A stretch of DNA of 64,000 nt from Opitutales bacterium (GTDB lineage: Bacteria; Verrucomicrobiota; Verrucomicrobiia; Opitutales; UBA2995): the NCBI GenBank assembly GCA_965204545.1, contig CBDBFA010000002.1:174487-238486 (forward strand). Reading direction: 5' to 3'. The notes below the pieces were generated by a model that saw only the letters and a list, made by a program, of their open reading frames with translations, had not been told where the DNA came from and searched no databases. The translations under genes and the position numbers were made by a program. This document shows, piece after piece, positions 1 through 64,000 of this stretch (within the stretch, counting starts at the first letter, position 1; each line of letters begins with the position of its first letter).

Positions 1-816
1 GAGTGGCTATGAGGCGGCGTAAACGCAGTCAAGCGGTGATGGAGCGAGACAAGCAACTGCTTGAGTTGATCGAGCCCATCAAAGCCGATCACCCGGCCTG
101 GGGCTATCGTCGGGTGTGGGCCTATCTGCGATACCGCAAGGGCCTGGCGGTGGGCAAGAACCGGATCTACCGCATCCTGAAGGAAAACCGGTTACTGGCG
201 CAAAATGTGCGCAAATTAAAGGCAAAACGCTGCTCTAAGGGCAGCAAACCAACCACGGACAAGCCCAATGAGCTGTGGGGCATCGACATGACCAAAATCA
301 AGGTCGAGTCCTGGGGCTGGCTGTATCTGGTGGTGGTTAAAGACTGGGGCAGTAAAAAGATCGTAGGCTGGTCCTTGTCGGTCACGAGCAAGACCAGGGA
401 CTGGCTCGATGCATTGGAAATGGCCGTGCAGCGCCAGTTTCGCGAAGGCATCCGCGAGCATGGCGCCGTCAGGTTGGTCAACGACAACGGCTGTCAACCC
501 ACCTCGGCAAACTTTATGGCGGCCTGTCGGGTGCTGGGCATCGCCCAAATCTTTACTTCCTACAACAACCCCCAAGGCAATGCCGATACCGAAAGGTTTT
601 TTCGCACCCTCAAGGAGGACCTGATCTGGCTCCATGAGTGGTTTAGCTTCGAGCAACTCCTGCAGGCGCTCAAAAATTGGATCGAAAAGTATAATGAAGA
701 TTTTCCTCACTCAGAAATAAACCACCGGACACCTCAACAGTTTGAGGACCATTTTAACCCATCAATCAGTAACAAATACTCTCTAATTGAATCTTGAATT
801 AAGTGGGGGCAGTACA
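1..816 (+). mobile_element. IS3-family insertion sequence, copy 1 (orfA end lost at window edge)
   Basis: nt 1-816 mirror 48361-49176 in reverse complement. Every six-frame ORF in the two regions is letter-identical. Ends ...AAGTGGGGGCAGTACA at 816, the same terminal repeat as copy 2. Confidence 0.9.
3..797 (+). CDS. IS3-family transposase OrfB (DDE/rve integrase core)
   Basis: 264 aa. WGIDMT...VVKDW...NDNGCQP...YNNPQGNADTERFFRTLK is the typical rve DDE core. Identical to ORF 48380-49174. Confidence 0.9.
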   Translation: MAMRRRKRSQAVMERDKQLLELIEPIKADHPAWGYRRVWAYLRYRKGLAVGKNRIYRILKENRLLAQNVRKLKAKRCSKGSKPTTDKPNELWGIDMTKIKVESWGWLYLVVVKDWGSKKIVGWSLSVTSKTRDWLDALEMAVQRQFREGIREHGAVRLVNDNGCQPTSANFMAACRVLGIAQIFTSYNNPQGNADTERFFRTLKEDLIWLHEWFSFEQLLQALKNWIEKYNEDFPHSEINHRTPQQFEDHFNPSISNKYSLIES

Positions 817-843
817 AAAATCGACAAGAATGTTCCTCCCTCT

Positions 844-1024
844 CTAGCCCGCATGTCTCACAAATTTTCTACTGCGCTCCGGTATGTCGGCACTGGTGCG
901 GACTTCGTTGGATTCGCTACTTTGCAGGGTGTCGACCCAGCTTCACCCGCTCATCTGCTCGAAACCCGCACCAGCACTCGACCTCCGTTCGCTCGCCACG
1001 AATTTTGTGGGACATGCGGGCTAG
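844..1024 (+). repeat. 181-bp palindromic MITE-like element, copy A
   Basis: Terminal inverted repeats CTAGCCCGCATGTCTCACAAA ... TTTGTGGGACATGCGGGCTAG. Central GTCGAC. TA at both ends. Homologous to copies at 2008, 10521 and 14842. Confidence 0.8.
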
Positions 1025-1124
1025 TCATACGAGTCAGAAAGGTTATACTAGCTTCTTTGACGACATTCCCCGTAACTAACTCTGAGAACAGAACGTTTCC
1101 TTTAAACAACCCCCTATTCTACTG

Positions 1125-2006
1125 ATGAAAGCTATCATTCAGAACATCCTCATTTCATTCATCTCCATAGCCCCCTTGTGCCTGCACCTTGAAGCAGCCA
1201 ATCGAGTTGCGTTGAAGACCCAGGCCTCAGAAGAATTCATAAAAGGCAAAGCCGAGGACCCGACTAAGAAAATTCAGACCTACCAATTCATGAAGGGGAA
1301 TTTCCACATGGGATTCACCAGAGACCCCAGCATGAAAGAAGTCACGTTCGAGGGCATATTGTACGACCTTGCCATGAACCTGAGAAAACAGGGTTTCTAT
1401 ATGCATAGAGACAGGAGTGAAGGAGACCTGTTAATCGTAGTTCACAGTGGAGTGACCGACGTAGAGATTTCCTACGAAGAATTTATGGGATATACCTCAG
1501 AGGAGGACATGGGGCTCACAGACGAAATCCTCAATGCAGGTGCCGGAGGTGAAGCGATAGACTTCGCAACGATCGATGCGATGAATCAACTCAACTTTAA
1601 CCTGAGCTCATCCGGAACAACCGGTTCAGCCAACCGCCAATCTCAAGCCTACAAAGCGCAACTATTGGGCTTGGAAAGAGCCTACAGTGACAAGATATCG
1701 AATCAGGAAGCGTACGACCTGAGATCCATGCTGGATGAAGAACGTTACTTCATTGTGCTGATGGCCTACGATTACCCGGCGTTCAAGAAAGGAGAAGCGA
1801 AACTCATGTGGTCCACTCGCTACAGCATTCGAACCCTTGGTCAAACCTTCGCAGAAGCAATCAAAGATATGAATGTCGTTGCCTCCGATTACTTTGGAAA
1901 GAACCTCGCCGGCATCACCCAAAAACGCGCAACCGATGATTCACGCGTCGAAATTGGCGAGATCGAGGTACTCGCAAACGATCAGGACGAGAAAGAGGAA
2001 AACTGA
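1125..2006 (+). CDS. hypothetical exported protein (signal-peptide-like N-terminus, acidic C-terminus)
   Basis: 293-aa ORF with hydrophobic leader MKAIIQNILISFISIAPLCLHLEA. No motif I recognise. Bracketed by MITE copies A and B. Confidence 0.55.
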   Translation: MKAIIQNILISFISIAPLCLHLEAANRVALKTQASEEFIKGKAEDPTKKIQTYQFMKGNFHMGFTRDPSMKEVTFEGILYDLAMNLRKQGFYMHRDRSEGDLLIVVHSGVTDVEISYEEFMGYTSEEDMGLTDEILNAGAGGEAIDFATIDAMNQLNFNLSSSGTTGSANRQSQAYKAQLLGLERAYSDKISNQEAYDLRSMLDEERYFIVLMAYDYPAFKKGEAKLMWSTRYSIRTLGQTFAEAIKDMNVVASDYFGKNLAGITQKRATDDSRVEIGEIEVLANDQDEKEEN

Positions 2007-2007
2007 A

Positions 2008-2188
2008 CTAGCCCGCATATCTCACAAAATTCGTGACGAGCGAACGGAGGTCGAGTGCTGGCGGGGGATTCGTGCAGATTCGGGGGTGAAGCCGGGTCGA
2101 CACCCTGCAAAGTCCCGAATCCAGGGAAATCCCCGCCAGTGCCGACATACCGGAGCGCAGTAGAAAATTTGTGAGATATGCGGGCTAG
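2008..2188 (-). repeat. 181-bp palindromic MITE-like element, copy B (inverted relative to A and C)
   Basis: Reverse complement matches copy C with about 4 mismatches in 181 nt by my alignment. Begins 1 nt after the stop of ORF 1125-2006. Confidence 0.8.
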
Positions 2189-2352
2189 AACTCATAATGA
2201 CTAGCGCTACACCTTTTCTACGTGCGCAGAATAACAATATTCGGAGTTGATTGAGCCATGAGGGTGCCCGTACTGCCTAAAAGCACCAGGAAGTTGAAAG
2301 CCAACTTCGCGATTAATCTCATGTGTAGTTCCTTTCCAATACAATCCGGCTC

Positions 2353-4161
2353 TCACTTCTTCCTGACATAGGCATAAAAGGCTCCGACTTCAACGCCTTC
2401 CCTGGTGGTAAAAAACGAAGACATGCAGGTCATTCCGGCTGGTAATGACAATCTGAATACGACCTCTTTGGCGCCGGGTTCGACCGGAGCCTCCACGACG
2501 TGGTCGCCAATCCGGACCGTGGCCTTGACGGCTGGAACGGCGTTCCCGGGACTTGCACGGAAGGGAATCTCACCGGGTACATCATTTCCGGGAGGAAGCG
2601 GGGCGTCGATCGCTGTATCGGCTTCCACGGGCCAACGGCGCAAACGGATTTCGTAGTCGCCGGCCTCGACCACTTTGACATTCCAGTCGCCGATCACCGC
2701 CGGATTGTCCATGGCCTCACGTACGAAGGCCTGGTTCCAGGGGATCTTGACCCTGGTGTCCTCGACCATCCAATCATGGCTGGTCAGCAGGGTTGGATTT
2801 TCGTCTGGGTGACCCAGGTGGATCGCAGGAATATTTTTGAAAGTGGGTTTCAGTTCGGCCCACCAGTCATCGTAGAAAGCTCTGAGCCGGGCCATAACTT
2901 TGGGATGCGCATCCGCCACGTTGTTCGTCTGTCCCGGGTCCTGCTTCATGTCGTAGAGTTCCTTGCCGTTTACCAGTCGCCATCGGTTGGTCATGACGGA
3001 ACTCTTCTGCCATTTGACCGGATCGATTACCCGTTGAGAGTCGGTGATCAGGATCCGGTCTGGCCAGGTGCCGTCGGCCAAACGGGCCTTACCCTCCAGT
3101 AAGGGGCGAATGCTGCGGCCGTCGAAGTTAACGCCTTTGGGTGGAGCGATCTCGCATAAATCGATCAGGGTGGGAAACAGGTCGACGTGCGCGGTGATTG
3201 GTTCAACATCCCGGCCGCCGGTGAGTCCTCCTTCAGGCCAATGGATGAAGAATGGGACTCGATGCCCTCCGTCATACTCGCTGGTCTTTCGGCCACGCAT
3301 GCCGGCGTTGAAGATTTTGTCCCCTGTCTTGGTGCCGTTGTCGGTGGTAAAAATGAAGATCGTATTGTCCGTCAGTCCTTCTTCCTCGAGAAAGCTGCGG
3401 AATCGGCCGACGTTGTAATCGATGTTGGCGATCATGCCGAGGAAGTGACCGACATAGACACCGTAATCCTTTTCGTAAGGATCCGCGAATTCCTGAGGGG
3501 CATGCATGGGCCAATGCGGGGCGTTGGTGGAGATATAAGCGAGGAAGGGTTTGCCGGTTTTTTTCTGGCCTTTGATAAAGCGCTGGGCGTAGTCGAACCA
3601 GACGTCGGTGCAGTAACCCTCAGTAGATTCGGGTTTACCATTGTGAAAGTAAGTATCGTCAAAGTAGGCGTTGTTCCAGTAATCGGACGTTTCGGCAATG
3701 GTGCCACCGCCATGGCGCAGCACCTCCTCGAAGCCGCGATCTTCCGGGCGGTAAGGATAGTTATCGCCCAGGTGCCATTTGCCGAACATGCCGGTGGCGT
3801 AGCCGGCCTCCCGAAAGACCTCGGCCAAGGTGACCGCGTCCTCCCGGAGCAGTGAGCGGCCGAAGGTGGTGTGCCAGGCACCCGTGCGGTTTGCCCAATG
3901 GCCGGTCATCAGCGCCGCGCGAGTGGGCGTGCAGGTTGGGGCCACATGGTAGTCGATTAGGCGGATTGATTCCTGGTAAAGCTCATCTAGGTGGGGTGTC
4001 TTCAGGACGGGATTGCCGTGGCAGCTCAGGTCGCCATAACCTTGGTCATCGGTGAGGATCAGAACCACATTGGGATGATTATCAGCAGCAGCCGCTTTGA
4101 CAAGCGACAGAATAGCCGCGAAAGCAATCATTGTGAGTGTTGGTATCCGCTTGATGCTCAT
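2353..4161 (-). CDS. formylglycine-dependent sulfatase (arylsulfatase-like) with C-terminal extra domain
   Basis: 602 aa. Signal peptide. LILTDDQGYGD and canonical CTPTRAALMTG motif. Confidence 0.9.
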   Translation of the reverse strand: MSIKRIPTLTMIAFAAILSLVKAAAADNHPNVVLILTDDQGYGDLSCHGNPVLKTPHLDELYQESIRLIDYHVAPTCTPTRAALMTGHWANRTGAWHTTFGRSLLREDAVTLAEVFREAGYATGMFGKWHLGDNYPYRPEDRGFEEVLRHGGGTIAETSDYWNNAYFDDTYFHNGKPESTEGYCTDVWFDYAQRFIKGQKKTGKPFLAYISTNAPHWPMHAPQEFADPYEKDYGVYVGHFLGMIANIDYNVGRFRSFLEEEGLTDNTIFIFTTDNGTKTGDKIFNAGMRGRKTSEYDGGHRVPFFIHWPEGGLTGGRDVEPITAHVDLFPTLIDLCEIAPPKGVNFDGRSIRPLLEGKARLADGTWPDRILITDSQRVIDPVKWQKSSVMTNRWRLVNGKELYDMKQDPGQTNNVADAHPKVMARLRAFYDDWWAELKPTFKNIPAIHLGHPDENPTLLTSHDWMVEDTRVKIPWNQAFVREAMDNPAVIGDWNVKVVEAGDYEIRLRRWPVEADTAIDAPLPPGNDVPGEIPFRASPGNAVPAVKATVRIGDHVVEAPVEPGAKEVVFRLSLPAGMTCMSSFFTTREGVEVGAFYAYVRKK

Positions 4162-4193
4162 AGCTTCCAGTTAAATTACATGTTAGGCAGATT

Positions 4194-5675
4194 TTAGACG
4201 GTGTCCATGTTCTGTTGGCCGCCTACCGGTAGCAGACTGGCGAGAGCACCGACTATAGCTCCAGTGAGGAAGGAGGCAGGCATCATCCACTGAAAAGTCA
4301 GGCCGAAAATATTGAAATAGGCTACGCCGACCGCCATGGCGACACTGCACAGGATAGCCACGTGAGTACCGAGGGGGGTAGCCCAGGACACGAACATTGC
4401 CAGAAAGAATAGAAGAAATAAGGGTGCTACCAAAAGAGTGCCGATCTTGTAGCAGAGCTCCAGAATGTTGCCTTCGATCTGGCCTATCAAAGAGCCGAGC
4501 AAAACCACAACTGCGCCAATAACGAGGGAGACGTATTTGGCCAACCGGACGCGGCTTTCCTCGGAACCTTTCTGCTTGGATGACAAGCGGTCAAAGAAGT
4601 CGGAGGTGATGACTGAGCAGGCTGAATTCAAACCCGACGAGAGACTGGACATGGCGGCAGCCAGCAGGCCGGCGATGACGATGCCGCTAATGCCCCTTGG
4701 CAATCCTTTTACGATGTAGATCGAGAGCAACTTATCGGCGTCATTCAGAGGTGACTGTCCGGCAGCCAGCATTTCCGGCCTTAATTGGAAATAGGCCAGA
4801 ATGGTCAGGCCCACAGCTGCCAGGAAGGGCCAGAGCAACAGGTTGCCCAACAAAGCCGTGATAAAGGTTCGGCGCGCTGCCTTGGCGTCCCGTGTAGCCA
4901 GGTATCTTTGAATGGCCATTTGATCGGATCCGGCGGTGCAGACAAACCAGGTAAAATAGGAAAGGGCCGCCCCAACAAAAGTGAACCGCACGGCAGGGTC
5001 GTACCAGAACACTGGTTTCTGCCAGTGCTCGGGCCACTCGTTTGGCCACCACGGGTCCACGCCTCCCAACTCAACCGATATGAGAATCACTATCAGGATG
5101 GCGCCACCCAGAAGAATGACCGTTTGAATCACATCGGTCAGCACGACCGCCCGGAGACCGCCCATCGAGGTGTAGAGCACGGTCACCACACCAAGGACAA
5201 CACAAATCCAGGGCACTGAGGACGAATCCAGCCCCATAACCGGCGCCAGCACGACGTCCGCCGTGGCGAATATCACCAGCGACATCCAGAACAGCCGCAG
5301 GATCAGGAAGAAGCAGGACCCCATCATGCGAACGCTCAGCCCGAGTCTGGTTTCCAGGATTTCGTAGGCGCTGGTGACGCGCAGGCGCATGATGTAGGGA
5401 ATCAAGAACCATCCGACGACCAACGCGATAAAAGGAAGGGCGACCAACTGCGCCAGGGCCATCGGCCCGTATTTGATCATCTCGCCCGGGATTCCCAGGT
5501 ACGTAACCGTGCTCAGAAGCGAGGCAAAGAGCGAGAGCCCTACCTTCCAGGGCGACATGTTTCGGCCGCCCAGGAGGTAGTCATCGGTGGTACTGGTGCG
5601 TCTTGCATAATACCAGCCTACGGCTAGCATTCCCAGCGCATACGCAAGGACAACACACCAGTCTATAAAGGCCAT
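4194..5675 (-). CDS. sodium:solute symporter (SSS/SLC5 family)
   Basis: 493 aa, polytopic. DYLLGGRNMSPW near the N-terminus is typical of SSS transporters. Confidence 0.85.
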   Translation of the reverse strand: MAFIDWCVVLAYALGMLAVGWYYARRTSTTDDYLLGGRNMSPWKVGLSLFASLLSTVTYLGIPGEMIKYGPMALAQLVALPFIALVVGWFLIPYIMRLRVTSAYEILETRLGLSVRMMGSCFFLILRLFWMSLVIFATADVVLAPVMGLDSSSVPWICVVLGVVTVLYTSMGGLRAVVLTDVIQTVILLGGAILIVILISVELGGVDPWWPNEWPEHWQKPVFWYDPAVRFTFVGAALSYFTWFVCTAGSDQMAIQRYLATRDAKAARRTFITALLGNLLLWPFLAAVGLTILAYFQLRPEMLAAGQSPLNDADKLLSIYIVKGLPRGISGIVIAGLLAAAMSSLSSGLNSACSVITSDFFDRLSSKQKGSEESRVRLAKYVSLVIGAVVVLLGSLIGQIEGNILELCYKIGTLLVAPLFLLFFLAMFVSWATPLGTHVAILCSVAMAVGVAYFNIFGLTFQWMMPASFLTGAIVGALASLLPVGGQQNMDTV

Positions 5676-5734
5676 AAAATATTGGTCTTCCGATACTTAC
5701 TTGGTTATTTAAATTCAAAAAGTAATCTTGCGAA

Positions 5735-6715
5735 CTAGAGAACACCCCAGTTCTTAAGGACATCCTTGACCTGCTCTTTGTCAGCCTCGTTGAGGTTGCA
5801 CATCGGAGATCTCATCCGTCCGCCCGGAAGGCCAATGGCATTCATTGCTTCCTTGCATACTGCCTGATAAGTGAACGTATCATTCGAAGCAACGTAGTCT
5901 GAGAGGACGTGTGGGCATGGTCCTTTTTCCTGACCGAGTTCTGAAATCAATTCATGATAAGGCGCTGTCATGTCCATGAGCCTTCTCAATTCTTCAAAGT
6001 CTTTCGCCTCGGCTGCCCGTGAGAATTTCAATGGAATCTCTGGAGCAAAGTTGCAAAGCTCAGTCACGAATGCCGGGCAATCGAAGATTACCTCAAACGG
6101 GAAGAGCATCTGTCCTGGGCCGCAAACCATGATCATGTCTTCCGGATCGAGCGCCTTCTGCATGGCATAGAACGCCAATGCGTTGGTGGTGTTTTCCTTG
6201 TTGGCAATGATGTTGTCGACCTTGGAGAGGCGCGCCATGAGAGCAGGAGGTATCCACAGTTTGCTCGTCGTCGGGTTGTTGTAGACCATGATACCGATAT
6301 CGATACTGGCGGCGATTTGTTCGAAGTGCCGACACAATTCTTCGCCGCTGCAAATATGATAATACGGAGAAACCACCATGATGCCGTCTGCACCGGCTGC
6401 CTCCGCGTGTTTGCTCATTTCGATCGTGTATCTGGTTCCGGCACGGGCTGTTCCGACTATAACGGGAAGGCGGCCATTCACTTCTTCGATGACAATTTCA
6501 GTTGTTCTTCTGCATTCGTCATCATTCATTGCGTAGAATTCGCCAGTGCTTCCGTTTACAAGAAAAACACCTTCACCCTGCATATTCTCAACGGCGTGGC
6601 GAACGTTGTGTCGCAGCGCCTTTTCATCAAGCGCTTCATTTTCATCGAAGGGCGTCATGGAGAGGTGCACGGGACCCCGTATCCGTTTTTTCAATTCTTG
6701 AGGATTCATTGGCAT
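5735..6715 (-). CDS. DapA-family class I aldolase (N-acetylneuraminate lyase-like)
   Basis: 326 aa. NGSTGEF, SPYY and a Schiff-base lysine context IIANKENT. Sits between the SSS transporter and the AGE epimerase. Confidence 0.75.
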   Translation of the reverse strand: MPMNPQELKKRIRGPVHLSMTPFDENEALDEKALRHNVRHAVENMQGEGVFLVNGSTGEFYAMNDDECRRTTEIVIEEVNGRLPVIVGTARAGTRYTIEMSKHAEAAGADGIMVVSPYYHICSGEELCRHFEQIAASIDIGIMVYNNPTTSKLWIPPALMARLSKVDNIIANKENTTNALAFYAMQKALDPEDMIMVCGPGQMLFPFEVIFDCPAFVTELCNFAPEIPLKFSRAAEAKDFEELRRLMDMTAPYHELISELGQEKGPCPHVLSDYVASNDTFTYQAVCKEAMNAIGLPGGRMRSPMCNLNEADKEQVKDVLKNWGVL

Positions 6716-6814
6716 ATGTTGCTATTTCTTTTGATATTGTGTCGAGTTCCGGCGGCTTGATCGTATTCGATGTCGGATCTAACGCCTTTGTGTAAAAAAA
6801 TTCCTTCAGCCATA

Positions 6815-8098
6815 TTAATCGGGATTCTGATTAGAGGGACTGCTCTCCGCGAGCTGCTTGAGCCTGACCAGGCATTCCATGATCGACCGCCCACTGTGAT
6901 AGAAGGCTTTCCAGGGATTGCCGATATCTCCGACCCGGACCTTGCCCTCCCTGTTGAGCAGTTGCCGCCATTCCCCAATCCGGTGGTTGATCATGTGGCG
7001 ATTGGCAAAGTCCCAGGTCTTTTGAAAAGCGGTTAGGTACTGTTCGTCGCTGAAATTCTCATACGCATCGAGATAGCCCACGAGCGCTTCGCTATTTTGC
7101 CACCATTCCTTATCTTTCACAATAGCTTCGCCTTCGTGAGATCCATCTCGAAAAACTCCGCCCAGGGTGTGGTCGAAGCCATATTTCAAGGAATGATCCA
7201 CCAGGCTTCGGGTCAGTTTCGCGTAAGGATCTTTCGGCATGCCCAGCGTCTCGATGGCCCGATGGAGAAGCCAGGCGAGTTCAACGTTGTGACCGTAGGA
7301 GGTACTGTCGACCGGACCTTCTATAACTTCCCCGGTTGCCCGCTCTGCATTCCAGGTCCTTTGGATGTCGATCGGAGGGATCGGTGTGAAATCGAGACTG
7401 AAGTGGTTCAGGCCGCATCCGGCCTTCTTATCGACCATTCTGGACAGGATGACCTCGATCACTTCTTCCAGCTTTCTGCGATGGATCTCCTTTCCGCTGG
7501 CCTTGGAGAGCGTCGTAAACGCTTCCATCAGGTGCATGTGGATATCCAAAGACTTTCGGTCCCCGCCAGCAAAGCCCGGGGCGCAAACGCTCCAGTCAGC
7601 TTCCAGGTTTTCGTAATAGCCGCCCCGATAGGTATCGGCGGCAAAGGTCTGGAGGAGATCGAAGGTCTTCTGGGCAAAGTCCAGACCCCGTGGATCGCCC
7701 GTGGACAAGGTGTACTGGGCCAGGGAATAAATGGCGAAGCTTTGTCCATAGACTAGTTTGGCCCCGTCGATCAGGTGACCGTCGCGTCTGACTTTCCAGA
7801 ACCATCCGCCCTGTTCCGAATCCCAGAAATGATCCAGCAGGAACTCGAAGCCCTGCCGGGCGGCGTCTTTGAAATCCTCCCTTTCCGGATACATCGTGAA
7901 GGCCGCCGCCATGCCCCAGACCATCCGGGTCTGGGTAACGAGCATCTTGTCGGTGTCGTCCGTCGGCTTGCCTTCAGCATCGAAGGAGGTCAGATAGCCT
8001 CCGTGCTCGCGATCGATCCCGTTTTCCAGCCAGAAACGAAGGATGCCCGTCTCCAGGTGTTCCCGCATCTGGAGACGGGTTTCTGTCATCCGGGACAT
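6815..8098 (-). CDS. N-acylglucosamine 2-epimerase (AGE/RENBP) family protein
   Basis: 427 aa. GGYLTSFD...LVTQTRMVWGMA...VYGQSFAIY...YGHNVELAWLL is the typical AGE-superfamily alpha/alpha-barrel pattern. Confidence 0.8.
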   Translation of the reverse strand: MSRMTETRLQMREHLETGILRFWLENGIDREHGGYLTSFDAEGKPTDDTDKMLVTQTRMVWGMAAAFTMYPEREDFKDAARQGFEFLLDHFWDSEQGGWFWKVRRDGHLIDGAKLVYGQSFAIYSLAQYTLSTGDPRGLDFAQKTFDLLQTFAADTYRGGYYENLEADWSVCAPGFAGGDRKSLDIHMHLMEAFTTLSKASGKEIHRRKLEEVIEVILSRMVDKKAGCGLNHFSLDFTPIPPIDIQRTWNAERATGEVIEGPVDSTSYGHNVELAWLLHRAIETLGMPKDPYAKLTRSLVDHSLKYGFDHTLGGVFRDGSHEGEAIVKDKEWWQNSEALVGYLDAYENFSDEQYLTAFQKTWDFANRHMINHRIGEWRQLLNREGKVRVGDIGNPWKAFYHSGRSIMECLVRLKQLAESSPSNQNPD

Positions 8099-8123
8099 TG
8101 CTTTACTTATGATACCTTCCCTT

Positions 8124-9299
8124 CTATGGGGTGTCGATCCACCAATGTAATACGTTGGTTTTGCTCAACTCATAGGCGTGCGAGGCCTGGATCAGGAGCT
8201 GGTTCTTGCGGTTGGGATTCAAAGCTCCGACCACGAGTCCATTGGAATAGGCCCCGAGACCGTGCTCACGCATCCGCAAAAAAACACCTTCGTCCCAGTT
8301 AAGGCCATCACTCGATGAATAGAGAACCATGTGCCCCTTTTCTTTGCCCAGACTTCCGCTCCGCCCATAGAGGAAATAGGAGCCGTTCATCCTGGTTAAC
8401 TGGGGATTCCGAATCTTTTTGGCAAAGTGGGAGGTCTCTACCTCGGACCAGGTACGGCCTCCATCGTCGCTCAGCACATAATCCATGTTGAACTCGTCGT
8501 TACGGTTGTAGATGTAGGCGACCAGGCTTCCGGATTCCAGTTGCTCCATGGTTCCGTAGGATTTGCCTTCCGTATCGAAAGGAAGTTGGCTGCGCTTCGT
8601 GAAGGACCGTCCGCCATCATTGCTGGCATACAGCTCGTAGACATGTTCCGGCTTGTTGCCCAGGAAGTTGATCTCGTTATCGTTGGCAAAAAACAGTGCG
8701 AGGATTTCTCCATCGACGTAACGTGCGTCATAGACTCTGCCCCGTTCGTTCACCACGGTGAGCGGTTCGCTCCAGGTATGACCTCGGTCCTTGCTGATGA
8801 TGTAAGTCGGGATTTGGAAACGCCTCCAGACCGTATTCGTGGTGATATTTGTGACGAGAAAGAAAAGAACCATGTCCCCGTCATCCGTCAGAATGGCTTT
8901 TTCAGCAAACGCGGAAAACTTTTCGCTTTCGGGTCCACCGTTTTGTCCCGACTCGAAGAGTTGTTTCGAATAGGTGAGGACTTCCGGATCGCTCCAGGTT
9001 TTGCCCCCGTCTTTGGAGCGTTTATATTCCATCCAACCCACGGCTGAGTGACCCTTATTGTCATTAGAACAATTCGGATAGAAGGCCAGGATCTTGCCGT
9101 CCGCATACTCGACGAGCGCGTGCCCCAAATGTCCGCTCCTACCAGCCGGCGAGTGGTCCACAAAGAGGATCCCATCATTCGGTGGATTCGGAGGGTAGAT
9201 CGTGTAGGCTTGTCCAGGCTTGTCTGCGGCGACTAGGGACAGGCAGCAGAGAGTCTGACTCATGATCAGAGCCATGGTAAAGCGAAGGTATTTATTCAT
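8124..9299 (-). CDS. BNR/Asp-box repeat exo-alpha-sialidase-like glycosidase
   Basis: Five Asp-boxes: SKDGGKTWS, SKDRGHTWS, SNDGGRSFT, SDDGGRTWS, SSSDGLNWD. Start taken at MNKYLRF (signal peptide) rather than the track start at 9350. Confidence 0.75.
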   Translation of the reverse strand: MNKYLRFTMALIMSQTLCCLSLVAADKPGQAYTIYPPNPPNDGILFVDHSPAGRSGHLGHALVEYADGKILAFYPNCSNDNKGHSAVGWMEYKRSKDGGKTWSDPEVLTYSKQLFESGQNGGPESEKFSAFAEKAILTDDGDMVLFFLVTNITTNTVWRRFQIPTYIISKDRGHTWSEPLTVVNERGRVYDARYVDGEILALFFANDNEINFLGNKPEHVYELYASNDGGRSFTKRSQLPFDTEGKSYGTMEQLESGSLVAYIYNRNDEFNMDYVLSDDGGRTWSEVETSHFAKKIRNPQLTRMNGSYFLYGRSGSLGKEKGHMVLYSSSDGLNWDEGVFLRMREHGLGAYSNGLVVGALNPNRKNQLLIQASHAYELSKTNVLHWWIDTP

Positions 9300-9324
9300 G
9301 TCGTGTAGGGGGAGGCAAAAAGGG

Positions 9325-9867
9325 TCAGCCCTTGAAGTTTGGTGTTGCATGAATGTGACGACTTACGTTGCTCGGGTCTCCCATATTTAGACGTTGAGCT
9401 ATCCAGGGATTGGTGGCGCTGGTTTGCTTTCTGAGTTCCCGGGCCAGGGTGATTTTCCAATTCGCAGATTTCTTGTCCTGGTCGATGTGTTTTTGCGTTT
9501 TGCGGCGTTTTCTCAGCCAACGGACCACCAAGTCTTCGTAACTCATTTCGTTCAGCTCCTGGAGTTCACGCCCTCCCCAGTCTTTGGCCAAATCCATCTT
9601 CTTAAAATCCGCGTGCAGCTTCTTTTTATACACCTTCCCGGCAATGGCCCATCCCTTCACATACTTTTTCTGCAGGGCATCCTTTTTCTTCGGATCGGCT
9701 TCTTCCTGCAGTTCCAGTCGTTCCGCATAACGGCGCATTCCGGCTAAACTGTCCGGCAGAGCGCATTCGCTCAAAAAATCCCTCCGAAACAAGGGTGCCG
9801 CCACCTTCATCTTAAAATACTTCGGGTAACTGGAGAGGCGAGTGGTCTTTGAGATTTTCCACATCAC
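9325..9867 (-). pseudogene. C-terminal remnant of a REP-associated/IS200-like (Y1) transposase-type protein with DnaA-C-like HTH
   Basis: 180 aa ending LARELRKQTSATNPWIAQRLNMGDPSNVSRHI (HTH). From memory this resembles the C-terminal two thirds of PVC transposase-like proteins. No room upstream for the catalytic N-terminal domain. Confidence 0.4.
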
Positions 9868-9959
9868 ATGCTGCCCTCACAATTGGCTTGCTGAAGCAAA
9901 AAAATATACAAAGATTGACAATGTCTGTACAGTAGAAATTTAAGAAGTAAGGATCGATC

Positions 9960-10217
9960 ATGCATATTTCATTAACTAAGAACTTGGACAACCTGGTGAA
10001 ATCCAAGGTGAAGTCAGGCCTCTACAACAATGCGAGCGAAGTGGTTCGTGAAGCGTTGCGCATGATGCACGAAAAGGACAAAGCGCAAGAGGCCCGTTAC
10101 GAGCATTTTAAACGGGAAGTCATTCTAGGTGTGGAAGCGGCCGAGCGTGGTGAATTCTCAGAAAGGACACCGCAGGAAATTATTCGTGACCTGGAGAACA
10201 GGCACGATGTCTCGTGA
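9960..10217 (+). CDS. parD: type II antitoxin, ParD family
   Basis: 85 aa. LVKSKVKSGLYNNASEVVREALRMM is the ParD/CC2985-type ribbon-helix-helix signature. Confidence 0.85.
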   Translation: MHISLTKNLDNLVKSKVKSGLYNNASEVVREALRMMHEKDKAQEARYEHFKREVILGVEAAERGEFSERTPQEIIRDLENRHDVS

Positions 10218-10524
10218 CCTCAAGCTCACGCTACCGGCCGTTGAAGATTTCGAAGGTATACTTGAATACACTCTCATTACCTGGAGTGAGTTCCAGTACA
10301 AAAAGTATCGAGACCTCCTGCTCCAGGCATTAGCGGCGATAACCGCAGATCCTGGGAGAATTCCGAGTAAAGTCCGTGAAGACCTTGGCCGTGGGATATG
10401 GCTTTACCCCGTTGGTCGACATTACCTGGTATACGGATATTCTGATGCGCAGGTGATTGTTTTCCGTATCTTGCATCAACAAATGGATTTGCCAAGTCAC
10501 CTCGACGACCTTGAGCAATGCTAG
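10207..10524 (+). CDS. parE: type II toxin, ParE/RelE family
   Basis: ATG at 10207 overlaps the parD stop by 11 nt. HYLVYGYSDAQVIVFRILHQQMD is the typical ParE C-terminus. Its TAG stop lies inside the first 4 nt of MITE copy C. Confidence 0.8.
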   Translation: MSRDLKLTLPAVEDFEGILEYTLITWSEFQYKKYRDLLLQALAAITADPGRIPSKVREDLGRGIWLYPVGRHYLVYGYSDAQVIVFRILHQQMDLPSHLDDLEQC

Positions 10525-10701
10525 CCCGCATATCTCACAAACTTTCTACTGCGCTCCGGTATGTCGGCGCTGGCGGGGATTTCCCTGGATTCGGGACTTT
10601 GCAGGGTGTCGACCCGGCTTCACCCCCGAATCTGCACGAAACCCCCGCCAGCACTCGACCTCCGTTCGCTCGCCACGAATTTTGTGAGATATGCGGGCTA
10701 G
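10521..10701 (+). repeat. 181-bp palindromic MITE-like element, copy C
   Basis: CTAGCCCGCATATCTCACAAA ... TTTGTGAGATATGCGGGCTAG. Same orientation as copy A. Confidence 0.8.
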
Positions 10702-10785
10702 CCCTAAAGAATCCGACGAAGTTTTAAACCAAATTACTTCCACAACGGTTTCACCAACCGGTCGTTCAAGATTCAGTTTCGGGTA

Positions 10786-13506
10786 CTACTTTTTCTGAAA
10801 GCCTTCGCTCCGGATTAGAGCATGGACGAACGAGCTTACCGCATATTCTTCCTGCTTGGCGGAACCGACGATTTGGTTAGCCAGATCTTCATCGGTAAAT
10901 CCAAAGGGGCGACCCAGAGCATACCCGATCAAGTGTTCGACGAAGCCACGGGCGAAATCATCCTCTCGCTGAGCGACCAGGTCCCGCAGTTCATGATAGT
11001 CGCCAAACGCGGGTCCCTTGTGAAACGCTCCGGAGGCATCGATGTCCCAGACCTTCTTCCGTTTGCCAACCCCATGCGATTCTTGGGTCCGCCACTTTCC
11101 AGCCGCATCAAAATTCTCCAGTCCGAACCCGATCGGATCGATCTTGCGGTGGCAACTGGCACACTGGGCTTCTTCCATGTGAGCGGCTAGGCGTTCACGG
11201 GTGGTAAGAACTTGATCGTTCAGTCGCGAAATCTGAGGCACGTTTGGAGGCGCGGGCGGTGGCGGATTGTTCAGCAAATGGCGAAGCACCCAGGCTCCGC
11301 GCTCGACAGGACTGCTGTGGACGCCATCGCTGCCCATGGCATGGATAGCAACCATGCCCAGCAATCCGCCACGGGGCGAATCAGCCGGCAAGGCGACCTT
11401 GTGAAATTCGTCGCCGGTGACGCCTTCGATGCCGTAGTAAGTGGCGAGCAGGCCGTCGATGAGAACGTAGTCGGCCTTGAGGAGATTACCGAGCCGGCCG
11501 TTTACAGGGTCACGAAGCAAGTGGGCGAAGGATTGATACACCTCCTGTCGAGCGGAGGCCCGCGTGCTCTCATCGAATTCGCGGTGGAGCTTCACATCGA
11601 ACTGGAAGAAATCGAGCCGCTCCATATCCAACCATTGGTGGACGAAACCGGACACGAATTCATCCGACCGCGGATCGGCGATCATGCGGTCGATTTGTTG
11701 GCGCAGTATCCTGGGTTTGCTTAGCTGGTTCCTCTCCGCTAGCTCGAACAAGGTCGCATCGGGCGGAGCGCTCCAAAGGAAATAAGCGAGACGAACCGCC
11801 AGTTCGCGATCGTTCAGCGGGCGTGGAGCCTCTTCATCTCCCGGTTCATTGAGATAGAGAAAACCCGGCGAAGCGAGAATGATGCTGAGTGGTGTGGCAA
11901 TGGCGTCTTCGAGCAAATTCCAATTTATCCTCAACAGCTCTCCGCCGGTCCGTTCTTTTTCATAAATAGCCACGAGCTGATCAATGAATGCTTCCGCGGG
12001 CTCGGTTTGGCGCATGGCCACTCGGGCAAAGGCAGTAAGAAACTCGCGGACCGCATCCAACTCTGTGAGCACCGTATGACTGGAGGTAGAGTTTATGACC
12101 GGATGTTGCTTAAGCGCCTGGTCCAGTAACGTTTCACTTTGCTTGATCGGTCCTTCAAGTTCAATCCAGTCAATCCAGATAGCGGGGCTGTGACCGTAGC
12201 CATTTTTGGCCTTATCGGCGTTATAGATTTTGCGCAGCGCAGTCCCCTTTGCGGGCTGTCGTTCCTGGATGGCGAACTCACGGATGGTATCGGCACCGAC
12301 AACAATTTCTGTTTCAAGCATCTCCGGTTCTTTAATGGTCCCGGTGATGCGATGTGTGCTGATCACACCAGTGATGCCTGCCTTCACATGATTATCCCTT
12401 TGTGGGTGACCCAGCTGGATAAAGTGACGGAACTCAGGCGCGCCTTCGGCAATCCCTGCATTGATGCGCAATTTGTAGTTTCCCGGCAGTAAGGTTCCCG
12501 CTGGCGGCTTAATCAGAATACGCCCCGTTCCCCAGGTGGTCTTCAGGTAGGTCCCACGATCATTATGCGGGAGGTCTACGTAGTGCTGATAATAAGTATA
12601 AACTCGATTCCCTGAACTATTCGCAAACGCGGCCCTGTTCGCATCGCGGAACCCATAGTCCTTGGGTTTTGGAGCCCCTTTCAATAATTCAGCATTTCTA
12701 TAAAACTCAACATTCGGTGGGACATTCTTGGGATTCTTCCTGAGAAGCTCCGCCATTACCGCCTTGTTTTCCGGCGCAGCAGCGGCTCGGTCGACTCCCG
12801 CTTTCCAGGCAAGGTATCTCGCACGCTGATCATCCAGCTCTTTGATTTCGTTCCTGAGAACAGGATTAACCGTATCCTCTGGTTCAATACGGAAGACCAT
12901 GGGCCTGGAAAAGCCCGCGTTGGCCCGGCGTTGGAACGCTTCGATCACCGCCTTGCGACCAATTTTCAGATACTGCTCAATCTGATCGCTTGAAATAAAC
13001 TGGGATGAACCATCGGTATCGAAACCTCTGCCCGTTGCATCCTCGGGGAGTGCATTCACATCGACTTCGACCCCCAGCAATTCGCGCATCGTATTTTGGT
13101 ATTCCCGACGATTGAGACGGCGCATGGTGATCTTGCCCCCCGAGTCGCTCAGAATCTTCCGGGCCGCGGCAAGCTGATTTGAAAGATCGTCGAGGAATCC
13201 AGTTTTATCGGCTTTAGGTATCTGCGGCTCATCGTCGGGAGGCATCTCGCCGGAATTGAGGGCATTGAGTACCTTCTGCCAGGTCTCCGCCGTTTCCACG
13301 TCCTCGCTGATGTTGAACGAGATCGTCTCCAGGTTGACCTCCCCCTCTTCGATCACCGAATCGTGGCATTCGTAGCAATAGGTTTTGAAGAGCGAACGAT
13401 GACTCTCCAGCAGACGGGCCTCCGGCAGAGAGGCATCCAAGTGGTTACAAAACCAAAGGACTAGACTGATCGCTGAAAACTGACGACCGATTACAGCCCT
13501 CCTCAC
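10786..13506 (-). CDS. PSCyt/DUF1592-DUF1595-DUF1587-DUF1588-DUF1585 family protein (planctomycete cytochrome-c-domain protein)
   Basis: 906 aa. N-terminal CYECHD and C-terminal CASCHRKIDPIGFGLENFD haem-c-like motifs. Architecture typical of the DUF1592 partner of DUF1552. Confidence 0.8.
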   Translation of the reverse strand: MRRAVIGRQFSAISLVLWFCNHLDASLPEARLLESHRSLFKTYCYECHDSVIEEGEVNLETISFNISEDVETAETWQKVLNALNSGEMPPDDEPQIPKADKTGFLDDLSNQLAAARKILSDSGGKITMRRLNRREYQNTMRELLGVEVDVNALPEDATGRGFDTDGSSQFISSDQIEQYLKIGRKAVIEAFQRRANAGFSRPMVFRIEPEDTVNPVLRNEIKELDDQRARYLAWKAGVDRAAAAPENKAVMAELLRKNPKNVPPNVEFYRNAELLKGAPKPKDYGFRDANRAAFANSSGNRVYTYYQHYVDLPHNDRGTYLKTTWGTGRILIKPPAGTLLPGNYKLRINAGIAEGAPEFRHFIQLGHPQRDNHVKAGITGVISTHRITGTIKEPEMLETEIVVGADTIREFAIQERQPAKGTALRKIYNADKAKNGYGHSPAIWIDWIELEGPIKQSETLLDQALKQHPVINSTSSHTVLTELDAVREFLTAFARVAMRQTEPAEAFIDQLVAIYEKERTGGELLRINWNLLEDAIATPLSIILASPGFLYLNEPGDEEAPRPLNDRELAVRLAYFLWSAPPDATLFELAERNQLSKPRILRQQIDRMIADPRSDEFVSGFVHQWLDMERLDFFQFDVKLHREFDESTRASARQEVYQSFAHLLRDPVNGRLGNLLKADYVLIDGLLATYYGIEGVTGDEFHKVALPADSPRGGLLGMVAIHAMGSDGVHSSPVERGAWVLRHLLNNPPPPAPPNVPQISRLNDQVLTTRERLAAHMEEAQCASCHRKIDPIGFGLENFDAAGKWRTQESHGVGKRKKVWDIDASGAFHKGPAFGDYHELRDLVAQREDDFARGFVEHLIGYALGRPFGFTDEDLANQIVGSAKQEEYAVSSFVHALIRSEGFQKK

Positions 13507-14795
13507 GCCTGCAACTCCTTCACTACACCGGTGCTGTCGCCGTGTCGTTCGACATCAATACCCATGCCGTTCAGCATGGTGAGCCAGACGTTGCACAGCG
13601 GGGTGTCCTTCGGCAGAACCATGTGCTGGCCCAGCTTCAGGTTCGCGCCACCTCCGGCTAGGATGGTCGGACAATTATCGAGATAGTGAATACTGCTGAT
13701 GTTCGAACCAAAGGCTAGCGAAACATGATCGAACAAGCTCGATCCGTCGGCTTCTTTGGTCGCCTTGAGCTTGTCGATCAAGCCCGCGAGCATGTCGGCG
13801 TGCGCCTTGTCGCGCGCCTTGGAGGCCTCCAGGCGTTCGCCCTGGGAGTAGTGGCTAACGTTGTGGGCGGTGGGGTCGATACCCATACTCGTCAAGAGCG
13901 CCTGCCCAGGCATTCGGTAAGTCATGACGCGAGTGCTGTCGGTTTGCAAGGCAGCGACGATAAGGTCGTACATCAACTTGATCTCGTCGCGCCCTTTGAG
14001 TCCCGGTTCAGGCTCATCCATCGGCGACTCAACCTTCGGAACATTCAGCCAATCCTCATCCTTGTTGAGTCGCGTTTCAATATCCCGGATACTTTGGAAA
14101 TACTCATCGATCTTGTCGGTATCTGTTTTCGTCAAACCACGCTGGACGCGTTTGGCCTCAGTGAGAACGGCATCCAACACGCTACGGTTTTTAGCGATGG
14201 CCGCTTGCCGTTGGTCGAGAGGCAGCTCGTCGGCTGAAAATAGTTTGTGGAATAATTGCACAGGATCGGGGAATCCCGCGATGGGTTTACCTCGCTGATC
14301 CCAGGCCAACGAGAGTCCGGGACCGTGACCGGAGCCACTGCCGTCAGAGGTATCGAGCTGGATTGAGGAAAATCGGGTGTCCTGACCGAGGTGTTTGGCA
14401 GCGACCTGATCGGCGGAGACGCTGTTGGCCATGCTCTGCCCTGGGATGGCGTAGCGATTGGCGCCCGTCAGCCAGAAAGTGCTGCCCCAGTGGGCTTCGT
14501 TGCTGAACTTGTTCGAGCAGCCCTGCACTACGGTAAAGTCGGCTTTGTGCCTAGCCAAGGGAGCCAGGCCTTGAGGCAAGACATAATCAGCGCCCGTTTG
14601 GCTTACATCGGGAAACCACGTCTCCTTGGTCACGCCAAACCCGATTCCCAAAAATGCCATGCGTTTCGGAGGCGCAATGGGCGCGGTTGAGGCCGCTGAT
14701 GCGAAACGGCGGAAACCGATGGATTCCAGCGCGGGCAATGCGATCAGTGTTCCCGCGGCGCGAAGAAAGTGGCGACGATTGATTTTAGAGTTCAT
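13503..14795 (-). CDS. DUF1552 family protein with twin-arginine leader
   Basis: Start taken at MNSKINRRHFLRAAGTLIALPALES because the track start at 14852 lies inside MITE copy D. 4-nt overlap with the downstream DUF1592 gene. Confidence 0.8.
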   Translation of the reverse strand: MNSKINRRHFLRAAGTLIALPALESIGFRRFASAASTAPIAPPKRMAFLGIGFGVTKETWFPDVSQTGADYVLPQGLAPLARHKADFTVVQGCSNKFSNEAHWGSTFWLTGANRYAIPGQSMANSVSADQVAAKHLGQDTRFSSIQLDTSDGSGSGHGPGLSLAWDQRGKPIAGFPDPVQLFHKLFSADELPLDQRQAAIAKNRSVLDAVLTEAKRVQRGLTKTDTDKIDEYFQSIRDIETRLNKDEDWLNVPKVESPMDEPEPGLKGRDEIKLMYDLIVAALQTDSTRVMTYRMPGQALLTSMGIDPTAHNVSHYSQGERLEASKARDKAHADMLAGLIDKLKATKEADGSSLFDHVSLAFGSNISSIHYLDNCPTILAGGGANLKLGQHMVLPKDTPLCNVWLTMLNGMGIDVERHGDSTGVVKELQA

Positions 14796-14841
14796 AGGGT
14801 TGTAGTCAGATTCTTGGAGCAAGGGTCGAGGGCAGGCATCA

Positions 14842-15073
14842 TTAGCCCGCATTTCTCACAAAATTCGTAGCGAGCGATCGAAGACCGAGTGCTGGTGCGG
14901 GTTTCGTGCAGATTCGCAGGTGAAGCTGGGTCGACACCCTGCAAAGTCGGCATGCATCTGTGCGAAGCACGGGCATGAAATCCAGCGATTCCCGCTCCAG
15001 TGCCGGGATGCGGGCGCGCAGTAGAAAATTGGGAGATGTCGCATTCGCTCGGTAAGTGAGACATGCGGGTTAG
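14842..15073 (-). repeat. MITE-like element, copy D (diverged, about 50-bp internal insertion)
   Basis: TTAGCCCGCATTTCTCACAAA ... GTGAGACATGCGGGTTAG. The right-end TTA is the TAA stop codon of the DUF1552 gene 15070-16338. Confidence 0.7.
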
Positions 15074-16338
15074 GCTCTAGCCAATCCAGACAACGGGCCT
15101 GTGCTACTGGCGAACCGCTCCCGTTCGATACCGAGATTGTGAAGCATGCTTACGTATAGATTTGAAAGCGGGGTGTTGAAGTCGCGGTTGTAGGCAAGAT
15201 GCTGCCCGTGTCGAAAACCGCCTCCAGCCAGGATCACCGGCAAGTTCGTATTGTTGTGGATATTGGCGTCGCCCAGGTTGCTTCCGTAGAGCACCATCGT
15301 GTTGTCCAGCAGAGTTCCGTTGGATTCCTCGACGCCCTGCAAATCGCCCAGCAATTCGCCAAGCATCTGCATCTGCACGTATTCGATTTCCTCCAACTGA
15401 GCGAGTTTGGCCTCATCTTTGCCATGATGGGAGATGTTGTGATATCCGCCAAACGAACGGCCGTCATCGAAAATGACCCCGGGGGTGCGTTGACCTCCCA
15501 GGAACAAGGTGATCACCCGCGTCGAATCGGTCTGAAAGGCGAGCCGCGACATGTCGTACATCATGCGGACCATTTCAAAGAACTGCTTCTTATCACTAGG
15601 GTAATCCGGCAAAGTCTCATCAACCGTTGGCCGAGGGCGTGTTTCCCACGCTTGGACCTCCGACAAGCGTTGTTCCAGACTTCGCACGGCTGTCTGGTAT
15701 TGGTCGATACGATCCCGGTCCAACCCGGAAACCCGCTTGCTCAAGCTCAATGTCTGTCCAAGAACGACATCCAGGATGCTCTCCTTTCGGCGCAATCGTT
15801 CAAGCTGCGCTTCCACGGCCTTTTGATCGCCCTGCAAGAACATCTTCTTATAGAGATCGGCCGCGCTCTTAATGCTGGGAATCTCGACACCAGCCTGAGT
15901 GTAGGACAAGCTCCTGACTTCATTGACCGACAAAGACAGAGATCGAAACCGGGTCAGGTGGCCGATTTCATTAGCCATCACCTGATCCAGGGAGATACTG
16001 TTCCGGAAACTGGCCCTACCTGGATGCGGAGCCGCGGTCAGAAAAGCTTTGTCAGCTCGGTGGCCACCATCGACGCCCGGATGGGATAATCCGCTGAAGA
16101 CGGTGAAATGATCTCGATAGGGAGCGATCTTCTCGAGATAGGGCGTCAGGCCGTATTGCTTACCCGCGGTCTCGGGGAAAAAGAGCCTGGGGATAAAGCC
16201 AAGGTCCTGGCAAATAGCGATAACCCGCTTTGGCGATGATTCAGGTCGTGTAGCTCCGAATGATTCCAGGAGTGGAAGGCCCAAAGTTATACCGGCGGCG
16301 CGTAAGAAGGTTCGGCGATGTATTGTTCGCGAGGTCAT
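15070..16338 (-). CDS. DUF1552 family protein with twin-arginine leader
   Basis: 422 aa. IHRRTFLRAAGITLGLPLLES leader. Paralogous to 13503-14795. Confidence 0.8.
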   Translation of the reverse strand: MTSRTIHRRTFLRAAGITLGLPLLESFGATRPESSPKRVIAICQDLGFIPRLFFPETAGKQYGLTPYLEKIAPYRDHFTVFSGLSHPGVDGGHRADKAFLTAAPHPGRASFRNSISLDQVMANEIGHLTRFRSLSLSVNEVRSLSYTQAGVEIPSIKSAADLYKKMFLQGDQKAVEAQLERLRRKESILDVVLGQTLSLSKRVSGLDRDRIDQYQTAVRSLEQRLSEVQAWETRPRPTVDETLPDYPSDKKQFFEMVRMMYDMSRLAFQTDSTRVITLFLGGQRTPGVIFDDGRSFGGYHNISHHGKDEAKLAQLEEIEYVQMQMLGELLGDLQGVEESNGTLLDNTMVLYGSNLGDANIHNNTNLPVILAGGGFRHGQHLAYNRDFNTPLSNLYVSMLHNLGIERERFASSTGPLSGLARA

Positions 16339-16548
16339 CAGTAATCGGTATTCAGTAATCGGTAATCATTGTCCGTGTTTCACCATCGGCATTGCGGGGA
16401 CGCAATTGCCCTACCCTTCGCAGACATTCGTTACTGGTAGGGCAGGAGCGTCTCGCTCCGCCGCTTGGGACTTCCAGATCCCTAAAGCGTTTCACATAAC
16501 TGTTCATAACAAATTTCTGTCTACTGATTACTGAATACTGAAAGCCGG
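16339..16548. repeat. structured 210-bp spacer with terminal inverted repeats and an internal hairpin
   Basis: CAGTAATCGGTATTCAGTAATCGG (16339-) against CTGATTACTGAATACTGA (16524-). Internal TGCCCTACC...GGTAGGGCA stem and an ATTGCG-GGGA-CGCAAT hairpin. Confidence 0.6.
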
Positions 16549-19230
16549 CTACTTTCTTCTAAATATCGGGCTTTGGACAATCTCATGGATGAGCGAGCGG
16601 ACACCGTAATGAGACGACCGACAGGCTTCAAGAATATCCTCCACATCGTCGCGATCTGCAAAGCGAAGTGGAGCGCCGGTGGCGTACACGATAAGCTGCT
16701 CAGCTAGATTGCGGGCGATGACTTCCTCATCTTTTAGCAGGAGTTTCTTAAATTCGACGATATCGTTGAAGGTATCGCCGTCGGAGGTCTGCCCCGAGGC
16801 ATCGACGTCCTGAGCGATATAATGGACAAACTCATTACCGCTGCGTCCAACGCCTTCTATACGGCGCGAACCTTGGGTAAGCGACCGGTAATTCGTTCGC
16901 CAGCGTCCCATAACGTCAAAACTCTCGAGAGCGAATCCAGGCGGATCGATCTTTCGATGGCAGGAAGCGCAGGACGCATCTTCCCGGTGTTTCGCCAGCA
17001 GCTCTCGAATGGTAGTGACTCCGCGGATATCCGGCTCCACTGCGGGAACGGACGGCGGAGGCGGTGACGGTGGATCGCCCAAAAAGCGTTCCATTACGTA
17101 AACGCCTCTCAACACAGGCGACGTGACGGTTCCATTCGCCGTCACCTTGAGCACCGACGCTTGGGTCAGGAAGCCGCCATAAGGACTACCCTCTGGAAGC
17201 GGCATACGCCTGAATGAAGGACCGAATATACCCGAAATGCCGTAATGCCGCGCCAAACGCTCGTCTACAAAAGTGTGATCCGCATCGACAACGTGGCGGG
17301 CCGGCCGGTCATGAGCAATGAGGTCAGTGAAATAAAGTCGCGACTCCTCCACGATCGAAGAAACAAGCCACCAGTCTCCCGCATATTCCGGATAGAGCTC
17401 GCGGTCCGGATCGGTGATGTTGATCTCGTCGAGTTCCAGCCAGGAATCCAGGAACTTGTGAACGAATCGTTCTGACTCAGGTTTGCCAAGCAAGCGGTCA
17501 ACTTCATTCCGGAGCATTTCCGAATCCTGCAAACTTCCTTGCTCCGCAAGTTGCCTGAGACGCTCATCCGGCATCGACTCGCCCAGAAAAAATGCGAGTC
17601 GCTCAGCAAGGGCGAAATCATCGAGATCGCCAGGTTCGCCACAATGAAACAGGAACTCCGGCGAGGCCAATACCGCTGAGTAGGTGGCGATCATCGACTC
17701 TGTGAAGCTGAGACCATCCGCTAAGAGGCGTTTCGCGTATGCGTAAAATCGCTCAAACTCCTCGTTGGTGACGGGCCGCCGATAGGCCTGGTCCATAAAA
17801 CGTGCCAATAGAGCCTTCGCATCCTGTATCGGGTTTTCTGATACCGCTTCCACCTGTCGGCCATTTTCGACGAATCCCAGTTCACCGAAAAGGACGCCAT
17901 ACGACGCAGGCGGCCACTCCTCGATAATCGGGCCTTCAACTTCCAGCCAGTGAAAGGCGACGCCGGGATATCCGTCCGGGTCGCTTTTCTGGATCGTATG
18001 CGGCAATGCAGGGAGCATAGGTGTCGGGATGCGCATGATATCCAATTGGATCATCGCACCTTCTTCAACAAAGGCATCGAACTCGAATACTTCCGGAGCG
18101 TTGGGCGGCGCTTCGAATACACCGACAGGAAGGGTACTCTCGGTATTGGGCTCCGCCAATGTCGAGGTATAGAGTTTGACCGGCTCGCTCCTCTTTCCCG
18201 GAAAGATGCGGTCATTTACCGGCGTCGGGTAGCGCCGGCTAGCGTCAAGGACGAGACTCGGATAGAAGCGCGGTTTCTCCTCCCCTTCCCAATCGACGTA
18301 ATCAGTCTGCCGCAGCACAGACCGAGCCTTAAGCCGAAATCGGTATTGGCCACGAAGCGGTGCCTTGAAGTTGTTAAACCCGTAGTAGTATGGCGTATAA
18401 GCTCCTCTAAAAATCGCTACTGACGCGTCTTCGGACCAGTCGGGATAAGCTTCGCCTTCTTTGGCCCGCTGGAATCGATCTGTCGTAAAGGAATCTTCAT
18501 CGTTAACCTGCAATCCATCCAGACTCAGAGACTGCCGCCCCCACCCCAGGTTTCCAGAGCCTGCCCACATCGCTCGCTGTTCGCGAGCATGGTACCGATG
18601 GATCGTCGAAGTCGGCCGCTGAGCAGGGAATTCGAGTGCCCGACGCAAGGCTACCTCCGCAACATTTAAAAAAGCGTCCACTTGCACATGCGACACATCA
18701 AGAGCCTGGCCGATCTTTGGAAAACCTTGGACCTCACCATCCAACGGCAATTGATCGGCTATCTTGAGGTGGGGATCATACAGGATATCGCGAAGGATGT
18801 TTTCGTACTCGAATCGATTGACGCGGCGAGATACAGACCGGCCGTGCTTAACCGCTTCCGCATCCTGGAAACTGACGATGCTCCCTGCGAGTTCCGAGAT
18901 CGCTTTTCCACGCTCCTCCGGATTCAATCGGCTTTTCTTTTTGGGGGGCATTTCACCGGAAGCCAGACGGTCGTATACCTTCACCCAAATGTCCGTTAAA
19001 TGTGGATCCGCAAGATTCCAATCCAGGGAAGAGAGGTCCAGTTCTCCTTTCATCTCCACATCATCGTGACATTTCAGACAATGGTTCTCCAGGAGCGCAT
19101 CCAAAGTTCGCGGCAAGCTTTCGGACGCGGTGGACGACGTGAAGAGCCCCAAACCGAATCCGATGCCAATAGCGACCCGTTCAATTCGCCTGAACAAGGT
19201 TAACCTACCGTATCCAATACTTTTATACAC
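16549..19230 (-). CDS. PSCyt/DUF1592 family protein
   Basis: 893 aa. CLKCHDD and CASCHRKIDPPGFALESFD motifs. Paralog of 10786-13506. Confidence 0.8.
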   Translation of the reverse strand: MYKSIGYGRLTLFRRIERVAIGIGFGLGLFTSSTASESLPRTLDALLENHCLKCHDDVEMKGELDLSSLDWNLADPHLTDIWVKVYDRLASGEMPPKKKSRLNPEERGKAISELAGSIVSFQDAEAVKHGRSVSRRVNRFEYENILRDILYDPHLKIADQLPLDGEVQGFPKIGQALDVSHVQVDAFLNVAEVALRRALEFPAQRPTSTIHRYHAREQRAMWAGSGNLGWGRQSLSLDGLQVNDEDSFTTDRFQRAKEGEAYPDWSEDASVAIFRGAYTPYYYGFNNFKAPLRGQYRFRLKARSVLRQTDYVDWEGEEKPRFYPSLVLDASRRYPTPVNDRIFPGKRSEPVKLYTSTLAEPNTESTLPVGVFEAPPNAPEVFEFDAFVEEGAMIQLDIMRIPTPMLPALPHTIQKSDPDGYPGVAFHWLEVEGPIIEEWPPASYGVLFGELGFVENGRQVEAVSENPIQDAKALLARFMDQAYRRPVTNEEFERFYAYAKRLLADGLSFTESMIATYSAVLASPEFLFHCGEPGDLDDFALAERLAFFLGESMPDERLRQLAEQGSLQDSEMLRNEVDRLLGKPESERFVHKFLDSWLELDEINITDPDRELYPEYAGDWWLVSSIVEESRLYFTDLIAHDRPARHVVDADHTFVDERLARHYGISGIFGPSFRRMPLPEGSPYGGFLTQASVLKVTANGTVTSPVLRGVYVMERFLGDPPSPPPPSVPAVEPDIRGVTTIRELLAKHREDASCASCHRKIDPPGFALESFDVMGRWRTNYRSLTQGSRRIEGVGRSGNEFVHYIAQDVDASGQTSDGDTFNDIVEFKKLLLKDEEVIARNLAEQLIVYATGAPLRFADRDDVEDILEACRSSHYGVRSLIHEIVQSPIFRRK

Positions 19231-19236
19231 TGAAAG

Positions 19237-19371
19237 TTAAATGAGTTTTCTCAACCCTTCTGGAAACTCGAAAATCTGCCGTAACTTTACTCTTCTGGAT
19301 GCCAACGCAGGCAACGCGATCAGCGCTCCCGCGCCGCAAAGAAAGTGGCGCCGATTGATGGGCGAATTCAT
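19237..19371 (-). pseudogene. relic of a DUF1552 gene (start codon plus Tat leader only)
   Basis: Hand translation gives MNSPINRRHFLCGAGALIALPALAS then unrelated sequence and a stop after 44 codons. DNA resembles the 5' end of 13503-14795. Not in the ORF track (under 60 aa). Confidence 0.5.
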
Positions 19372-19561
19372 GGTTTTTATAATGTGGGCTGGGTGATGAT
19401 AGGAAGGAATGTTTCTTTTATCGAGAAGTTTTTATCGGACTAATGGAAGAAGCTTTCCAATTGTTCGGTGGAGAGTTGATGCACGGGATTGAAATCGCCT
19501 GAGGTCAGGCGAGACAGCAGACTCTTCAGCATATTTTGTTGGGGCAGTATAAATTTCATCC

Positions 19562-21235
19562 TTACTCCCCTACTCTCTCAAGTACCATCACCCAATCCTG
19601 TGGGGTCGGCACATTTGGTGAAGTCCAGGCGCCGGAGATGTTGACGACCCCGTGATCGAATCGCCGGCCTGAGACCGGATCGAAGTAAAACATGGAATAA
19701 TGACCGGGTTCAATGTTTTGCACCGTGATGCCGTCCCACACGTAATTGTTGCGTTTCGGCTGATAGATAACCATCACCTCGCCTGGAATCCCGGCGGCGA
19801 ATCGGGCTTCCGAGGCAAACCCGTCGTACTCATCCGGACGCTTCTTCGGGTTTCCTTTCCCAACCCATTCCGGGTGCGGTTCAAATCGTTGCCACGGATA
19901 CTCTTCGAGTAGGGACTTGGCCCGGCCGAGTTGTGCTGCCCCGGCGAAATGCATGCCCTCACGCCAGGTTGTCAAATCGTAGGGCTGATGATCCCAACCG
20001 CCCCAGTTCCCATGTTCCCCGGGTACCCCCATGTGCCAGATTCCGGCCGCGCCATAGGTGTGCCCCGCCGCGCCGGATAGAATGCAACCCCAGAACAGAT
20101 AGCGCTGAAGATCGGCGAAGTTGCCCTGCATGTGCTGCTCGTAGCAGGCTTCACCGGTTAATACCGGTTTGATGGGCGAGACATCTCGGTAGTCGATAAT
20201 TTTTCGGATGGCATTGTTCACCGTGTCCCATCCTCGGTGCCCGGTCGCGTCCATATCGAAATCGAAAACGTCATGATCTTCCAGCGCATCTCGCCGGTGC
20301 GCACTATGATTCGTTAGCAGACGCCCATAAGAATCGATGGTGTTCAGGTATTCAGCAGCCGCATACCACGGCCCCTGCTTCGCCTGCGTTTCACCCCCCA
20401 TGATCCAAACCACCGGATAGGCGCCATAACGCGCAACCAAGTTGCGAAAATGACGTTTGTAACCATCAAGCCCGACTGCATTCAAGTTTACTGCACGCCC
20501 CCAACCGCCAACGATCGCGGGCACGATTCCGGCGTTGATCAAATGCTCGAAGCGGCGATCCGCGTACTTGAAATATTCCGGATTCATCGCGCTGAAATCG
20601 GACTTCAGATACGGCATCCCTCCTTCGTTTTCCCAGCTCGGCTGTAGCAGCCCGAGTTCGTCCGGGTAGGTTCCGCACACGATCTGCACCACATTGAAGC
20701 CCTTTTCTTTTCGGTCGGCGGTCAATTCCTGAAAGCCTTCCCAGGTCAGTCGCTTGCACAGGCCTTTCCACCAGGTATCGCCAAGCCACAAAAACGGGGT
20801 ACCGTCAGCGTGCTCGAAAGTTCGGCGATTCGATCCCACCTGGACAGGTCCATGGCGGTACAATTTGTTTTCACCGTAAAAGGGTATGATTTCAACTCGC
20901 CCCTCGACCCCATGCAGGCCCTTGTCTCGCGTATCGCTACACTGGGTACGGTATTGATGAGTACCAAGAATAGGAGAGGCGTAGCGGACTTTCCAATCAT
21001 TGCCGCCCGCCCAAAAAGCGGGCACGGTCTTTTGAGTTCCCTGCGGATCGGTAAACACGACGTTCATCTCAATTTCCAGGAACGGATTGCCCCGGCTCTT
21101 TTCCGCCTTAAAGGAAATTTCAACGACCCGATTGGCCTGGGAGTTTATATCCGCTGTCTGCGCGGACAGGCTCCACCAAAAGCAGCAAATCACGGCAAGA
21201 AAGGTTGATCTTGTGAGTTTCATAAGAGTATTCAT
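19562..21235 (-). CDS. DUF5060/DUF4038 (GH140-like) putative glycoside hydrolase
   Basis: Start at MNTLMKL (signal peptide). N-terminal Ig-like segment VVEISFKAEKSRGNPFLEIEMNVVFTDPQG, then a TIM-barrel-like body. Family assignment is from memory of the DUF5060+DUF4038 architecture. Confidence 0.6.
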   Translation of the reverse strand: MNTLMKLTRSTFLAVICCFWWSLSAQTADINSQANRVVEISFKAEKSRGNPFLEIEMNVVFTDPQGTQKTVPAFWAGGNDWKVRYASPILGTHQYRTQCSDTRDKGLHGVEGRVEIIPFYGENKLYRHGPVQVGSNRRTFEHADGTPFLWLGDTWWKGLCKRLTWEGFQELTADRKEKGFNVVQIVCGTYPDELGLLQPSWENEGGMPYLKSDFSAMNPEYFKYADRRFEHLINAGIVPAIVGGWGRAVNLNAVGLDGYKRHFRNLVARYGAYPVVWIMGGETQAKQGPWYAAAEYLNTIDSYGRLLTNHSAHRRDALEDHDVFDFDMDATGHRGWDTVNNAIRKIIDYRDVSPIKPVLTGEACYEQHMQGNFADLQRYLFWGCILSGAAGHTYGAAGIWHMGVPGEHGNWGGWDHQPYDLTTWREGMHFAGAAQLGRAKSLLEEYPWQRFEPHPEWVGKGNPKKRPDEYDGFASEARFAAGIPGEVMVIYQPKRNNYVWDGITVQNIEPGHYSMFYFDPVSGRRFDHGVVNISGAWTSPNVPTPQDWVMVLERVGE

Positions 21236-21311
21236 ATGTGGATACAATTTATTGCTTGGCTTGTAGTTTTTTCGACAAATCCGGATCATTCCATTCTGCT
21301 TTTCTTTTGGC

Positions 21312-23321
21312 CTACTTTACAGTTTGTGATGGAATTTCTTTCGGAACGAAGGGTTTCTTCTGCACTGCCATCAACGGGCTTTCCGGAGAACCGGAAGCTC
21401 CCCTGCCCCAGCGGTAGTAGAGTTGTTGCCCGGTGATGGCACGATAAGCGCGATCAAAGGGTTTATTCTGGCTTCCATAGCGATGATTTGGGTTGAACTT
21501 CTCCTTTGCGATCGCGAGCGGTTCAATCGCTGCCTGGAGTTGCTCGTTCGCATCCGGCGGCTGCGAATCGAGAATGTTGCCCACCCGAACCTGGACGTCG
21601 GTATTGGGATGCCCCATCTCGGCGATCAGCACCGGCAGGGCTTCCTCGTAATGACCCAGGTTGAATAATCCCTCGGCAGCCAGCAGGCGCACGTCGATGG
21701 ATTCATCCATCAGAGCCTCCTTCAGGTTAGGCAGGATCCCTTCGACCACTTCGGGCCCGGCGGTCTGGGTGACCACCGCCAAACCCAACACGGCCCAGTA
21801 GCGGACCAGGGGATCGGAATCCTTGCTGCGGGTATTCAGTTCCGGCACGGCGTCCTGACCCAGGAGCTGCAGATTGGCGGTTTCGAGAATCCGTTGGTAA
21901 TTGTCCAGTTCCTGACCGACCGCCCAGAGGGAGCGTCCCTGCGCCCTTTCGTATAGTTCGCGCTCTTCGACGAGGGCGAGGTCGCGGGTCTCGACCATCC
22001 AATCGCGCAGGCGTTTGCGCATCTGATTCAAAACCTTGGCATACTTTGGATCACCCACAAGGTTTTTGACCATGTGTGGATCGGTTTCGGAATCATACAG
22101 TTCCTCCAATGGCTTGAAGCGGTTGGCGAGCAATTCCTGGTCGCCGGTCAGCTTGCCTGATCGTGCCAGCTTCACCCAATGTTCGAGCAATGGCGCGGTG
22201 AATTCGTAGGTCTCGTAGGGTTTGAAAGGAAGGTGCGGGTAGAAGTTGCGCTGGTAGCGGAAGCGCTTGTCGCGAATGGCGCGGACGAACTCGGAACGCG
22301 TATCGAGGCGGTTGCGGACAGCCACCAGGAACTCGCGCTTTTCCGCATCGCTCTTGCACAGCAGCGCCCGACCGTGCATGTAGTCCGGCGGTTCGATTCC
22401 GACCATCTTCAGGACCGATGGTCCTAAGTCCATCAGGCAGACCAGATCATCCACCACCGAGCCCGGTTTGGTAGGCGCCAGATGCTGGTACTTCTCCGGG
22501 AACCGCACGATCAAGGGCACATGGGTGCCCTGTTCCCAAGCCGTGTGTTTACCCCGTGGCATGCCCACGCCGTGATCGGCCCAAACTATGACGATCGTAT
22601 CGTCCCACAGCCCGTCTTCCTTGAGCTGGGCGATGATTTCTCCGGTCCGGTAGTCGACCTGAGTGACCGCATCGTAGTAGCGCGACCAGGCCTTGCGAAA
22701 GACGGGGTCGTCAGGGTGGTAGGGCGGGATCGGCACCTCGGCTGGATCGTGGAAGTCCTTCGGCTTAAGTCGATTCAATCGCTTCTCGACTATGTCTTCT
22801 TCCGAAAACTTCGTGATGCTGGAGTGACATTCGCCGAAGTCGACTTTGGAGAAGAACGGCTGATACTTGTCCGGACGGCTGCGCCAGGGGGTGTCATCCC
22901 CAATTTTGCCCCGTTTGTCATACTGCATCCCGACAATATTGAAGTCTCTCTTCTGGTTCGTGGTGTAATAGCCGGCCTCGCTCATCAGGTTGGGAATGAA
23001 TTCCAGGAACTCCGGCGCCCGGATGCCTCCGCTGCGATGATGCATGGTCCCAATCGTGGTCGGATACATTCCGGTCACGATGCTGGACCGCGACACAGAG
23101 CAGACCGGGCCGACCGAATGGGCGCGCGTGTAACGAATCCCCTCTTCTGCCAGCTTATCGAAGTTCGGCGTTTTCGCATACGCGTCGCCATAACAACCCA
23201 TCAATGGTGTGATGTCTTCCAGCGCAATGTAAAGGAAGTTGGGGCGATCCGAAGAAGCCTCTGAAATCGCCTGATCCGTAATAATGAAAATGGCTAAAAC
23301 AATTAATACATATGGTTTCAT
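21312..23321 (-). CDS. sulfatase fused to C-terminal HEAT-repeat region
   Basis: 669 aa. YIALEDITPLMGCYGD, active-site segment PVCSVSRSS, HGVGMPRGKH. The C-terminal roughly 180 aa carry VRYWAVLGL...VRLLAAEGL...VQVRVGNIL HEAT-like repeats. Confidence 0.8.
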   Translation of the reverse strand: MKPYVLIVLAIFIITDQAISEASSDRPNFLYIALEDITPLMGCYGDAYAKTPNFDKLAEEGIRYTRAHSVGPVCSVSRSSIVTGMYPTTIGTMHHRSGGIRAPEFLEFIPNLMSEAGYYTTNQKRDFNIVGMQYDKRGKIGDDTPWRSRPDKYQPFFSKVDFGECHSSITKFSEEDIVEKRLNRLKPKDFHDPAEVPIPPYHPDDPVFRKAWSRYYDAVTQVDYRTGEIIAQLKEDGLWDDTIVIVWADHGVGMPRGKHTAWEQGTHVPLIVRFPEKYQHLAPTKPGSVVDDLVCLMDLGPSVLKMVGIEPPDYMHGRALLCKSDAEKREFLVAVRNRLDTRSEFVRAIRDKRFRYQRNFYPHLPFKPYETYEFTAPLLEHWVKLARSGKLTGDQELLANRFKPLEELYDSETDPHMVKNLVGDPKYAKVLNQMRKRLRDWMVETRDLALVEERELYERAQGRSLWAVGQELDNYQRILETANLQLLGQDAVPELNTRSKDSDPLVRYWAVLGLAVVTQTAGPEVVEGILPNLKEALMDESIDVRLLAAEGLFNLGHYEEALPVLIAEMGHPNTDVQVRVGNILDSQPPDANEQLQAAIEPLAIAKEKFNPNHRYGSQNKPFDRAYRAITGQQLYYRWGRGASGSPESPLMAVQKKPFVPKEIPSQTVK

Positions 23322-23332
23322 GAAAATACCTC

Positions 23333-25198
23333 TTACTTCTCGTTCCGACCATTAACTCGTTCCAGAACCATCACCCAGTCCTGTGGGGCTGGTAAACGCT
23401 CTAACTTGAAATTGCCGTCCTCCAGCAGATGAATCTCCGGAAGCTTCACCGCCCATACTCGGCTATTAAAAGGGTCATCGTGCATTACAAATGCCTGCCC
23501 CTTGTCGACTGAGGCATAGAGCTTTCTCAACTTCTCCATCTGGTCATCGGTCACCTCCGCACTACCCGTATTGACAACGAGCCCCAGCTCATAGCGCTTG
23601 GCTCGAGCCGGATCGAAAAGAAAGGCATGGTAAGGCACATCGCGTTCGAGTCCCTTAACCGTTGGGGCCGTCCAGTCATAGTAATGGCCGGGGAGATAAA
23701 TGATACGAAGCTCCCCTGGGATGCCAGCGGCGTAAGGAAGATCCCAACGACCACTCTGCTTCTCGAATTTTTCCTCTGCGATTTTGTGATTCCAAGTACT
23801 GTCCGGGGCCGCTTCATATATGGTGGCGTGTGGTTCCACCCACTCCGGATGCGGTTCGAGTTTCCACCAGGGATAGCCTTGGAGAAATTTCTTTCCCTGT
23901 CCCAGTTGCGTCGAGCCCCTGTAGTGCATCGCCTCCGACCAGGGAGTGAAGGCATACTCCGAACCCCGCGCCGTTTCTGAAGTCATCTGCCAAAGTCCCT
24001 CAGCGCCGTAAGTGAAGCCACGGGCTCCCAATAGTATCGACGACCAGAACACCTGACGCTGAAGAACCGCTTCGTTTGTCATCATGTGATCTTCGTAGCA
24101 AATTTCGCCGATCACCACTGGCATCGTCGGCTCGAGCGCATAGGATGCCTGCACGAATGCGGTTGTTCGTTTAGGCGTATGGTCCCACTGGCCAAGATGA
24201 GGCATTTCGCCAAACGCGCCTCCCTGCCCCGGCATTAACATATCAAAATCCAAATATTCAGACGGTATAAATCCCTTTGCCCAACGAGAATGCAGGGTTG
24301 TCGGACGACGATACGGGTCTATGCTTCGCACATAATCCCCGGTTTTTATCCACTGATCTCTCGGCCCTTTGAAAACTTCTCCACCGATCGACCAAATCAC
24401 CGGATAAGCGCCATACCGTGCGACCAAGTAGCGCCAGTATCGACTCATGTTCTCGGCGCCGAGCGACTTCATGTGATAGCCCCACCCTCCGAATATGGCG
24501 GGCGCAATTCCTTGTTTCACCAAGTGTTCAATCCGGCGGTCGGCAAATTTGAAATACTTCGGGTTGATGCGCCGGTAGGTTCTGTCATAGGGCATCCCAC
24601 CCTCGTTCTCCCAGCGCGGATCGAACTCCGGTTCATCGGGATAGGGACCGATGATGATTTGGACCACACTGAACCCTTTCTTCCTTCGGTCCAAAGTCAG
24701 CTCCTGATAGCCCTCCCAAGGCAATCGCTTGGCCATCCCCTTCCACCAGGTATCGCCCAACCAAAAGAAGGGCGTGCCGTCCGCGTGCTCGAAGTAACGT
24801 CTGTTTTGTGACACTTGAACGGGGCCATGACGATAAAAAGGGTTACTTCCCCCGTAGGGCTTTGTCTCAACTCGGCCTTCGATTCCGTGAAGGCCTTTGT
24901 CTCGCGTATCACTACACTGGGTACGGTAACGATGAGCGCCCAAAATGGGTGATGCGTAGCGCGCTTTCCACCGGTCTCCCCCCGCCCAGAAAGCGGGCAC
25001 GGTCTTTTGAGTTCCCTGCGGGTCGGTAAATACGACGTCCATCTCAATTTCCAGGAACGGATTGCCCCGGCTCTTTTCCGCCTGGAAAGAAATTTCAACG
25101 ACCCGATTGGCTTCGATGCTTATTGCCGCTTCTTGTCCGGACAAATTGAACGAAATACAGCCCACCAAGGTAAGGCATGCCGAGGGTATGAATTTCAT
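23333..25198 (-). CDS. DUF5060/DUF4038 (GH140-like) putative glycoside hydrolase, paralog
   Basis: 621 aa. The N-terminal 80 aa are about 90 percent identical to 19562-21235 and the remainder is clearly more diverged. Confidence 0.6.
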   Translation of the reverse strand: MKFIPSACLTLVGCISFNLSGQEAAISIEANRVVEISFQAEKSRGNPFLEIEMDVVFTDPQGTQKTVPAFWAGGDRWKARYASPILGAHRYRTQCSDTRDKGLHGIEGRVETKPYGGSNPFYRHGPVQVSQNRRYFEHADGTPFFWLGDTWWKGMAKRLPWEGYQELTLDRRKKGFSVVQIIIGPYPDEPEFDPRWENEGGMPYDRTYRRINPKYFKFADRRIEHLVKQGIAPAIFGGWGYHMKSLGAENMSRYWRYLVARYGAYPVIWSIGGEVFKGPRDQWIKTGDYVRSIDPYRRPTTLHSRWAKGFIPSEYLDFDMLMPGQGGAFGEMPHLGQWDHTPKRTTAFVQASYALEPTMPVVIGEICYEDHMMTNEAVLQRQVFWSSILLGARGFTYGAEGLWQMTSETARGSEYAFTPWSEAMHYRGSTQLGQGKKFLQGYPWWKLEPHPEWVEPHATIYEAAPDSTWNHKIAEEKFEKQSGRWDLPYAAGIPGELRIIYLPGHYYDWTAPTVKGLERDVPYHAFLFDPARAKRYELGLVVNTGSAEVTDDQMEKLRKLYASVDKGQAFVMHDDPFNSRVWAVKLPEIHLLEDGNFKLERLPAPQDWVMVLERVNGRNEK

Positions 25199-25244
25199 GC
25201 TCCTATCCGGTTTTTGGTTACTTTGCGTTTTAACCCGCGGTCAG

Positions 25245-27257
25245 CTAAGGCGACCCCGAGGCGCCGGAACCCCAGCGGTAAAAATTTTCTTCACCGCTTG
25301 CGACTTTGAGCGCTCGCTGGAAAGGGTAATTGATTCCGTAGGGAATTCCGGGCATCTCGACCACTTGCGACTTTTCCACCGCCTCTCTCAATGGCTCAAT
25401 TGCGGGCCCGAGTTCAGCGACGGCTTCCGGTGGTTGAGTATCGAGAATTCCCGCAGCCCGGACCTGGGCGGAAATAACGGGATGGTTCAATGCCTCGATG
25501 ACAACCGGCAGAGCTTTCTCATAACGCCCGCTGTTGAACAGGCCCTCGGCCGCAGTCAAACGCACGCTGACCGACTCGTCGGCTAAGGCCGATTGCAAAC
25601 AGGCAATGACTTCGGCATCATCGGATCGAGTGGACACCAAACCGAGCACAGCCCAGAAGCGAATGGCCGAATCGGGATCTTCGGCCCGGACCAGCAACTC
25701 AGGAATCGCCGCTTCGCCCCGGACCTGGAGGTTGGCCGTTTCGAGGATCCGTTCGTAGTTGTCGAGCGACTGGCCGAGGTCCCAAGGCGATTCTCCTTCC
25801 TTAAGACGTCCCAACATTTCCGTTTCCTCGAGAATGGCAATGTCCCGTGTATCCAACATCCACTGGTGGAGTCGGTCGCGCATCCGTTTTACGACCTCCG
25901 CGTATTTCGGATCATCGATTACATTGTCGATCAGGAGAGGGTCATTCTCCGAGTCGTAGAGTTCTTCAACCGGCTTGAAACGCATAGCGAGCATTTCCAG
26001 AGGACCGGTAAGTTTCCCCTCCCGAGCCAGTTCTACCCATTCTTGCACGACCGCTGCCCCAAATTCGTAATCCTCGTAAGGTTTGAAGGGAAGGTGCGGG
26101 TAAAAATTGCGCTGGTAGCGATACCGGGCGTCGCGCACGGCACGGACCATTTCAAAACGCGAATCGAGACGGTCGCGCATGCTGAATACGGCGTCCCGGT
26201 ACTCGATTTCGCCCGGTCCGTTTTTGCAAAACAGCGGGCGACCTTCCATGTGTTCGGGGACATCGAGACCTGCTAAAGTCAGTACGGATGGACCGAGATC
26301 CATCAGCGTTACCAGCCCATCAATGACGGCGCCTGGTTTGGCGGGAGCCAGATGCCGGTACTTCTCCGGGAACCGCGCGATCAGGGGGACGTGGGTTCCC
26401 TGTTCCCATAGGGTATGTTTCCCACGGGGCATGCCCACTCCGTGATCGGCCCAAACAAAGATAATGGTATCTTCCCAAAGGCCGTCCTCCTTCAACTTAT
26501 CGATCACTTCTCCCGCCCGGTAGTCCACCTGCGTGACCGCGTCGTAGTAGCGGGACCATACCTTGCGGAACTCGGGCACATTCGGGTTGAAGGCAGGAAC
26601 GGGAGCTTTCTCCGGATCGTGAAAGTCCCCCGGTTGGAGTCGGTTTAGCCGCTCTTCCACGATCTCGTCTTCCGTATACTTGGTGATGCTGGAATGGCAC
26701 TCCGAAAAATTGAAGACGGCGAAGAACGGCTGATCCTTTTGGGACCGGTTTCGCCAATGGGCCTGCCTGCTGCTCTCGTGCCAAATTGGATCATCCTTTT
26801 GTTTCTTCCCGGCATCCTCGCCGGTAACGGCCCCCATGTTATAGTCTTCCTTGAAATTATTGCTGGTGTAATAACCGGCCTCGATGAGAAGGCTCGGGAA
26901 CAACTTGGCAAATTGAGGCGGTCGCGTGTTACTGCGATGATGCAAGGTTCCCAACGAGTTGGGATACATTCCCGTGATGATGCTGGAACGCGATGTTGAA
27001 CACACCGGAGCTATTGCGTGAGCTTTGGTGTAGCGGATGCCTTGCGCAGCCAGGCTGTCGAATACCGGAGTGCGGGCATACTCGTCTCCATAACAGCCCA
27101 TCATCGGCGTGATATCCTCGAGCGATATCCAGAGAATGTTGGGTCGGACGGGGTCATCAGAGTTATCGGGCGATGGTGGGTCTGCCCCATCCACCCCGCA
27201 GGCAATGAAGAGGATCGATAACGAGAGGTTAGTCCATTTTCCAATACAAGGTCTCAT
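25245..27257 (-). CDS. sulfatase fused to C-terminal HEAT-repeat region, paralog
   Basis: 670 aa. WISLEDITPMMGCYGD, PVCSTSRSS, HGVGMPRGKH. Same C-terminal HEAT-like repeats (IRFWAVLGL, VRLTAAEGL). Confidence 0.8.
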   Translation of the reverse strand: MRPCIGKWTNLSLSILFIACGVDGADPPSPDNSDDPVRPNILWISLEDITPMMGCYGDEYARTPVFDSLAAQGIRYTKAHAIAPVCSTSRSSIITGMYPNSLGTLHHRSNTRPPQFAKLFPSLLIEAGYYTSNNFKEDYNMGAVTGEDAGKKQKDDPIWHESSRQAHWRNRSQKDQPFFAVFNFSECHSSITKYTEDEIVEERLNRLQPGDFHDPEKAPVPAFNPNVPEFRKVWSRYYDAVTQVDYRAGEVIDKLKEDGLWEDTIIFVWADHGVGMPRGKHTLWEQGTHVPLIARFPEKYRHLAPAKPGAVIDGLVTLMDLGPSVLTLAGLDVPEHMEGRPLFCKNGPGEIEYRDAVFSMRDRLDSRFEMVRAVRDARYRYQRNFYPHLPFKPYEDYEFGAAVVQEWVELAREGKLTGPLEMLAMRFKPVEELYDSENDPLLIDNVIDDPKYAEVVKRMRDRLHQWMLDTRDIAILEETEMLGRLKEGESPWDLGQSLDNYERILETANLQVRGEAAIPELLVRAEDPDSAIRFWAVLGLVSTRSDDAEVIACLQSALADESVSVRLTAAEGLFNSGRYEKALPVVIEALNHPVISAQVRAAGILDTQPPEAVAELGPAIEPLREAVEKSQVVEMPGIPYGINYPFQRALKVASGEENFYRWGSGASGSP

Positions 27258-27267
27258 GTTATGCTTA

Positions 27268-29451
27268 CTATATTCTCGTGAGCTTAACTCGCACTACATC
27301 ATAGGATGGAGCTTCCACTTCAACGGGTTTGTATCCTTTAACGCCGACCTTCAACGAATAGGATTTTTCCGGCGAGCGGTTCATGATGAAGAGCAACCCC
27401 TCTCCCGAGTCTTTGTCTTCGAGCGCTCGGGCCTCCAGATAGGGCCGGAACTCTTCATCGGCGCCCTCCAGGACAAAGTCCGGTTCAATAATATCGTTGA
27501 GGAAGGACTTAACCGCCTGCCGGGTCCGTTTATGCAGGGTTACATGATAGGTGTAGAACAACTGGCACCCCGTGATCATCAACCGCCCCCCATATCGAGG
27601 AGGTATCAGGGCCGCCGGGACCCCGTTGTCATCAAACTTCAGAACGGCCTTGTCTCCATCCAGAAGCACCCGGCCGTTGTAGCAATAGCCGGCAAAAGCA
27701 TTGTCGGCCATGTTCAATCCCTCTCCCGTGCCCCTCACACTCCAGCCGGAATAAAGCAGGTAGCGCAGTTTTTCAGACTGGCTGGTCTGGATGCCGAAAG
27801 TTTCCGCGAAACGTGCCACCGCAACCGGGTCTTGCGGGGGCAGGTCGATTATGGCCGACCCGCCATCGACAATATAGCTCTCAATGGCTTTCACCTCGGC
27901 GTTCGTCAGATCGGAGACATGAGGAAATACGACTACTTCGTATTTTGGGAGATCATCCGGCCCATGGACGATACAGGCGGCTTCGTATCCGATATCGCTG
28001 AGCAACTGATACGCGCCCCGAGTTGCCTTTAACAGGGTTAAACCTCCACCCACAAAATCACCGGCCTCGTCCGGCCGTGAGCGCATGACCTGATCCCTGG
28101 TAAAGTAAATTCCCACCGAGGGAGTCAGCGAATGCGCCCGGGCAATGAAGGGAAGATCCGGCTGCAACGCTTTGATCGCTTTTTGCAGGCCAAGCCGACG
28201 ATTCGTATCGTAACCGTCGGGCTCGATCATGCCGTTGACCATAGGTTCGGCGCCATTCAACAACGGATCCCAACGGTAAAAATACAGGCCCTTCAACCCG
28301 TGTCCCAGGAGGTTGTTCAACTCAATTTCGATCTCCTTCCCACTGTACAGGATATTGGGGCCGGGAGAGGGAAACGGACCTCCCTGAAACTCGGTAACCC
28401 ATGACGGCATAGCGGGATTCATGGCCTTGAGCACTTCAAAGCCCATGCTGGTTCCAACGGTTTTTTCAGTGGTGCCCAGATAGCGGCTCATGGTCAGGAG
28501 ATTATAATCCTTTTCCTTGAACAACCACCAGTCCTGGCCTCGGGTCGGTAGACTTATGAAATGGGTCACGTTGTGAGTGATCAGGGCATCGGGAACATGC
28601 TTCCGGAAAATCTCGCGGCCCTCCAAGAGAAAATCGTTCAGATCCGACGCGATGAACTCACGCCAATGAATGTAAAACTCCTCATTGACATCGGTCCTTT
28701 CAGCAGGCGGACGGACGGAATCGAAGTCGGCAAAGCCGGTCGCGAATGTATCGTTAAAGGTCTCCACGTCGCTGAATTCCTCCTTCAATGCAGCCCGGTA
28801 ATTGGCCAGGGTATACGGGCAAAAGCATGCGTTGGGTATCGGAGCGATCCAGGGCTCGTTGTGCACGTCCCAGACGATCACCGCCGGATGATCCTTGAAG
28901 CGGGAAACGCATTCCTCCAGGATTCTATTCCGATCCTGCCGGTAGACCGGGTGATCGATACAGGCCCGCTGCCAACGCACGTCGTTCCTGTCGATGGGCA
29001 GAACCGATCCATCGCCTCCTATGATTTTTGAATCCGGATACTTTTCCACAAAGTCGTCATTGACGTAAAACGTGGCCGTGCCGAAGAGCACGGTCAGCCC
29101 GTTTTCATGCGCGATATCCAAAAGCGTGCCAACCTCGTCCAGGTCCGAATCCATGCCTATCCTGATCCGTATGCTGTTGAGGCCGGTCTCGGCAATCTTG
29201 GCCAGGTCCCGGCGCCAATCTTCCTCCCCCTGCGGCATCCATTCCGGACGCGTAGCCATCCCTCCGAAAGGATACTCGTAATGCGTGCCCAACCATATGG
29301 GGTCGACATCGCCCTTACCTTCAACCGTCCCGGCAGGGGCGCCCGGTAAACCAGCCCAAGCCATAAGAACCAGGAGAGATAAGAGGAGGAACCTCGGAAA
29401 CCGGGACACCGTTAAAAATATCAACCAAATCTTCGAATATTTCGCCATCAT
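27268..29451 (-). CDS. GH42-like clan GH-A glycoside hydrolase with N-terminal hydrophobic leader
   Basis: VWDVHNEPW (acid/base NEP), WVTEFQGG (candidate nucleophile) and a GATase-like middle domain (YEVVVFPHVSDLT...IVDGG) as in GH42 beta-galactosidases. Start taken at MMAKYSK. Confidence 0.6.
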   Translation of the reverse strand: MMAKYSKIWLIFLTVSRFPRFLLLSLLVLMAWAGLPGAPAGTVEGKGDVDPIWLGTHYEYPFGGMATRPEWMPQGEEDWRRDLAKIAETGLNSIRIRIGMDSDLDEVGTLLDIAHENGLTVLFGTATFYVNDDFVEKYPDSKIIGGDGSVLPIDRNDVRWQRACIDHPVYRQDRNRILEECVSRFKDHPAVIVWDVHNEPWIAPIPNACFCPYTLANYRAALKEEFSDVETFNDTFATGFADFDSVRPPAERTDVNEEFYIHWREFIASDLNDFLLEGREIFRKHVPDALITHNVTHFISLPTRGQDWWLFKEKDYNLLTMSRYLGTTEKTVGTSMGFEVLKAMNPAMPSWVTEFQGGPFPSPGPNILYSGKEIEIELNNLLGHGLKGLYFYRWDPLLNGAEPMVNGMIEPDGYDTNRRLGLQKAIKALQPDLPFIARAHSLTPSVGIYFTRDQVMRSRPDEAGDFVGGGLTLLKATRGAYQLLSDIGYEAACIVHGPDDLPKYEVVVFPHVSDLTNAEVKAIESYIVDGGSAIIDLPPQDPVAVARFAETFGIQTSQSEKLRYLLYSGWSVRGTGEGLNMADNAFAGYCYNGRVLLDGDKAVLKFDDNGVPAALIPPRYGGRLMITGCQLFYTYHVTLHKRTRQAVKSFLNDIIEPDFVLEGADEEFRPYLEARALEDKDSGEGLLFIMNRSPEKSYSLKVGVKGYKPVEVEAPSYDVVRVKLTRI

Positions 29452-29603
29452 GAAATCACGCTGCGAGCACAAATGACATTCGTCAATATCATTTGACATG
29501 ACATAACGTTTGAACAACAGCAGAGGTTTGGAAATTCAAGCGGCAACTAATCAATGGCTCCTTGTTCAAGTGGACAGCGCTGCGATGCGGCTAATACCGA
29601 TAC

Positions 29604-29990
29604 CTAAGCCAGCACCTCTTTGATTACATGTCCGTGAACATCTGTCAGTCGTCGGTCCAAACCATTGTGGTAATAGGACAGTTGCTCATAATCGAGGCCC
29701 AGAATGTGGAGGACGGTTGAATAGAACTCCCAGATAGTGGTGAGGTTTTCCACAGCCCGGCGGCCAAAATCATCCGTCGCCCCGTAGCTGGTTCCTCCCT
29801 TTACTCCTCCACCCATCATCCAAAGGGCAAACCCGTCGGGATTATGGTCCCGGCCCACGGTCCCGATTTGTCGCGTGGGCATGCGGCCAAATTCAGTCGT
29901 CCAAAGCACCAAGGTGTCTTCCATCAGTCCACGTTGCTTGAGATCGGTCAATAGGAAATCGTTAATGTCGAGTGAAGCTCGGAATTTATA
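29604..29990 (-). pseudogene. 3' fragment of a DUF1501 (sulfatase-fold, PSCyt-partner) gene
   Basis: LTDLKQRGLMEDTLVLWTTEFGRMPT...GRDHNPDGFALWMMGGGVKGG...RRLTDVHGHVIKEVLA matches only the last 130 aa or so of the roughly 450-aa DUF1501 proteins. The upstream part is replaced by unrelated DNA. Confidence 0.65.
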
Positions 29991-30081
29991 GGGAAACGGC
30001 ACATCGCCAGTGAGAATTGAGTCCAAAGTTGCGGATTCTCCAATCTCGACTCGGACGATGTTGTTGCTACCGTGTCGAACC

Positions 30082-31002
30082 ATGCCTAAATTCAAAGTTG
30101 AAAAATCAGTATTTGCGCGTGTTCCCATTCAGAAGGCCTATGCGGTTATAAGGGATTTCAATCAATGGGCCATTTGGTCTCCCTGGATAATCGCGGAGCC
30201 GGATTGTCGGCAAAGCTTGTCGGAGGATGGGAGGAAAAACGCCTGGGATGGCAGGATCGTTGGAACCGGGCAGATGGAGGTCCAAAGTGATGAGCGGAAT
30301 AAAGCGATCCAATACCGATTGACCTTCCTAAAACCATGGAAGGCCGTTTCCCCGGTAAGGTTTTTGTTCGAAGCAAAAGAGGGTGGTGTTGAAATTACCT
30401 GGTCGATGGTGGGCTCCTTACCCATCCCACTGTTTTTTATGGTCAGGACGATGCGCGCGTTGGTGGGTATGGATTACGAACGGGGCCTTATGATGCTGAA
30501 GGATTATTTGGAAACCGGTTCAGTGCCATCGAAGCTTGAATTCCCGGGTATTGAGACCTTCAAGGGCTTTAATTATGTAGCTATAAAAACCCGATGCACG
30601 ATTGCAGGTTTAGGAGAAGCCATGGAAAAGGACTTTGCGCGATTAGTGGACTTTTTGGACGGGGACGCGGCATCGATGGAGCGCTGCTTCTCCATTTACC
30701 ACAAATGGAACCTGGTTAAAGGTAGCGCCGAATATTCGGCTGGATGTCCGGTGACAAGCATACAGGATAATTTACCGGAAGGTTTTGTAGTGGGAGAGTT
30801 CCCAAGCTGTAAAGTTTACAAGGTGGTTCATACCGGCCCCTATCGTCATTTGGGAAATGCCTGGTCGTCCGGTTTAATGCGGGGCCGGGCCAAGCTTTTT
30901 AAGCAGAGCAAAAAGGTCCATCCCTTTGAAACTTACGATAATGACCCCGAGCAGACGCCTGAAAATGAGTTGGTAACCCATATCCACTTTCCCGTCAAAT
31001 AG
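30082..31002 (+). CDS. SRPBCC-domain / GyrI-like effector-binding-domain fusion protein
   Basis: Start at MPKFKVEKS. The N-terminal half is SRPBCC-like. The C-terminal half (HTGPYRHLGNAWS...PFETYDNDPEQTPENELVTHIHFPV) is GyrI-like. Confidence 0.65.
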   Translation: MPKFKVEKSVFARVPIQKAYAVIRDFNQWAIWSPWIIAEPDCRQSLSEDGRKNAWDGRIVGTGQMEVQSDERNKAIQYRLTFLKPWKAVSPVRFLFEAKEGGVEITWSMVGSLPIPLFFMVRTMRALVGMDYERGLMMLKDYLETGSVPSKLEFPGIETFKGFNYVAIKTRCTIAGLGEAMEKDFARLVDFLDGDAASMERCFSIYHKWNLVKGSAEYSAGCPVTSIQDNLPEGFVVGEFPSCKVYKVVHTGPYRHLGNAWSSGLMRGRAKLFKQSKKVHPFETYDNDPEQTPENELVTHIHFPVK

Positions 31003-31150
31003 CTGATGCGAAAAAAGAGTGCTGAGGTCGGTCCTGCCAAATTCTGACACTCCTGATTTACGAGTTATTGGCTGAATTCCCTTCAGTGCCCATTCTCCTG
31101 CAACCTTTGGAATTGACAAAACACGTGTTGAAATCACTCAATACGTGTAA

Positions 31151-31384
31151 ATGAAAACGAAACTTACTTTGACCGTAGAGGATGAGGTGGTTGCCAAAGT
31201 TAAACGGTTTGCCAAACAAAAGGGCGTATCGGTTTCCTCGCTCTTTGAGCAATGGTCTCTTAGAATGGCCTCTACAGAGAAAAGGCCGCCTCTTGGTTCC
31301 CGCTTGCGGGGACAATGGACAACGGGTTCTCCTGCTGAGGGAGACATTCGGCTCGATTTTCTTTCGGATAAGCACGGCAAGTGA
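31151..31384 (+). CDS. VapB-type antitoxin (DUF6364-like)
   Basis: 77 aa. MKTKLTLTVEDEVVAKVKRFAKQKGVSVSSLFE. Its stop overlaps the GTG start of the PIN gene. Confidence 0.65.
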   Translation: MKTKLTLTVEDEVVAKVKRFAKQKGVSVSSLFEQWSLRMASTEKRPPLGSRLRGQWTTGSPAEGDIRLDFLSDKHGK

Positions 31385-31803
31385 AAGTTCTGGTTGATAC
31401 CAACCTTTTTTTAGACGTTTTGTTTGAGCGGGAGGGACTCGTGAACGACAGCCAAACCGTTCTGGATTGGTGCGGGGAGCATCCTGGCGATGTAAGGATA
31501 GCGTGGCACACTTTGGCCAACCTTTACTACATCGGCGCTAAAACCGTAGGCAAAGTCGAAGCCATAAGTTACTTGGATGCCATCCTGGAAGTCTTTAAGA
31601 TTTGCCCGACCGACAGCCGGTCTGCAAAAATCGCTCGTAGCTTATCTCTGCCCGATTTTGAGGATGCCATGCAAGCCGCTGCCGCACTTGCTGCCGGAAC
31701 AGACCTTATTATTACCCGAAACAAGAGGGATTTCCGCGGTTCCCCCGTCAAAGCGATGACTCCTTCAGAGTTCCTGCGCAGAATAAAATCAAATTCTCAA
31801 TAA
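31381..31803 (+). CDS. vapC: PIN-domain ribonuclease toxin (VapC family)
   Basis: 140 aa. Acidic residues in VLVDTNLF, FEDAMQ and IITRNKRDF are typical PIN positions. Confidence 0.8.
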   Translation: MKVLVDTNLFLDVLFEREGLVNDSQTVLDWCGEHPGDVRIAWHTLANLYYIGAKTVGKVEAISYLDAILEVFKICPTDSRSAKIARSLSLPDFEDAMQAAAALAAGTDLIITRNKRDFRGSPVKAMTPSEFLRRIKSNSQ

Positions 31804-31982
31804 AGCTCTTTTCCTACAACTTTGACCAAATGGTCCTCCATCAATGCAGCCCGGTTTTTCTCCATCATGGAATCACGCTTTGAGCATAAATGACATTCAT
31901 CAATAACATTTGCTATGCTCAGACCTTTGAAAGAGGGCCCTTGTTAACCCACCCTCACTCTGGTAAGACTTGCCGCAGCATA

Positions 31983-32387
31983 ATGAAGGTCATTGCCCAA
32001 TATTCAAAACCGGAAGAAGCATATCTTGCCTCTTCAGTGCTGGAAGCAAACGGGATCGATGCGGAGGTCAGGGATGATAAAATTATCAACCTGAATTGGT
32101 TCTATTCAAATGCTGTAGGTGGTGTTAAATTGGCTGTTCCCGAAGAGGTGATGGAGAGGGCCAAGGCCATTTTGAACTTAGGCAAGAGTGAACCTGGCAT
32201 TGTTGCCTGCCCAAATTGCGACTCCCTCGATACCCGCATGAGGGATTTGAACTTTTGGCAAGCCCTGGGGTTGGCCCTTTTTAGCGTGCCGATTCCATTG
32301 GGAAAGCAGGTTTTCGATTGCTCGGCCTGCAAGGGAGCATTCAAGCCCGAGGTGGAAGAAAACGGAGCAGTCAAAAAAGTCGGTTGA
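31983..32387 (+). CDS. DUF2007-domain protein with C-terminal CxxC...CxxC segment
   Basis: Start at MKVIAQYSKPEEAYLASSVLEANGIDAEV (DUF2007-like). CPNCDS...CSACKG flank a hydrophobic stretch. Confidence 0.55.
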   Translation: MKVIAQYSKPEEAYLASSVLEANGIDAEVRDDKIINLNWFYSNAVGGVKLAVPEEVMERAKAILNLGKSEPGIVACPNCDSLDTRMRDLNFWQALGLALFSVPIPLGKQVFDCSACKGAFKPEVEENGAVKKVG

Positions 32388-32414
32388 TGGGAATGGCCTG
32401 AAACAAGAAGACTA

Positions 32415-33890
32415 TCAACCCGGTGAGGCCGCCGACCGAGCCTTGTTTTCCGCTTCATGCAGAAGGCCCCGCATGGTTTTGAGCTGGTCGCCATGGGATT
32501 CCTTTCCAGCCAGATTGACATGTTCCTCCGGGTCGGTGGCCAGATCGTAAAGTTCTTCCCCATCCGGCCAACGGGCATAGCGCCAGCGTCTGGTCCGGAT
32601 CGCTTTCCCGAATTTTTGGCCTCGGGTAACCACGGTGTAAACGGCCTTCTTCCCGGGAGCATCGGCATCCGTCAGCCGGGGGACCAGACTCCTGCCTTGG
32701 AGATCCCCGGGAGTGGTAATGCCACAGAGTTCAGCCAGGGTGGGAAAGAGATCGACCAGTTCAGTGAGGCCCAGACTGACCGAGTTTGGCTTGGTTTTGC
32801 CCGGTACCCGAATTATCAGCGGAACCCGGTTGCATATTTCAAACAAGGTCACCTTGCCCCACATGAAGTGTTCTCCCAGTTGATATCCGTGATCTGAGGT
32901 CAGAACGATGATGGTGTCGTCCCACAGACCCGTGGCCTGAAGCTTCTGAAAAATAGCGCCGATTTGGGCATCGATAAATGAAATGCAGGCGTGGTAAGCC
33001 TGCATGTACTCACGCCGCAATCCGTCGTTTTCCACGCCCAGTTCAAACCCGAAACCTTCATAGCGTTTTACCATGGATGTTTTAGGCGCATGGTCCCAGA
33101 AGTCGACAGGCGGGGAGACATAGCTCAGCTCCTCGCGCGGATACCTTTCGAAATAGGCCTCCGGCGCCAGGAAAGGGACGTGGGGCTTGTGAATCCCCAC
33201 CGCAATGAAAAACGGTTTGGCGCCGAAACTTCGCTGGTCCAGCCAGGCAAGAACCTGCGCCACATTTTTCCCGTCCTTATGCTGATGGTCCTCCAGCCCG
33301 GATGGGCCATATCCCGGAGCCTGACCCCGCGTCTGGGTGGAATAGGTTAATTGGAATTCTTTCCAAAGTGTTCGGTTACTCCGTCCACTGACCGACCCAT
33401 GCTCAGCCTCAAAGGCTTTACGCGCCTCCGCTTCAATGGGCATTTCGTCGTTCCGAAAAAAGGTTTTCTCATTCCAAACCAGCTCCCCGGGATCCAATTT
33501 GGGATTGTGAAATACCTTCCCGGTCGCAGCCGTCCAGTAACCCTGTTCCATGAACGCTTGCGGCATGGTCACGGTACCCGGCCTGGCATCCCGCATATCG
33601 GTATTATTGTCTGTCACACCGGTCGATTCCGGATACAGTCCGCTGAGGAAAGAGGCCCGGGAGGGACCGCAAACGGGGTATTGACAGTAGGCCCGCTTGA
33701 AGGTCATCCCGCTGGAGGCCAATTTTTCAAAGGCCGGGGTATGGATATTCGGATAATCGGAAGTTGAAACATGCGTATTCAGATCATCGCATACGATGAA
33801 CATGACGTTGGGCCGTTTATCCGCACTGAGGGAAAGTGCCCCAGCAGCGGGGATGATAACCAAGCAAAGATTGGAGATTAATCGTTTCAT
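32415..33890 (-). CDS. formylglycine-dependent sulfatase (iduronate-2-sulfatase-like)
   Basis: Start at MKRLISNL (signal peptide). FIVCDDLN and canonical CGPSRASFLSG. Confidence 0.85.
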   Translation of the reverse strand: MKRLISNLCLVIIPAAGALSLSADKRPNVMFIVCDDLNTHVSTSDYPNIHTPAFEKLASSGMTFKRAYCQYPVCGPSRASFLSGLYPESTGVTDNNTDMRDARPGTVTMPQAFMEQGYWTAATGKVFHNPKLDPGELVWNEKTFFRNDEMPIEAEARKAFEAEHGSVSGRSNRTLWKEFQLTYSTQTRGQAPGYGPSGLEDHQHKDGKNVAQVLAWLDQRSFGAKPFFIAVGIHKPHVPFLAPEAYFERYPREELSYVSPPVDFWDHAPKTSMVKRYEGFGFELGVENDGLRREYMQAYHACISFIDAQIGAIFQKLQATGLWDDTIIVLTSDHGYQLGEHFMWGKVTLFEICNRVPLIIRVPGKTKPNSVSLGLTELVDLFPTLAELCGITTPGDLQGRSLVPRLTDADAPGKKAVYTVVTRGQKFGKAIRTRRWRYARWPDGEELYDLATDPEEHVNLAGKESHGDQLKTMRGLLHEAENKARSAASPG

Positions 33891-33957
33891 GGGCCTTTTA
33901 TTCGAATCCGAGTGAGAAATGCGGGCTAGTGTGGTGTCCCTTAAATAATCCATCACT

Positions 33958-34115
33958 ACCATTCCGAAACGTAAACGGTAGGGCAGCGGCATCCTTGCCG
34001 CGCCGACCAGCGACCCGCCGGCCACTTACGATAGCCCTGCCATTTCGAAACGTAAACGGTTACGGCATCGCGGGGACGCGATTGCCCTACCATTTCGAAA
34101 GGTAACCGGTAGCAT
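33958..34115. repeat. REP-like hairpin array
   Basis: Three units of CCATT(C/T)CGAAA(C/G)GTAA(A)CGGTA flanked by GCCCTACC/GGTAGGGC arms. CATCGCGGGGACGCGATTGCCCTACC recurs at 16389-16417. Confidence 0.6.
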
Positions 34116-34245
34116 GGAAAAAGTCCACAGTTTGTGTGAACGAATTAAAGGGACATGACACTAGCTATATTCTCACCGCTTGACCCCGACTGGCGTCAAA
34201 ACTGCTTACCGTTTCAGCGCAACACGCAAAAACCACTACCAAAAA

Positions 34246-34521
34246 TCAACCCATCAGGAAGCCTTTGCGGTGGGATACGCCCAGTACCTTTTTACACTCG
34301 CCGCAGTAGTAAAGAAAGCGAACTCCCAACAGAGTTTTGATTTTCTGCGCATGAATGGTTGTGATCACTTTTTCGCAATGGGGGCATACCGGAGGTTCCA
34401 GGGAATTTTCTTTGATTTCTATCATTTCAATGGGATGGACATGGTTGATGAAAGGAAGGAGTGAACCTCCCCTCAGGAATTCCTGTAGATTGAGATTACC
34501 GACCTCCCCTTGTCGACACAT
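34246..34521 (-). CDS. small zinc-ribbon-like hypothetical protein
   Basis: CPHCEK...CGECKK four-Cys pattern. The real start is probably MIEIKEN (about 59 aa). Divergent from the AbiE pair. Confidence 0.4.
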   Translation of the reverse strand: MCRQGEVGNLNLQEFLRGGSLLPFINHVHPIEMIEIKENSLEPPVCPHCEKVITTIHAQKIKTLLGVRFLYYCGECKKVLGVSHRKGFLMG

Positions 34522-34565
34522 TCTTTTTTGTTTACATTACTTGGCATTTATGCTGTTTTTCTTAA

Positions 34566-35204
34566 ATGAATTTTGACGCGTTGGTTTCGCTGACAGGGCA
34601 GCTTCCCTGGTTTGATCTCGCCATGCTCACCCAATTGACCGGAGAAGAAAAACGTTCCATCACCGGTCAACTGCACCGCTGGATCAAAGCTGAAAAGGTA
34701 ATTCATTTGCGGCGGAGCATGTACACATTGGCTGAACGTTATCGCCGTAAAACGCTTTCCCCCGCAGCCTTGGCCAATGCTCTCTACACCCCATCCTACC
34801 TCTCCACACTGTGGGCTCTCGGATTCTACGGCCTCATTCCGGAAAAGGTCGCTACCTACACCAGCGTATCGACTCGTGTAACACGACGATTCTCAAATCA
34901 GATTGGGTCATTCCATTTCTTCAGCGTTAAACAGGATTTCTTTTTTGGCTACGAATCGAGGATGATCGACGGGCAGCCGATCATGATGGCAAATCCTGAG
35001 AAAGCGCTATTCGACCATTGGCACCTGAATTCAGGTGAATGGAACTTCGACCGACTTGGAGAAATGCGTTATCAGCGCTTCGATTTGCTCGATACCCGGC
35101 GATTGCGTTCCCATGCTGACAGGTTCAAATCCCCCCGCCTGAATAGAGCTTTAAACAACTTTCTGCAACTGGGTTCAGAGGAAGACGAAGGAATCGAAAT
35201 ATGA
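34566..35204 (+). CDS. abiEi: AbiEi-family antitoxin / transcriptional regulator (type IV TA)
   Basis: 212 aa. N-terminal wHTH-like segment and TPSYLSTLWALGFYGLIPE signature. 4-nt overlap with abiEii. Confidence 0.75.
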   Translation: MNFDALVSLTGQLPWFDLAMLTQLTGEEKRSITGQLHRWIKAEKVIHLRRSMYTLAERYRRKTLSPAALANALYTPSYLSTLWALGFYGLIPEKVATYTSVSTRVTRRFSNQIGSFHFFSVKQDFFFGYESRMIDGQPIMMANPEKALFDHWHLNSGEWNFDRLGEMRYQRFDLLDTRRLRSHADRFKSPRLNRALNNFLQLGSEEDEGIEI

Positions 35205-36016
35205 AAGAAGCCGCCCTTGCCTTGACACAAGACCTCTCGGATCCGACGGAAAAATTGAATCGCCTCCGTGAGTATCTTCAGGCCTTCCTGCTTCGCTCTT
35301 TACATGAAAGCGAGGCATTCGCGTCTATCGCATTTGTGGGAGGCACCGCATTGCGCTTTTTGCACGGACATTCCCGATTCTCTGAAGATTTGGATTTCTC
35401 GGTATATCAAAATGAATTGTACGAGCCCATAAAATGGATGCGGAAAGCCAAGCGCGATCTGACTTACGCGGGGTTTCGGACTGAGATCCGATGGAATGAC
35501 CGGAAAAACGTCCACAACGGATGGGTCCGAATCAGCGAGATCCTAAAAGAGGCCGGATTGTCAGCCATTGAGAATCAGAAGCTCTCCATCAAATTGGAGA
35601 TCGACACACGACCTCCTGAAGGAGAATCCCGGGAACGATCGCTTGTTACGCGTCACCTGACCATCGCCCTATGCCACTACGATTTGCCTTCGCTATTTGC
35701 GGGCAAGTTGCATGCCCTCATTTCACGAACCTATACAAAGGGCCGCGACTGGTATGATCTCGTGTGGTACCTTTCCCATCGACCGCCAATACTCCCAAAT
35801 CTTGCACTTCTTCAGAACGCCTTGAATCAAACCCACCTCGATTTTCAATTAAATGCCGATAACTGGATTGAACTACTTCTGGGGAAACTTGAAACCCTGG
35901 ATACGAAGGCGCTTATCGAAGACGTAGAGGCCTTTCTGGAAAGACCGGAAGACGTAGCTCTTCTGACTCGCCAGAATCTCCTTACCATTTTGAAGGAAAG
36001 TGCGAACTTGGGATAG
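35201..36016 (+). CDS. abiEii: AbiEii/AbiGii nucleotidyltransferase toxin (DUF1814)
   Basis: 271 aa. FVGGTALRFLHGHSRFSEDLDFS is the typical AbiEii NTase motif. Confidence 0.8.
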   Translation: MKEAALALTQDLSDPTEKLNRLREYLQAFLLRSLHESEAFASIAFVGGTALRFLHGHSRFSEDLDFSVYQNELYEPIKWMRKAKRDLTYAGFRTEIRWNDRKNVHNGWVRISEILKEAGLSAIENQKLSIKLEIDTRPPEGESRERSLVTRHLTIALCHYDLPSLFAGKLHALISRTYTKGRDWYDLVWYLSHRPPILPNLALLQNALNQTHLDFQLNADNWIELLLGKLETLDTKALIEDVEAFLERPEDVALLTRQNLLTILKESANLG

Positions 36017-36153
36017 TGTGATGTAATTCAAAAGTAACCACTCAGATACCTTAAACGCTCGTCCGCATGGAATTTTTATTGATAACCCGTTACGAAACTG
36101 TAGGAGGGGGAGAAGGCGCCGAGGGCACCAATTAGGAATTAAGTATCAACCAG

Positions 36154-37518
36154 ATGAAAATTATGAAAATACTTACCGGGAACCTTACCCAATTCCTGAC
36201 CATGGTCGGGATGCTGACCATTGCTCCGGCATTCCTTTTCGCGGCCTCAGCCGAGCAACCCAATATCGTGGTGATACTCACGGACGACCAGGGATACGCC
36301 GACATCAGCTTCAATCCGAATCACCCCGAAGAGGTGTCGACACCCAACCTGGACAAGTTGGCGCGGGAAGGAGTGTTTTTCTCTCAGGCCTATACCAGCG
36401 GCCACGTCTGTTCGCCCACCAGAGCCGGTCTGATGCTGGGACGCTACCAACAACGGGTCGGAGTCTATACAGCCGGTGACGGAGGTAGAGGATTCGATCC
36501 GAAGCTGCCCATCTTTCCCGGCTTCCTGCCCCGCCAATACACCAGCATGGCAATTGGCAAATGGCACCTGGGATTGGACAAAGATTATCCAAAGCTCAAA
36601 TGGCATGCCTTGAACCGCGGTTTCGACGAATGTTATAAATTCATGGGAAGAGGTGGACACGATTACTTCAAATTACAAGGGGTTAATAACACCGACTATG
36701 CCCCGATCTACCGTGACAAAACCCGATTGAAGCCCGAGGAGTATCGAGGTTATCTGACCACCCGTTTAACCGAAGAAGCGGTCGATTTCATCGATCGCCA
36801 AAAGGACAACCCTTTCTTTCTCTACCTGGCCTACAACGCGGTGCATGCGCCGGCCCAAGCCCCCCAGGAGGATATCGAACGCTACCGAAAGAAATTTCCC
36901 AACCTCACTGAGAAGAGGGCCATCCTCATGGCCATGCTCTACCACCTCGATTTGGGGGTGGGTTCGATTATCGATAAGCTGAAGGACGAGGGGTTATGGG
37001 AAAACACCCTCCTGTTTTTCCTCACCGACAATGGAGGCGCCAGGGCCATGGAAGCCGACAATGGCATACTGCGAGGATTCAAAGGCAGTCTCTACGAAGG
37101 GGGAGTTCGCACGCCCTGGGTAGTGACCTGGCCCGCCAGATTCAAAGGAGGACGCACCCTGCATACCCCCGTCATCTCCCTGGACATTCTTCCCACCGTA
37201 TTGGACGCCCTCGGGATAAAAGCGCCTGAGAAAACCCCCTTCGACGGCAAGAGCCTCCTGCCGTTGCTGGACGGCCAATCCTCCGAGCATCATTCCGAAC
37301 TTTACTTCAACAGCGGAGAACCCAAAGGGGAATGGGCCGTCCGTCAGGGCGATTGGAAAGCTCACGGTTTCAAGGAATCCTTCGAGCTCTACAATCTGGC
37401 CAACGACCCCTCCGAAAAAAAAGACCTGGCCTCAAAAAACCCCGCCAAGGCAAAGGAACTGTTCCAACTTCACGCAGCCTGGTTAAAGGAAATGGTAAGG
37501 TCCGAGAAGGCACAATAA
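36154..37518 (+). CDS. formylglycine-dependent sulfatase (arylsulfatase A-like)
   Basis: 454 aa. Signal peptide. VILTDDQGYADI and canonical CSPTRAGLMLG. Confidence 0.9.
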   Translation: MKIMKILTGNLTQFLTMVGMLTIAPAFLFAASAEQPNIVVILTDDQGYADISFNPNHPEEVSTPNLDKLAREGVFFSQAYTSGHVCSPTRAGLMLGRYQQRVGVYTAGDGGRGFDPKLPIFPGFLPRQYTSMAIGKWHLGLDKDYPKLKWHALNRGFDECYKFMGRGGHDYFKLQGVNNTDYAPIYRDKTRLKPEEYRGYLTTRLTEEAVDFIDRQKDNPFFLYLAYNAVHAPAQAPQEDIERYRKKFPNLTEKRAILMAMLYHLDLGVGSIIDKLKDEGLWENTLLFFLTDNGGARAMEADNGILRGFKGSLYEGGVRTPWVVTWPARFKGGRTLHTPVISLDILPTVLDALGIKAPEKTPFDGKSLLPLLDGQSSEHHSELYFNSGEPKGEWAVRQGDWKAHGFKESFELYNLANDPSEKKDLASKNPAKAKELFQLHAAWLKEMVRSEKAQ

Positions 37519-37766
37519 TCCACATTTGTCGGAGTCATGCCTTGAAAAAGTTATGCCTTAAAGGGTCGGACATCGCGCCATTCAAATCGGTAACCTATTC
37601 CAGCATCCAGCACCCAATTCCTAATTCCTAATTCGCGCCCTTGGGCGCTTTCCCCTTTTCCTCCACAAGCGTTCCTACATCCGCCATGGTGGTCCTTCCC
37701 TCGTTTTACCTTCCCCGAGATTCCTTGTAGTTCACCTCGGGTCGATTCACACTACCGGGCAGAAAA

Positions 37767-39158
37767 ATGACCCGTAAACAATTGATCCGTCTGGGCGTGC
37801 CTCCAGGCAACCCTATTCGGCAAACCGCCAACTTCATTGCCGGGTATATGAAAGGCGGCGGCGAATCATCGCGTCTCGAGGAGGAAATTCGAGCCGTGCT
37901 GGCCCGTCCCGAAGCGTTTCTGGGAGACCCCTTGCGCACGGGTTTGGCCAAATCCCTCATGCAAGCGCCCCGTCGCCGAGCCCAATCCGTCAGCTACCGT
38001 CAATGGGGGAAGGACCTCGAGCCAACGGCTGTCAATCAAATGGATAATGCCTGCAAATTGCCGATATCGGTTGCCGGAGCGCTCATGCCCGATGCTCATC
38101 CCGGTTACGGGCTTCCCATCGGAGGGGTTCTGGCCACGGAAAATGCCGTCATTCCCTATGCCGTCGGGGTCGATATTGCCTGCCGCGTGAAAATGACCGT
38201 AACGGATATTCCCGTGGACAATTTGGAAAGCAAAAGGCAACGCCTGACCAAAGCGATCAAGGCGGAAACCCGATTCGGTATCGGCGCGAAATTTCGGAAA
38301 CGGCGACAACATGACGTCCTGGACCGGGACTGGTCGGTCAGCCCGGTTACCAGGTCCTGTAAAGACCGGGCCTGGGCACAGTTGGGAACCAGTGGCAGCG
38401 GTAATCATTTTGTGGAATTCGGCGTCTTCAGCGTCGCCCATGAGCTGGAAGGATTACCCCCAGGCCGCTACGTTGCCTTGTTGAGTCACAGCGGCAGCCG
38501 CGGCACGGGCGCCGCCGTCTGCAGACATTACAGTCGGTTGGCCGCTTCCCAACACCGGAATTTAACGGGGAAGCTGAAGCAACTGGCCTGGCTTTCCCTC
38601 GATGAAGCCGACGGCCAGGAATATTGGGCCGCCATGGAGTTGATGGGGCGCTATGCCTCGGCCAATCATGCCGTGATCCATCGGCACATGGCGGATCATC
38701 TTGGGTATGAGGTGTTGCTGGATTTGGAAAACCATCACAATTTTGCCTGGAAGGAACGACACTTCATCGAGGGCAGGGAGCGGGAAGTCATCGTCCATCG
38801 CAAAGGAGCCACGCCGGCGGGCGAAGGAGTCCTGGGCATTATTCCCGGTTCCATGGCTTCCCCGGGATTTGTGGTAGAGGGAAAGGGCAAGGCCCAATCC
38901 CTCAAATCGGCCGCACACGGAGCGGGCCGGGTGATGAGCCGCAGACAGGCCAAACGAACCTTGAGTTGGAAGCATATGAATCGGGTTCTGGCCGACAGCG
39001 GGGTTTCCCTGATCTCGGCCGGCCTGGATGAGGCTCCCATGGTTTACAAGGATATCCACAGGGTCATGGCTGCCCAAAAGGATCTGGTCGAAGTAAAGGG
39101 ACGGTTCGATCCGCAACTGGTGAAAATGGCTCCCGCCGGCGAACGGCCGGAGGATTGA
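37767..39158 (+). CDS. rtcB: RtcB-family RNA 3'-phosphate ligase with a roughly 75-aa N-terminal extension
   Basis: [36 protein letters not shown] and PMVYKD motifs. Confidence 0.85.
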
Positions 39159-39178
39159 GGATAGATGAAAGAAGAATA

Positions 39179-40294
39179 ATGAGCAAAGTTAGAGTTTTAG
39201 TCGGCACCCGCAAAGGGGCCTTTATCCTGACATCCGATGAAGCCCGCCAGGATTGGGAAGTGGAGGGGCCCCATTTCGCAGGATGGGAGGTCTTCCATGT
39301 CAAAGGGTCTCCGGTGGACCCCGACCGCATTTACGCAGCAAAGGTTCTGGAGTGGTTTGGACAGGTCATAAATCGTTCGGATGACGGCGGAAAAACCTGG
39401 CAACCGGTGGGCAAGGAGTTCGACTGCCTGGGTGCACCAAGCCGGCACCAATGGTACGATGGAACGATGCGAAATTGGGCCTTCAAACGGGTCTGGCACC
39501 TGGAACCCTCTCTTACCGATCCCGACACCTTATTGGCCGGGGTGGAGGATGCCGCTCTGTTCAAGTCGACCGATGGCGGACAATCCTGGACCGAACTACC
39601 CGGACTGCGCCGACATGGGACCGGTGCGAAGTGGCAACCGGGGGCGGGGGGCATGTGTCTTCACACCATTCTGGAGGATCCCAAACATCCCGGGCGAATC
39701 TATGTCGCCATCTCAGCGGCGGGTGTTTTTCGAACGGACGATGCGGGTGAAACCTGGAAACCTATCAACCGGGGACTGCACTCGGAACATATTCCCAACC
39801 CCACTGCCTCGGTTGGACATTGCGTGCATCGAATCGCCTTCCACCCTTCCAAACCGGACGTCCTTTTCATGCAAAAGCATTGGGACGTCATGCGAAGCGA
39901 CGACGCCGGTGAATCCTGGTATGAAATCAGCGGCAACCTTCCGAGCGATTTCGGGTTTCCCATCGAAGTTCATGCCCATGAACCGGAAACGGTATACGTC
40001 ATTCCCTTAAAGAGCGATTCCGAGCGATTTCCCCCTCGGGGCAAGCTCCGCGTATACCGGAGCCGCACCGGAGGAAACGACTGGGAGCCCTTGACCAATG
40101 GACTCCCCCAAAAAAACTGTTATGTCAACGTGCTGCGCGACGCTACTTCCATCGATACCATGGATCCATGCGGTATCTATTTCGGCACTACGGCCGGGCA
40201 GGTTTATGGTTCACCCGATGGTGGAGATCATTGGATAACCCTGGTTGAGAATCTTCCAGCCGTCTACTCGGTGGAGGCCCAAATCCTGCCATGA
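39179..40294 (+). CDS. BNR/Asp-box beta-propeller protein (sialidase-like fold, no signal peptide)
   Basis: Start at [15 protein letters not shown]. Asp-boxes [45 protein letters not shown]. Confidence 0.75.
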
Positions 40295-40587
40295 TACGGG
40301 TGATCCTTCCCTTTCACCTGCAAACCCTGGCTTCAGTGGGCTGGGAAGTGGAACTCGAGGTCGATGGCCCCGTAACCCTGACTGCTGCCCTGGACTCCCT
40401 GGAAGCGCGATTTCCGGTACTGGTTGGGACTATTCGGGATTCCGGAAGTAATGTGCGGCGACCCCTTTTGCGATTCTTTGCCTGTAACCGGGACCTGACT
40501 CACCTTTCACCGGATAAGCCCTTACCCGAAGCCGTGGCCAAAGGAGCCGAACCCCTCATAATTCTCGGCGCCATTGCCGGCGGCTGA
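40291..40587 (+). CDS. MoaD/ThiS-family ubiquitin-like beta-grasp protein ending in Gly-Gly
   Basis: 98 aa. [14 protein letters not shown]...VLVGTIRD...[10 protein letters not shown]...ILGAIAGG-stop. The ATG overlaps the BNR stop (ATGA). Confidence 0.7.
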
Positions 40588-40616
40588 CCAGAACGGAATT
40601 GAGGTGATGTCAGCTA

Positions 40617-40886
40617 CTATTCTCCATAGTGGGTCCACATTCTGATTACCTTCACTGTCTTCTCCTCTTCAAAGACTTGGTAAATCAATCGGTGCTGGAT
40701 ATTGATTCGTCGCGAATAGGTGCCAACCAGATTACCCACAAGCGGTTCAAACCTGGGAGGGTTTTGAAAAGGATCATTCTGCAGGATTTCAAGTAAAGCC
40801 GAGGCCTTATCCTTTAAATTACTTCTGCTGATCTTCTTTGCATCTTTTTGGGCCTGCTTGGTGTAGACCAGCTTGTAGTTTACCAT
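40617..40886 (-). CDS. yoeB: YoeB/Txe-family toxin (ribosome-dependent mRNA interferase)
   Basis: 89 aa. PFQNPPRFEPLVGNLVGTYSRRINIQHRLIYQV...WTHY. Confidence 0.85.
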   Translation of the reverse strand: MVNYKLVYTKQAQKDAKKISRSNLKDKASALLEILQNDPFQNPPRFEPLVGNLVGTYSRRINIQHRLIYQVFEEEKTVKVIRMWTHYGE

Positions 40887-41122
40887 TCGAGTTTATCGCT
40901 GCACTCCTCAATGCCTTCATTCATTCCTTCTTTGATGGAATCGATCATTCCCGGAATCATACTGAGGTGAATCGTTTCAGAAATAGCTCTCCAATCGTCC
41001 TCAGATATCAGAACTGCATTTCCGCGTTTTCCAGTAATCTGGATAGGAATATGCGACTCATTGGCTTGATCAATGAGTGAATACAGCTTGTTTCTGGCCT
41101 GGGTTGCACTAATGGTCGTCAT
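40880..41122 (-). CDS. yefM: Phd/YefM-family antitoxin
   Basis: 80 aa. TISATQARNKLYSLIDQANESHIPIQITGKRGNAVLISEDDW. Overlaps yoeB by 7 nt. Confidence 0.85.
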   Translation of the reverse strand: MTTISATQARNKLYSLIDQANESHIPIQITGKRGNAVLISEDDWRAISETIHLSMIPGMIDSIKEGMNEGIEECSDKLEW

Positions 41123-41241
41123 GAGGAAAAGCGTGCGTTATTGCGTGCGTTTTGTCAACTTCCCTATTCCATCACTCCCCCCTTCTTTGCGCCCTTGGCG
41201 AGCTTTGCGAGAGTCATTTCCTGTAGATATATTCACACAAA

Positions 41242-41373
41242 CGGCGGACTTTTCGAGGATTGAATTGGCCTTGGGGATATTTGAATTCTTGGAGGGATTA
41301 ACCACAGAGGACTCAGAGGTAATTCCTAATTCGCGCCTTTGGCGCTCTCCCTCTGTGGTAAATCATTTTAAGG
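41242..41373 (+). repeat. mosaic intergenic repeat X (short version of repeat Y at 48015)
   Basis: Shares CGGCGGA..GAGGATTGAATTGGCCTT..ATTTGAATTCTTGGAGGG and GCCTTTGGCGCT..CCCTCTGTGGTAAAT with 48015-48225. The 19-mer ACCACAGAGGACTCAGAGG is the exact reverse complement of 48196-48214. Confidence 0.7.
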
Positions 41374-41449
41374 AAAAAATTCAGTTTTTGAACTTGTTTT
41401 CGAGGAAAACGCGGCTAGGTTCAAACGATCGTTTCAAACAAACGTTTGT

Positions 41450-42106
41450 ATGACTGAGACCAAGATCAAGATCCTGGAAGCGGCCGAGGTGGAATTTGCC
41501 GACAATGGATTCAATGGCGCATCCATACGCAACATCACACAGCGCGCCGGGGTCAATATAGCCTCGATCAATTATCACTTCGGGTCCAAGGAATTCCTCT
41601 TCCGGGAAATGTTTCACTTCAGGTTCGCCCCGATCAACGAGATCCGCCTTTCCCGTCTGCGGGAAGAACAGGAGCTGAGGGGAGGCGCCCCGGTACCGCT
41701 CGAGTTGGTCATTCGCATACTGGTGGCTCCGGTATTCGAGCTTTTGCTGAGCGAAGCCGATCAACCGCCCCCGCGTTTTGTCCTGGCCATAGCCCGCTGC
41801 ATGTCCGAACCGCTCGAGTTGTTCACGCGCCTGGGCCGCGAAGTCTTTCAGGAGGTTTACGAAAAATTTTTTGCGGCAATTCGAGATGCGCTTCCTCAAG
41901 CGGATGCAGAACAAGTCCAGCTTCAACTGAATTTCGCCGTTTCCTCCATGGTGGGAATGCTAACCCATTTTTCGCGCATCGAACAGTTGGTTGGCGCCAA
42001 CCTGTTCCGCCGGCAAAAAGACGAAATCCTTCAACAATTCATTACCTTTATCACCAGTGGGATAAGCGGTTGTGTGGCGGTTAATTCCCGGCATGAAGAG
42101 CGTTAA
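41450..42106 (+). CDS. TetR/AcrR-family transcriptional regulator
   Basis: 218 aa. KILEAAEVEFADNGFNGASIRNITQRAGVNIASINYHFGSKE HTH. Confidence 0.85.
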   Translation: MTETKIKILEAAEVEFADNGFNGASIRNITQRAGVNIASINYHFGSKEFLFREMFHFRFAPINEIRLSRLREEQELRGGAPVPLELVIRILVAPVFELLLSEADQPPPRFVLAIARCMSEPLELFTRLGREVFQEVYEKFFAAIRDALPQADAEQVQLQLNFAVSSMVGMLTHFSRIEQLVGANLFRRQKDEILQQFITFITSGISGCVAVNSRHEER

Positions 42107-43496
42107 ACATATTCTATTGTCCGTCCTGGTATTTGCCCTGGCAACCGGCTGCCAGACTTCCCCTCCATCCTCCCAAAATGAATTGCCGGAGGTCCGGGAA
42201 TTGATTCCGGACAATTGGAGTCAACCGGTTCTTTCCGGGACGTTCTCCACCAATTGGCTGGAAGACCTGGGGGACGAACAGGTGCTGGAACTGATCGAGT
42301 CCGCATTTGAAAAGAATCCCTCCCTTCAGGCGGCGGTATATCGCTTGCAGCAAGCGGAAGCCAACGCCCAGATCGTCGGCGCGGTGCGCTACCCTACCCT
42401 TCAACTGGCCCTTGCCGGCAATAAGCAGAAATTTCTATTTAGTGGAATCGGTCGGTTCCAGGCCTCAAATTACAATCTGGCGCTCAGTTCACGGTGGGAA
42501 ATCGACGTGTGGGGAAAAATCAGGGACCGGCACCGCGTTGCCCTTGGTAACCTGGAAGCTGCCGGATACGATTTGGAGGCAGTCCGCTTATCCCTCGTTT
42601 CTCAAGTTTGCAAGGCCTGGTACAACGCAAAGGAAGCGTTGAATCAGTATCGGTTGGCAGTGGATACGGCCGATAGTTTTGCGGCCAATTTAAAGACTCT
42701 GGAAAAACGCTACGAGCGCGGTTTGACCGACGCTTTCGACCTCCGGCTTTCGCGAGCGCAGGCGGCGAGCGCCCGCGCCGTGGTACAATCCCGCAAAACC
42801 GCATTCGATGGCACGGTGCGGCTTCTGGAAACACTGTTAGGGGAATACCCCGGAGCCGGAATGGAAATACCGGAAACGCTTCCCTCGACCATGAAGCCGA
42901 TCCCCGCCCATCTTCCGTCCTCTTTGCTGGAACAGCGTCCCGACCTCAAGGCGGTGGAACGGCGATTGGCCGCTTTGAGCTCGAATTTGGACGCGGCTCG
43001 AAAAAACCGACTGCCAGCCATTTCCCTGACCGGCAGCTTAGGCACTGCCTCGGAAGACCTGAGGGACCTGATCAGCGATGACTTTACCGTATGGTCTCTG
43101 GCGGGAAACCTGGCCGCATCCATCTTTCAAGGGGGAAGCCTGGAAGGGGAGCAGAATCTGGCCGAAGCCCAATACCGGGAACAGTTGGCCCAATACGAAT
43201 CGGCTATCCTCAATGCCTTCCGGGAAGTGGAGTCGGCCTTGGCCAACCATGAGTTCTTCAGCGAACTGGAATCGGAGGTCGGGGCAGCGGCGGAACAGAA
43301 TGCAAAAGCCCTGGACCAGGCCTGGGACCTCTACGAGCGCGGACTGATTGACATCATCGCGGTGCTCGAGGCCGAGAGGCGCTCCTTTACCACGCGTAGC
43401 GACCACATATTGGCCATAAACCGTATCGTGCAAAACCGCATCGATCTCTACGTCGCCCTCGGAGGCGGATTCAACGGAGAGGGAATCAATTTATGA
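42093..43496 (+). CDS. RND efflux outer-membrane factor lipoprotein (NodT/TolC family)
   Basis: Start at MKSVKHILLSVLVFALATGC (lipobox). Two-repeat TolC-like sequence. Confidence 0.8.
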   Translation: MKSVKHILLSVLVFALATGCQTSPPSSQNELPEVRELIPDNWSQPVLSGTFSTNWLEDLGDEQVLELIESAFEKNPSLQAAVYRLQQAEANAQIVGAVRYPTLQLALAGNKQKFLFSGIGRFQASNYNLALSSRWEIDVWGKIRDRHRVALGNLEAAGYDLEAVRLSLVSQVCKAWYNAKEALNQYRLAVDTADSFAANLKTLEKRYERGLTDAFDLRLSRAQAASARAVVQSRKTAFDGTVRLLETLLGEYPGAGMEIPETLPSTMKPIPAHLPSSLLEQRPDLKAVERRLAALSSNLDAARKNRLPAISLTGSLGTASEDLRDLISDDFTVWSLAGNLAASIFQGGSLEGEQNLAEAQYREQLAQYESAILNAFREVESALANHEFFSELESEVGAAAEQNAKALDQAWDLYERGLIDIIAVLEAERRSFTTRSDHILAINRIVQNRIDLYVALGGGFNGEGINL

Positions 43497-44704
43497 AAGT
43501 GAAATTCGGAAAAACGGCGCTGAAAATTCTGTTGCCCCTAATGTTCGTAGCCGTCGCGGCTTGTCTCATTGCGGTGTTGATCCTTTTAGGCAAGGACCCC
43601 GACACCAAGGAAAGGGCCAAGGTTCTTCCCCGGGTGGAAGTCCTTCGGGTCGAATCCCAGCCCATCTCCCTTTCGGTCAACTCCCAGGGAACCGTGCAAC
43701 CCAGGACCCGCACGCTCCTGACGGCGGAAGTTTCGGGTGTAGTCGAATACGTCTCGCCCAAGTTGTTTCCCGGCAATTTTTTCGATGAAGGGGACGTTTT
43801 GCTGAAAATCGATCCGACCCAATACGAGGCGGATCTGGCAAACGCCCACGGCCAGTTGGCCAATGCGCGGCTGGCCTATGCCCAGGAAACGGCTCTGGGG
43901 GAACAGGCCCGGCTGGATTGGGAGGAAATGGGAAAGGGGCCGGCCGGCGATCTGGTACTGCGCATTCCCCAACTGGAAAAAGCCGCCGCGGACCTGGAAT
44001 CGGCCAAGGCCGCCATCAAACTGGCCGAGCGCAATTTATCCAAGACTTCCGTACGGGCCCCCTACGCGGGAGGGGTTCAGGAAAAGTCGGTCGACGTCGG
44101 GCAAACCGTCAGCGCCCGCATGACGGAATTGGCCCGGATTTTCTCGGTCGATCTGGTGGAGGTCCGGCTGCCCGTTTCAGCCAAACAAGCCGGTTATCTG
44201 ACCCTGCCCGAGACCTACCGGAACGGATCCGTTTCGCAAGCCAAACCCAAAGTGGTCCTGTCCTCCCGCACGGGCCATCGCAATTGGTCCTGGGAGGGCT
44301 ACATCGACCGGACCGAAGGGGTGATCGATCCGTCCACCCGCCAGATATTTCTGGTGGCGATGGTGGAGGATCCCTACGGACGCATGATGGAAATGGACCG
44401 GCCTCCCCTCAAAATCGGACAATTTGTCGAGGCCGCCATTTCGGGCCGGCACCTCGGGAAGGGATTTATTATTCCGAGGGCGGCCCTGAAACCGGGGGAC
44501 GTGGTTTACGTCGTCTCGCCAGAGGACCGGCTCTTCATTACCCCGGTAACCGTGGCCCAGGCAGGGGTGGAAAAAGTGTATACCACGGAAGGCTTGAAAG
44601 ATGGCGACAGGATTTGCCTGACCCCGCTCAGCATCGTGGTCGATGGAATGGAAGTGATGGTGGAAAGCGAAGGCGAAGGCGAGGAGGAAAATAACAGCAT
44701 ATGA
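43493..44704 (+). CDS. RND efflux periplasmic adaptor (membrane fusion protein, HlyD family)
   Basis: 403 aa. N-terminal TM, coiled-coil segment (LANAHGQLANARLAYAQE...LESAKAAIKLAERNL), then VRAPYAGGV. Confidence 0.8.
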   Translation: MKVKFGKTALKILLPLMFVAVAACLIAVLILLGKDPDTKERAKVLPRVEVLRVESQPISLSVNSQGTVQPRTRTLLTAEVSGVVEYVSPKLFPGNFFDEGDVLLKIDPTQYEADLANAHGQLANARLAYAQETALGEQARLDWEEMGKGPAGDLVLRIPQLEKAAADLESAKAAIKLAERNLSKTSVRAPYAGGVQEKSVDVGQTVSARMTELARIFSVDLVEVRLPVSAKQAGYLTLPETYRNGSVSQAKPKVVLSSRTGHRNWSWEGYIDRTEGVIDPSTRQIFLVAMVEDPYGRMMEMDRPPLKIGQFVEAAISGRHLGKGFIIPRAALKPGDVVYVVSPEDRLFITPVTVAQAGVEKVYTTEGLKDGDRICLTPLSIVVDGMEVMVESEGEGEEENNSI

Positions 44705-47238
44705 TTGCCTGGTTTACCAGAAACGGGGTCGCGGCCAACCTCCTCATGCTGCTGTTGATAGTGGGGGGACTGGGCTCTCTGGTCGGCATCAAGAAGGAGC
44801 TGTTCCCCTTGTTCTCTCTCGATACCATAACCGTCCGCGTTCCCTATCTGGGCGCATCCCCGGAAGAGGTTGAAGAGGGGGTTATTTTCCGCATCGAAGA
44901 AGCCCTGCAAGGGTTGGATGGAATCGAGGAACTGCGATCCCAGGCAAAGGAAAATTCCGGCTCGGTATCCGTACTGGTGAGCAGGGGATACGATATCGGC
45001 GATGTAAAGGATGAGGTCAAAACCCGCATCGACGCCATCACCACGTTTCCCGAGGAAACGGAAAGACCCATCATCGAGGAGTTTCTGATCCAGCGCGACA
45101 TAGTCTGGATCGGAATCTACGGGGATGCCGATGAATTGGCTATGAAAGGGTTGGCCCAGAAAATCCGGGACGACCTGGTTCAACTGCCGGAAATCAGTCA
45201 GGCTTTTGTCCGGGGAGTTCGGAATTATGAAATCTCCATAGAGGTATCCGAAAACGCCTTGCGGCAATACGGACTCACCTTTGACGACGTGATGGAGGTG
45301 GTGAGGGGGAATTCCCTCGACCTCCCCGCCGGTCAGATCAGGGCCCGCGGCGGTGAGATTCTGCTGCGAACAAAGGAGCAGGCCTACCGGGGGGAAGAGT
45401 TTTCCGATCTCATACTGATCAGCCGGGTTGACGGCACCCAGATTCGCCTGGGGGACGTGGCCGAAATCGTGGACGGCTTCGAAGACGTGTCCGTAACTTC
45501 GGAATTCAACGGAAAACCGGCCTCCCTGGTATTGGTCAGGGAAGTGGGCCGCGAGAATCCTCTCAAGATTTCCGCCGCCGTTTCCCGCTATCTGGAGGAG
45601 GCGAGGAATACCTGGATTCCCCAAGGGATACAGGTGGAAAGCTGGGCTGATTCATCCTACTATCTGGAAGGCCGCTTGAACCTGCTCCTGGAAAACGGAG
45701 CCATCGGTTTCGGGCTGGTCCTGCTTTCCCTGTCCCTTTTTCTACGGCCCACCCTGGCCGTATTCGTGGCCGTAGGCATCCCGGTCAGTTTTCTCGGCAC
45801 CTTCCTCATCGGTCCGTTTTTCGGCCTCACCATCAACCTGATCTCCATGTTCGCCTTCATCCTCGTTCTGGGGATCGTGGTGGACGACGCCATCGTGGTG
45901 GGTGAAAGCGTATTTTCAGAGTATCAGGAAAACGGCCCGGGCGTGGAAAGCGCCATACGCGGAACTCATAAAGTGGCTACCCCGGTTACTTTTGCCGTGC
46001 TCACCACCATTGTGGCGTTTTGCCCGGTGTTTTTCTTCCCGGGGCTCATGGGAAAGTTCCTCTTCACCATTCCCCTCGTGGTCATACCCACCCTGGCCTT
46101 CTCCCTGGTGCAGAGCAAACTGGTCCTTCCTTACCACCTGTCCCTCTGCAAGGTAGGGGCGAAGAGGAACCGTTCCGAGCTCAATCCCTTTTCCCGGCTG
46201 CAACGGAAGATTTCCGACGGTCTGGAATGGCTCGTGATTCATATCTATCGACCGAATCTGAAAATTGCCCTGGAGTACCGGTACGCCACCTGGGCCGCCT
46301 TCCTCTCCATCCTGGCCATCTCCATCGGCTTGGTCGTCGGAGGATGGATACGGTTCGTGCAATTTCCCGACGTGCCCAGCGATTTCATTCAGTTGGAGTT
46401 GCAAATGCCGGAGGGAACCCCGGCCGAGGAAACGGCTCGGGCCATGCGAAGAATCGACGAGGCCCTGAATGAGATTTCCCAGGAAGCCCTGGACCGCGGG
46501 GAGCTCGATCCCGTGGCCCACAGGGGTTTGTTTGTCGGGTTTTTCACCATTACCGGCGGACCCAATCCGGAGAGTACTTCTTTCGGCAGCAATATCGGTT
46601 CCATGATCGTGGAACTGGCCAAGAGCGAGATACGGGACTCCAATTCCTTCGAGGTGGCTGAAGCATGGCGGGAAAAAGTGGGGGAACTGCCCGGCGCCCG
46701 CCGGTTGACCTTCACCGCCAGCGCGGGTGGACCGGTCGGCCTGCCCGTGGACATCCGCCTGACCGGTCCTGACTTTGTGCAACTCCAGGCCGCCGCCTTG
46801 GAAATCCAGGAACGACTTGCCGAATTCGAGGGCATTTACGACATCCGGAACACCTATTCCGAGGGCAAACACGAAATTAAGATCAAGTTGAAAGACAATG
46901 CCCACACCCTCGGGCTGAACGCCTCCGATCTGGCCCGGCAGGTTCGACGGGCCTTCTACGGCGGCGAGGCCCAGCGCATACAACGGGGCCAGGACGACGT
47001 GCGGGTAATGGTGCGCTATCCCAAGGCAGAGCGGGAATCCATTGGCAATCTGGAGAACATGTACATCCGCACCAAATCCGGTCGCGCCGTGCCCATTTCG
47101 GAGGTCGCCGACATCGCCTTCGGGATTGGTCACGCCGGCATCTCCCGCATCGACCGCCAGAGGTCCGTCAACGTTCAGGCCACTGCGGACAAGGACATCG
47201 CCAGTCCACCGAGATCAATAAGGCCATTTATCCGATGA
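44701..47238 (+). CDS. RND permease (AcrB/HAE family), N-terminal 845-aa ORF of a split gene
   Basis: MIAWFTRNGVAANLLMLLLIVGG...VVDDAIVVGE. The frame ends in the second periplasmic loop before TM8. See 47235-47984. Confidence 0.75.
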   Translation: MIAWFTRNGVAANLLMLLLIVGGLGSLVGIKKELFPLFSLDTITVRVPYLGASPEEVEEGVIFRIEEALQGLDGIEELRSQAKENSGSVSVLVSRGYDIGDVKDEVKTRIDAITTFPEETERPIIEEFLIQRDIVWIGIYGDADELAMKGLAQKIRDDLVQLPEISQAFVRGVRNYEISIEVSENALRQYGLTFDDVMEVVRGNSLDLPAGQIRARGGEILLRTKEQAYRGEEFSDLILISRVDGTQIRLGDVAEIVDGFEDVSVTSEFNGKPASLVLVREVGRENPLKISAAVSRYLEEARNTWIPQGIQVESWADSSYYLEGRLNLLLENGAIGFGLVLLSLSLFLRPTLAVFVAVGIPVSFLGTFLIGPFFGLTINLISMFAFILVLGIVVDDAIVVGESVFSEYQENGPGVESAIRGTHKVATPVTFAVLTTIVAFCPVFFFPGLMGKFLFTIPLVVIPTLAFSLVQSKLVLPYHLSLCKVGAKRNRSELNPFSRLQRKISDGLEWLVIHIYRPNLKIALEYRYATWAAFLSILAISIGLVVGGWIRFVQFPDVPSDFIQLELQMPEGTPAEETARAMRRIDEALNEISQEALDRGELDPVAHRGLFVGFFTITGGPNPESTSFGSNIGSMIVELAKSEIRDSNSFEVAEAWREKVGELPGARRLTFTASAGGPVGLPVDIRLTGPDFVQLQAAALEIQERLAEFEGIYDIRNTYSEGKHEIKIKLKDNAHTLGLNASDLARQVRRAFYGGEAQRIQRGQDDVRVMVRYPKAERESIGNLENMYIRTKSGRAVPISEVADIAFGIGHAGISRIDRQRSVNVQATADKDIASPPRSIRPFIR

Positions 47239-47984
47239 ACTCATACCAAAAAAGGATGTATCAACTGATGGGTCAGGAGGTTAAACCCTCCATGACCGAG
47301 GAGGTATTGGCCAAATACCCGGGGGTCGTCCCGGTCAAGAGCGGTGAAGCCAAGGACTGGGAAGAACTCCAACCCGTCCTCTACGCCGGGATGCTCTTCG
47401 TCATTATCGCCATCTACACGCTGCTGGCCATTCCCTTCAAGAGCTACGTCCAGCCCCTCGTGGTCATATCGGTGATCCCGTTCGGAATCGCCGGAGCGAT
47501 TCTGGGCCACATGGTCGATTTTCAGAATCTGGGCACCTTCCAGGATCTCAGCACCCTCTCATTCCTGGGTATCATCGCCCTTTCCGGGGTGGTGGTAAAC
47601 GACTCCCTCGTCCTCGTGCACTACATCAACAACCTGCGTTTGAAGGGGGTCCCCCTTAGGGAGGCCGTCATACGGGGAGGAATGGTCCGGTTTCGACCCA
47701 TCCTGCTCACCTCCGTCACTACCTTCGTCGGGGTGTTCCCCATCCTGCTGGAGAAAAGCATCCAGGCCAGGTTCCTCATCCCCATGGCCACCTCCCTCTC
47801 ATTCGGAGTTTTGTTCGCCACTTTCATCACCTTGCTGCTGGTCCCTTCCCTCTACCTCATTCTGGAAGATCTGGTCAGGATCACAAAACGCTTCGCCGGA
47901 TGGGTCTACCGACTCTACGCAGCAGACCCCGTCCCCGAGGCAGCCTCAGCAGGTCTTTCGATGACGCAAGGGAAAGATACCTAG
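47235..47984 (+). CDS. RND permease, C-terminal 249-aa ORF (TM8-TM12) of the split gene
   Basis: LAIPFKSYVQPLVVISVIPFGIAGAILGH...GVVVNDSLVLVHYIN...RFRPILLTSVTTF. Its ATG overlaps the upstream TGA (ATGA at 47235-47238). Its frame stays open and RND-like for about 10 codons upstream. Confidence 0.7.
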   Translation: MNSYQKRMYQLMGQEVKPSMTEEVLAKYPGVVPVKSGEAKDWEELQPVLYAGMLFVIIAIYTLLAIPFKSYVQPLVVISVIPFGIAGAILGHMVDFQNLGTFQDLSTLSFLGIIALSGVVVNDSLVLVHYINNLRLKGVPLREAVIRGGMVRFRPILLTSVTTFVGVFPILLEKSIQARFLIPMATSLSFGVLFATFITLLLVPSLYLILEDLVRITKRFAGWVYRLYAADPVPEAASAGLSMTQGKDT

Positions 47985-48014
47985 CTTCATGTCCTGTAAA
48001 TTTATTCACTCAAC

Positions 48015-48225
48015 CGGCGGATGATTTAGAGGATTGAATTGGCCTTTGAAAAATTTGAATTCTTGGAGGGCACCCTCCATTTACCAAACATCCTGTCCAT
48101 CCTGTTCATCCATGTTTCAATTGGAAGATGCCGCTTCGCTCGTTAACGATCAGGATCAAGATAGAGCCTTTGGCGCTTTTGCCCCTCTGTGTCCTCTGAG
48201 TCCTCTGTGGTGAATTATTTAAGGG
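48015..48225 (+). repeat. mosaic intergenic repeat Y
   Basis: Same ends as repeat X plus extra modules: CATCCTGTC x3, TTGGAAGATGCCGCTTCGCTCG, GATCAGGATCAAGAT, CTCTGTGNN x3. Confidence 0.7.
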
Positions 48226-48263
48226 ACATGACACTAAGTAAGCCCCCCGCAGGAACCTGACAA

Positions 48264-48360
48264 CTATTCCTCGTTGTCGTAGTAACCCGCCTTCTTCAGG
48301 TAACCAAGTTTCATGTCGGGCACAATGAGGGTCTTTCCCGTGTCCGGGTAGGTGACCACT
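48264..48360 (-). pseudogene. 3' fragment of an IS-disrupted cupin gene
   Basis: After removing the IS and one CACT copy, the cupin frame continues ...PVEV-VTYPDTGKTLIVPDMKLGYLKKAGYYDNEE-stop (31 open codons, TAG at 48264-48266). Confidence 0.65.
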
Positions 48361-48379
48361 TGTACTGCCCCCACTTAAT

Positions 48380-49174
48380 TCAAGATTCAATTAGAGAGTA
48401 TTTGTTACTGATTGATGGGTTAAAATGGTCCTCAAACTGTTGAGGTGTCCGGTGGTTTATTTCTGAGTGAGGAAAATCTTCATTATACTTTTCGATCCAA
48501 TTTTTGAGCGCCTGCAGGAGTTGCTCGAAGCTAAACCACTCATGGAGCCAGATCAGGTCCTCCTTGAGGGTGCGAAAAAACCTTTCGGTATCGGCATTGC
48601 CTTGGGGGTTGTTGTAGGAAGTAAAGATTTGGGCGATGCCCAGCACCCGACAGGCCGCCATAAAGTTTGCCGAGGTGGGTTGACAGCCGTTGTCGTTGAC
48701 CAACCTGACGGCGCCATGCTCGCGGATGCCTTCGCGAAACTGGCGCTGCACGGCCATTTCCAATGCATCGAGCCAGTCCCTGGTCTTGCTCGTGACCGAC
48801 AAGGACCAGCCTACGATCTTTTTACTGCCCCAGTCTTTAACCACCACCAGATACAGCCAGCCCCAGGACTCGACCTTGATTTTGGTCATGTCGATGCCCC
48901 ACAGCTCATTGGGCTTGTCCGTGGTTGGTTTGCTGCCCTTAGAGCAGCGTTTTGCCTTTAATTTGCGCACATTTTGCGCCAGTAACCGGTTTTCCTTCAG
49001 GATGCGGTAGATCCGGTTCTTGCCCACCGCCAGGCCCTTGCGGTATCGCAGATAGGCCCACACCCGACGATAGCCCCAGGCCGGGTGATCGGCTTTGATG
49101 GGCTCGATCAACTCAAGCAGTTGCTTGTCTCGCTCCATCACCGCTTGACTGCGTTTACGCCGCCTCATAGCCAC
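48380..49174 (-). CDS. IS3-family transposase OrfB (DDE/rve)
   Basis: Letter-identical to ORF 3-797. Confidence 0.9.
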   Translation of the reverse strand: MAMRRRKRSQAVMERDKQLLELIEPIKADHPAWGYRRVWAYLRYRKGLAVGKNRIYRILKENRLLAQNVRKLKAKRCSKGSKPTTDKPNELWGIDMTKIKVESWGWLYLVVVKDWGSKKIVGWSLSVTSKTRDWLDALEMAVQRQFREGIREHGAVRLVNDNGCQPTSANFMAACRVLGIAQIFTSYNNPQGNADTERFFRTLKEDLIWLHEWFSFEQLLQALKNWIEKYNEDFPHSEINHRTPQQFEDHFNPSISNKYSLIES

Positions 49175-49443
49175 TCGTCGTCGTTTTTTTTTAACTCTAC
49201 GGTCAGATCCCCAATGATGCCTTTGAGTTTCGAGATTTCCCTCCTTAAACGATCAGCTTCGCGGTCCGGACCTCCATAATTGAAAATCTTCGATCCGTCT
49301 TTGAGCAAACGATCTTTCCACTGGTAATACTGGGTCTGACTGATCTGATGGCGGTTGCATAACTCGCCTACCGTCACGTTTCCTTTCAGTCCTTGTATTA
49401 CGATTTGAAGCTTCTGTTGAGCCGTCCATTTACGTCTTTTCAT
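49165..49443 (-). CDS. IS3-family transposase OrfA (HTH)
   Basis: 92 aa. KRRKWTAQQKLQIVIQGLKGNVTVGELCNRHQISQTQYYQWKDRL plus a leucine-zipper-like tail. Confidence 0.9.
   Translation of the reverse strand: MKRRKWTAQQKLQIVIQGLKGNVTVGELCNRHQISQTQYYQWKDRLLKDGSKIFNYGGPDREADRLRREISKLKGIIGDLTVELKKNDDEWL
49184..49192 (-). promoter_or_regulatory. probable programmed -1 ribosomal frameshift site (A9) joining OrfA to OrfB
   Basis: Minus strand reads GAG TTA AAA AAA AAC. A -1 slip gives ...ELKKKRRRVAMRRRK in the OrfB frame. This is the standard IS3 arrangement. Confidence 0.7.
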
Positions 49444-49507
49444 TGTCGAGTAATCCTTGATTGATCACTCTCTTATTTCCATCATTTCCTTAAGTGGGGG
49501 CAGTATA

Positions 49508-49900
49508 CACTTCCACCGGGGTGTTGTCGGCAATTACATAAAATACAAGATCGCTTTCCCCGTCGTTCAAGACTTGGTGGGCCTGACCGGCGGCAAATTG
49601 GAAATGATCCCCAGCCCGGATAGCATGCCATTCGTCGTTCTCGTCTCTGAATTTCCCCGACCCGGAGAGAAAAATATAGTATTCCCACTGACAGGCATGG
49701 GAATGGTAAGGGAAGTTCTTTTTTCCCGGCGGTATACGGGTCAACTCGACATCGAAGGGCGGGCCCCCCTCCCAGGGTCCGGTCCAATAACTTTCATCCC
49801 CGCGCATCGCCATGGAAATGTGTTTGCGGGTCAACTCAAATGAACCCTTTGGGGATAGCCTGTGTTGAGCCATAACTTCAGTTTCGTTTATCTTATCCAT
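49508..49900 (-). pseudogene. 5' part of the IS-disrupted cupin gene
   Basis: MDKINETEV...FPYHSHACQWEYYIFLSGSGKF...IRAGDHFQFAAGQAHQV (cupin motifs 1 and 2). The track ORF runs 6 codons into the IS before stopping. Confidence 0.75.
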
Positions 49901-50227
49901 GAGAAGAAGGATTGGGAATCTCGGGGGAGAAGGAAGGTTTAATTTTGAATCAGGATGGTAAATGCACGGATGTCTTTGTGATAACCTATTACGAAACTGT
50001 AGGAGGGGGTATATCCCCCTATTCAGGCACCGCTGGCGCCAAGTGGAAGGTAGGGGCAAGCTAGCGCTTCGCCCAAGAGCTATGTCAGGACATGTTTGCC
50101 TACAGCAAGAGGTTCCTGAATTCTGGAAGCTCGAAAGTGGCTTCTTTATTCAGCCTTCCTCCTTCTGCCTTCTTCCTTTAAATGTTGTCTTGAACCTGTA
50201 AAATTAACGGCCGAATGTAATGACAGG

Positions 50228-50773
50228 ATGAACCTTCCGACTGTCCCAGAAGCTGAAACCCTTCTTCGCCAATACGTTCGGGATGGCTACCAACGGCGCC
50301 ACGCCGCGATGGTGGCCAGGGCCATGGAGGGCTATGCGGACCTCTTGGGCAAGAATGCCTCCCTGTGGTGGACCACCGGTTACTTGCACGACATCGACTT
50401 TGAACGACATCCGGATACTCACCCGGCCGAGTCACTCCGCTGGTTTGCCCAATGGGGTTTTCCGGAAGAACTGATCCATGCAGTGGAAGCACACGCCTAT
50501 GGATACAACGGATTCAGCACACTGCCTCGTAGCACACTTGCCGCCGGCCTCCTCTCCTGCGACGAAATCTGCGGGATCTTTTATGCTTACCAGAAGATGA
50601 ATCCCGTGCCTTACGGCCAAATGAAGGTGAAATCGATCCGCAAAAAAATCAAGGACAAGTCCTTCGCGGCCAAGGTTGACCGCTCGACCATCTACCTGGG
50701 TTGCGAGCACCTGGGAATTCAAATCAATGAACACATCCAAAACCTGATCCGCTTTTTGGGGAAACTACCGTAG
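50228..50773 (+). CDS. HD-domain metal-dependent phosphohydrolase
   Basis: 181 aa. RRHAAMVARAME...TTGYLHDIDFE...AVEAHAYG. Confidence 0.7.
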   Translation: MNLPTVPEAETLLRQYVRDGYQRRHAAMVARAMEGYADLLGKNASLWWTTGYLHDIDFERHPDTHPAESLRWFAQWGFPEELIHAVEAHAYGYNGFSTLPRSTLAAGLLSCDEICGIFYAYQKMNPVPYGQMKVKSIRKKIKDKSFAAKVDRSTIYLGCEHLGIQINEHIQNLIRFLGKLP

Positions 50774-51104
50774 CACTGGCTATCCCCTGATTTCCTCTCG
50801 CCAAGCTCGCAAAGAGGCGCAAAGTTTTTTCTAACAACGCTTCGCTTGATGCCTTCGGCAATAGGATGGAGCTACGCTCCAAAAGGAAATTCAATATAAC
50901 TTTCCTGTTCGCGAAGCGATCCTGTTCTGCTGAAAGCAGATCAAGCGAACATAGGGAGCGTTGTTTATATTAAATCCGTGCCCATCCGTGTAATCCGTGG
51001 TTCGTCCAAGAAAATTTTTTGTGTTTTTGGAAGATGCCGCAATCGCTCGAAAAGTGCCTATTGTGGTTCCCGCCCCTACCTCTGTGGTAAATCCGAAGGC
51101 GCCT

Positions 51105-52673
51105 TTACTCCTCCAATTGCACAAAGGGCCGCTCCGAGGCCCAACGGTTATACATTTCCACGTTTCTTTTGACCGCTGCGTGAGCTTGGGGATTTCGTTT
51201 GTTTCTGCCGATCTGGTATTCCATCTCCACAGCGTAAACTTCGGGAGATTCGGGACCGGGATCATCCGTATGCTTCATCCAGGATTTAAGGCGCTGTCGC
51301 ATGGACTTTAAAACCCCTTCGTAATCCGTGCGCCCGGCCAGATTCAATGTTTCGTAGGGGTCCGTCCGAACATCATAGAGTTCCTCGACCGGCCGACTTG
51401 GCGAAAACAGCAGTTTCTCTTGCAGATCAGTTAACTTTCTTTCTGCGTGCAATTCGCGCAAGCGAATCAATATGGGTTTTGAGTCCTTGTAATTGGTCGG
51501 TTGAAGGTGCGGACGATCCGGGAAAAAGTTGCGGATGTATTTATACCTGTTGGTGCGGACCGCACGCGTCATGTCCACGGTTTCCCCACACCGGTCTCTG
51601 GCCGCAAATACCGCTTCCTTGGGTCTGTAATCCTTGGCCAAAATGTCATCCCCCTGCATCCAATCGGGAACGGGCAGACCGGCCAGGGCCAAGGAAGTTG
51701 CGGCCAAGTCGATATGTTCCACCAGATCATCGCGAACGAGACCTCTTATAATTCCCGGTCCGCGGATTATCAAAGGTGTACGTATGCCCTCATCGTAAAC
51801 GAACTGCTTGCCGCGGGCATGGCTGATACCGTTATCGGCAAACAGAATGATGATCGTCTCATCGAGCAGGCCTTCAGTCTCCAGATTGTGGAGGATCTCA
51901 CCCACCAATTGATCCGTATAACGGACCGTATCCAGGTACTGGGCCCAATCGTCCAGGATGATGGGATCTCTGGGGTAATAAGGCGGAAGCTTTACTTTCC
52001 CGGCATCGACCACTGATCCGAGAAGCCTTTTGGCTCCTCCATTCCCCCAGGATTCCGGATGTCGATGCTTGCCCCCCAATAGTTGAAGCTGAGCGAAGAA
52101 GGGTTGATCAACGCCCCTTGCAAAGTAATAGGGCGCGTCATACATCGATTCATCCCATTGGAAATTGTAATCCGTTTTACCCAGGCCTTTACTCCTTTTG
52201 GGATAGTTTCCATTGGCGGTGTAATAACCCGCTTCCTGAAACAGATGGGGGATGGGAATTACCCTTTCCTGAAGGTGAATTTTTCTTTTTCCGCGTCCGC
52301 TTTGGTGGTTATGGGCGCCAATAGTGGTTTGATACATTCCCGTAATCAGGGAGGACCGAGCCGTGGAACAAACCGGGGAGGTCAAAAAGGCGTTGGTAAA
52401 GCGAATACCTTCTCTGGCCAGGCGATCGATATTGGGGGTTTCAATGACCTTCTCTCCATAGCAGGAAAACTCGCAGCCCATGTCATCGATTACCACCCAA
52501 AGGATATTGGGCCGACTTCTCTCGGTGCGGCCTTGTTGTCCGGTGAACGAGGACAGGGCGTCTTGCCCGAAAAGCTGTCCTGAAAAAAGGCACAGGGCAA
52601 ATAGTAAAGGCTGAATAGAATAGGAAACCACAAAAGGCACAAAAAACACAAAAAGGAGACTCTCGCCAAGCAC
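51105..52673 (-). CDS. sulfatase (S1 family) with CSTAR active-site segment
   Basis: ILWVVIDDMGCEFSCYGE, SPVCSTARSSLITG. The first 15 codons or so are translated repeat DNA, so the true start may be the GTG near VVSYSIQPLL. Confidence 0.8.
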   Translation of the reverse strand: MLGESLLFVFFVPFVVSYSIQPLLFALCLFSGQLFGQDALSSFTGQQGRTERSRPNILWVVIDDMGCEFSCYGEKVIETPNIDRLAREGIRFTNAFLTSPVCSTARSSLITGMYQTTIGAHNHQSGRGKRKIHLQERVIPIPHLFQEAGYYTANGNYPKRSKGLGKTDYNFQWDESMYDAPYYFARGVDQPFFAQLQLLGGKHRHPESWGNGGAKRLLGSVVDAGKVKLPPYYPRDPIILDDWAQYLDTVRYTDQLVGEILHNLETEGLLDETIIILFADNGISHARGKQFVYDEGIRTPLIIRGPGIIRGLVRDDLVEHIDLAATSLALAGLPVPDWMQGDDILAKDYRPKEAVFAARDRCGETVDMTRAVRTNRYKYIRNFFPDRPHLQPTNYKDSKPILIRLRELHAERKLTDLQEKLLFSPSRPVEELYDVRTDPYETLNLAGRTDYEGVLKSMRQRLKSWMKHTDDPGPESPEVYAVEMEYQIGRNKRNPQAHAAVKRNVEMYNRWASERPFVQLEE

Positions 52674-52926
52674 GCAAAGACCGCAAAGGAGGAAAAAAAG
52701 AAGAGAGAAACACAGATTTCACAAATTAACGCAGATAAGGCGCTTCGCACGGTCGCCATACTGTTCATCCATGTTAGTTTAACTTCTTTGCGAGCTTGGC
52801 GTGCTTGGCGAGAGGTATTCTGTGTTAATCTGCGAAATCTGCGGTTAAAAGTCGATCAAGATCACGATCAAGATTAATGAACCTCTGTGCTCTCTGTGGT
52901 TAATTCTTGGCATGCTTAGCGAGAGT
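52660..52926. repeat. intergenic mosaic of about 9-bp stutter modules
   Basis: CGCCAAGCA-CGCAAAGAC-CGCAAAGGA, CACAGATTT-CACAAATTA-ACGCAGATA, CATACTGTT-CATCCATGT, inverted copies CTTTGCGAGCTTGGCGTGCTTGGCG and AATCTGCGAAATCTGCGG, GATCAAGATCACGATCAAGAT, CTCTGTGCTCTCTGTGGT. Confidence 0.7.
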
Positions 52927-53910
52927 CTACCATTCCGTTCGGAAGACATCCACCCCGTCATAGAACTTGAGAAGCTCCGCCATCCGGTCTTCATCGAGGA
53001 TCAGGGCGAGGGTAGCCAAGCCGTCCGCCAAGGCGCAACTGGAAGCCAGCACGGTGGCGCTGGCAATGTCTGCCTTAACGGGCCGACCCGTTTTTGCATT
53101 TAAAATATGGGAGTAGCGTTGCCCCCCGGAAATAAAGGTTTTTTGCGAATGGCCGCTGGTGGCCAAACTGCGATCTTTCAGTTCTAATACCATGGCCAAG
53201 TCCTTTTCTCGGCCCTTTGAATCCGGGCGAATGACGCCAACCGTCCAGGGAACTCCATCCTTGTGGGATCCTCTGGCGGCAATTTCGCCGCCCAAGTTAA
53301 TGATAAAATTATCAATACCCCGATTCCGCAACAGCTCGGAAATCAAATCGACCGCATAACCCTTGGCCACGGCGGAGCAATTGATTTGGAGATCTGCCTG
53401 TCGCTTCATTATGGAACGCCTTTCCGAACTGAAAACAAGCTTATCGAATCCGACCTCCTTTAAAGATTCATCTATGGCAGCCTGTTCGGGCACGGTAGTG
53501 CCGGGTTTGGTCCCGAATCCCCAAAGTTCGATCAGTGGAGACAGGGTTGGGTCGAGCATTCCTCCCGATCGTTCGAACAGCTCGAGGCACAGGTTCAAGA
53601 CCTCAAAGGCATAGTCGGGAACCGGGATGACCTCATCGGCCGGAGCCGCGTTGAAAAGATTGACCCAACTGTCCTTGCGCCAATTGGAAAGCTGCTGTTC
53701 GAACGCGTCCAGTAAATCCTCAATTTCTTTCCTCAAATTCCGGACGGGAACCTTTTCCTCACTCCGGAATTCAATCGTATAGAAAGTCCCCATGGCATCG
53801 CCCTTTAAATACCCCGCCTCGGGCCGAGGGCCGCAAGCGACGACCAGAAAAAAAAAGGAGAACCCGAGGAGAAGGTTAAAGCCTTTCGATTCGCACCAGA
53901 ATTTTTTCAA
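52927..53910 (-). CDS. apbE: FAD:protein FMN transferase (ApbE family), probable lipoprotein
   Basis: GDAMGTFYTIEF, NCSAVAKGYAVD, LATSGHS. The track ORF extends to 53994. I prefer the TTG at 53910 (preceded by AGGTGA), which gives MKKFWCESKGFNLLLGFSFFFLVVACG. Confidence 0.8.
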   Translation of the reverse strand: MKKFWCESKGFNLLLGFSFFFLVVACGPRPEAGYLKGDAMGTFYTIEFRSEEKVPVRNLRKEIEDLLDAFEQQLSNWRKDSWVNLFNAAPADEVIPVPDYAFEVLNLCLELFERSGGMLDPTLSPLIELWGFGTKPGTTVPEQAAIDESLKEVGFDKLVFSSERRSIMKRQADLQINCSAVAKGYAVDLISELLRNRGIDNFIINLGGEIAARGSHKDGVPWTVGVIRPDSKGREKDLAMVLELKDRSLATSGHSQKTFISGGQRYSHILNAKTGRPVKADIASATVLASSCALADGLATLALILDEDRMAELLKFYDGVDVFRTEW

Positions 53911-54919
53911 TGAGTTCACCTGCCGTGGTAAGGTGACTTGAGTCGTAGAAGATATTGCCGCTTTGCTGGCTGCTGCTTCCCCCATGGCCGACAAATTCCA
54001 TCAGATAATATTTCTTGGGTTCGGTCGGATCGATGTAGGCGCTGTAATAGACGGAAGGCTGCCCCACCCCAGGAAAGGTGTAGCCTTCATTGGCCTCCGG
54101 TTGGTCCGTATGGTAGAAATCGTTCGGATCGTTGGGGGCATTTACTTCCACGCTCAGGTAGAAGCCTTCCGGATCTTCATCGATATACCGTTCAATGGAA
54201 AAACTATGCTCGGGAGTGGCGCCTGAAAACGTGTCGATATCCCCATCCGGCGCTACCCCGGAGGCCAAGGTAAACTGATGTCGCCAAATGGGCAGTATGT
54301 CCACCCTTCGCCTCTCATTGCCGGCCCACTCGATGGATTCGGTAAAAGCGCTTTTTTCAGAAACGAAAAATGTCTCAATGAGGGAACCCACGGACGATTC
54401 CGCCCAAACGGCAATTTGGGGGCGGGATCCCGTGAAGGGCGCAGGGAATTCGGCCACGGGATCGAAAGCGGGGCCCCATTCGATTTCCACAAAGACCGAG
54501 GCTTCCCCGGAAGACTGACGCTTCACCTGCATACCTCCGTCGAAAGTGCGAGTGGCGGCGCCATCCTCGGGACGAAATATGATCCTGCTGTTTTTGACTT
54601 CGTGTCCAAGGGAGAGCAACTGTGGAACCGGCCACCAGTCGAGAAGACTGGCTGATAGTAAAAAGGTACAGGCAAGAACGGGAACCAGGATCAGGCGGTG
54701 AGGCTGGCTAGCCGCACTTGTCTTTCGGGGCCTTAACCTCCGGGAAAAATAGGAAAGTCGCGAGGAAAGGTGAAGGGCAACGAGCAACAAGACCAACCAT
54801 CCAAACACGATATGAACCTGGGTTGTGGCCAGGCTGAACGGCTCAAAGAAACGCAGTAATCCACTGGTAACAAGAACGCCAAAAGCGAAAAACAAAGCAA
54901 AGTTAACGTAATGCTTCAT
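53876..54919 (-). CDS. membrane protein: DUF4405-like N-terminal helices fused to a DUF2271-like domain with a DxxSGAT flavinylation motif
   Basis: 347 aa. Three hydrophobic helices (HIVFGWLVLLLVALHLSS), then QIAVWAESS... and DTFSGAT at aa 229-235 (nt 54215-54235). Confidence 0.6.
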   Translation of the reverse strand: MKHYVNFALFFAFGVLVTSGLLRFFEPFSLATTQVHIVFGWLVLLLVALHLSSRLSYFSRRLRPRKTSAASQPHRLILVPVLACTFLLSASLLDWWPVPQLLSLGHEVKNSRIIFRPEDGAATRTFDGGMQVKRQSSGEASVFVEIEWGPAFDPVAEFPAPFTGSRPQIAVWAESSVGSLIETFFVSEKSAFTESIEWAGNERRRVDILPIWRHQFTLASGVAPDGDIDTFSGATPEHSFSIERYIDEDPEGFYLSVEVNAPNDPNDFYHTDQPEANEGYTFPGVGQPSVYYSAYIDPTEPKKYYLMEFVGHGGSSSQQSGNIFYDSSHLTTAGELIEKILVRIERL

Positions 54920-55179
54920 TCTGCAGGGCTAGTGTGGCATCCCTTTAATAAATAACCACAGAGCACACAGAGAACACAGAGGGGCAAGAGCGCCAAAGGC
55001 TGAAGGCTGAATATTGGGAAGGCCGTATTTTCGAAGAATTTGGGGACAGGAATGTCCCCGCTCCTTTCGCCATCGCCACTCTTCACTCTCCACTCTCCAC
55101 TCTCCACTAACCCGAGAAGGCATGACTTTCCCACGGCATGATCCCGACGGAAGTGTGAGGAAATTTCTGAGACATGACA

Positions 55180-57054
55180 CTAGGATGGTTCAGCCAAAGT
55201 AGACCCATCGCGATCGACCAAGGCATTCTTCTCACCTTCATAACCACACAGCCTGCGCAGTTCTACGATGTGCTGCTTGCCTACCTGCCTGGGGTCGGCC
55301 TTGTACTTTATGCAAAGGGAAGCTGCAAAGCCGGTGGCCACACCCATTTGCCCGCAGGTATTCATCACACGAGGACCACCCAGCCCGATATGGGAGCAAC
55401 TGAAGCAGCGGCCCGCCATTTGCAGATTGGGAACATCCTTCGAATAGAGTGACCGATAGGGAATGTAGTAGTAGGTATGCTTTATCCTCTGGAATAAGGC
55501 CTCAGATAGAAAGTCTACCGGCAAGCCCAGCAATTTTTCCTGGTAATGCACGTCGATCTTGCGCTTTTCCGTGACCACCGCGTCGAAAAATTGCACCGAA
55601 TCCCTGGCATCCACCCCGGTATAGATGTGATCCCCCATTATCCTGCGGGACTCGCGCTTTCCCACCAGGAATGAAATCCAGTCCAGTTCCAAATTCGCAT
55701 TCTCCCGCCTCTTTATGGCATTGGCATAGGAACCATAGATAGCCCGGAACATATGGTCGCGGATCGTTTCCGCATCGTGGATTTGGTGAAGATCGTTGTG
55801 GGAATACTCCCATTGCCACTCCCCGGCTGTGGCCACGTGGTTTTTCGCAACCGGTTTAGCCCAGGGAACAGCAGGAAATTTTACCCGTTGGTTCCTTTCA
55901 CCGGTATACCACATGACGCTAGAACCCATTACGCGGTTATCAGGCTTTTCCGGTGACCAGAGTTCCCCGTGCTCTTGCCACTCTTCCCCGAACTCATGTT
56001 TGGATTCTCGACCATAACGGTATTGGCAACCCGCCATGTAACCCAGCCATCCATCCCCCGTGCTATCCAGGAACTGGGTGCCGGTAAATCGTTTGAAAGT
56101 CCCATTGGCCGTTTCCACCGCCTTGACGGCATGAATCCGGCCATCCTTCATTTCACAGGACATCATGATATGACTAAGAAAAATATCGACGTTGCTCAAA
56201 GCCTTCATGTTGGCCATACGCTTTTTGTCCGCTTCCAGCGCCAGCGGATCCGAATTGGGATAATGAGGGGTATCAATCAGATCGAGGATAGCGCTTGCCC
56301 GTCCGTGAATACCCTCCGTATGCACGCGAATCTCTCCGCTGGCATTGCCACCCAAGACGGGCCGATTTTGAATGAGGGCAACTTTCAGCCCCTGGGAATC
56401 CGCCGCGATGGCTGCAGCACAGCCGGCGATACCTCCACCGACGATGACGAGATCATAGTGCCCCTGATCGACTGCGGAGGATGGCAAACCGACTTTTTCA
56501 CGTCTCCACTTTGGCAACACATTCTTATCGATGGGGGGAATGTCGTCGGCATCCCGGGAAAAATAGATGGCAGAACAACGTCCCTCGAATCCCGTGAGAT
56601 CTTTCAGATCTACCGTAGTTGAAAGTTGGCCTTCCGGTATATCCATCGAACCACCGGGCTGCCAGCCCCATTCGGCCTTCGTTCCAAAGGTTTCCGGCAA
56701 AGGCTCGCCGCCCACCAACACCTGAAACTGTCCCGGCGAATCCCAATCCCCGGGACACCAATCCTTGGTCAGCGCCCAGACATGGTAGGTTCCAGCCGAT
56801 GGAAACTGAATCCTGCCGCTGGCGTTGTCCACCGGCTTCCCCAAGCCATGGGCCAGCAGGTAACTGAAGCCAAGGTGCAGCTCAAACTGGTTGTCAAGCA
56901 TCCAACCGCCCAAGTTCTTGAAGTGGGCCGTTTCCACCAGAACCGACTTGCCGTCTCCGGATTTGGCCGTCTTTCCAAATAGAGGGTGCGAAGCTAATAG
57001 AGCAGCCGAAGCCACACTCATCCTGTGGATAAATTCCCTGCGTGTTTGGCTCAT
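55180..57054 (-). CDS. Tat-exported FAD-dependent oxidoreductase (FAD_oxidored/PF12831-like) with N-terminal beta-sandwich region
   Basis: MSQTRREFIHRMSVASAALLA twin-arginine leader. YDLVIVGGGIAGCAAAIAA...NRPVLGGNASGE dinucleotide-binding motif at about aa 200. Confidence 0.75.
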   Translation of the reverse strand: MSQTRREFIHRMSVASAALLASHPLFGKTAKSGDGKSVLVETAHFKNLGGWMLDNQFELHLGFSYLLAHGLGKPVDNASGRIQFPSAGTYHVWALTKDWCPGDWDSPGQFQVLVGGEPLPETFGTKAEWGWQPGGSMDIPEGQLSTTVDLKDLTGFEGRCSAIYFSRDADDIPPIDKNVLPKWRREKVGLPSSAVDQGHYDLVIVGGGIAGCAAAIAADSQGLKVALIQNRPVLGGNASGEIRVHTEGIHGRASAILDLIDTPHYPNSDPLALEADKKRMANMKALSNVDIFLSHIMMSCEMKDGRIHAVKAVETANGTFKRFTGTQFLDSTGDGWLGYMAGCQYRYGRESKHEFGEEWQEHGELWSPEKPDNRVMGSSVMWYTGERNQRVKFPAVPWAKPVAKNHVATAGEWQWEYSHNDLHQIHDAETIRDHMFRAIYGSYANAIKRRENANLELDWISFLVGKRESRRIMGDHIYTGVDARDSVQFFDAVVTEKRKIDVHYQEKLLGLPVDFLSEALFQRIKHTYYYIPYRSLYSKDVPNLQMAGRCFSCSHIGLGGPRVMNTCGQMGVATGFAASLCIKYKADPRQVGKQHIVELRRLCGYEGEKNALVDRDGSTLAEPS

Positions 57055-57491
57055 ATTTCTATCCTCTGCTTTGGTGAGATTTTCCGGAAAATCGAGGGGT
57101 TCAAACAGAAATCCATCTCCTTCATTTCAAATTGTAATTTGATGAAATAGGCCAAACAAAACCAGGTTCCAATATTTTTTTGGTCAACCGTTGCCCTGAG
57201 CGCCGTTAGGGCCAAGAAAGAAGAGGAACCACAAGAGGCGCAAAAAAATTTTTTGGGTTTACCACAGATTTCGCAGATGAGCGATGCTTGAGGGAAAAAC
57301 TGTAGGAGGGGCTTTACGCCCCGATCAGAATCCAGCCTTGAAAACCCAGAATTTGCCTCTCGCAACTTGTCACGCCGTAATCCATGAAGGCGGAAGATCG
57401 CTAAGAAGGGCTCCTCCGGCGCCCACTGAACTCTGATAACTGAACTCTGGCGCGAAGCGCCCAACTCTGTGCTCTCTGTGTCCTCTGTGGT

Positions 57492-59225
57492 TTATTCCTG
57501 ATTGGCCCTGGCGTCGGCCCTTCGCAAAAACATGGCCATGCCTCCGGCGATAGCCAACAAAACGATGGCAAGGGTGATCAGAATGCCGGCCTCTTCGCGA
57601 TTAATCACGGCCAAGACCCCCATTACAATGGCCAGCATGGCCAGACATATGGCGACCATTTTGCCGGGCAAAGTAGAAGATTTCAGGGCAGGCAATTCGG
57701 CGAAGGCCTTCCTGGTTTCCATGACCCGCTGCCATCCCTTATGTTCGTGCTTTTCGAAAAGCTCGAGGAATACCAGGATAATGAACGGAAAAATGAGGCC
57801 TGCCGTGAGGTCCACGATGCGGGAATGGGCGGCAATCCACTCAACCAATGGTCGGAGCAGGACGACTTCAGTAAGGAATCCATCCCTGGAAATCGAGAGG
57901 CCGAATTTGATGATGTAAGCGGCGACAAAACCGATCAGGACGGTGCTCCACACTGCCTTCAATCCGATTTTGCGGGAAAACAAACCCCAGATCGTCGGCA
58001 TCAGCATGGGTCCGTACAACAGCGTGTTGATGTCTATGATGAAATTCGTGTACCCGTACCTGGGAATGAGCAATGCCCCCGCCATGACAACGCAGCCAAG
58101 AATCACCGTCATAACCCGGCCGACAAACACCAGTTGTTTTTCAGATGCCGCCGTGTTCATTACTCGGTGATACACTTCCGTGGTAAAGGCGCCGGCGAAT
58201 ACGTTGAGACGGGTCGTAGCCATACTGGCCGTGGCCGAAGCCATGGCGGCCACCATCAGACCCATCATCCCGGCCGGTAAGACCAATTGGCAGGCCAGGA
58301 TGTAGGCCTGCTCCGTATCCACATTCGGATTCAAGACCCGGAACACCAGGGGTGGAAGCATCCAGAATACCGGGCATACCAGGTACATCGCTCCGAACAG
58401 GTAGGCGGACTTCTTGGCATCTCTTACCGTCGGCACACAGAGATAGCGCTGCACGAAGGTCCACTCCGCCCCAATGACGCAGAAGTTTACCGTCATCCAA
58501 CCCACAATAAACCACCACGAAAAATCCGCCGCCACCGGGGCGGTAAATCCCTCCGGCGCTTGGGCCAGAAATGAACTCCATCCGCCAACCTCGATCAAGA
58601 TCAACGGTACGACAAAAACCACCGAGACCGTGAGAATGATGAATTGCAATACGTCGGTCATCAATACCGCCCAAAGTCCTCCCACAAAGGTAATGAGGAT
58701 GACGATGACACATAAAGCCACGGAGGTTAAGGCAACGGAAAGGTGTCCCGTGGCCGGATCGACCAGAAGATGGCCATCGGGCAACGGGATCAAAGCGCAG
58801 ACGATCTTGGAAAGGGCGTAGACCGCCCCACCCATGGTAAAGAGACCTACCGTCCCCTTGAACCAAGTGTAAAATTGTACGATGGAACCGCCAAAACGCA
58901 GATGAAGGAATTCTGAAGCGGAATCGACGCCGAGCTTTCGCCAAAGACCGGCAATAAACCACCCGACGAGCATTGCCGCTACCCCGTAGGCCAGATTGAT
59001 GAAAATGGCTACTACCCCGAATTTATAGGCGATACCTCCCCAAACTACGAAGGTGCCGGCCGAGAACATGGTCATGAACCCGGAGAGACCCGATACCCAC
59101 CAGGGCGATTGGCCCCCCGCCGAAAACATCTCCTTGGAGTTCTTCATCCGGCCGACAAACACCATTCCAGCCCCAACGATACCGAGGATATACAGAACGA
59201 TGACGATGTAATCTACGCCTTGCAT
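57492..59225 (-). CDS. sodium:solute symporter (SSS family)
   Basis: 577 aa, polytopic. EMFSAGGQSPWWVSG near the N-terminus. Confidence 0.8.
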   Translation of the reverse strand: MQGVDYIVIVLYILGIVGAGMVFVGRMKNSKEMFSAGGQSPWWVSGLSGFMTMFSAGTFVVWGGIAYKFGVVAIFINLAYGVAAMLVGWFIAGLWRKLGVDSASEFLHLRFGGSIVQFYTWFKGTVGLFTMGGAVYALSKIVCALIPLPDGHLLVDPATGHLSVALTSVALCVIVILITFVGGLWAVLMTDVLQFIILTVSVVFVVPLILIEVGGWSSFLAQAPEGFTAPVAADFSWWFIVGWMTVNFCVIGAEWTFVQRYLCVPTVRDAKKSAYLFGAMYLVCPVFWMLPPLVFRVLNPNVDTEQAYILACQLVLPAGMMGLMVAAMASATASMATTRLNVFAGAFTTEVYHRVMNTAASEKQLVFVGRVMTVILGCVVMAGALLIPRYGYTNFIIDINTLLYGPMLMPTIWGLFSRKIGLKAVWSTVLIGFVAAYIIKFGLSISRDGFLTEVVLLRPLVEWIAAHSRIVDLTAGLIFPFIILVFLELFEKHEHKGWQRVMETRKAFAELPALKSSTLPGKMVAICLAMLAIVMGVLAVINREEAGILITLAIVLLAIAGGMAMFLRRADARANQE

Positions 59226-59281
59226 GTCATTGCTTCCTCAACTCCTTGGATTGGACTGCACATATCGGCCAAATTCCGGAT

Positions 59282-60451
59282 TCATCCGATTTTCTCCATC
59301 TGAGAAATAGTCGTTTCGGTGGGTTCGACTCCAATTCCAGGACCGTCCGCAACACGATACACACCTTTCCGACATGCAATACCCCGGGTAATCAATCCGG
59401 TGTTTCGATTGAATATGGAAGGTTGATATTCATGCCCGATGACCCCCTCGAGAGCCAAACTGGCCTGAAGACTGGCCGCCAGAAATATGCCTGCGCCAAT
59501 GGTGGCATGGGGAATTATCGCTATACCCTGGGCATGAGCTGCTTGGCAGATGCGCACAAATTCGGTTATGCCGGTATGCCCCATTTCCGGTTGGACGATC
59601 TGCAAGGCATCGGCATCGAAACGAAGCTGAGCTTCGTAAAGGGTGCGCCACTCCTCTCCCGCCCCAACCGGAGTCCTAACGGATTGGGCCACCTTGGCCA
59701 ACCCCTTGATGTCTTCCGGTTTGACGGGAGCCTCGGCAAACCACAATCCGTGTTCCTCCATTGCCTTGATCTCGGCGATCGCGCCTTCAGGGGTAAATGC
59801 CCAATGCAGGTCACAGGCGATCCCGGCATCCGGCCCCAATGCCGTTCGCAGCGCGGAAACTTCCTCAACATTCCCGTCGTCTGCCACCGCCCCGGCAATC
59901 TTGAAGGTGTTGAAACCCTCCTTCTGCCATCCCCTGGCGTATTCCACCCGCTCCTCCAGGGTTGGCTTTGGCAACCCGGATACGTAGCAGGGTAAAGTTT
60001 TGCGCAAACGGCCCCCCAATTGCTCGGCCAGGGATCTACCAGCTTCCCGGGCAGAAACATCCCAAAGAGCCATATCCACCGCGGCCAAGGCATCCAGATA
60101 AAATCCACCCGAATAGCCGCGTACCCGCATCAAATCATACAAATCGTCATGGATCTCAGAGGCCTGGGACGGATAGCGATCTACCACAAAATCGACCAGG
60201 AGGTCGTTGATGATTTCAGTGGTGGCACGGGGAGCCGCCAATCCGTAGGTTTCACCCCAACCCACCGCACCTGAATCGGTTTCCACCCGCACCAGAACCG
60301 TTCGGTCCCTGTCCAGATACACCGTCTTGTTTCCCTTGCGAACAAAGTAGCCCTTGTCATTGACCTCTTCTCCGCTTCGCAAGGCTCCCAGATAGGGTTC
60401 GTCCCGTGTAACGGTCAGAATGAAGGCCTCGACTTTGGCCACGCGGCTCAT
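59282..60451 (-). CDS. enolase-superfamily (mandelate racemase/muconate lactonizing) acid-sugar dehydratase-like enzyme
   Basis: 389 aa. GWGETYG, ALWDV, metal-ligand contexts ACDLHW / FAEAP / GEEW. Confidence 0.75.
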   Translation of the reverse strand: MSRVAKVEAFILTVTRDEPYLGALRSGEEVNDKGYFVRKGNKTVYLDRDRTVLVRVETDSGAVGWGETYGLAAPRATTEIINDLLVDFVVDRYPSQASEIHDDLYDLMRVRGYSGGFYLDALAAVDMALWDVSAREAGRSLAEQLGGRLRKTLPCYVSGLPKPTLEERVEYARGWQKEGFNTFKIAGAVADDGNVEEVSALRTALGPDAGIACDLHWAFTPEGAIAEIKAMEEHGLWFAEAPVKPEDIKGLAKVAQSVRTPVGAGEEWRTLYEAQLRFDADALQIVQPEMGHTGITEFVRICQAAHAQGIAIIPHATIGAGIFLAASLQASLALEGVIGHEYQPSIFNRNTGLITRGIACRKGVYRVADGPGIGVEPTETTISQMEKIG

Positions 60452-61377
60452 GCGACGGTTCGATTCAGAGGTGCTATTTCAAATAGATTCGATAGAGACG
60501 CCAACTGGGCATTGATTTCGGCTTCATCATAGGAATCGAATTCTTCCAGTGGGGCACGAACATAAGCGTTATCCAGGACGCCTCGTTTGGTTAGTACATA
60601 CTTGGTCAGGCGCATTCGGTAAAGCAATTGAATTATGAGCAACGGCAACGCTCGCATATAAAGAAGCCGAGCTTCCGCCTCATCTGCGGACTGATAAGCG
60701 TTCCACATTCTTACGTGGATGTCCGCTATCTCGGACGCGGGCATTGCCGCGATGGCGCCCCGGTTCATTTCGTCGATCAAATACCGTGCCCCGCCGCCTC
60801 CAATGACCCCGGTAAGGTGATCGGGGGCAGTCTGTCTCAATGCGGTGATCCTCGGACCGGATGGCAAAACCTCCTCCTTGACGTAATGAATGGCGGGGGA
60901 TGCTTCCACAATGCGAACCAACTCTGCCGCACCGAGGCCTGCTCCCACCGGCGCTGGAGCGTTTTGCAATATGATTTCCACTCCGGGCGCGTTCTCTATT
61001 ACCGATTTGATAAAACGCAGCGCCCCGTCCGCATCCTTCTCAAACATGGCTGGTATCAACACCATGGCGGCCGCTACACCCAACTCGCGAGCTTTCATTA
61101 TCTTGGACCCGATCTCTTCGGGGCTACCATTACCACCTCCGCATATGATGGGAACTCGATTTCCCGCTACCCGGCAAACCGTCCCCAACAGGCAGTATTG
61201 TTCTTCCCTGGAGATGTGCTCGTATTCACTGGCCACCCCGGGAAAGACCAATCCACTCGCCCCGGCATCCAGGCAAAACCGCGCCACCCTTTCCATGGCC
61301 GCCCCATCCACTCTCCCATCCTCACTGAAGGGGGTCGGGAGAACCGGAAGAATGCCCTGAAGTTGGGGTGAACTCAT
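60448..61377 (-). CDS. DapA-family class I aldolase (2-keto-3-deoxy-sugar-acid aldolase-like)
   Basis: 309 aa. LPTPFSEDGRVD, FPGVASEYEHIS, Schiff-base lysine context IHYVKEE. 4-nt overlap with the downstream enolase-family gene. Confidence 0.7.
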   Translation of the reverse strand: MSSPQLQGILPVLPTPFSEDGRVDGAAMERVARFCLDAGASGLVFPGVASEYEHISREEQYCLLGTVCRVAGNRVPIICGGGNGSPEEIGSKIMKARELGVAAAMVLIPAMFEKDADGALRFIKSVIENAPGVEIILQNAPAPVGAGLGAAELVRIVEASPAIHYVKEEVLPSGPRITALRQTAPDHLTGVIGGGGARYLIDEMNRGAIAAMPASEIADIHVRMWNAYQSADEAEARLLYMRALPLLIIQLLYRMRLTKYVLTKRGVLDNAYVRAPLEEFDSYDEAEINAQLASLSNLFEIAPLNRTVA

Positions 61378-61382
61378 GAATC

Positions 61383-62738
61383 TCAGTTGACGGTTACCTT
61401 CTTCAATTCCTTTTCATCAAATTCTATTCCCAGGCCGGGTTTTTCCGGAACCGTGGCAAAACCGGGTTCAAACTTCAGCGGTTCCTTGAGAAGCACGTTT
61501 CCCCGGGACGAACGGACATCGGTGGCATTATGAATATTTCCGGCTTCCATGATGACGGCATTAGGTGTCGCCACCGCCAGATGAAGGGACGCGGCCACGT
61601 AAGGCGGCATGCCGCTACTGACGTGGGGCGACCAAAGGACGCCAAAGGTATCGGCCATATCGGCAATCCTCTTACACTCCGTGATTCCACCCGCACGACC
61701 CACATCGGGATTAATTATATCGGCCCCCTGCTTTAAGAAGAGTTCGCGGAACTGGAAGCGATTGGCATACGTTTCGCCTACACACACGGCCGTATCCAAA
61801 GCCTCAGCCAGTTTCGCATAGCCCGAGGTATCTTCCGGCATAAGGGCGTCTTCAAACCAGCCTATGTTTCCGAGATCGTCCAGTTTTCTTCCCACGCTGA
61901 TGGCCTCATGCAATTTGAACGCTCCCAGTGAATCAATCATCAGTTGACCCTTGTCCCCGATCGCTTCCGATACATCGGCGACCACATCAAAACCCTGGGA
62001 AGTGGATTTGTTGAACCCCATCTTTACCGCCGTAAAACCTTCCTCGATGGCTCGCCGGGCATCCTCGGGAGTCCCCGCACCCCGGTAGGTCGGTATTTTA
62101 TCCCGGTATTTTCCGCCCAGTAGTTGATAAACGGGTACACCTGCAAATTTTCCCAGTATATCCCACAAGGCAATATCGATAGCAGCAATTGAATCGGTGT
62201 AGAAGCCGGTGGAATAACCCCTCATCCGCTGACTGGAATACAACTTATCCCAAATGGGCCCGATTCTCCGGGCGTCCTCTCCCAGGATTATGGGAGCAAA
62301 CAGGTCGGTGATCAACTTGGCATGGACAGCGGGGGCCAAAGGAGCATGGGCTTCACCCCAACCGATAATCCCCTGATCGGTAGTGATTTTGACCAATGTG
62401 GTCAGAGAATGCCCTTTCGACCGGGATGGGAAATTGTGGTTCAACCGATTACGAAGTCCCACCTGGTCGGTCATGCTACCCAAGGGCGGCATCTCCACCG
62501 CTTCACTCAGAGGCCCGTCGATCATGGGCGAACTCGTGATGACGGGTTCGACCTTGGTGATCTTCAGCGGACTGGTGCCGAGTTCCATCTCCCTTCTCCC
62601 CATGGGGGAAGGCCGGGTTGGGGGTGGCGAAGCCTTACTTCTTTCAACTTGCTGGGCGCCCATCCTCGAAATTGGCATGAATGAAGATACGGCCAACAGG
62701 CTCCCCCATTTAAGGATTTCCCGGCGGGTTCTCACCAC
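61383..62738 (-). CDS. enolase-superfamily enzyme carrying a twin-arginine signal peptide
   Basis: 451 aa. MVRTRREILKWGSLLAVSSFMPISRMGAQQ leader followed by a roughly 40-aa linker, then GWGEAHA, ALWDILGK, IDSLGA / FEDAL / GETYA metal-ligand contexts. Confidence 0.7.
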   Translation of the reverse strand: MVRTRREILKWGSLLAVSSFMPISRMGAQQVERSKASPPPTRPSPMGRREMELGTSPLKITKVEPVITSSPMIDGPLSEAVEMPPLGSMTDQVGLRNRLNHNFPSRSKGHSLTTLVKITTDQGIIGWGEAHAPLAPAVHAKLITDLFAPIILGEDARRIGPIWDKLYSSQRMRGYSTGFYTDSIAAIDIALWDILGKFAGVPVYQLLGGKYRDKIPTYRGAGTPEDARRAIEEGFTAVKMGFNKSTSQGFDVVADVSEAIGDKGQLMIDSLGAFKLHEAISVGRKLDDLGNIGWFEDALMPEDTSGYAKLAEALDTAVCVGETYANRFQFRELFLKQGADIINPDVGRAGGITECKRIADMADTFGVLWSPHVSSGMPPYVAASLHLAVATPNAVIMEAGNIHNATDVRSSRGNVLLKEPLKFEPGFATVPEKPGLGIEFDEKELKKVTVN

Positions 62739-62810
62739 TATATGAATTTCCGTTGAAGAGACGTTCCCTCATTCGTGTTAGCGGAAGAACCCATTGTCTT
62801 GGATGGCTAG

Positions 62811-62848
62811 AAAAAGCAGGCTGCCCATCTAAGAAGGACAGCCTGCCC
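62811..62848 (-). terminator. rho-independent terminator downstream of the outer-membrane protein gene
   Basis: Minus strand reads GGGCAGGCTG-tccttcttagatgg-GCAGCCTGC followed by TTTTT. The 8-9 bp GC-rich stem starts about 55 nt after the stop at 62902. Confidence 0.6.
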
Positions 62849-62901
62849 AAACAACAAACAAACAATATCCCCAAGAATTAACTACTATGAAAAATTTTCG
62901 C

Positions 62902-64000
62902 TTAGAATTGAAACGTGCTGGTTAAACGGAAATTGGTTGGATTCATAATCCGTATTCGAGATGGAACATCGTCGCCGGACTTTCGCGTGATGATCAGATC
63001 ATCGTTATTCAAGGCATTACGGATATTGAGCTGTATTCTCCAATTTACTTTACCGTCAAAAATCTTGCGCGTGTGGTTAATCCAGAAATCGACGTTGGTT
63101 TCGGACGGACCAAAGAGTGGCTGTGTAACATCGGCGACAGCTATTTCATCGAGACCCACCGGCAAATCGGCATCGGATGGGGTTAATATCCCGTCCCGGA
63201 AACCGACACCCACTTCATCCTGCCAGCGATAGGCGCCACCGACGGCCCAACCTTTCAATCTGCTATCTTCGTCGAAGCGGTAACTGGTAGCGAAATTGTA
63301 ACGCCACTCGCGGACTTCATCCAATAGGGCCCCTTCTCTTAAGGTTTGCCTGAGAAGGAGTGACCACTGCGTACGACGAGTCTGATTGAAAATCGTATTA
63401 GCCGTAGAGGGCTCTCCCGGATCCGGCATGCCGTTACCATTCAGATCGTCATAATCCTTATACGTGTTCGGTCGCGACAGCAGATCCCCCATTTTCAGCC
63501 ATTGCGGCTCACGAATCTCAAAATACTTTTTAAATGATTTCAATACATTCGTTTTGATGGCCTTCTGTTGCGCTACATTAAAAACCATAGTCCAATTCTT
63601 CGTCGGGTTCCAGACACCCTCATATTCCACACCTTCCGAGGAAAAGTCGGATACACCCGTCACGTTAGGATTCCCGCGATCGGAAACCGAAACGACAGTC
63701 CCTGGATCCGGACCTGGATCGACCGGAGTCCATAAAGCTTGACGCATACCCAGAGGAGGCACCGTGTAGACTTCCGCCCACTTGATGTTATTGGGCCACA
63801 ACCTCGGATCATCCGGTTCCCAGGTTTCATATTCTTCTCGTGGCACCGAAGGATCCCTGGGTTCCTTCTCCTGCAGCGAACTGCGAACACCGTTGTACCA
63901 CAGACGCTCAAAATTCGGGATGCCTGAGGTACCCAGGGCACGATCGGTCTGGTTTTTCGAAACCGTCTCATACCAATTGACACGGACGTAGAAGTTTTGG
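62902..64000 (-). CDS. outer-membrane beta-barrel protein (TonB-dependent-receptor-like), 5' end outside window
   Basis: Ends ...NPTNFRLTSTFQF-stop (aromatic C-terminus). The frame stays open from 63846 to the window edge (QNFYVRVNWYETVSKNQ...), so the track start at 63846 is not the real start. Confidence 0.5.
   Translation of the reverse strand, partial: QNFYVRVNWYETVSKNQTDRALGTSGIPNFERLWYNGVRSSLQEKEPRDPSVPREEYETWEPDDPRLWPNNIKWAEVYTVPPLGMRQALWTPVDPGPDPGTVVSVSDRGNPNVTGVSDFSSEGVEYEGVWNPTKNWTMVFNVAQQKAIKTNVLKSFKKYFEIREPQWLKMGDLLSRPNTYKDYDDLNGNGMPDPGEPSTANTIFNQTRRTQWSLLLRQTLREGALLDEVREWRYNFATSYRFDEDSRLKGWAVGGAYRWQDEVGVGFRDGILTPSDADLPVGLDEIAVADVTQPLFGPSETNVDFWINHTRKIFDGKVNWRIQLNIRNALNNDDLIITRKSGDDVPSRIRIMNPTNFRLTSTFQF

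Follow-up and report, generated by a model that had tools for sequence, protein, structure and literature searches.

A predicted flavinylated DUF4405-type membrane protein paired with a Tat-exported FAD oxidoreductase in a marine Opitutales genome

How might a flavoenzyme exported to the periplasm exchange electrons with the respiratory chain? The question is raised by three adjacent genes in the window analyzed here, a 64,000-nucleotide stretch of an Opitutales genome (Table 1), which encode an FAD-dependent oxidoreductase, a membrane protein and an ApbE-family FAD:protein FMN transferase. An initial annotation had read them as an extracytoplasmic electron-transfer module. All three open reading frames and the sequence features ascribed to them are present, and that reading stands as regards the domains, the topology and the co-conservation of a gene pair, but not as regards the DUF2271 identity of the soluble domain, the conservation of the genes as a trio or a general link to sugar acids. 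In this marine genome the pair probably couples a redox reaction in the periplasm, be it oxidation or reduction, to the respiratory chain. In the specific form that we favor, with confidence a little above even, the FAD enzyme and the membrane protein constitute a two-component periplasmic oxidoreductase wired to the quinone pool and matured by ApbE.

Table 1. Positions of the features discussed, numbered within the window
Feature	Position (nt)	Strand	Basis or detail
FAD-dependent oxidoreductase, 624 aa	55180..57054	(-)	PF12831, 225.9 bits over aa 201-592
Twin-arginine motif TRREFI (aa 4-9), signal peptide of FAD enzyme	57028..57045	(-)	read from sequence
N-terminal beta-sandwich of FAD enzyme (about aa 35-170)	56545..56952	(-)	AF2 and conservation
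PF12831 FAD-binding/catalytic region (aa 201-592), including GGGIAGC Rossmann motif	55279..56454	(-)	Pfam and conservation
Spacer between FAD gene and membrane gene, 260 nt	54920..55179	(-)	with 7-9 nt tandem repeats
Membrane protein ORF	53876-54919	(-)	347 aa
Membrane domain, three TM helices, DUF4405/cytochrome b type (aa 1-96)	54632..54919	(-)	Pfam and AF2
TM2 segment with His36 (nt 54812-54814) and His50 (nt 54770-54772)	54770..54814	(-)	conservation
Soluble domain (aa 97-347), beta-sandwich, predicted periplasmic	53879..54631	(-)	AF2 beta-strands
Candidate flavinylation motif D-T-F-S-G-A-T (aa 229-235)	54215..54235	(-)	sequence; Thr235 = nt 54215-54217
ApbE-family FAD:protein FMN transferase	ORF 52927-53994; product 52927..53910 from TTG	(-)	PF02424

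Under the favored reading, the FAD enzyme would fold with its cofactor before Tat export, and the lipoprotein ApbE would move FMN from FAD onto Thr235 of the periplasmic beta-sandwich. The DUF4405-type three-helix domain, probably as a homodimer, would bind two b-type hemes, with His36 as ligand on the periplasmic side and His50 on the cytoplasmic side, and electrons would pass among the enzyme FAD, the tethered FMN, the hemes and menaquinone. The direction considered most plausible runs from substrate to FAD, FMN, heme b and quinone. Precedent exists in fusions of cytochromes with flavinylated domains and in their modular use with oxidases or reductases (PMC8238504, PMC11334425). The domain identities, the topology prediction, the conservation of the motif and histidines, and the synteny form the established basis for this wire; from there we infer covalent FMN, heme binding, dimerization, contact between the two proteins, direction of flow and substrate.

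In 74 of 80 species the membrane gene is immediately preceded, on its own strand, by a full-length FAD-enzyme orthologue (50-97% identity), the tight co-conservation to be expected of a functional electron-transfer pair. This synteny, spread over Verrucomicrobiota, Planctomycetota, Lentisphaerota and Balneolaceae and including the cultured organisms Rhodopirellula rubra, Planctomycetales bacterium 10988 and Pelagicoccus mobilis, supports the proposed wire. The gap between the two genes is at most 600 bp in 68 loci, often below 50 bp, and some pairs overlap. No other neighbor is comparably conserved across the 80 neighborhoods. The co-conservation of three genes implied by the initial annotation is thus reduced to two, as ApbE adjoins the membrane gene in only 21 of the 80 species and is missing at 52 loci where the sequence extends far enough downstream to show it; the conserved unit is the FAD enzyme and membrane protein pair, not a trio with ApbE. 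Flavinylation in those 52 species would depend on an ApbE encoded elsewhere in the genome, which counts against the wire, as do five loci in which the membrane gene has no FAD gene nearby and the divergent fusions and stand-alone domains found in unrelated contexts. So too does the spacer that parts the two genes in the window, so that they may not be co-transcribed there. It cannot be aligned even with relatives 84-89% identical, where it measures 73-360 bp; a search of it for promoter-like or terminator-like sites found none, and its RNA fold z-score is 0.0.

The FAD enzyme begins MSQTRREFI, and among 28 orthologues R5 and F8 never vary and R6 is kept in at least 90%, in keeping with the twin-arginine leader described initially. 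The N-terminal domain is all-beta in the AF2 model (pLDDT 87-96), is highly conserved (GGW..D.Q, YLLAHG.G.PV) and carries many invariant columns; a Pfam search with this domain returned no family at E up to 10. Homologues of the enzyme number more than 7,800. The model as a whole has a pLDDT of 83.9, and its PDB matches reflect the generic flavoprotein fold only.

The membrane protein has the three N-terminal hydrophobic helices with conserved histidines that had been claimed for it (aa 4-26, 28-56 and 74-96; 2-25, 30-60 and 73-93 in the AF2 model). His36 and His50, 14 residues apart (H-x13-H), are kept in 81 of 81 orthologues and would serve as axial ligands for two b-type hemes. DUF4405 (PF14358) matches all 28 family members (best E = 1.5e-8), the window protein at 26.7 bits, exactly the cutoff; Ni_hydr_CYTB matches 23 of the 28 weakly, below the Pfam threshold (16 bits vs 30). 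Binding of heme b by conserved histidines has been shown experimentally for DUF4405, which is apbE-associated, and FezC builds its heme sites by homodimerizing (Huang et al. 2024, mSystems, PMC11334425). Moreover, the Ni_hydr_CYTB anchor proteins b0974 and b3892 of E. coli co-match DUF4405 (PMC12727194). The profile matches, the invariant histidines and the published heme b binding together support a cytochrome identity. The characterized DUF4405 protein spans the membrane six times and has four histidines; with three helices and two invariant histidines here, heme binding would require a dimer, hypothetical in this family, of the kind proposed for FezC.

On which side of the membrane the soluble domain lies can be predicted from the loop between TM2 and TM3, which averages 6.5 K+R vs 0.5 D+E over 81 orthologues; by the positive-inside rule the SGAT-bearing domain would be periplasmic, as the initial annotation had supposed. 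The segment QIAVWAE (aa 168-174) and the heptad DTFSGAT are both where they had been reported; W172, R205 and W212 are invariant in the orthologue alignment and GQPS nearly so. Assignment of this domain to DUF2271 fails at Pfam's threshold. The match reaches 12-13 bits (13.2, E = 0.074) against a Pfam cutoff of 27.3, no more than 10 of the 28 family members give any hit to the model at E<1, and the domain spans about 250 aa rather than about 135. The weak matches are consistently placed and reach up to the candidate flavinylation site; kinship with DUF2271 is distant at best, the domain here being the larger. A PDB fold search with it gave no match, and it also occurs as stand-alone lipoproteins.

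Thr235 is the predicted acceptor for covalent FMN. The heptad fits the published ApbE motif, which flavinylated DUF2271 proteins share (PMC8238504), and the acceptor position holds Thr in 79 of 80 species orthologues and Ser in the remaining one, a further sequence having a gap there; D229 (73/81), [ST]232 (75/81) and H238 (80/81) are also well kept. These data, the predicted periplasmic topology and the overlapping lipoprotein ApbE support flavinylation. ApbE is securely identified (PF02424, 260.6 bits; E = 1.8e-50 against solved FAD:protein FMN transferases in the PDB). Read from TTG 53910, which follows a Shine-Dalgarno-like AGGTG, its product starts LKKFWCESKGFNLLLGFSFFFLVVAC and is a predicted lipoprotein with lipobox VVAC and Cys26 at nt 53833-53835, confirming the leader suggested initially. 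The gene shares 35 nt with the membrane gene, and in close relatives both this N-terminus and an overlap (-28 or -25 nt) are conserved. Counted against the wire are the sub-threshold DUF2271 score and the flavinylation loop (226-238), modeled at pLDDT <50.

The same components could instead run in reverse, from quinol through the hemes and covalent FMN to the enzyme FAD, reducing a periplasmic substrate as a respiratory or detoxifying reductase likened to MsrPQ and the flavinylated fumarate and urocanate reductases. Among the top structural hits that Foldseek gave for the enzyme are FrdA/SdhA, flavocytochrome c3 fumarate reductase and urocanate reductase, which count against the favored direction; these hits, however, are generic (TM 0.2-0.3, 10-16% identity), and at the sequence level the enzyme resembles PF00890 proteins only across the 38-residue Rossmann motif. 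In that superfamily, the characterized flavinylated enzymes that act outside the cytosol are membrane-fed reductases, and either direction is considered possible in the survey describing them (Meheust et al. 2021, eLife, PMC8238504). The gene context in Opitutales, where the pair lies beside a Tat-leader MR_MLE protein, an SSF symporter, a DHDPS-type aldolase and dehydratases, is catabolic, not respiratory, and fits periplasmic sugar oxidation followed by uptake. This is an Opitutales-specific context (near the pair, MR_MLE occurs in 13, SSF in 10 and DHDPS in 5 of 80 loci), so that the glycan/sugar-acid link proposed initially holds for that lineage but not in general. Most lineages carrying the pair are presumably aerobic heterotrophs, and two Sedimentisphaera species, which we take to be strict anaerobes, have the FAD orthologue without the membrane partner, which argues for the oxidative direction. 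A reverse flow is a serious but rather unlikely alternative.

Two further explanations would dispense with electron exchange between the proteins. The membrane protein might act on its own as a flavin-heme reductase, for instance on ferric iron or siderophores in assimilation, and lie next to the FAD gene because the two are co-regulated; clusters of DUF2271 and PepSY-like proteins are tied to iron reduction (PMC8238504), several Planctomycetes have ECF sigma and FecR-like genes bordering the pair, one family member gives a weak Ferric_reduct hit, and the FAD gene is missing from the five loci above and from some divergent fusions. We consider this improbable, as same-strand adjacency so general across phyla is hard to explain without shared function, iron transporter, DUF4198 and PepSY genes do not recur across the 80 neighborhoods, and an FAD enzyme working in the periplasm must have some redox partner, for which the neighborhood encodes no other candidate. 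Still harder to credit is an unmodified SGAT in a structural or substrate-binding anchor that merely tethers the FAD enzyme, with ApbE serving other proteins, for example Nqr or Rnf. The lack of ApbE at most loci, the variable -3 and -2 positions of the motif ([STA] and [GSAQR]) and the DUF2271 shortfall would suit it, but the invariably Thr or Ser acceptor stands beside conserved Asp (-6) and His (+3), the motif is retained in stand-alone and very divergent relatives, and composition predicts only 0.0017 matches to D..[ST]GA[ST] in the membrane protein. Furthermore, ApbE, when nearby, is immediately downstream, overlapping the membrane gene in the window's lineage, and a scan of the window's six-frame ORFs (150 aa or longer) finds the motif just once, leaving no second candidate substrate there.

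Several known systems resemble the favored wire in part. DUF4405 flavinylation-associated cytochromes share the PF14358 match in every member, the conserved TM histidines, the apbE association and a presumed role in moving electrons through the cytoplasmic membrane, into or out of a flavinylated periplasmic domain (PMC11334425). The characterized example uses a separate flavinylated Flavodoxin_4 partner in Proteobacteria and Firmicutes, whereas here the predicted flavinylated domain has a different fold and is fused in cis, the enzyme partner is PF12831, and the system occurs in PVC bacteria and Balneolaceae. PepSY-like/DUF2271/ApbE clusters likewise combine a three-TM heme protein with a small beta-rich periplasmic [S/T]GA[S/T] domain, there flavinylated by ApbE (PMC8238504); unlike them, this locus lacks PepSY and DUF4198, and its larger soluble domain is fused to the cytochrome and linked to a flavoenzyme rather than to iron-uptake genes. 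MsrQ-FMN-bind fusions and MsrPQ also join a di-heme b membrane protein to a flavin carrier serving a Tat-exported periplasmic oxidoreductase, as predicted here, but with a ferric-reductase-like six-TM cytochrome, an FMN_bind fold and, in MsrP, a molybdoenzyme reductase. Listeria FrdA and Shewanella UrdA are extracytosolic FAD enzymes of the same general two-domain flavoprotein fold, fed through ApbE-installed covalent FMN as would be the case here; their FMN_bind domain lies within a PF00890 enzyme, whereas here it is the membrane anchor that bears the flavinylated domain, and the enzyme combines PF12831 with an N-terminal beta-sandwich. HyaC and FdnI/FdoI (Ni_hydr_CYTB) pass electrons from a Tat-exported periplasmic dehydrogenase to quinone through a di-heme b subunit, as proposed here, but have four TM helices, receive electrons from Fe-S subunits and carry no covalent flavin.

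Flavinylation-linked cytochromes are thus a published class that includes DUF4405 as a heme b protein (PMC8238504, PMC11334425). Neither a fusion of DUF4405 with such a soluble domain nor its PF12831 partner is described in the main text of those two papers. The initial claim that no characterized system has this combination therefore survives for the combination, which appears undescribed, while the general concept was already known. If the favored direction is true, the pair would be a respiratory-chain-linked periplasmic dehydrogenase, its substrate probably a glycan-derived small molecule.

The three open reading frames that the initial annotation had placed in this part of the window, encoding a Tat-exported FAD oxidoreductase (the FAD enzyme), a membrane protein with a potential flavinylation site, and an ApbE-like protein, are all present in the window sequence. 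Comparison across species identifies the first two as the conserved unit. Relatives of the membrane protein were collected by a word-indexed search (122 full-length proteins of 325-376 aa) and by an exhaustive profile search (751 cluster representatives at E ≤ 0.001), and 80 species-representative genomes plus the window protein (81 sequences) were compared. This set covers Opitutales, Verrucomicrobiales/Akkermansiaceae, Limisphaerales, Pirellulales, Phycisphaerae, Lentisphaera, Kiritimatiellia, and Balneolaceae, together with individual MAGs from further phyla. In 74/80 species the membrane gene is preceded, on its own strand, by a gene for a full-length orthologue of the FAD enzyme (50-97% identity), with a gap of ≤600 bp in 68 (median about 55 bp, some genes overlapping) and at a distance of one or two genes in 6; it is missing at five loci with sufficient upstream sequence. 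When approached from the enzyme side, the partner was likewise found in Pelagicoccus mobilis, Rhodopirellula rubra, and Planctomycetales bacterium 10988. Clustering of about 900 neighboring genes across the 80 loci yielded no third conserved component, only sulfatases (37 loci), ApbE (20 loci), and lineage-specific genes.

Features of the window and of related loci (L, loci of relatives; P, homologous proteins)
Feature	Source	Coordinates	Strand
FAD enzyme gene	window	55180-57054	(-)
Membrane protein gene	window	53876-54919	(-)
D-T-F-S-G-A-T motif, aa 229-235 of the membrane protein	window	54215-54235	(-)
ApbE gene	window	52927-53910	(-)
Tandem repeat arrays in the spacer	window	54957-55108	
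Sulfatase, directly downstream of ApbE	window	51105-52673	(-)
Other sulfatases	window	2353-4161; 21312-23321; 25245-27257; 32415-34025	
MR_MLE, Tat-type leader	window	61383-62738	(-)
MR_MLE, leaderless	window	59282-60451	
DHDPS-type aldolase	window	60448-61377	
PSCyt1/PSD2-5/PSCyt3 proteins	window	10786-13506; 16549-19230	(-)
MR_MLE, Tat-type leader kept, Opitutales	L006	2348-3652	
	L007	2098-3399	
	L012	2707-4008	
	L013	283-1584	
	L014	190-1509	
Other MR_MLE paralogues, Tat-like leaders	L008; L024; L031		
Distant PF12831 paralogues	L002	3604-6048	
	L013; L014; L033; L034		
FAD enzyme orthologues of ~750 aa	P0177; P0183; P0198; P0222		
Three sulfatases in a row after the pair, Planctomycetales bacterium 10988	L092	7910-11857	
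ECF sigma factor and FecR-like anti-sigma gene	L003	2295-4441	
	L087	8905-10853	
	L092	3135-4990	
RVT_1 + TIR protein	L003	12418-13911	
FAD enzyme orthologue, Sedimentisphaera cyanobacteriorum	L086	6001-7797	
FAD enzyme orthologue, S. salicampi	L093	5001-6800	
Stand-alone soluble domains	L090	7001-7729	
	L091	7001-7732	
	P0316; P0320; P0325; P0343; P0351; P0356; P0385		

The membrane protein, of 347 aa, has hydrophobic segments at aa 4-26, 28-56, and 74-96, and its AlphaFold2 model (pLDDT 74) consists of three transmembrane helices followed by a beta-sandwich. A PDB profile search and Foldseek returned no meaningful solved relatives and detected no solved DUF4405 or DUF2271-like structure. The match of the window protein to DUF4405 (PF14358) falls exactly at the cutoff (26.7 bits against 26.7), and the same model is matched at E<1 by 28/28 diverse family members (best E = 1.5e-8), several of which carry the name “DUF4405 domain-containing” in NCBI and UniRef; 23/28 also weakly match Ni_hydr_CYTB, of the cytochrome b561 family. 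Two histidines within the DUF4405 match, His36 and His50, are invariant in all 81 orthologues, and their separation of 14 positions on one helix is the one classically seen in di-haem cytochromes b. Across the family, the loop between the second and third helices averages 6.5 Lys+Arg versus 0.5 Asp+Glu, which by the positive-inside rule puts the C-terminal domain in the periplasm, His36 toward the periplasmic face, and His50 toward the cytoplasmic face. From this rule and the three modeled helices, the domain bearing the flavinylation motif is predicted to be extracytoplasmic.

DUF4405 was shown to be a haem b protein that co-localizes with apbE (Huang et al. 2024, PMC11334425), and the E. coli Ni_hydr_CYTB anchor proteins b0974 and b3892 co-match it (PMC12727194). 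The characterized DUF4405 protein has six transmembrane segments and four central histidines, whereas the membrane protein described here has three segments and two invariant histidines. A three-helix protein would have to dimerize to build the haem sites, and in the related FezC, DUF4405-like haem sites can form through homodimerization (PMC11334425). We infer that the membrane protein would likewise be a haem-binding homodimer.

The motif D-T-F-S-G-A-T in the soluble domain fits the pattern Dxx(s/t)gA(T/S) of ApbE substrates. The acceptor position is Thr in 79 of 80 orthologues and Ser in the remaining one; D229 is kept in 73/81 and His238 in 80/81 sequences. As its expectation in the membrane protein is 0.0017 and the long ORFs of the window contain only this one copy, the motif is not, by these sequence statistics, a chance match. 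It sits on a low-confidence loop of the AlphaFold2 model. Elsewhere in the protein, W172, R205, and W212 are invariant among the 81 sequences and a GQPS block is strongly kept (G286 in 68, Q287 in 69, P288 in 78, and S289 in 79).

The assignment of this domain to DUF2271 (PF10029), as originally proposed, did not hold at the Pfam threshold: gathering requires 27.3 bits, and the domain alone scores 13.2 and the whole protein 12.3. The weak matches are consistently placed, covering the N-terminal half of the model (HMM positions 15-73 of 136) and ending at the flavinylation site. DUF2271 is matched at E<1 by 10/28 members (best 0.0013), stand-alone relatives of the domain score 15-21 bits, and one divergent fusion is labeled “DUF2271 domain-containing” by NCBI. 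DUF2271 itself measures about 135 aa and has a conserved [S/T]GA[S/T] site, whereas the motif-bearing domain here spans about 250 aa, and it is treated as a larger, probably distant DUF2271 relative. PepSY-like or DUF4198 genes, known genomic associates of DUF2271, do not recur in the 80 neighborhoods. The stand-alone domains, which measure some 230-255 aa and start with a lipoprotein leader or a signal peptide, keep a D-x-x-[ST]-[GS]-A-T-P-E site and have no ApbE, cytochrome, or FAD gene close by; they would be orphan candidate flavinylation substrates. Contexts of the loci L088-L091, which hold stand-alone relatives and a divergent fusion, are uninformative or unrelated.

Recognition of the downstream gene as ApbE was borne out by a PF02424 score of 260.6 bits (cutoff 25.6) and by matches to solved FAD:protein FMN transferases, with PDB 6nxi at E = 1.8e-50 and 12 further FMN transferase or ApbE-family structures. 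Its NCBIfam equivalog score of 183 lies under the cutoff of 498, making it a family member rather than the E. coli equivalog. The lipoprotein leader previously suggested for a start at TTG 53910 is also apparent: the leader, LKKFWCESKGFNLLLGFSFFFLVVAC, contains a lipobox-like VVAC, an AGGTG Shine-Dalgarno-like sequence precedes the TTG, and the N-terminus is conserved in close relatives. With this start the gene overlaps that of the membrane protein by 35 nt, and the lipoprotein-type leader predicts an extracytosolic ApbE. ApbE lies directly downstream of the pair in only 21/80 species, mainly Opitutales and Balneolaceae with a few Planctomycetes, and is missing from 52 loci having enough sequence to judge.

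The description of the upstream gene as a twin-arginine FAD oxidoreductase agrees with a PF12831 (FAD_oxidored) match of 225.9 bits over aa 201-592 of the 624-aa product (HMM positions 1-408 of 416). Its N-terminus, TRREFIHRMSVASAALLA, contains a twin-arginine motif followed by a hydrophobic region, and since the RRxF core is conserved among orthologues, the enzyme is a predicted Tat substrate. Mean column identity among 28 orthologues is 64%, and several cysteines are invariant or nearly so. The strong conservation extends to an N-terminal beta-sandwich of about 135 aa, which has no Pfam match. Full-length homology to the fumarate reductase-like enzymes of PF00890 was not found; only aa 201-238, the Rossmann motif, align to FAD_binding_2. 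Searches of the PDB by sequence and profile found the dinucleotide-binding motif only, and Foldseek recognized a generic two-domain flavoprotein fold (TM 0.2-0.3), with FrdA/SdhA, flavocytochrome c3, urocanate reductase, geranylgeranyl reductase-like proteins, and aromatic hydroxylases among its matches. As clues to the substrate of the enzyme, NCBIfam, the PDB, and Foldseek offer only this motif and this generic fold. The orthologue group has more than 7,800 homologues, among which no characterized member, solved close relative, or paper was found. Some orthologues are longer, at about 750 aa, owing to a conserved stretch of some 130 aa added at the C-terminus; this stretch has no Pfam match or obvious cofactor motif. 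Distant PF12831 paralogues (about 30% identity), detected as secondary tblastn matches near the module in Balneolaceae and some Opitutaceae, one of them with an F5/8 type C domain, hint at local families of related, putatively periplasmic flavoenzymes.

Other features of these neighborhoods vary by lineage. Sulfatase genes occur near the module in 37/80 loci, a frequency that may reflect the high background in PVC genomes. Genes for an ECF sigma factor and a FecR-like anti-sigma protein directly adjoin the pair in several Planctomycetes (the sigma cluster is found in 9/80 loci), which suggests that an extracytoplasmic signal regulates it in those lineages. On the Planctomycetota metagenome contig of locus L003, a protein with RVT_1 and TIR domains, which looks like a defense-system gene, lies a few kilobases away. 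Genes for MR_MLE (13 loci), SSF (10), and DHDPS (5) are restricted, as neighbors of the pair, to Opitutales and a small number of other carriers. The MR_MLE protein of the window, a member of the enolase superfamily, has a twin-arginine-type leader, MVRTRREILKWGSLLAVSS, that is kept in Opitutales relatives, and beside it are a leaderless MR_MLE and an aldolase; a sugar-acid dehydratase in the periplasm would be unusual. Farther off in the window are two proteins of about 900 aa with a Planctomycete-type PSCyt1/PSD2-5/PSCyt3 set, haem c-like domains of unknown function.

Within the pair, the 260-nt spacer of the window was considered as a regulatory element and rejected, as it has no promoter or terminator matches, no conservation, and no excess RNA structure; even among close relatives it ranges over 73-360 bp of differing sequence. 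It contains three tandem arrays (CCACTCT, 7 nt, x4.7; a 9-nt unit x2.8; a 7-nt unit x2.3), and the spacer of the relative at L007 has short repeats of its own. Two Phycisphaerae that we take to be strictly anaerobic, Sedimentisphaera cyanobacteriorum and S. salicampi, encode a 55%-identical Tat-FAD enzyme orthologue, and in both no DUF4405-type partner adjoins it. The gene beside it is unrelated, with a PEP-CTERM-like C-terminus in the former and a PEP_exosort_dom in the latter.

All functional claims for this module rest on computation, and the simplest interpretation is that the two proteins would form a membrane-anchored periplasmic oxidoreductase. ApbE would covalently attach FMN to Thr235 of the membrane protein; the FAD of the enzyme would exchange electrons with this FMN, the FMN with two b haems on His36 and His50, and the haems with the quinone pool. 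The same logic is established for flavinylation-associated cytochromes, with MsrQ-FMN_bind as a precedent for fusion (PMC8238504, PMC11334425). Two less likely explanations would separate the membrane protein from either its enzyme or its flavin, making it an autonomous iron reductase or a non-flavinylated anchor; synteny with the FAD gene and the conserved acceptor residue count against both.

Electrons might flow either way through the proposed oxidoreductase; run in reverse, it would be a quinol-driven reductase, and this is a serious rival. We lean toward substrate oxidation because the carriers of the pair are, we presume, mostly aerobic heterotrophs, the anaerobes examined are without the membrane subunit, and in Opitutales the neighboring genes are catabolic. 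The Tat-leader enolase-superfamily protein, symporter, and aldolase among them are compatible with periplasmic sugar oxidation followed by sugar-acid uptake. The most specific form of the oxidative reading, that the pair is a new type of respiratory periplasmic dehydrogenase of PVC bacteria and Balneolaceae in which the PF12831 enzyme oxidizes a glycan-derived sugar or derivative and passes electrons through a covalent-FMN/di-haem-b subunit to menaquinone, is tentative, and we consider it somewhat likelier to be wrong than right. For the periplasmic sugar dehydrogenases already known, the carriers are cytochrome c, PQQ, or Fe-S.

The general kind of system, in which ApbE-flavinylated carriers are coupled to membrane cytochromes, is already known. 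Literature searched on PF12831/FAD_oxidored, DUF4405, and FAD oxidoreductases of PVC glycan degradation held no description of the module; the main text of PMC8238504 and PMC11334425 mentions neither PF12831 nor the PVC phyla, and the very small part of the 2024 paper's supplementary text that was covered contains nothing on it. Not found in this literature were the cis fusion in which a divergent DUF2271-like, putatively flavinylated domain follows a DUF4405-type domain of three helices, its near-obligate pairing with a predicted Tat-exported PF12831 enzyme, and the distribution of the candidate module in PVC bacteria and Balneolaceae.

The catalogue of ApbE-dependent electron transfer would thereby gain a cis fusion, another enzyme partner, and additional phyla. 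Planctomycetota, Verrucomicrobiota, and their relatives, hosts that matter for marine sulfated-glycan turnover, encode PF12831 “FAD-dependent oxidoreductases” in very large numbers, and a conserved subgroup with a dedicated, putative flavin-haem membrane subunit provides a testable hypothesis, in which a redox step in the periplasm would be coupled to respiration. Cultured carriers in which the module could be studied include Rhodopirellula rubra, Pelagicoccus mobilis, Fodinibius roseus, and Lentisphaera marina. If the dehydrogenase reading is true, it would offer a first way into the function of a flavoenzyme family whose uncharacterized members in marine polysaccharide degraders number in the thousands.
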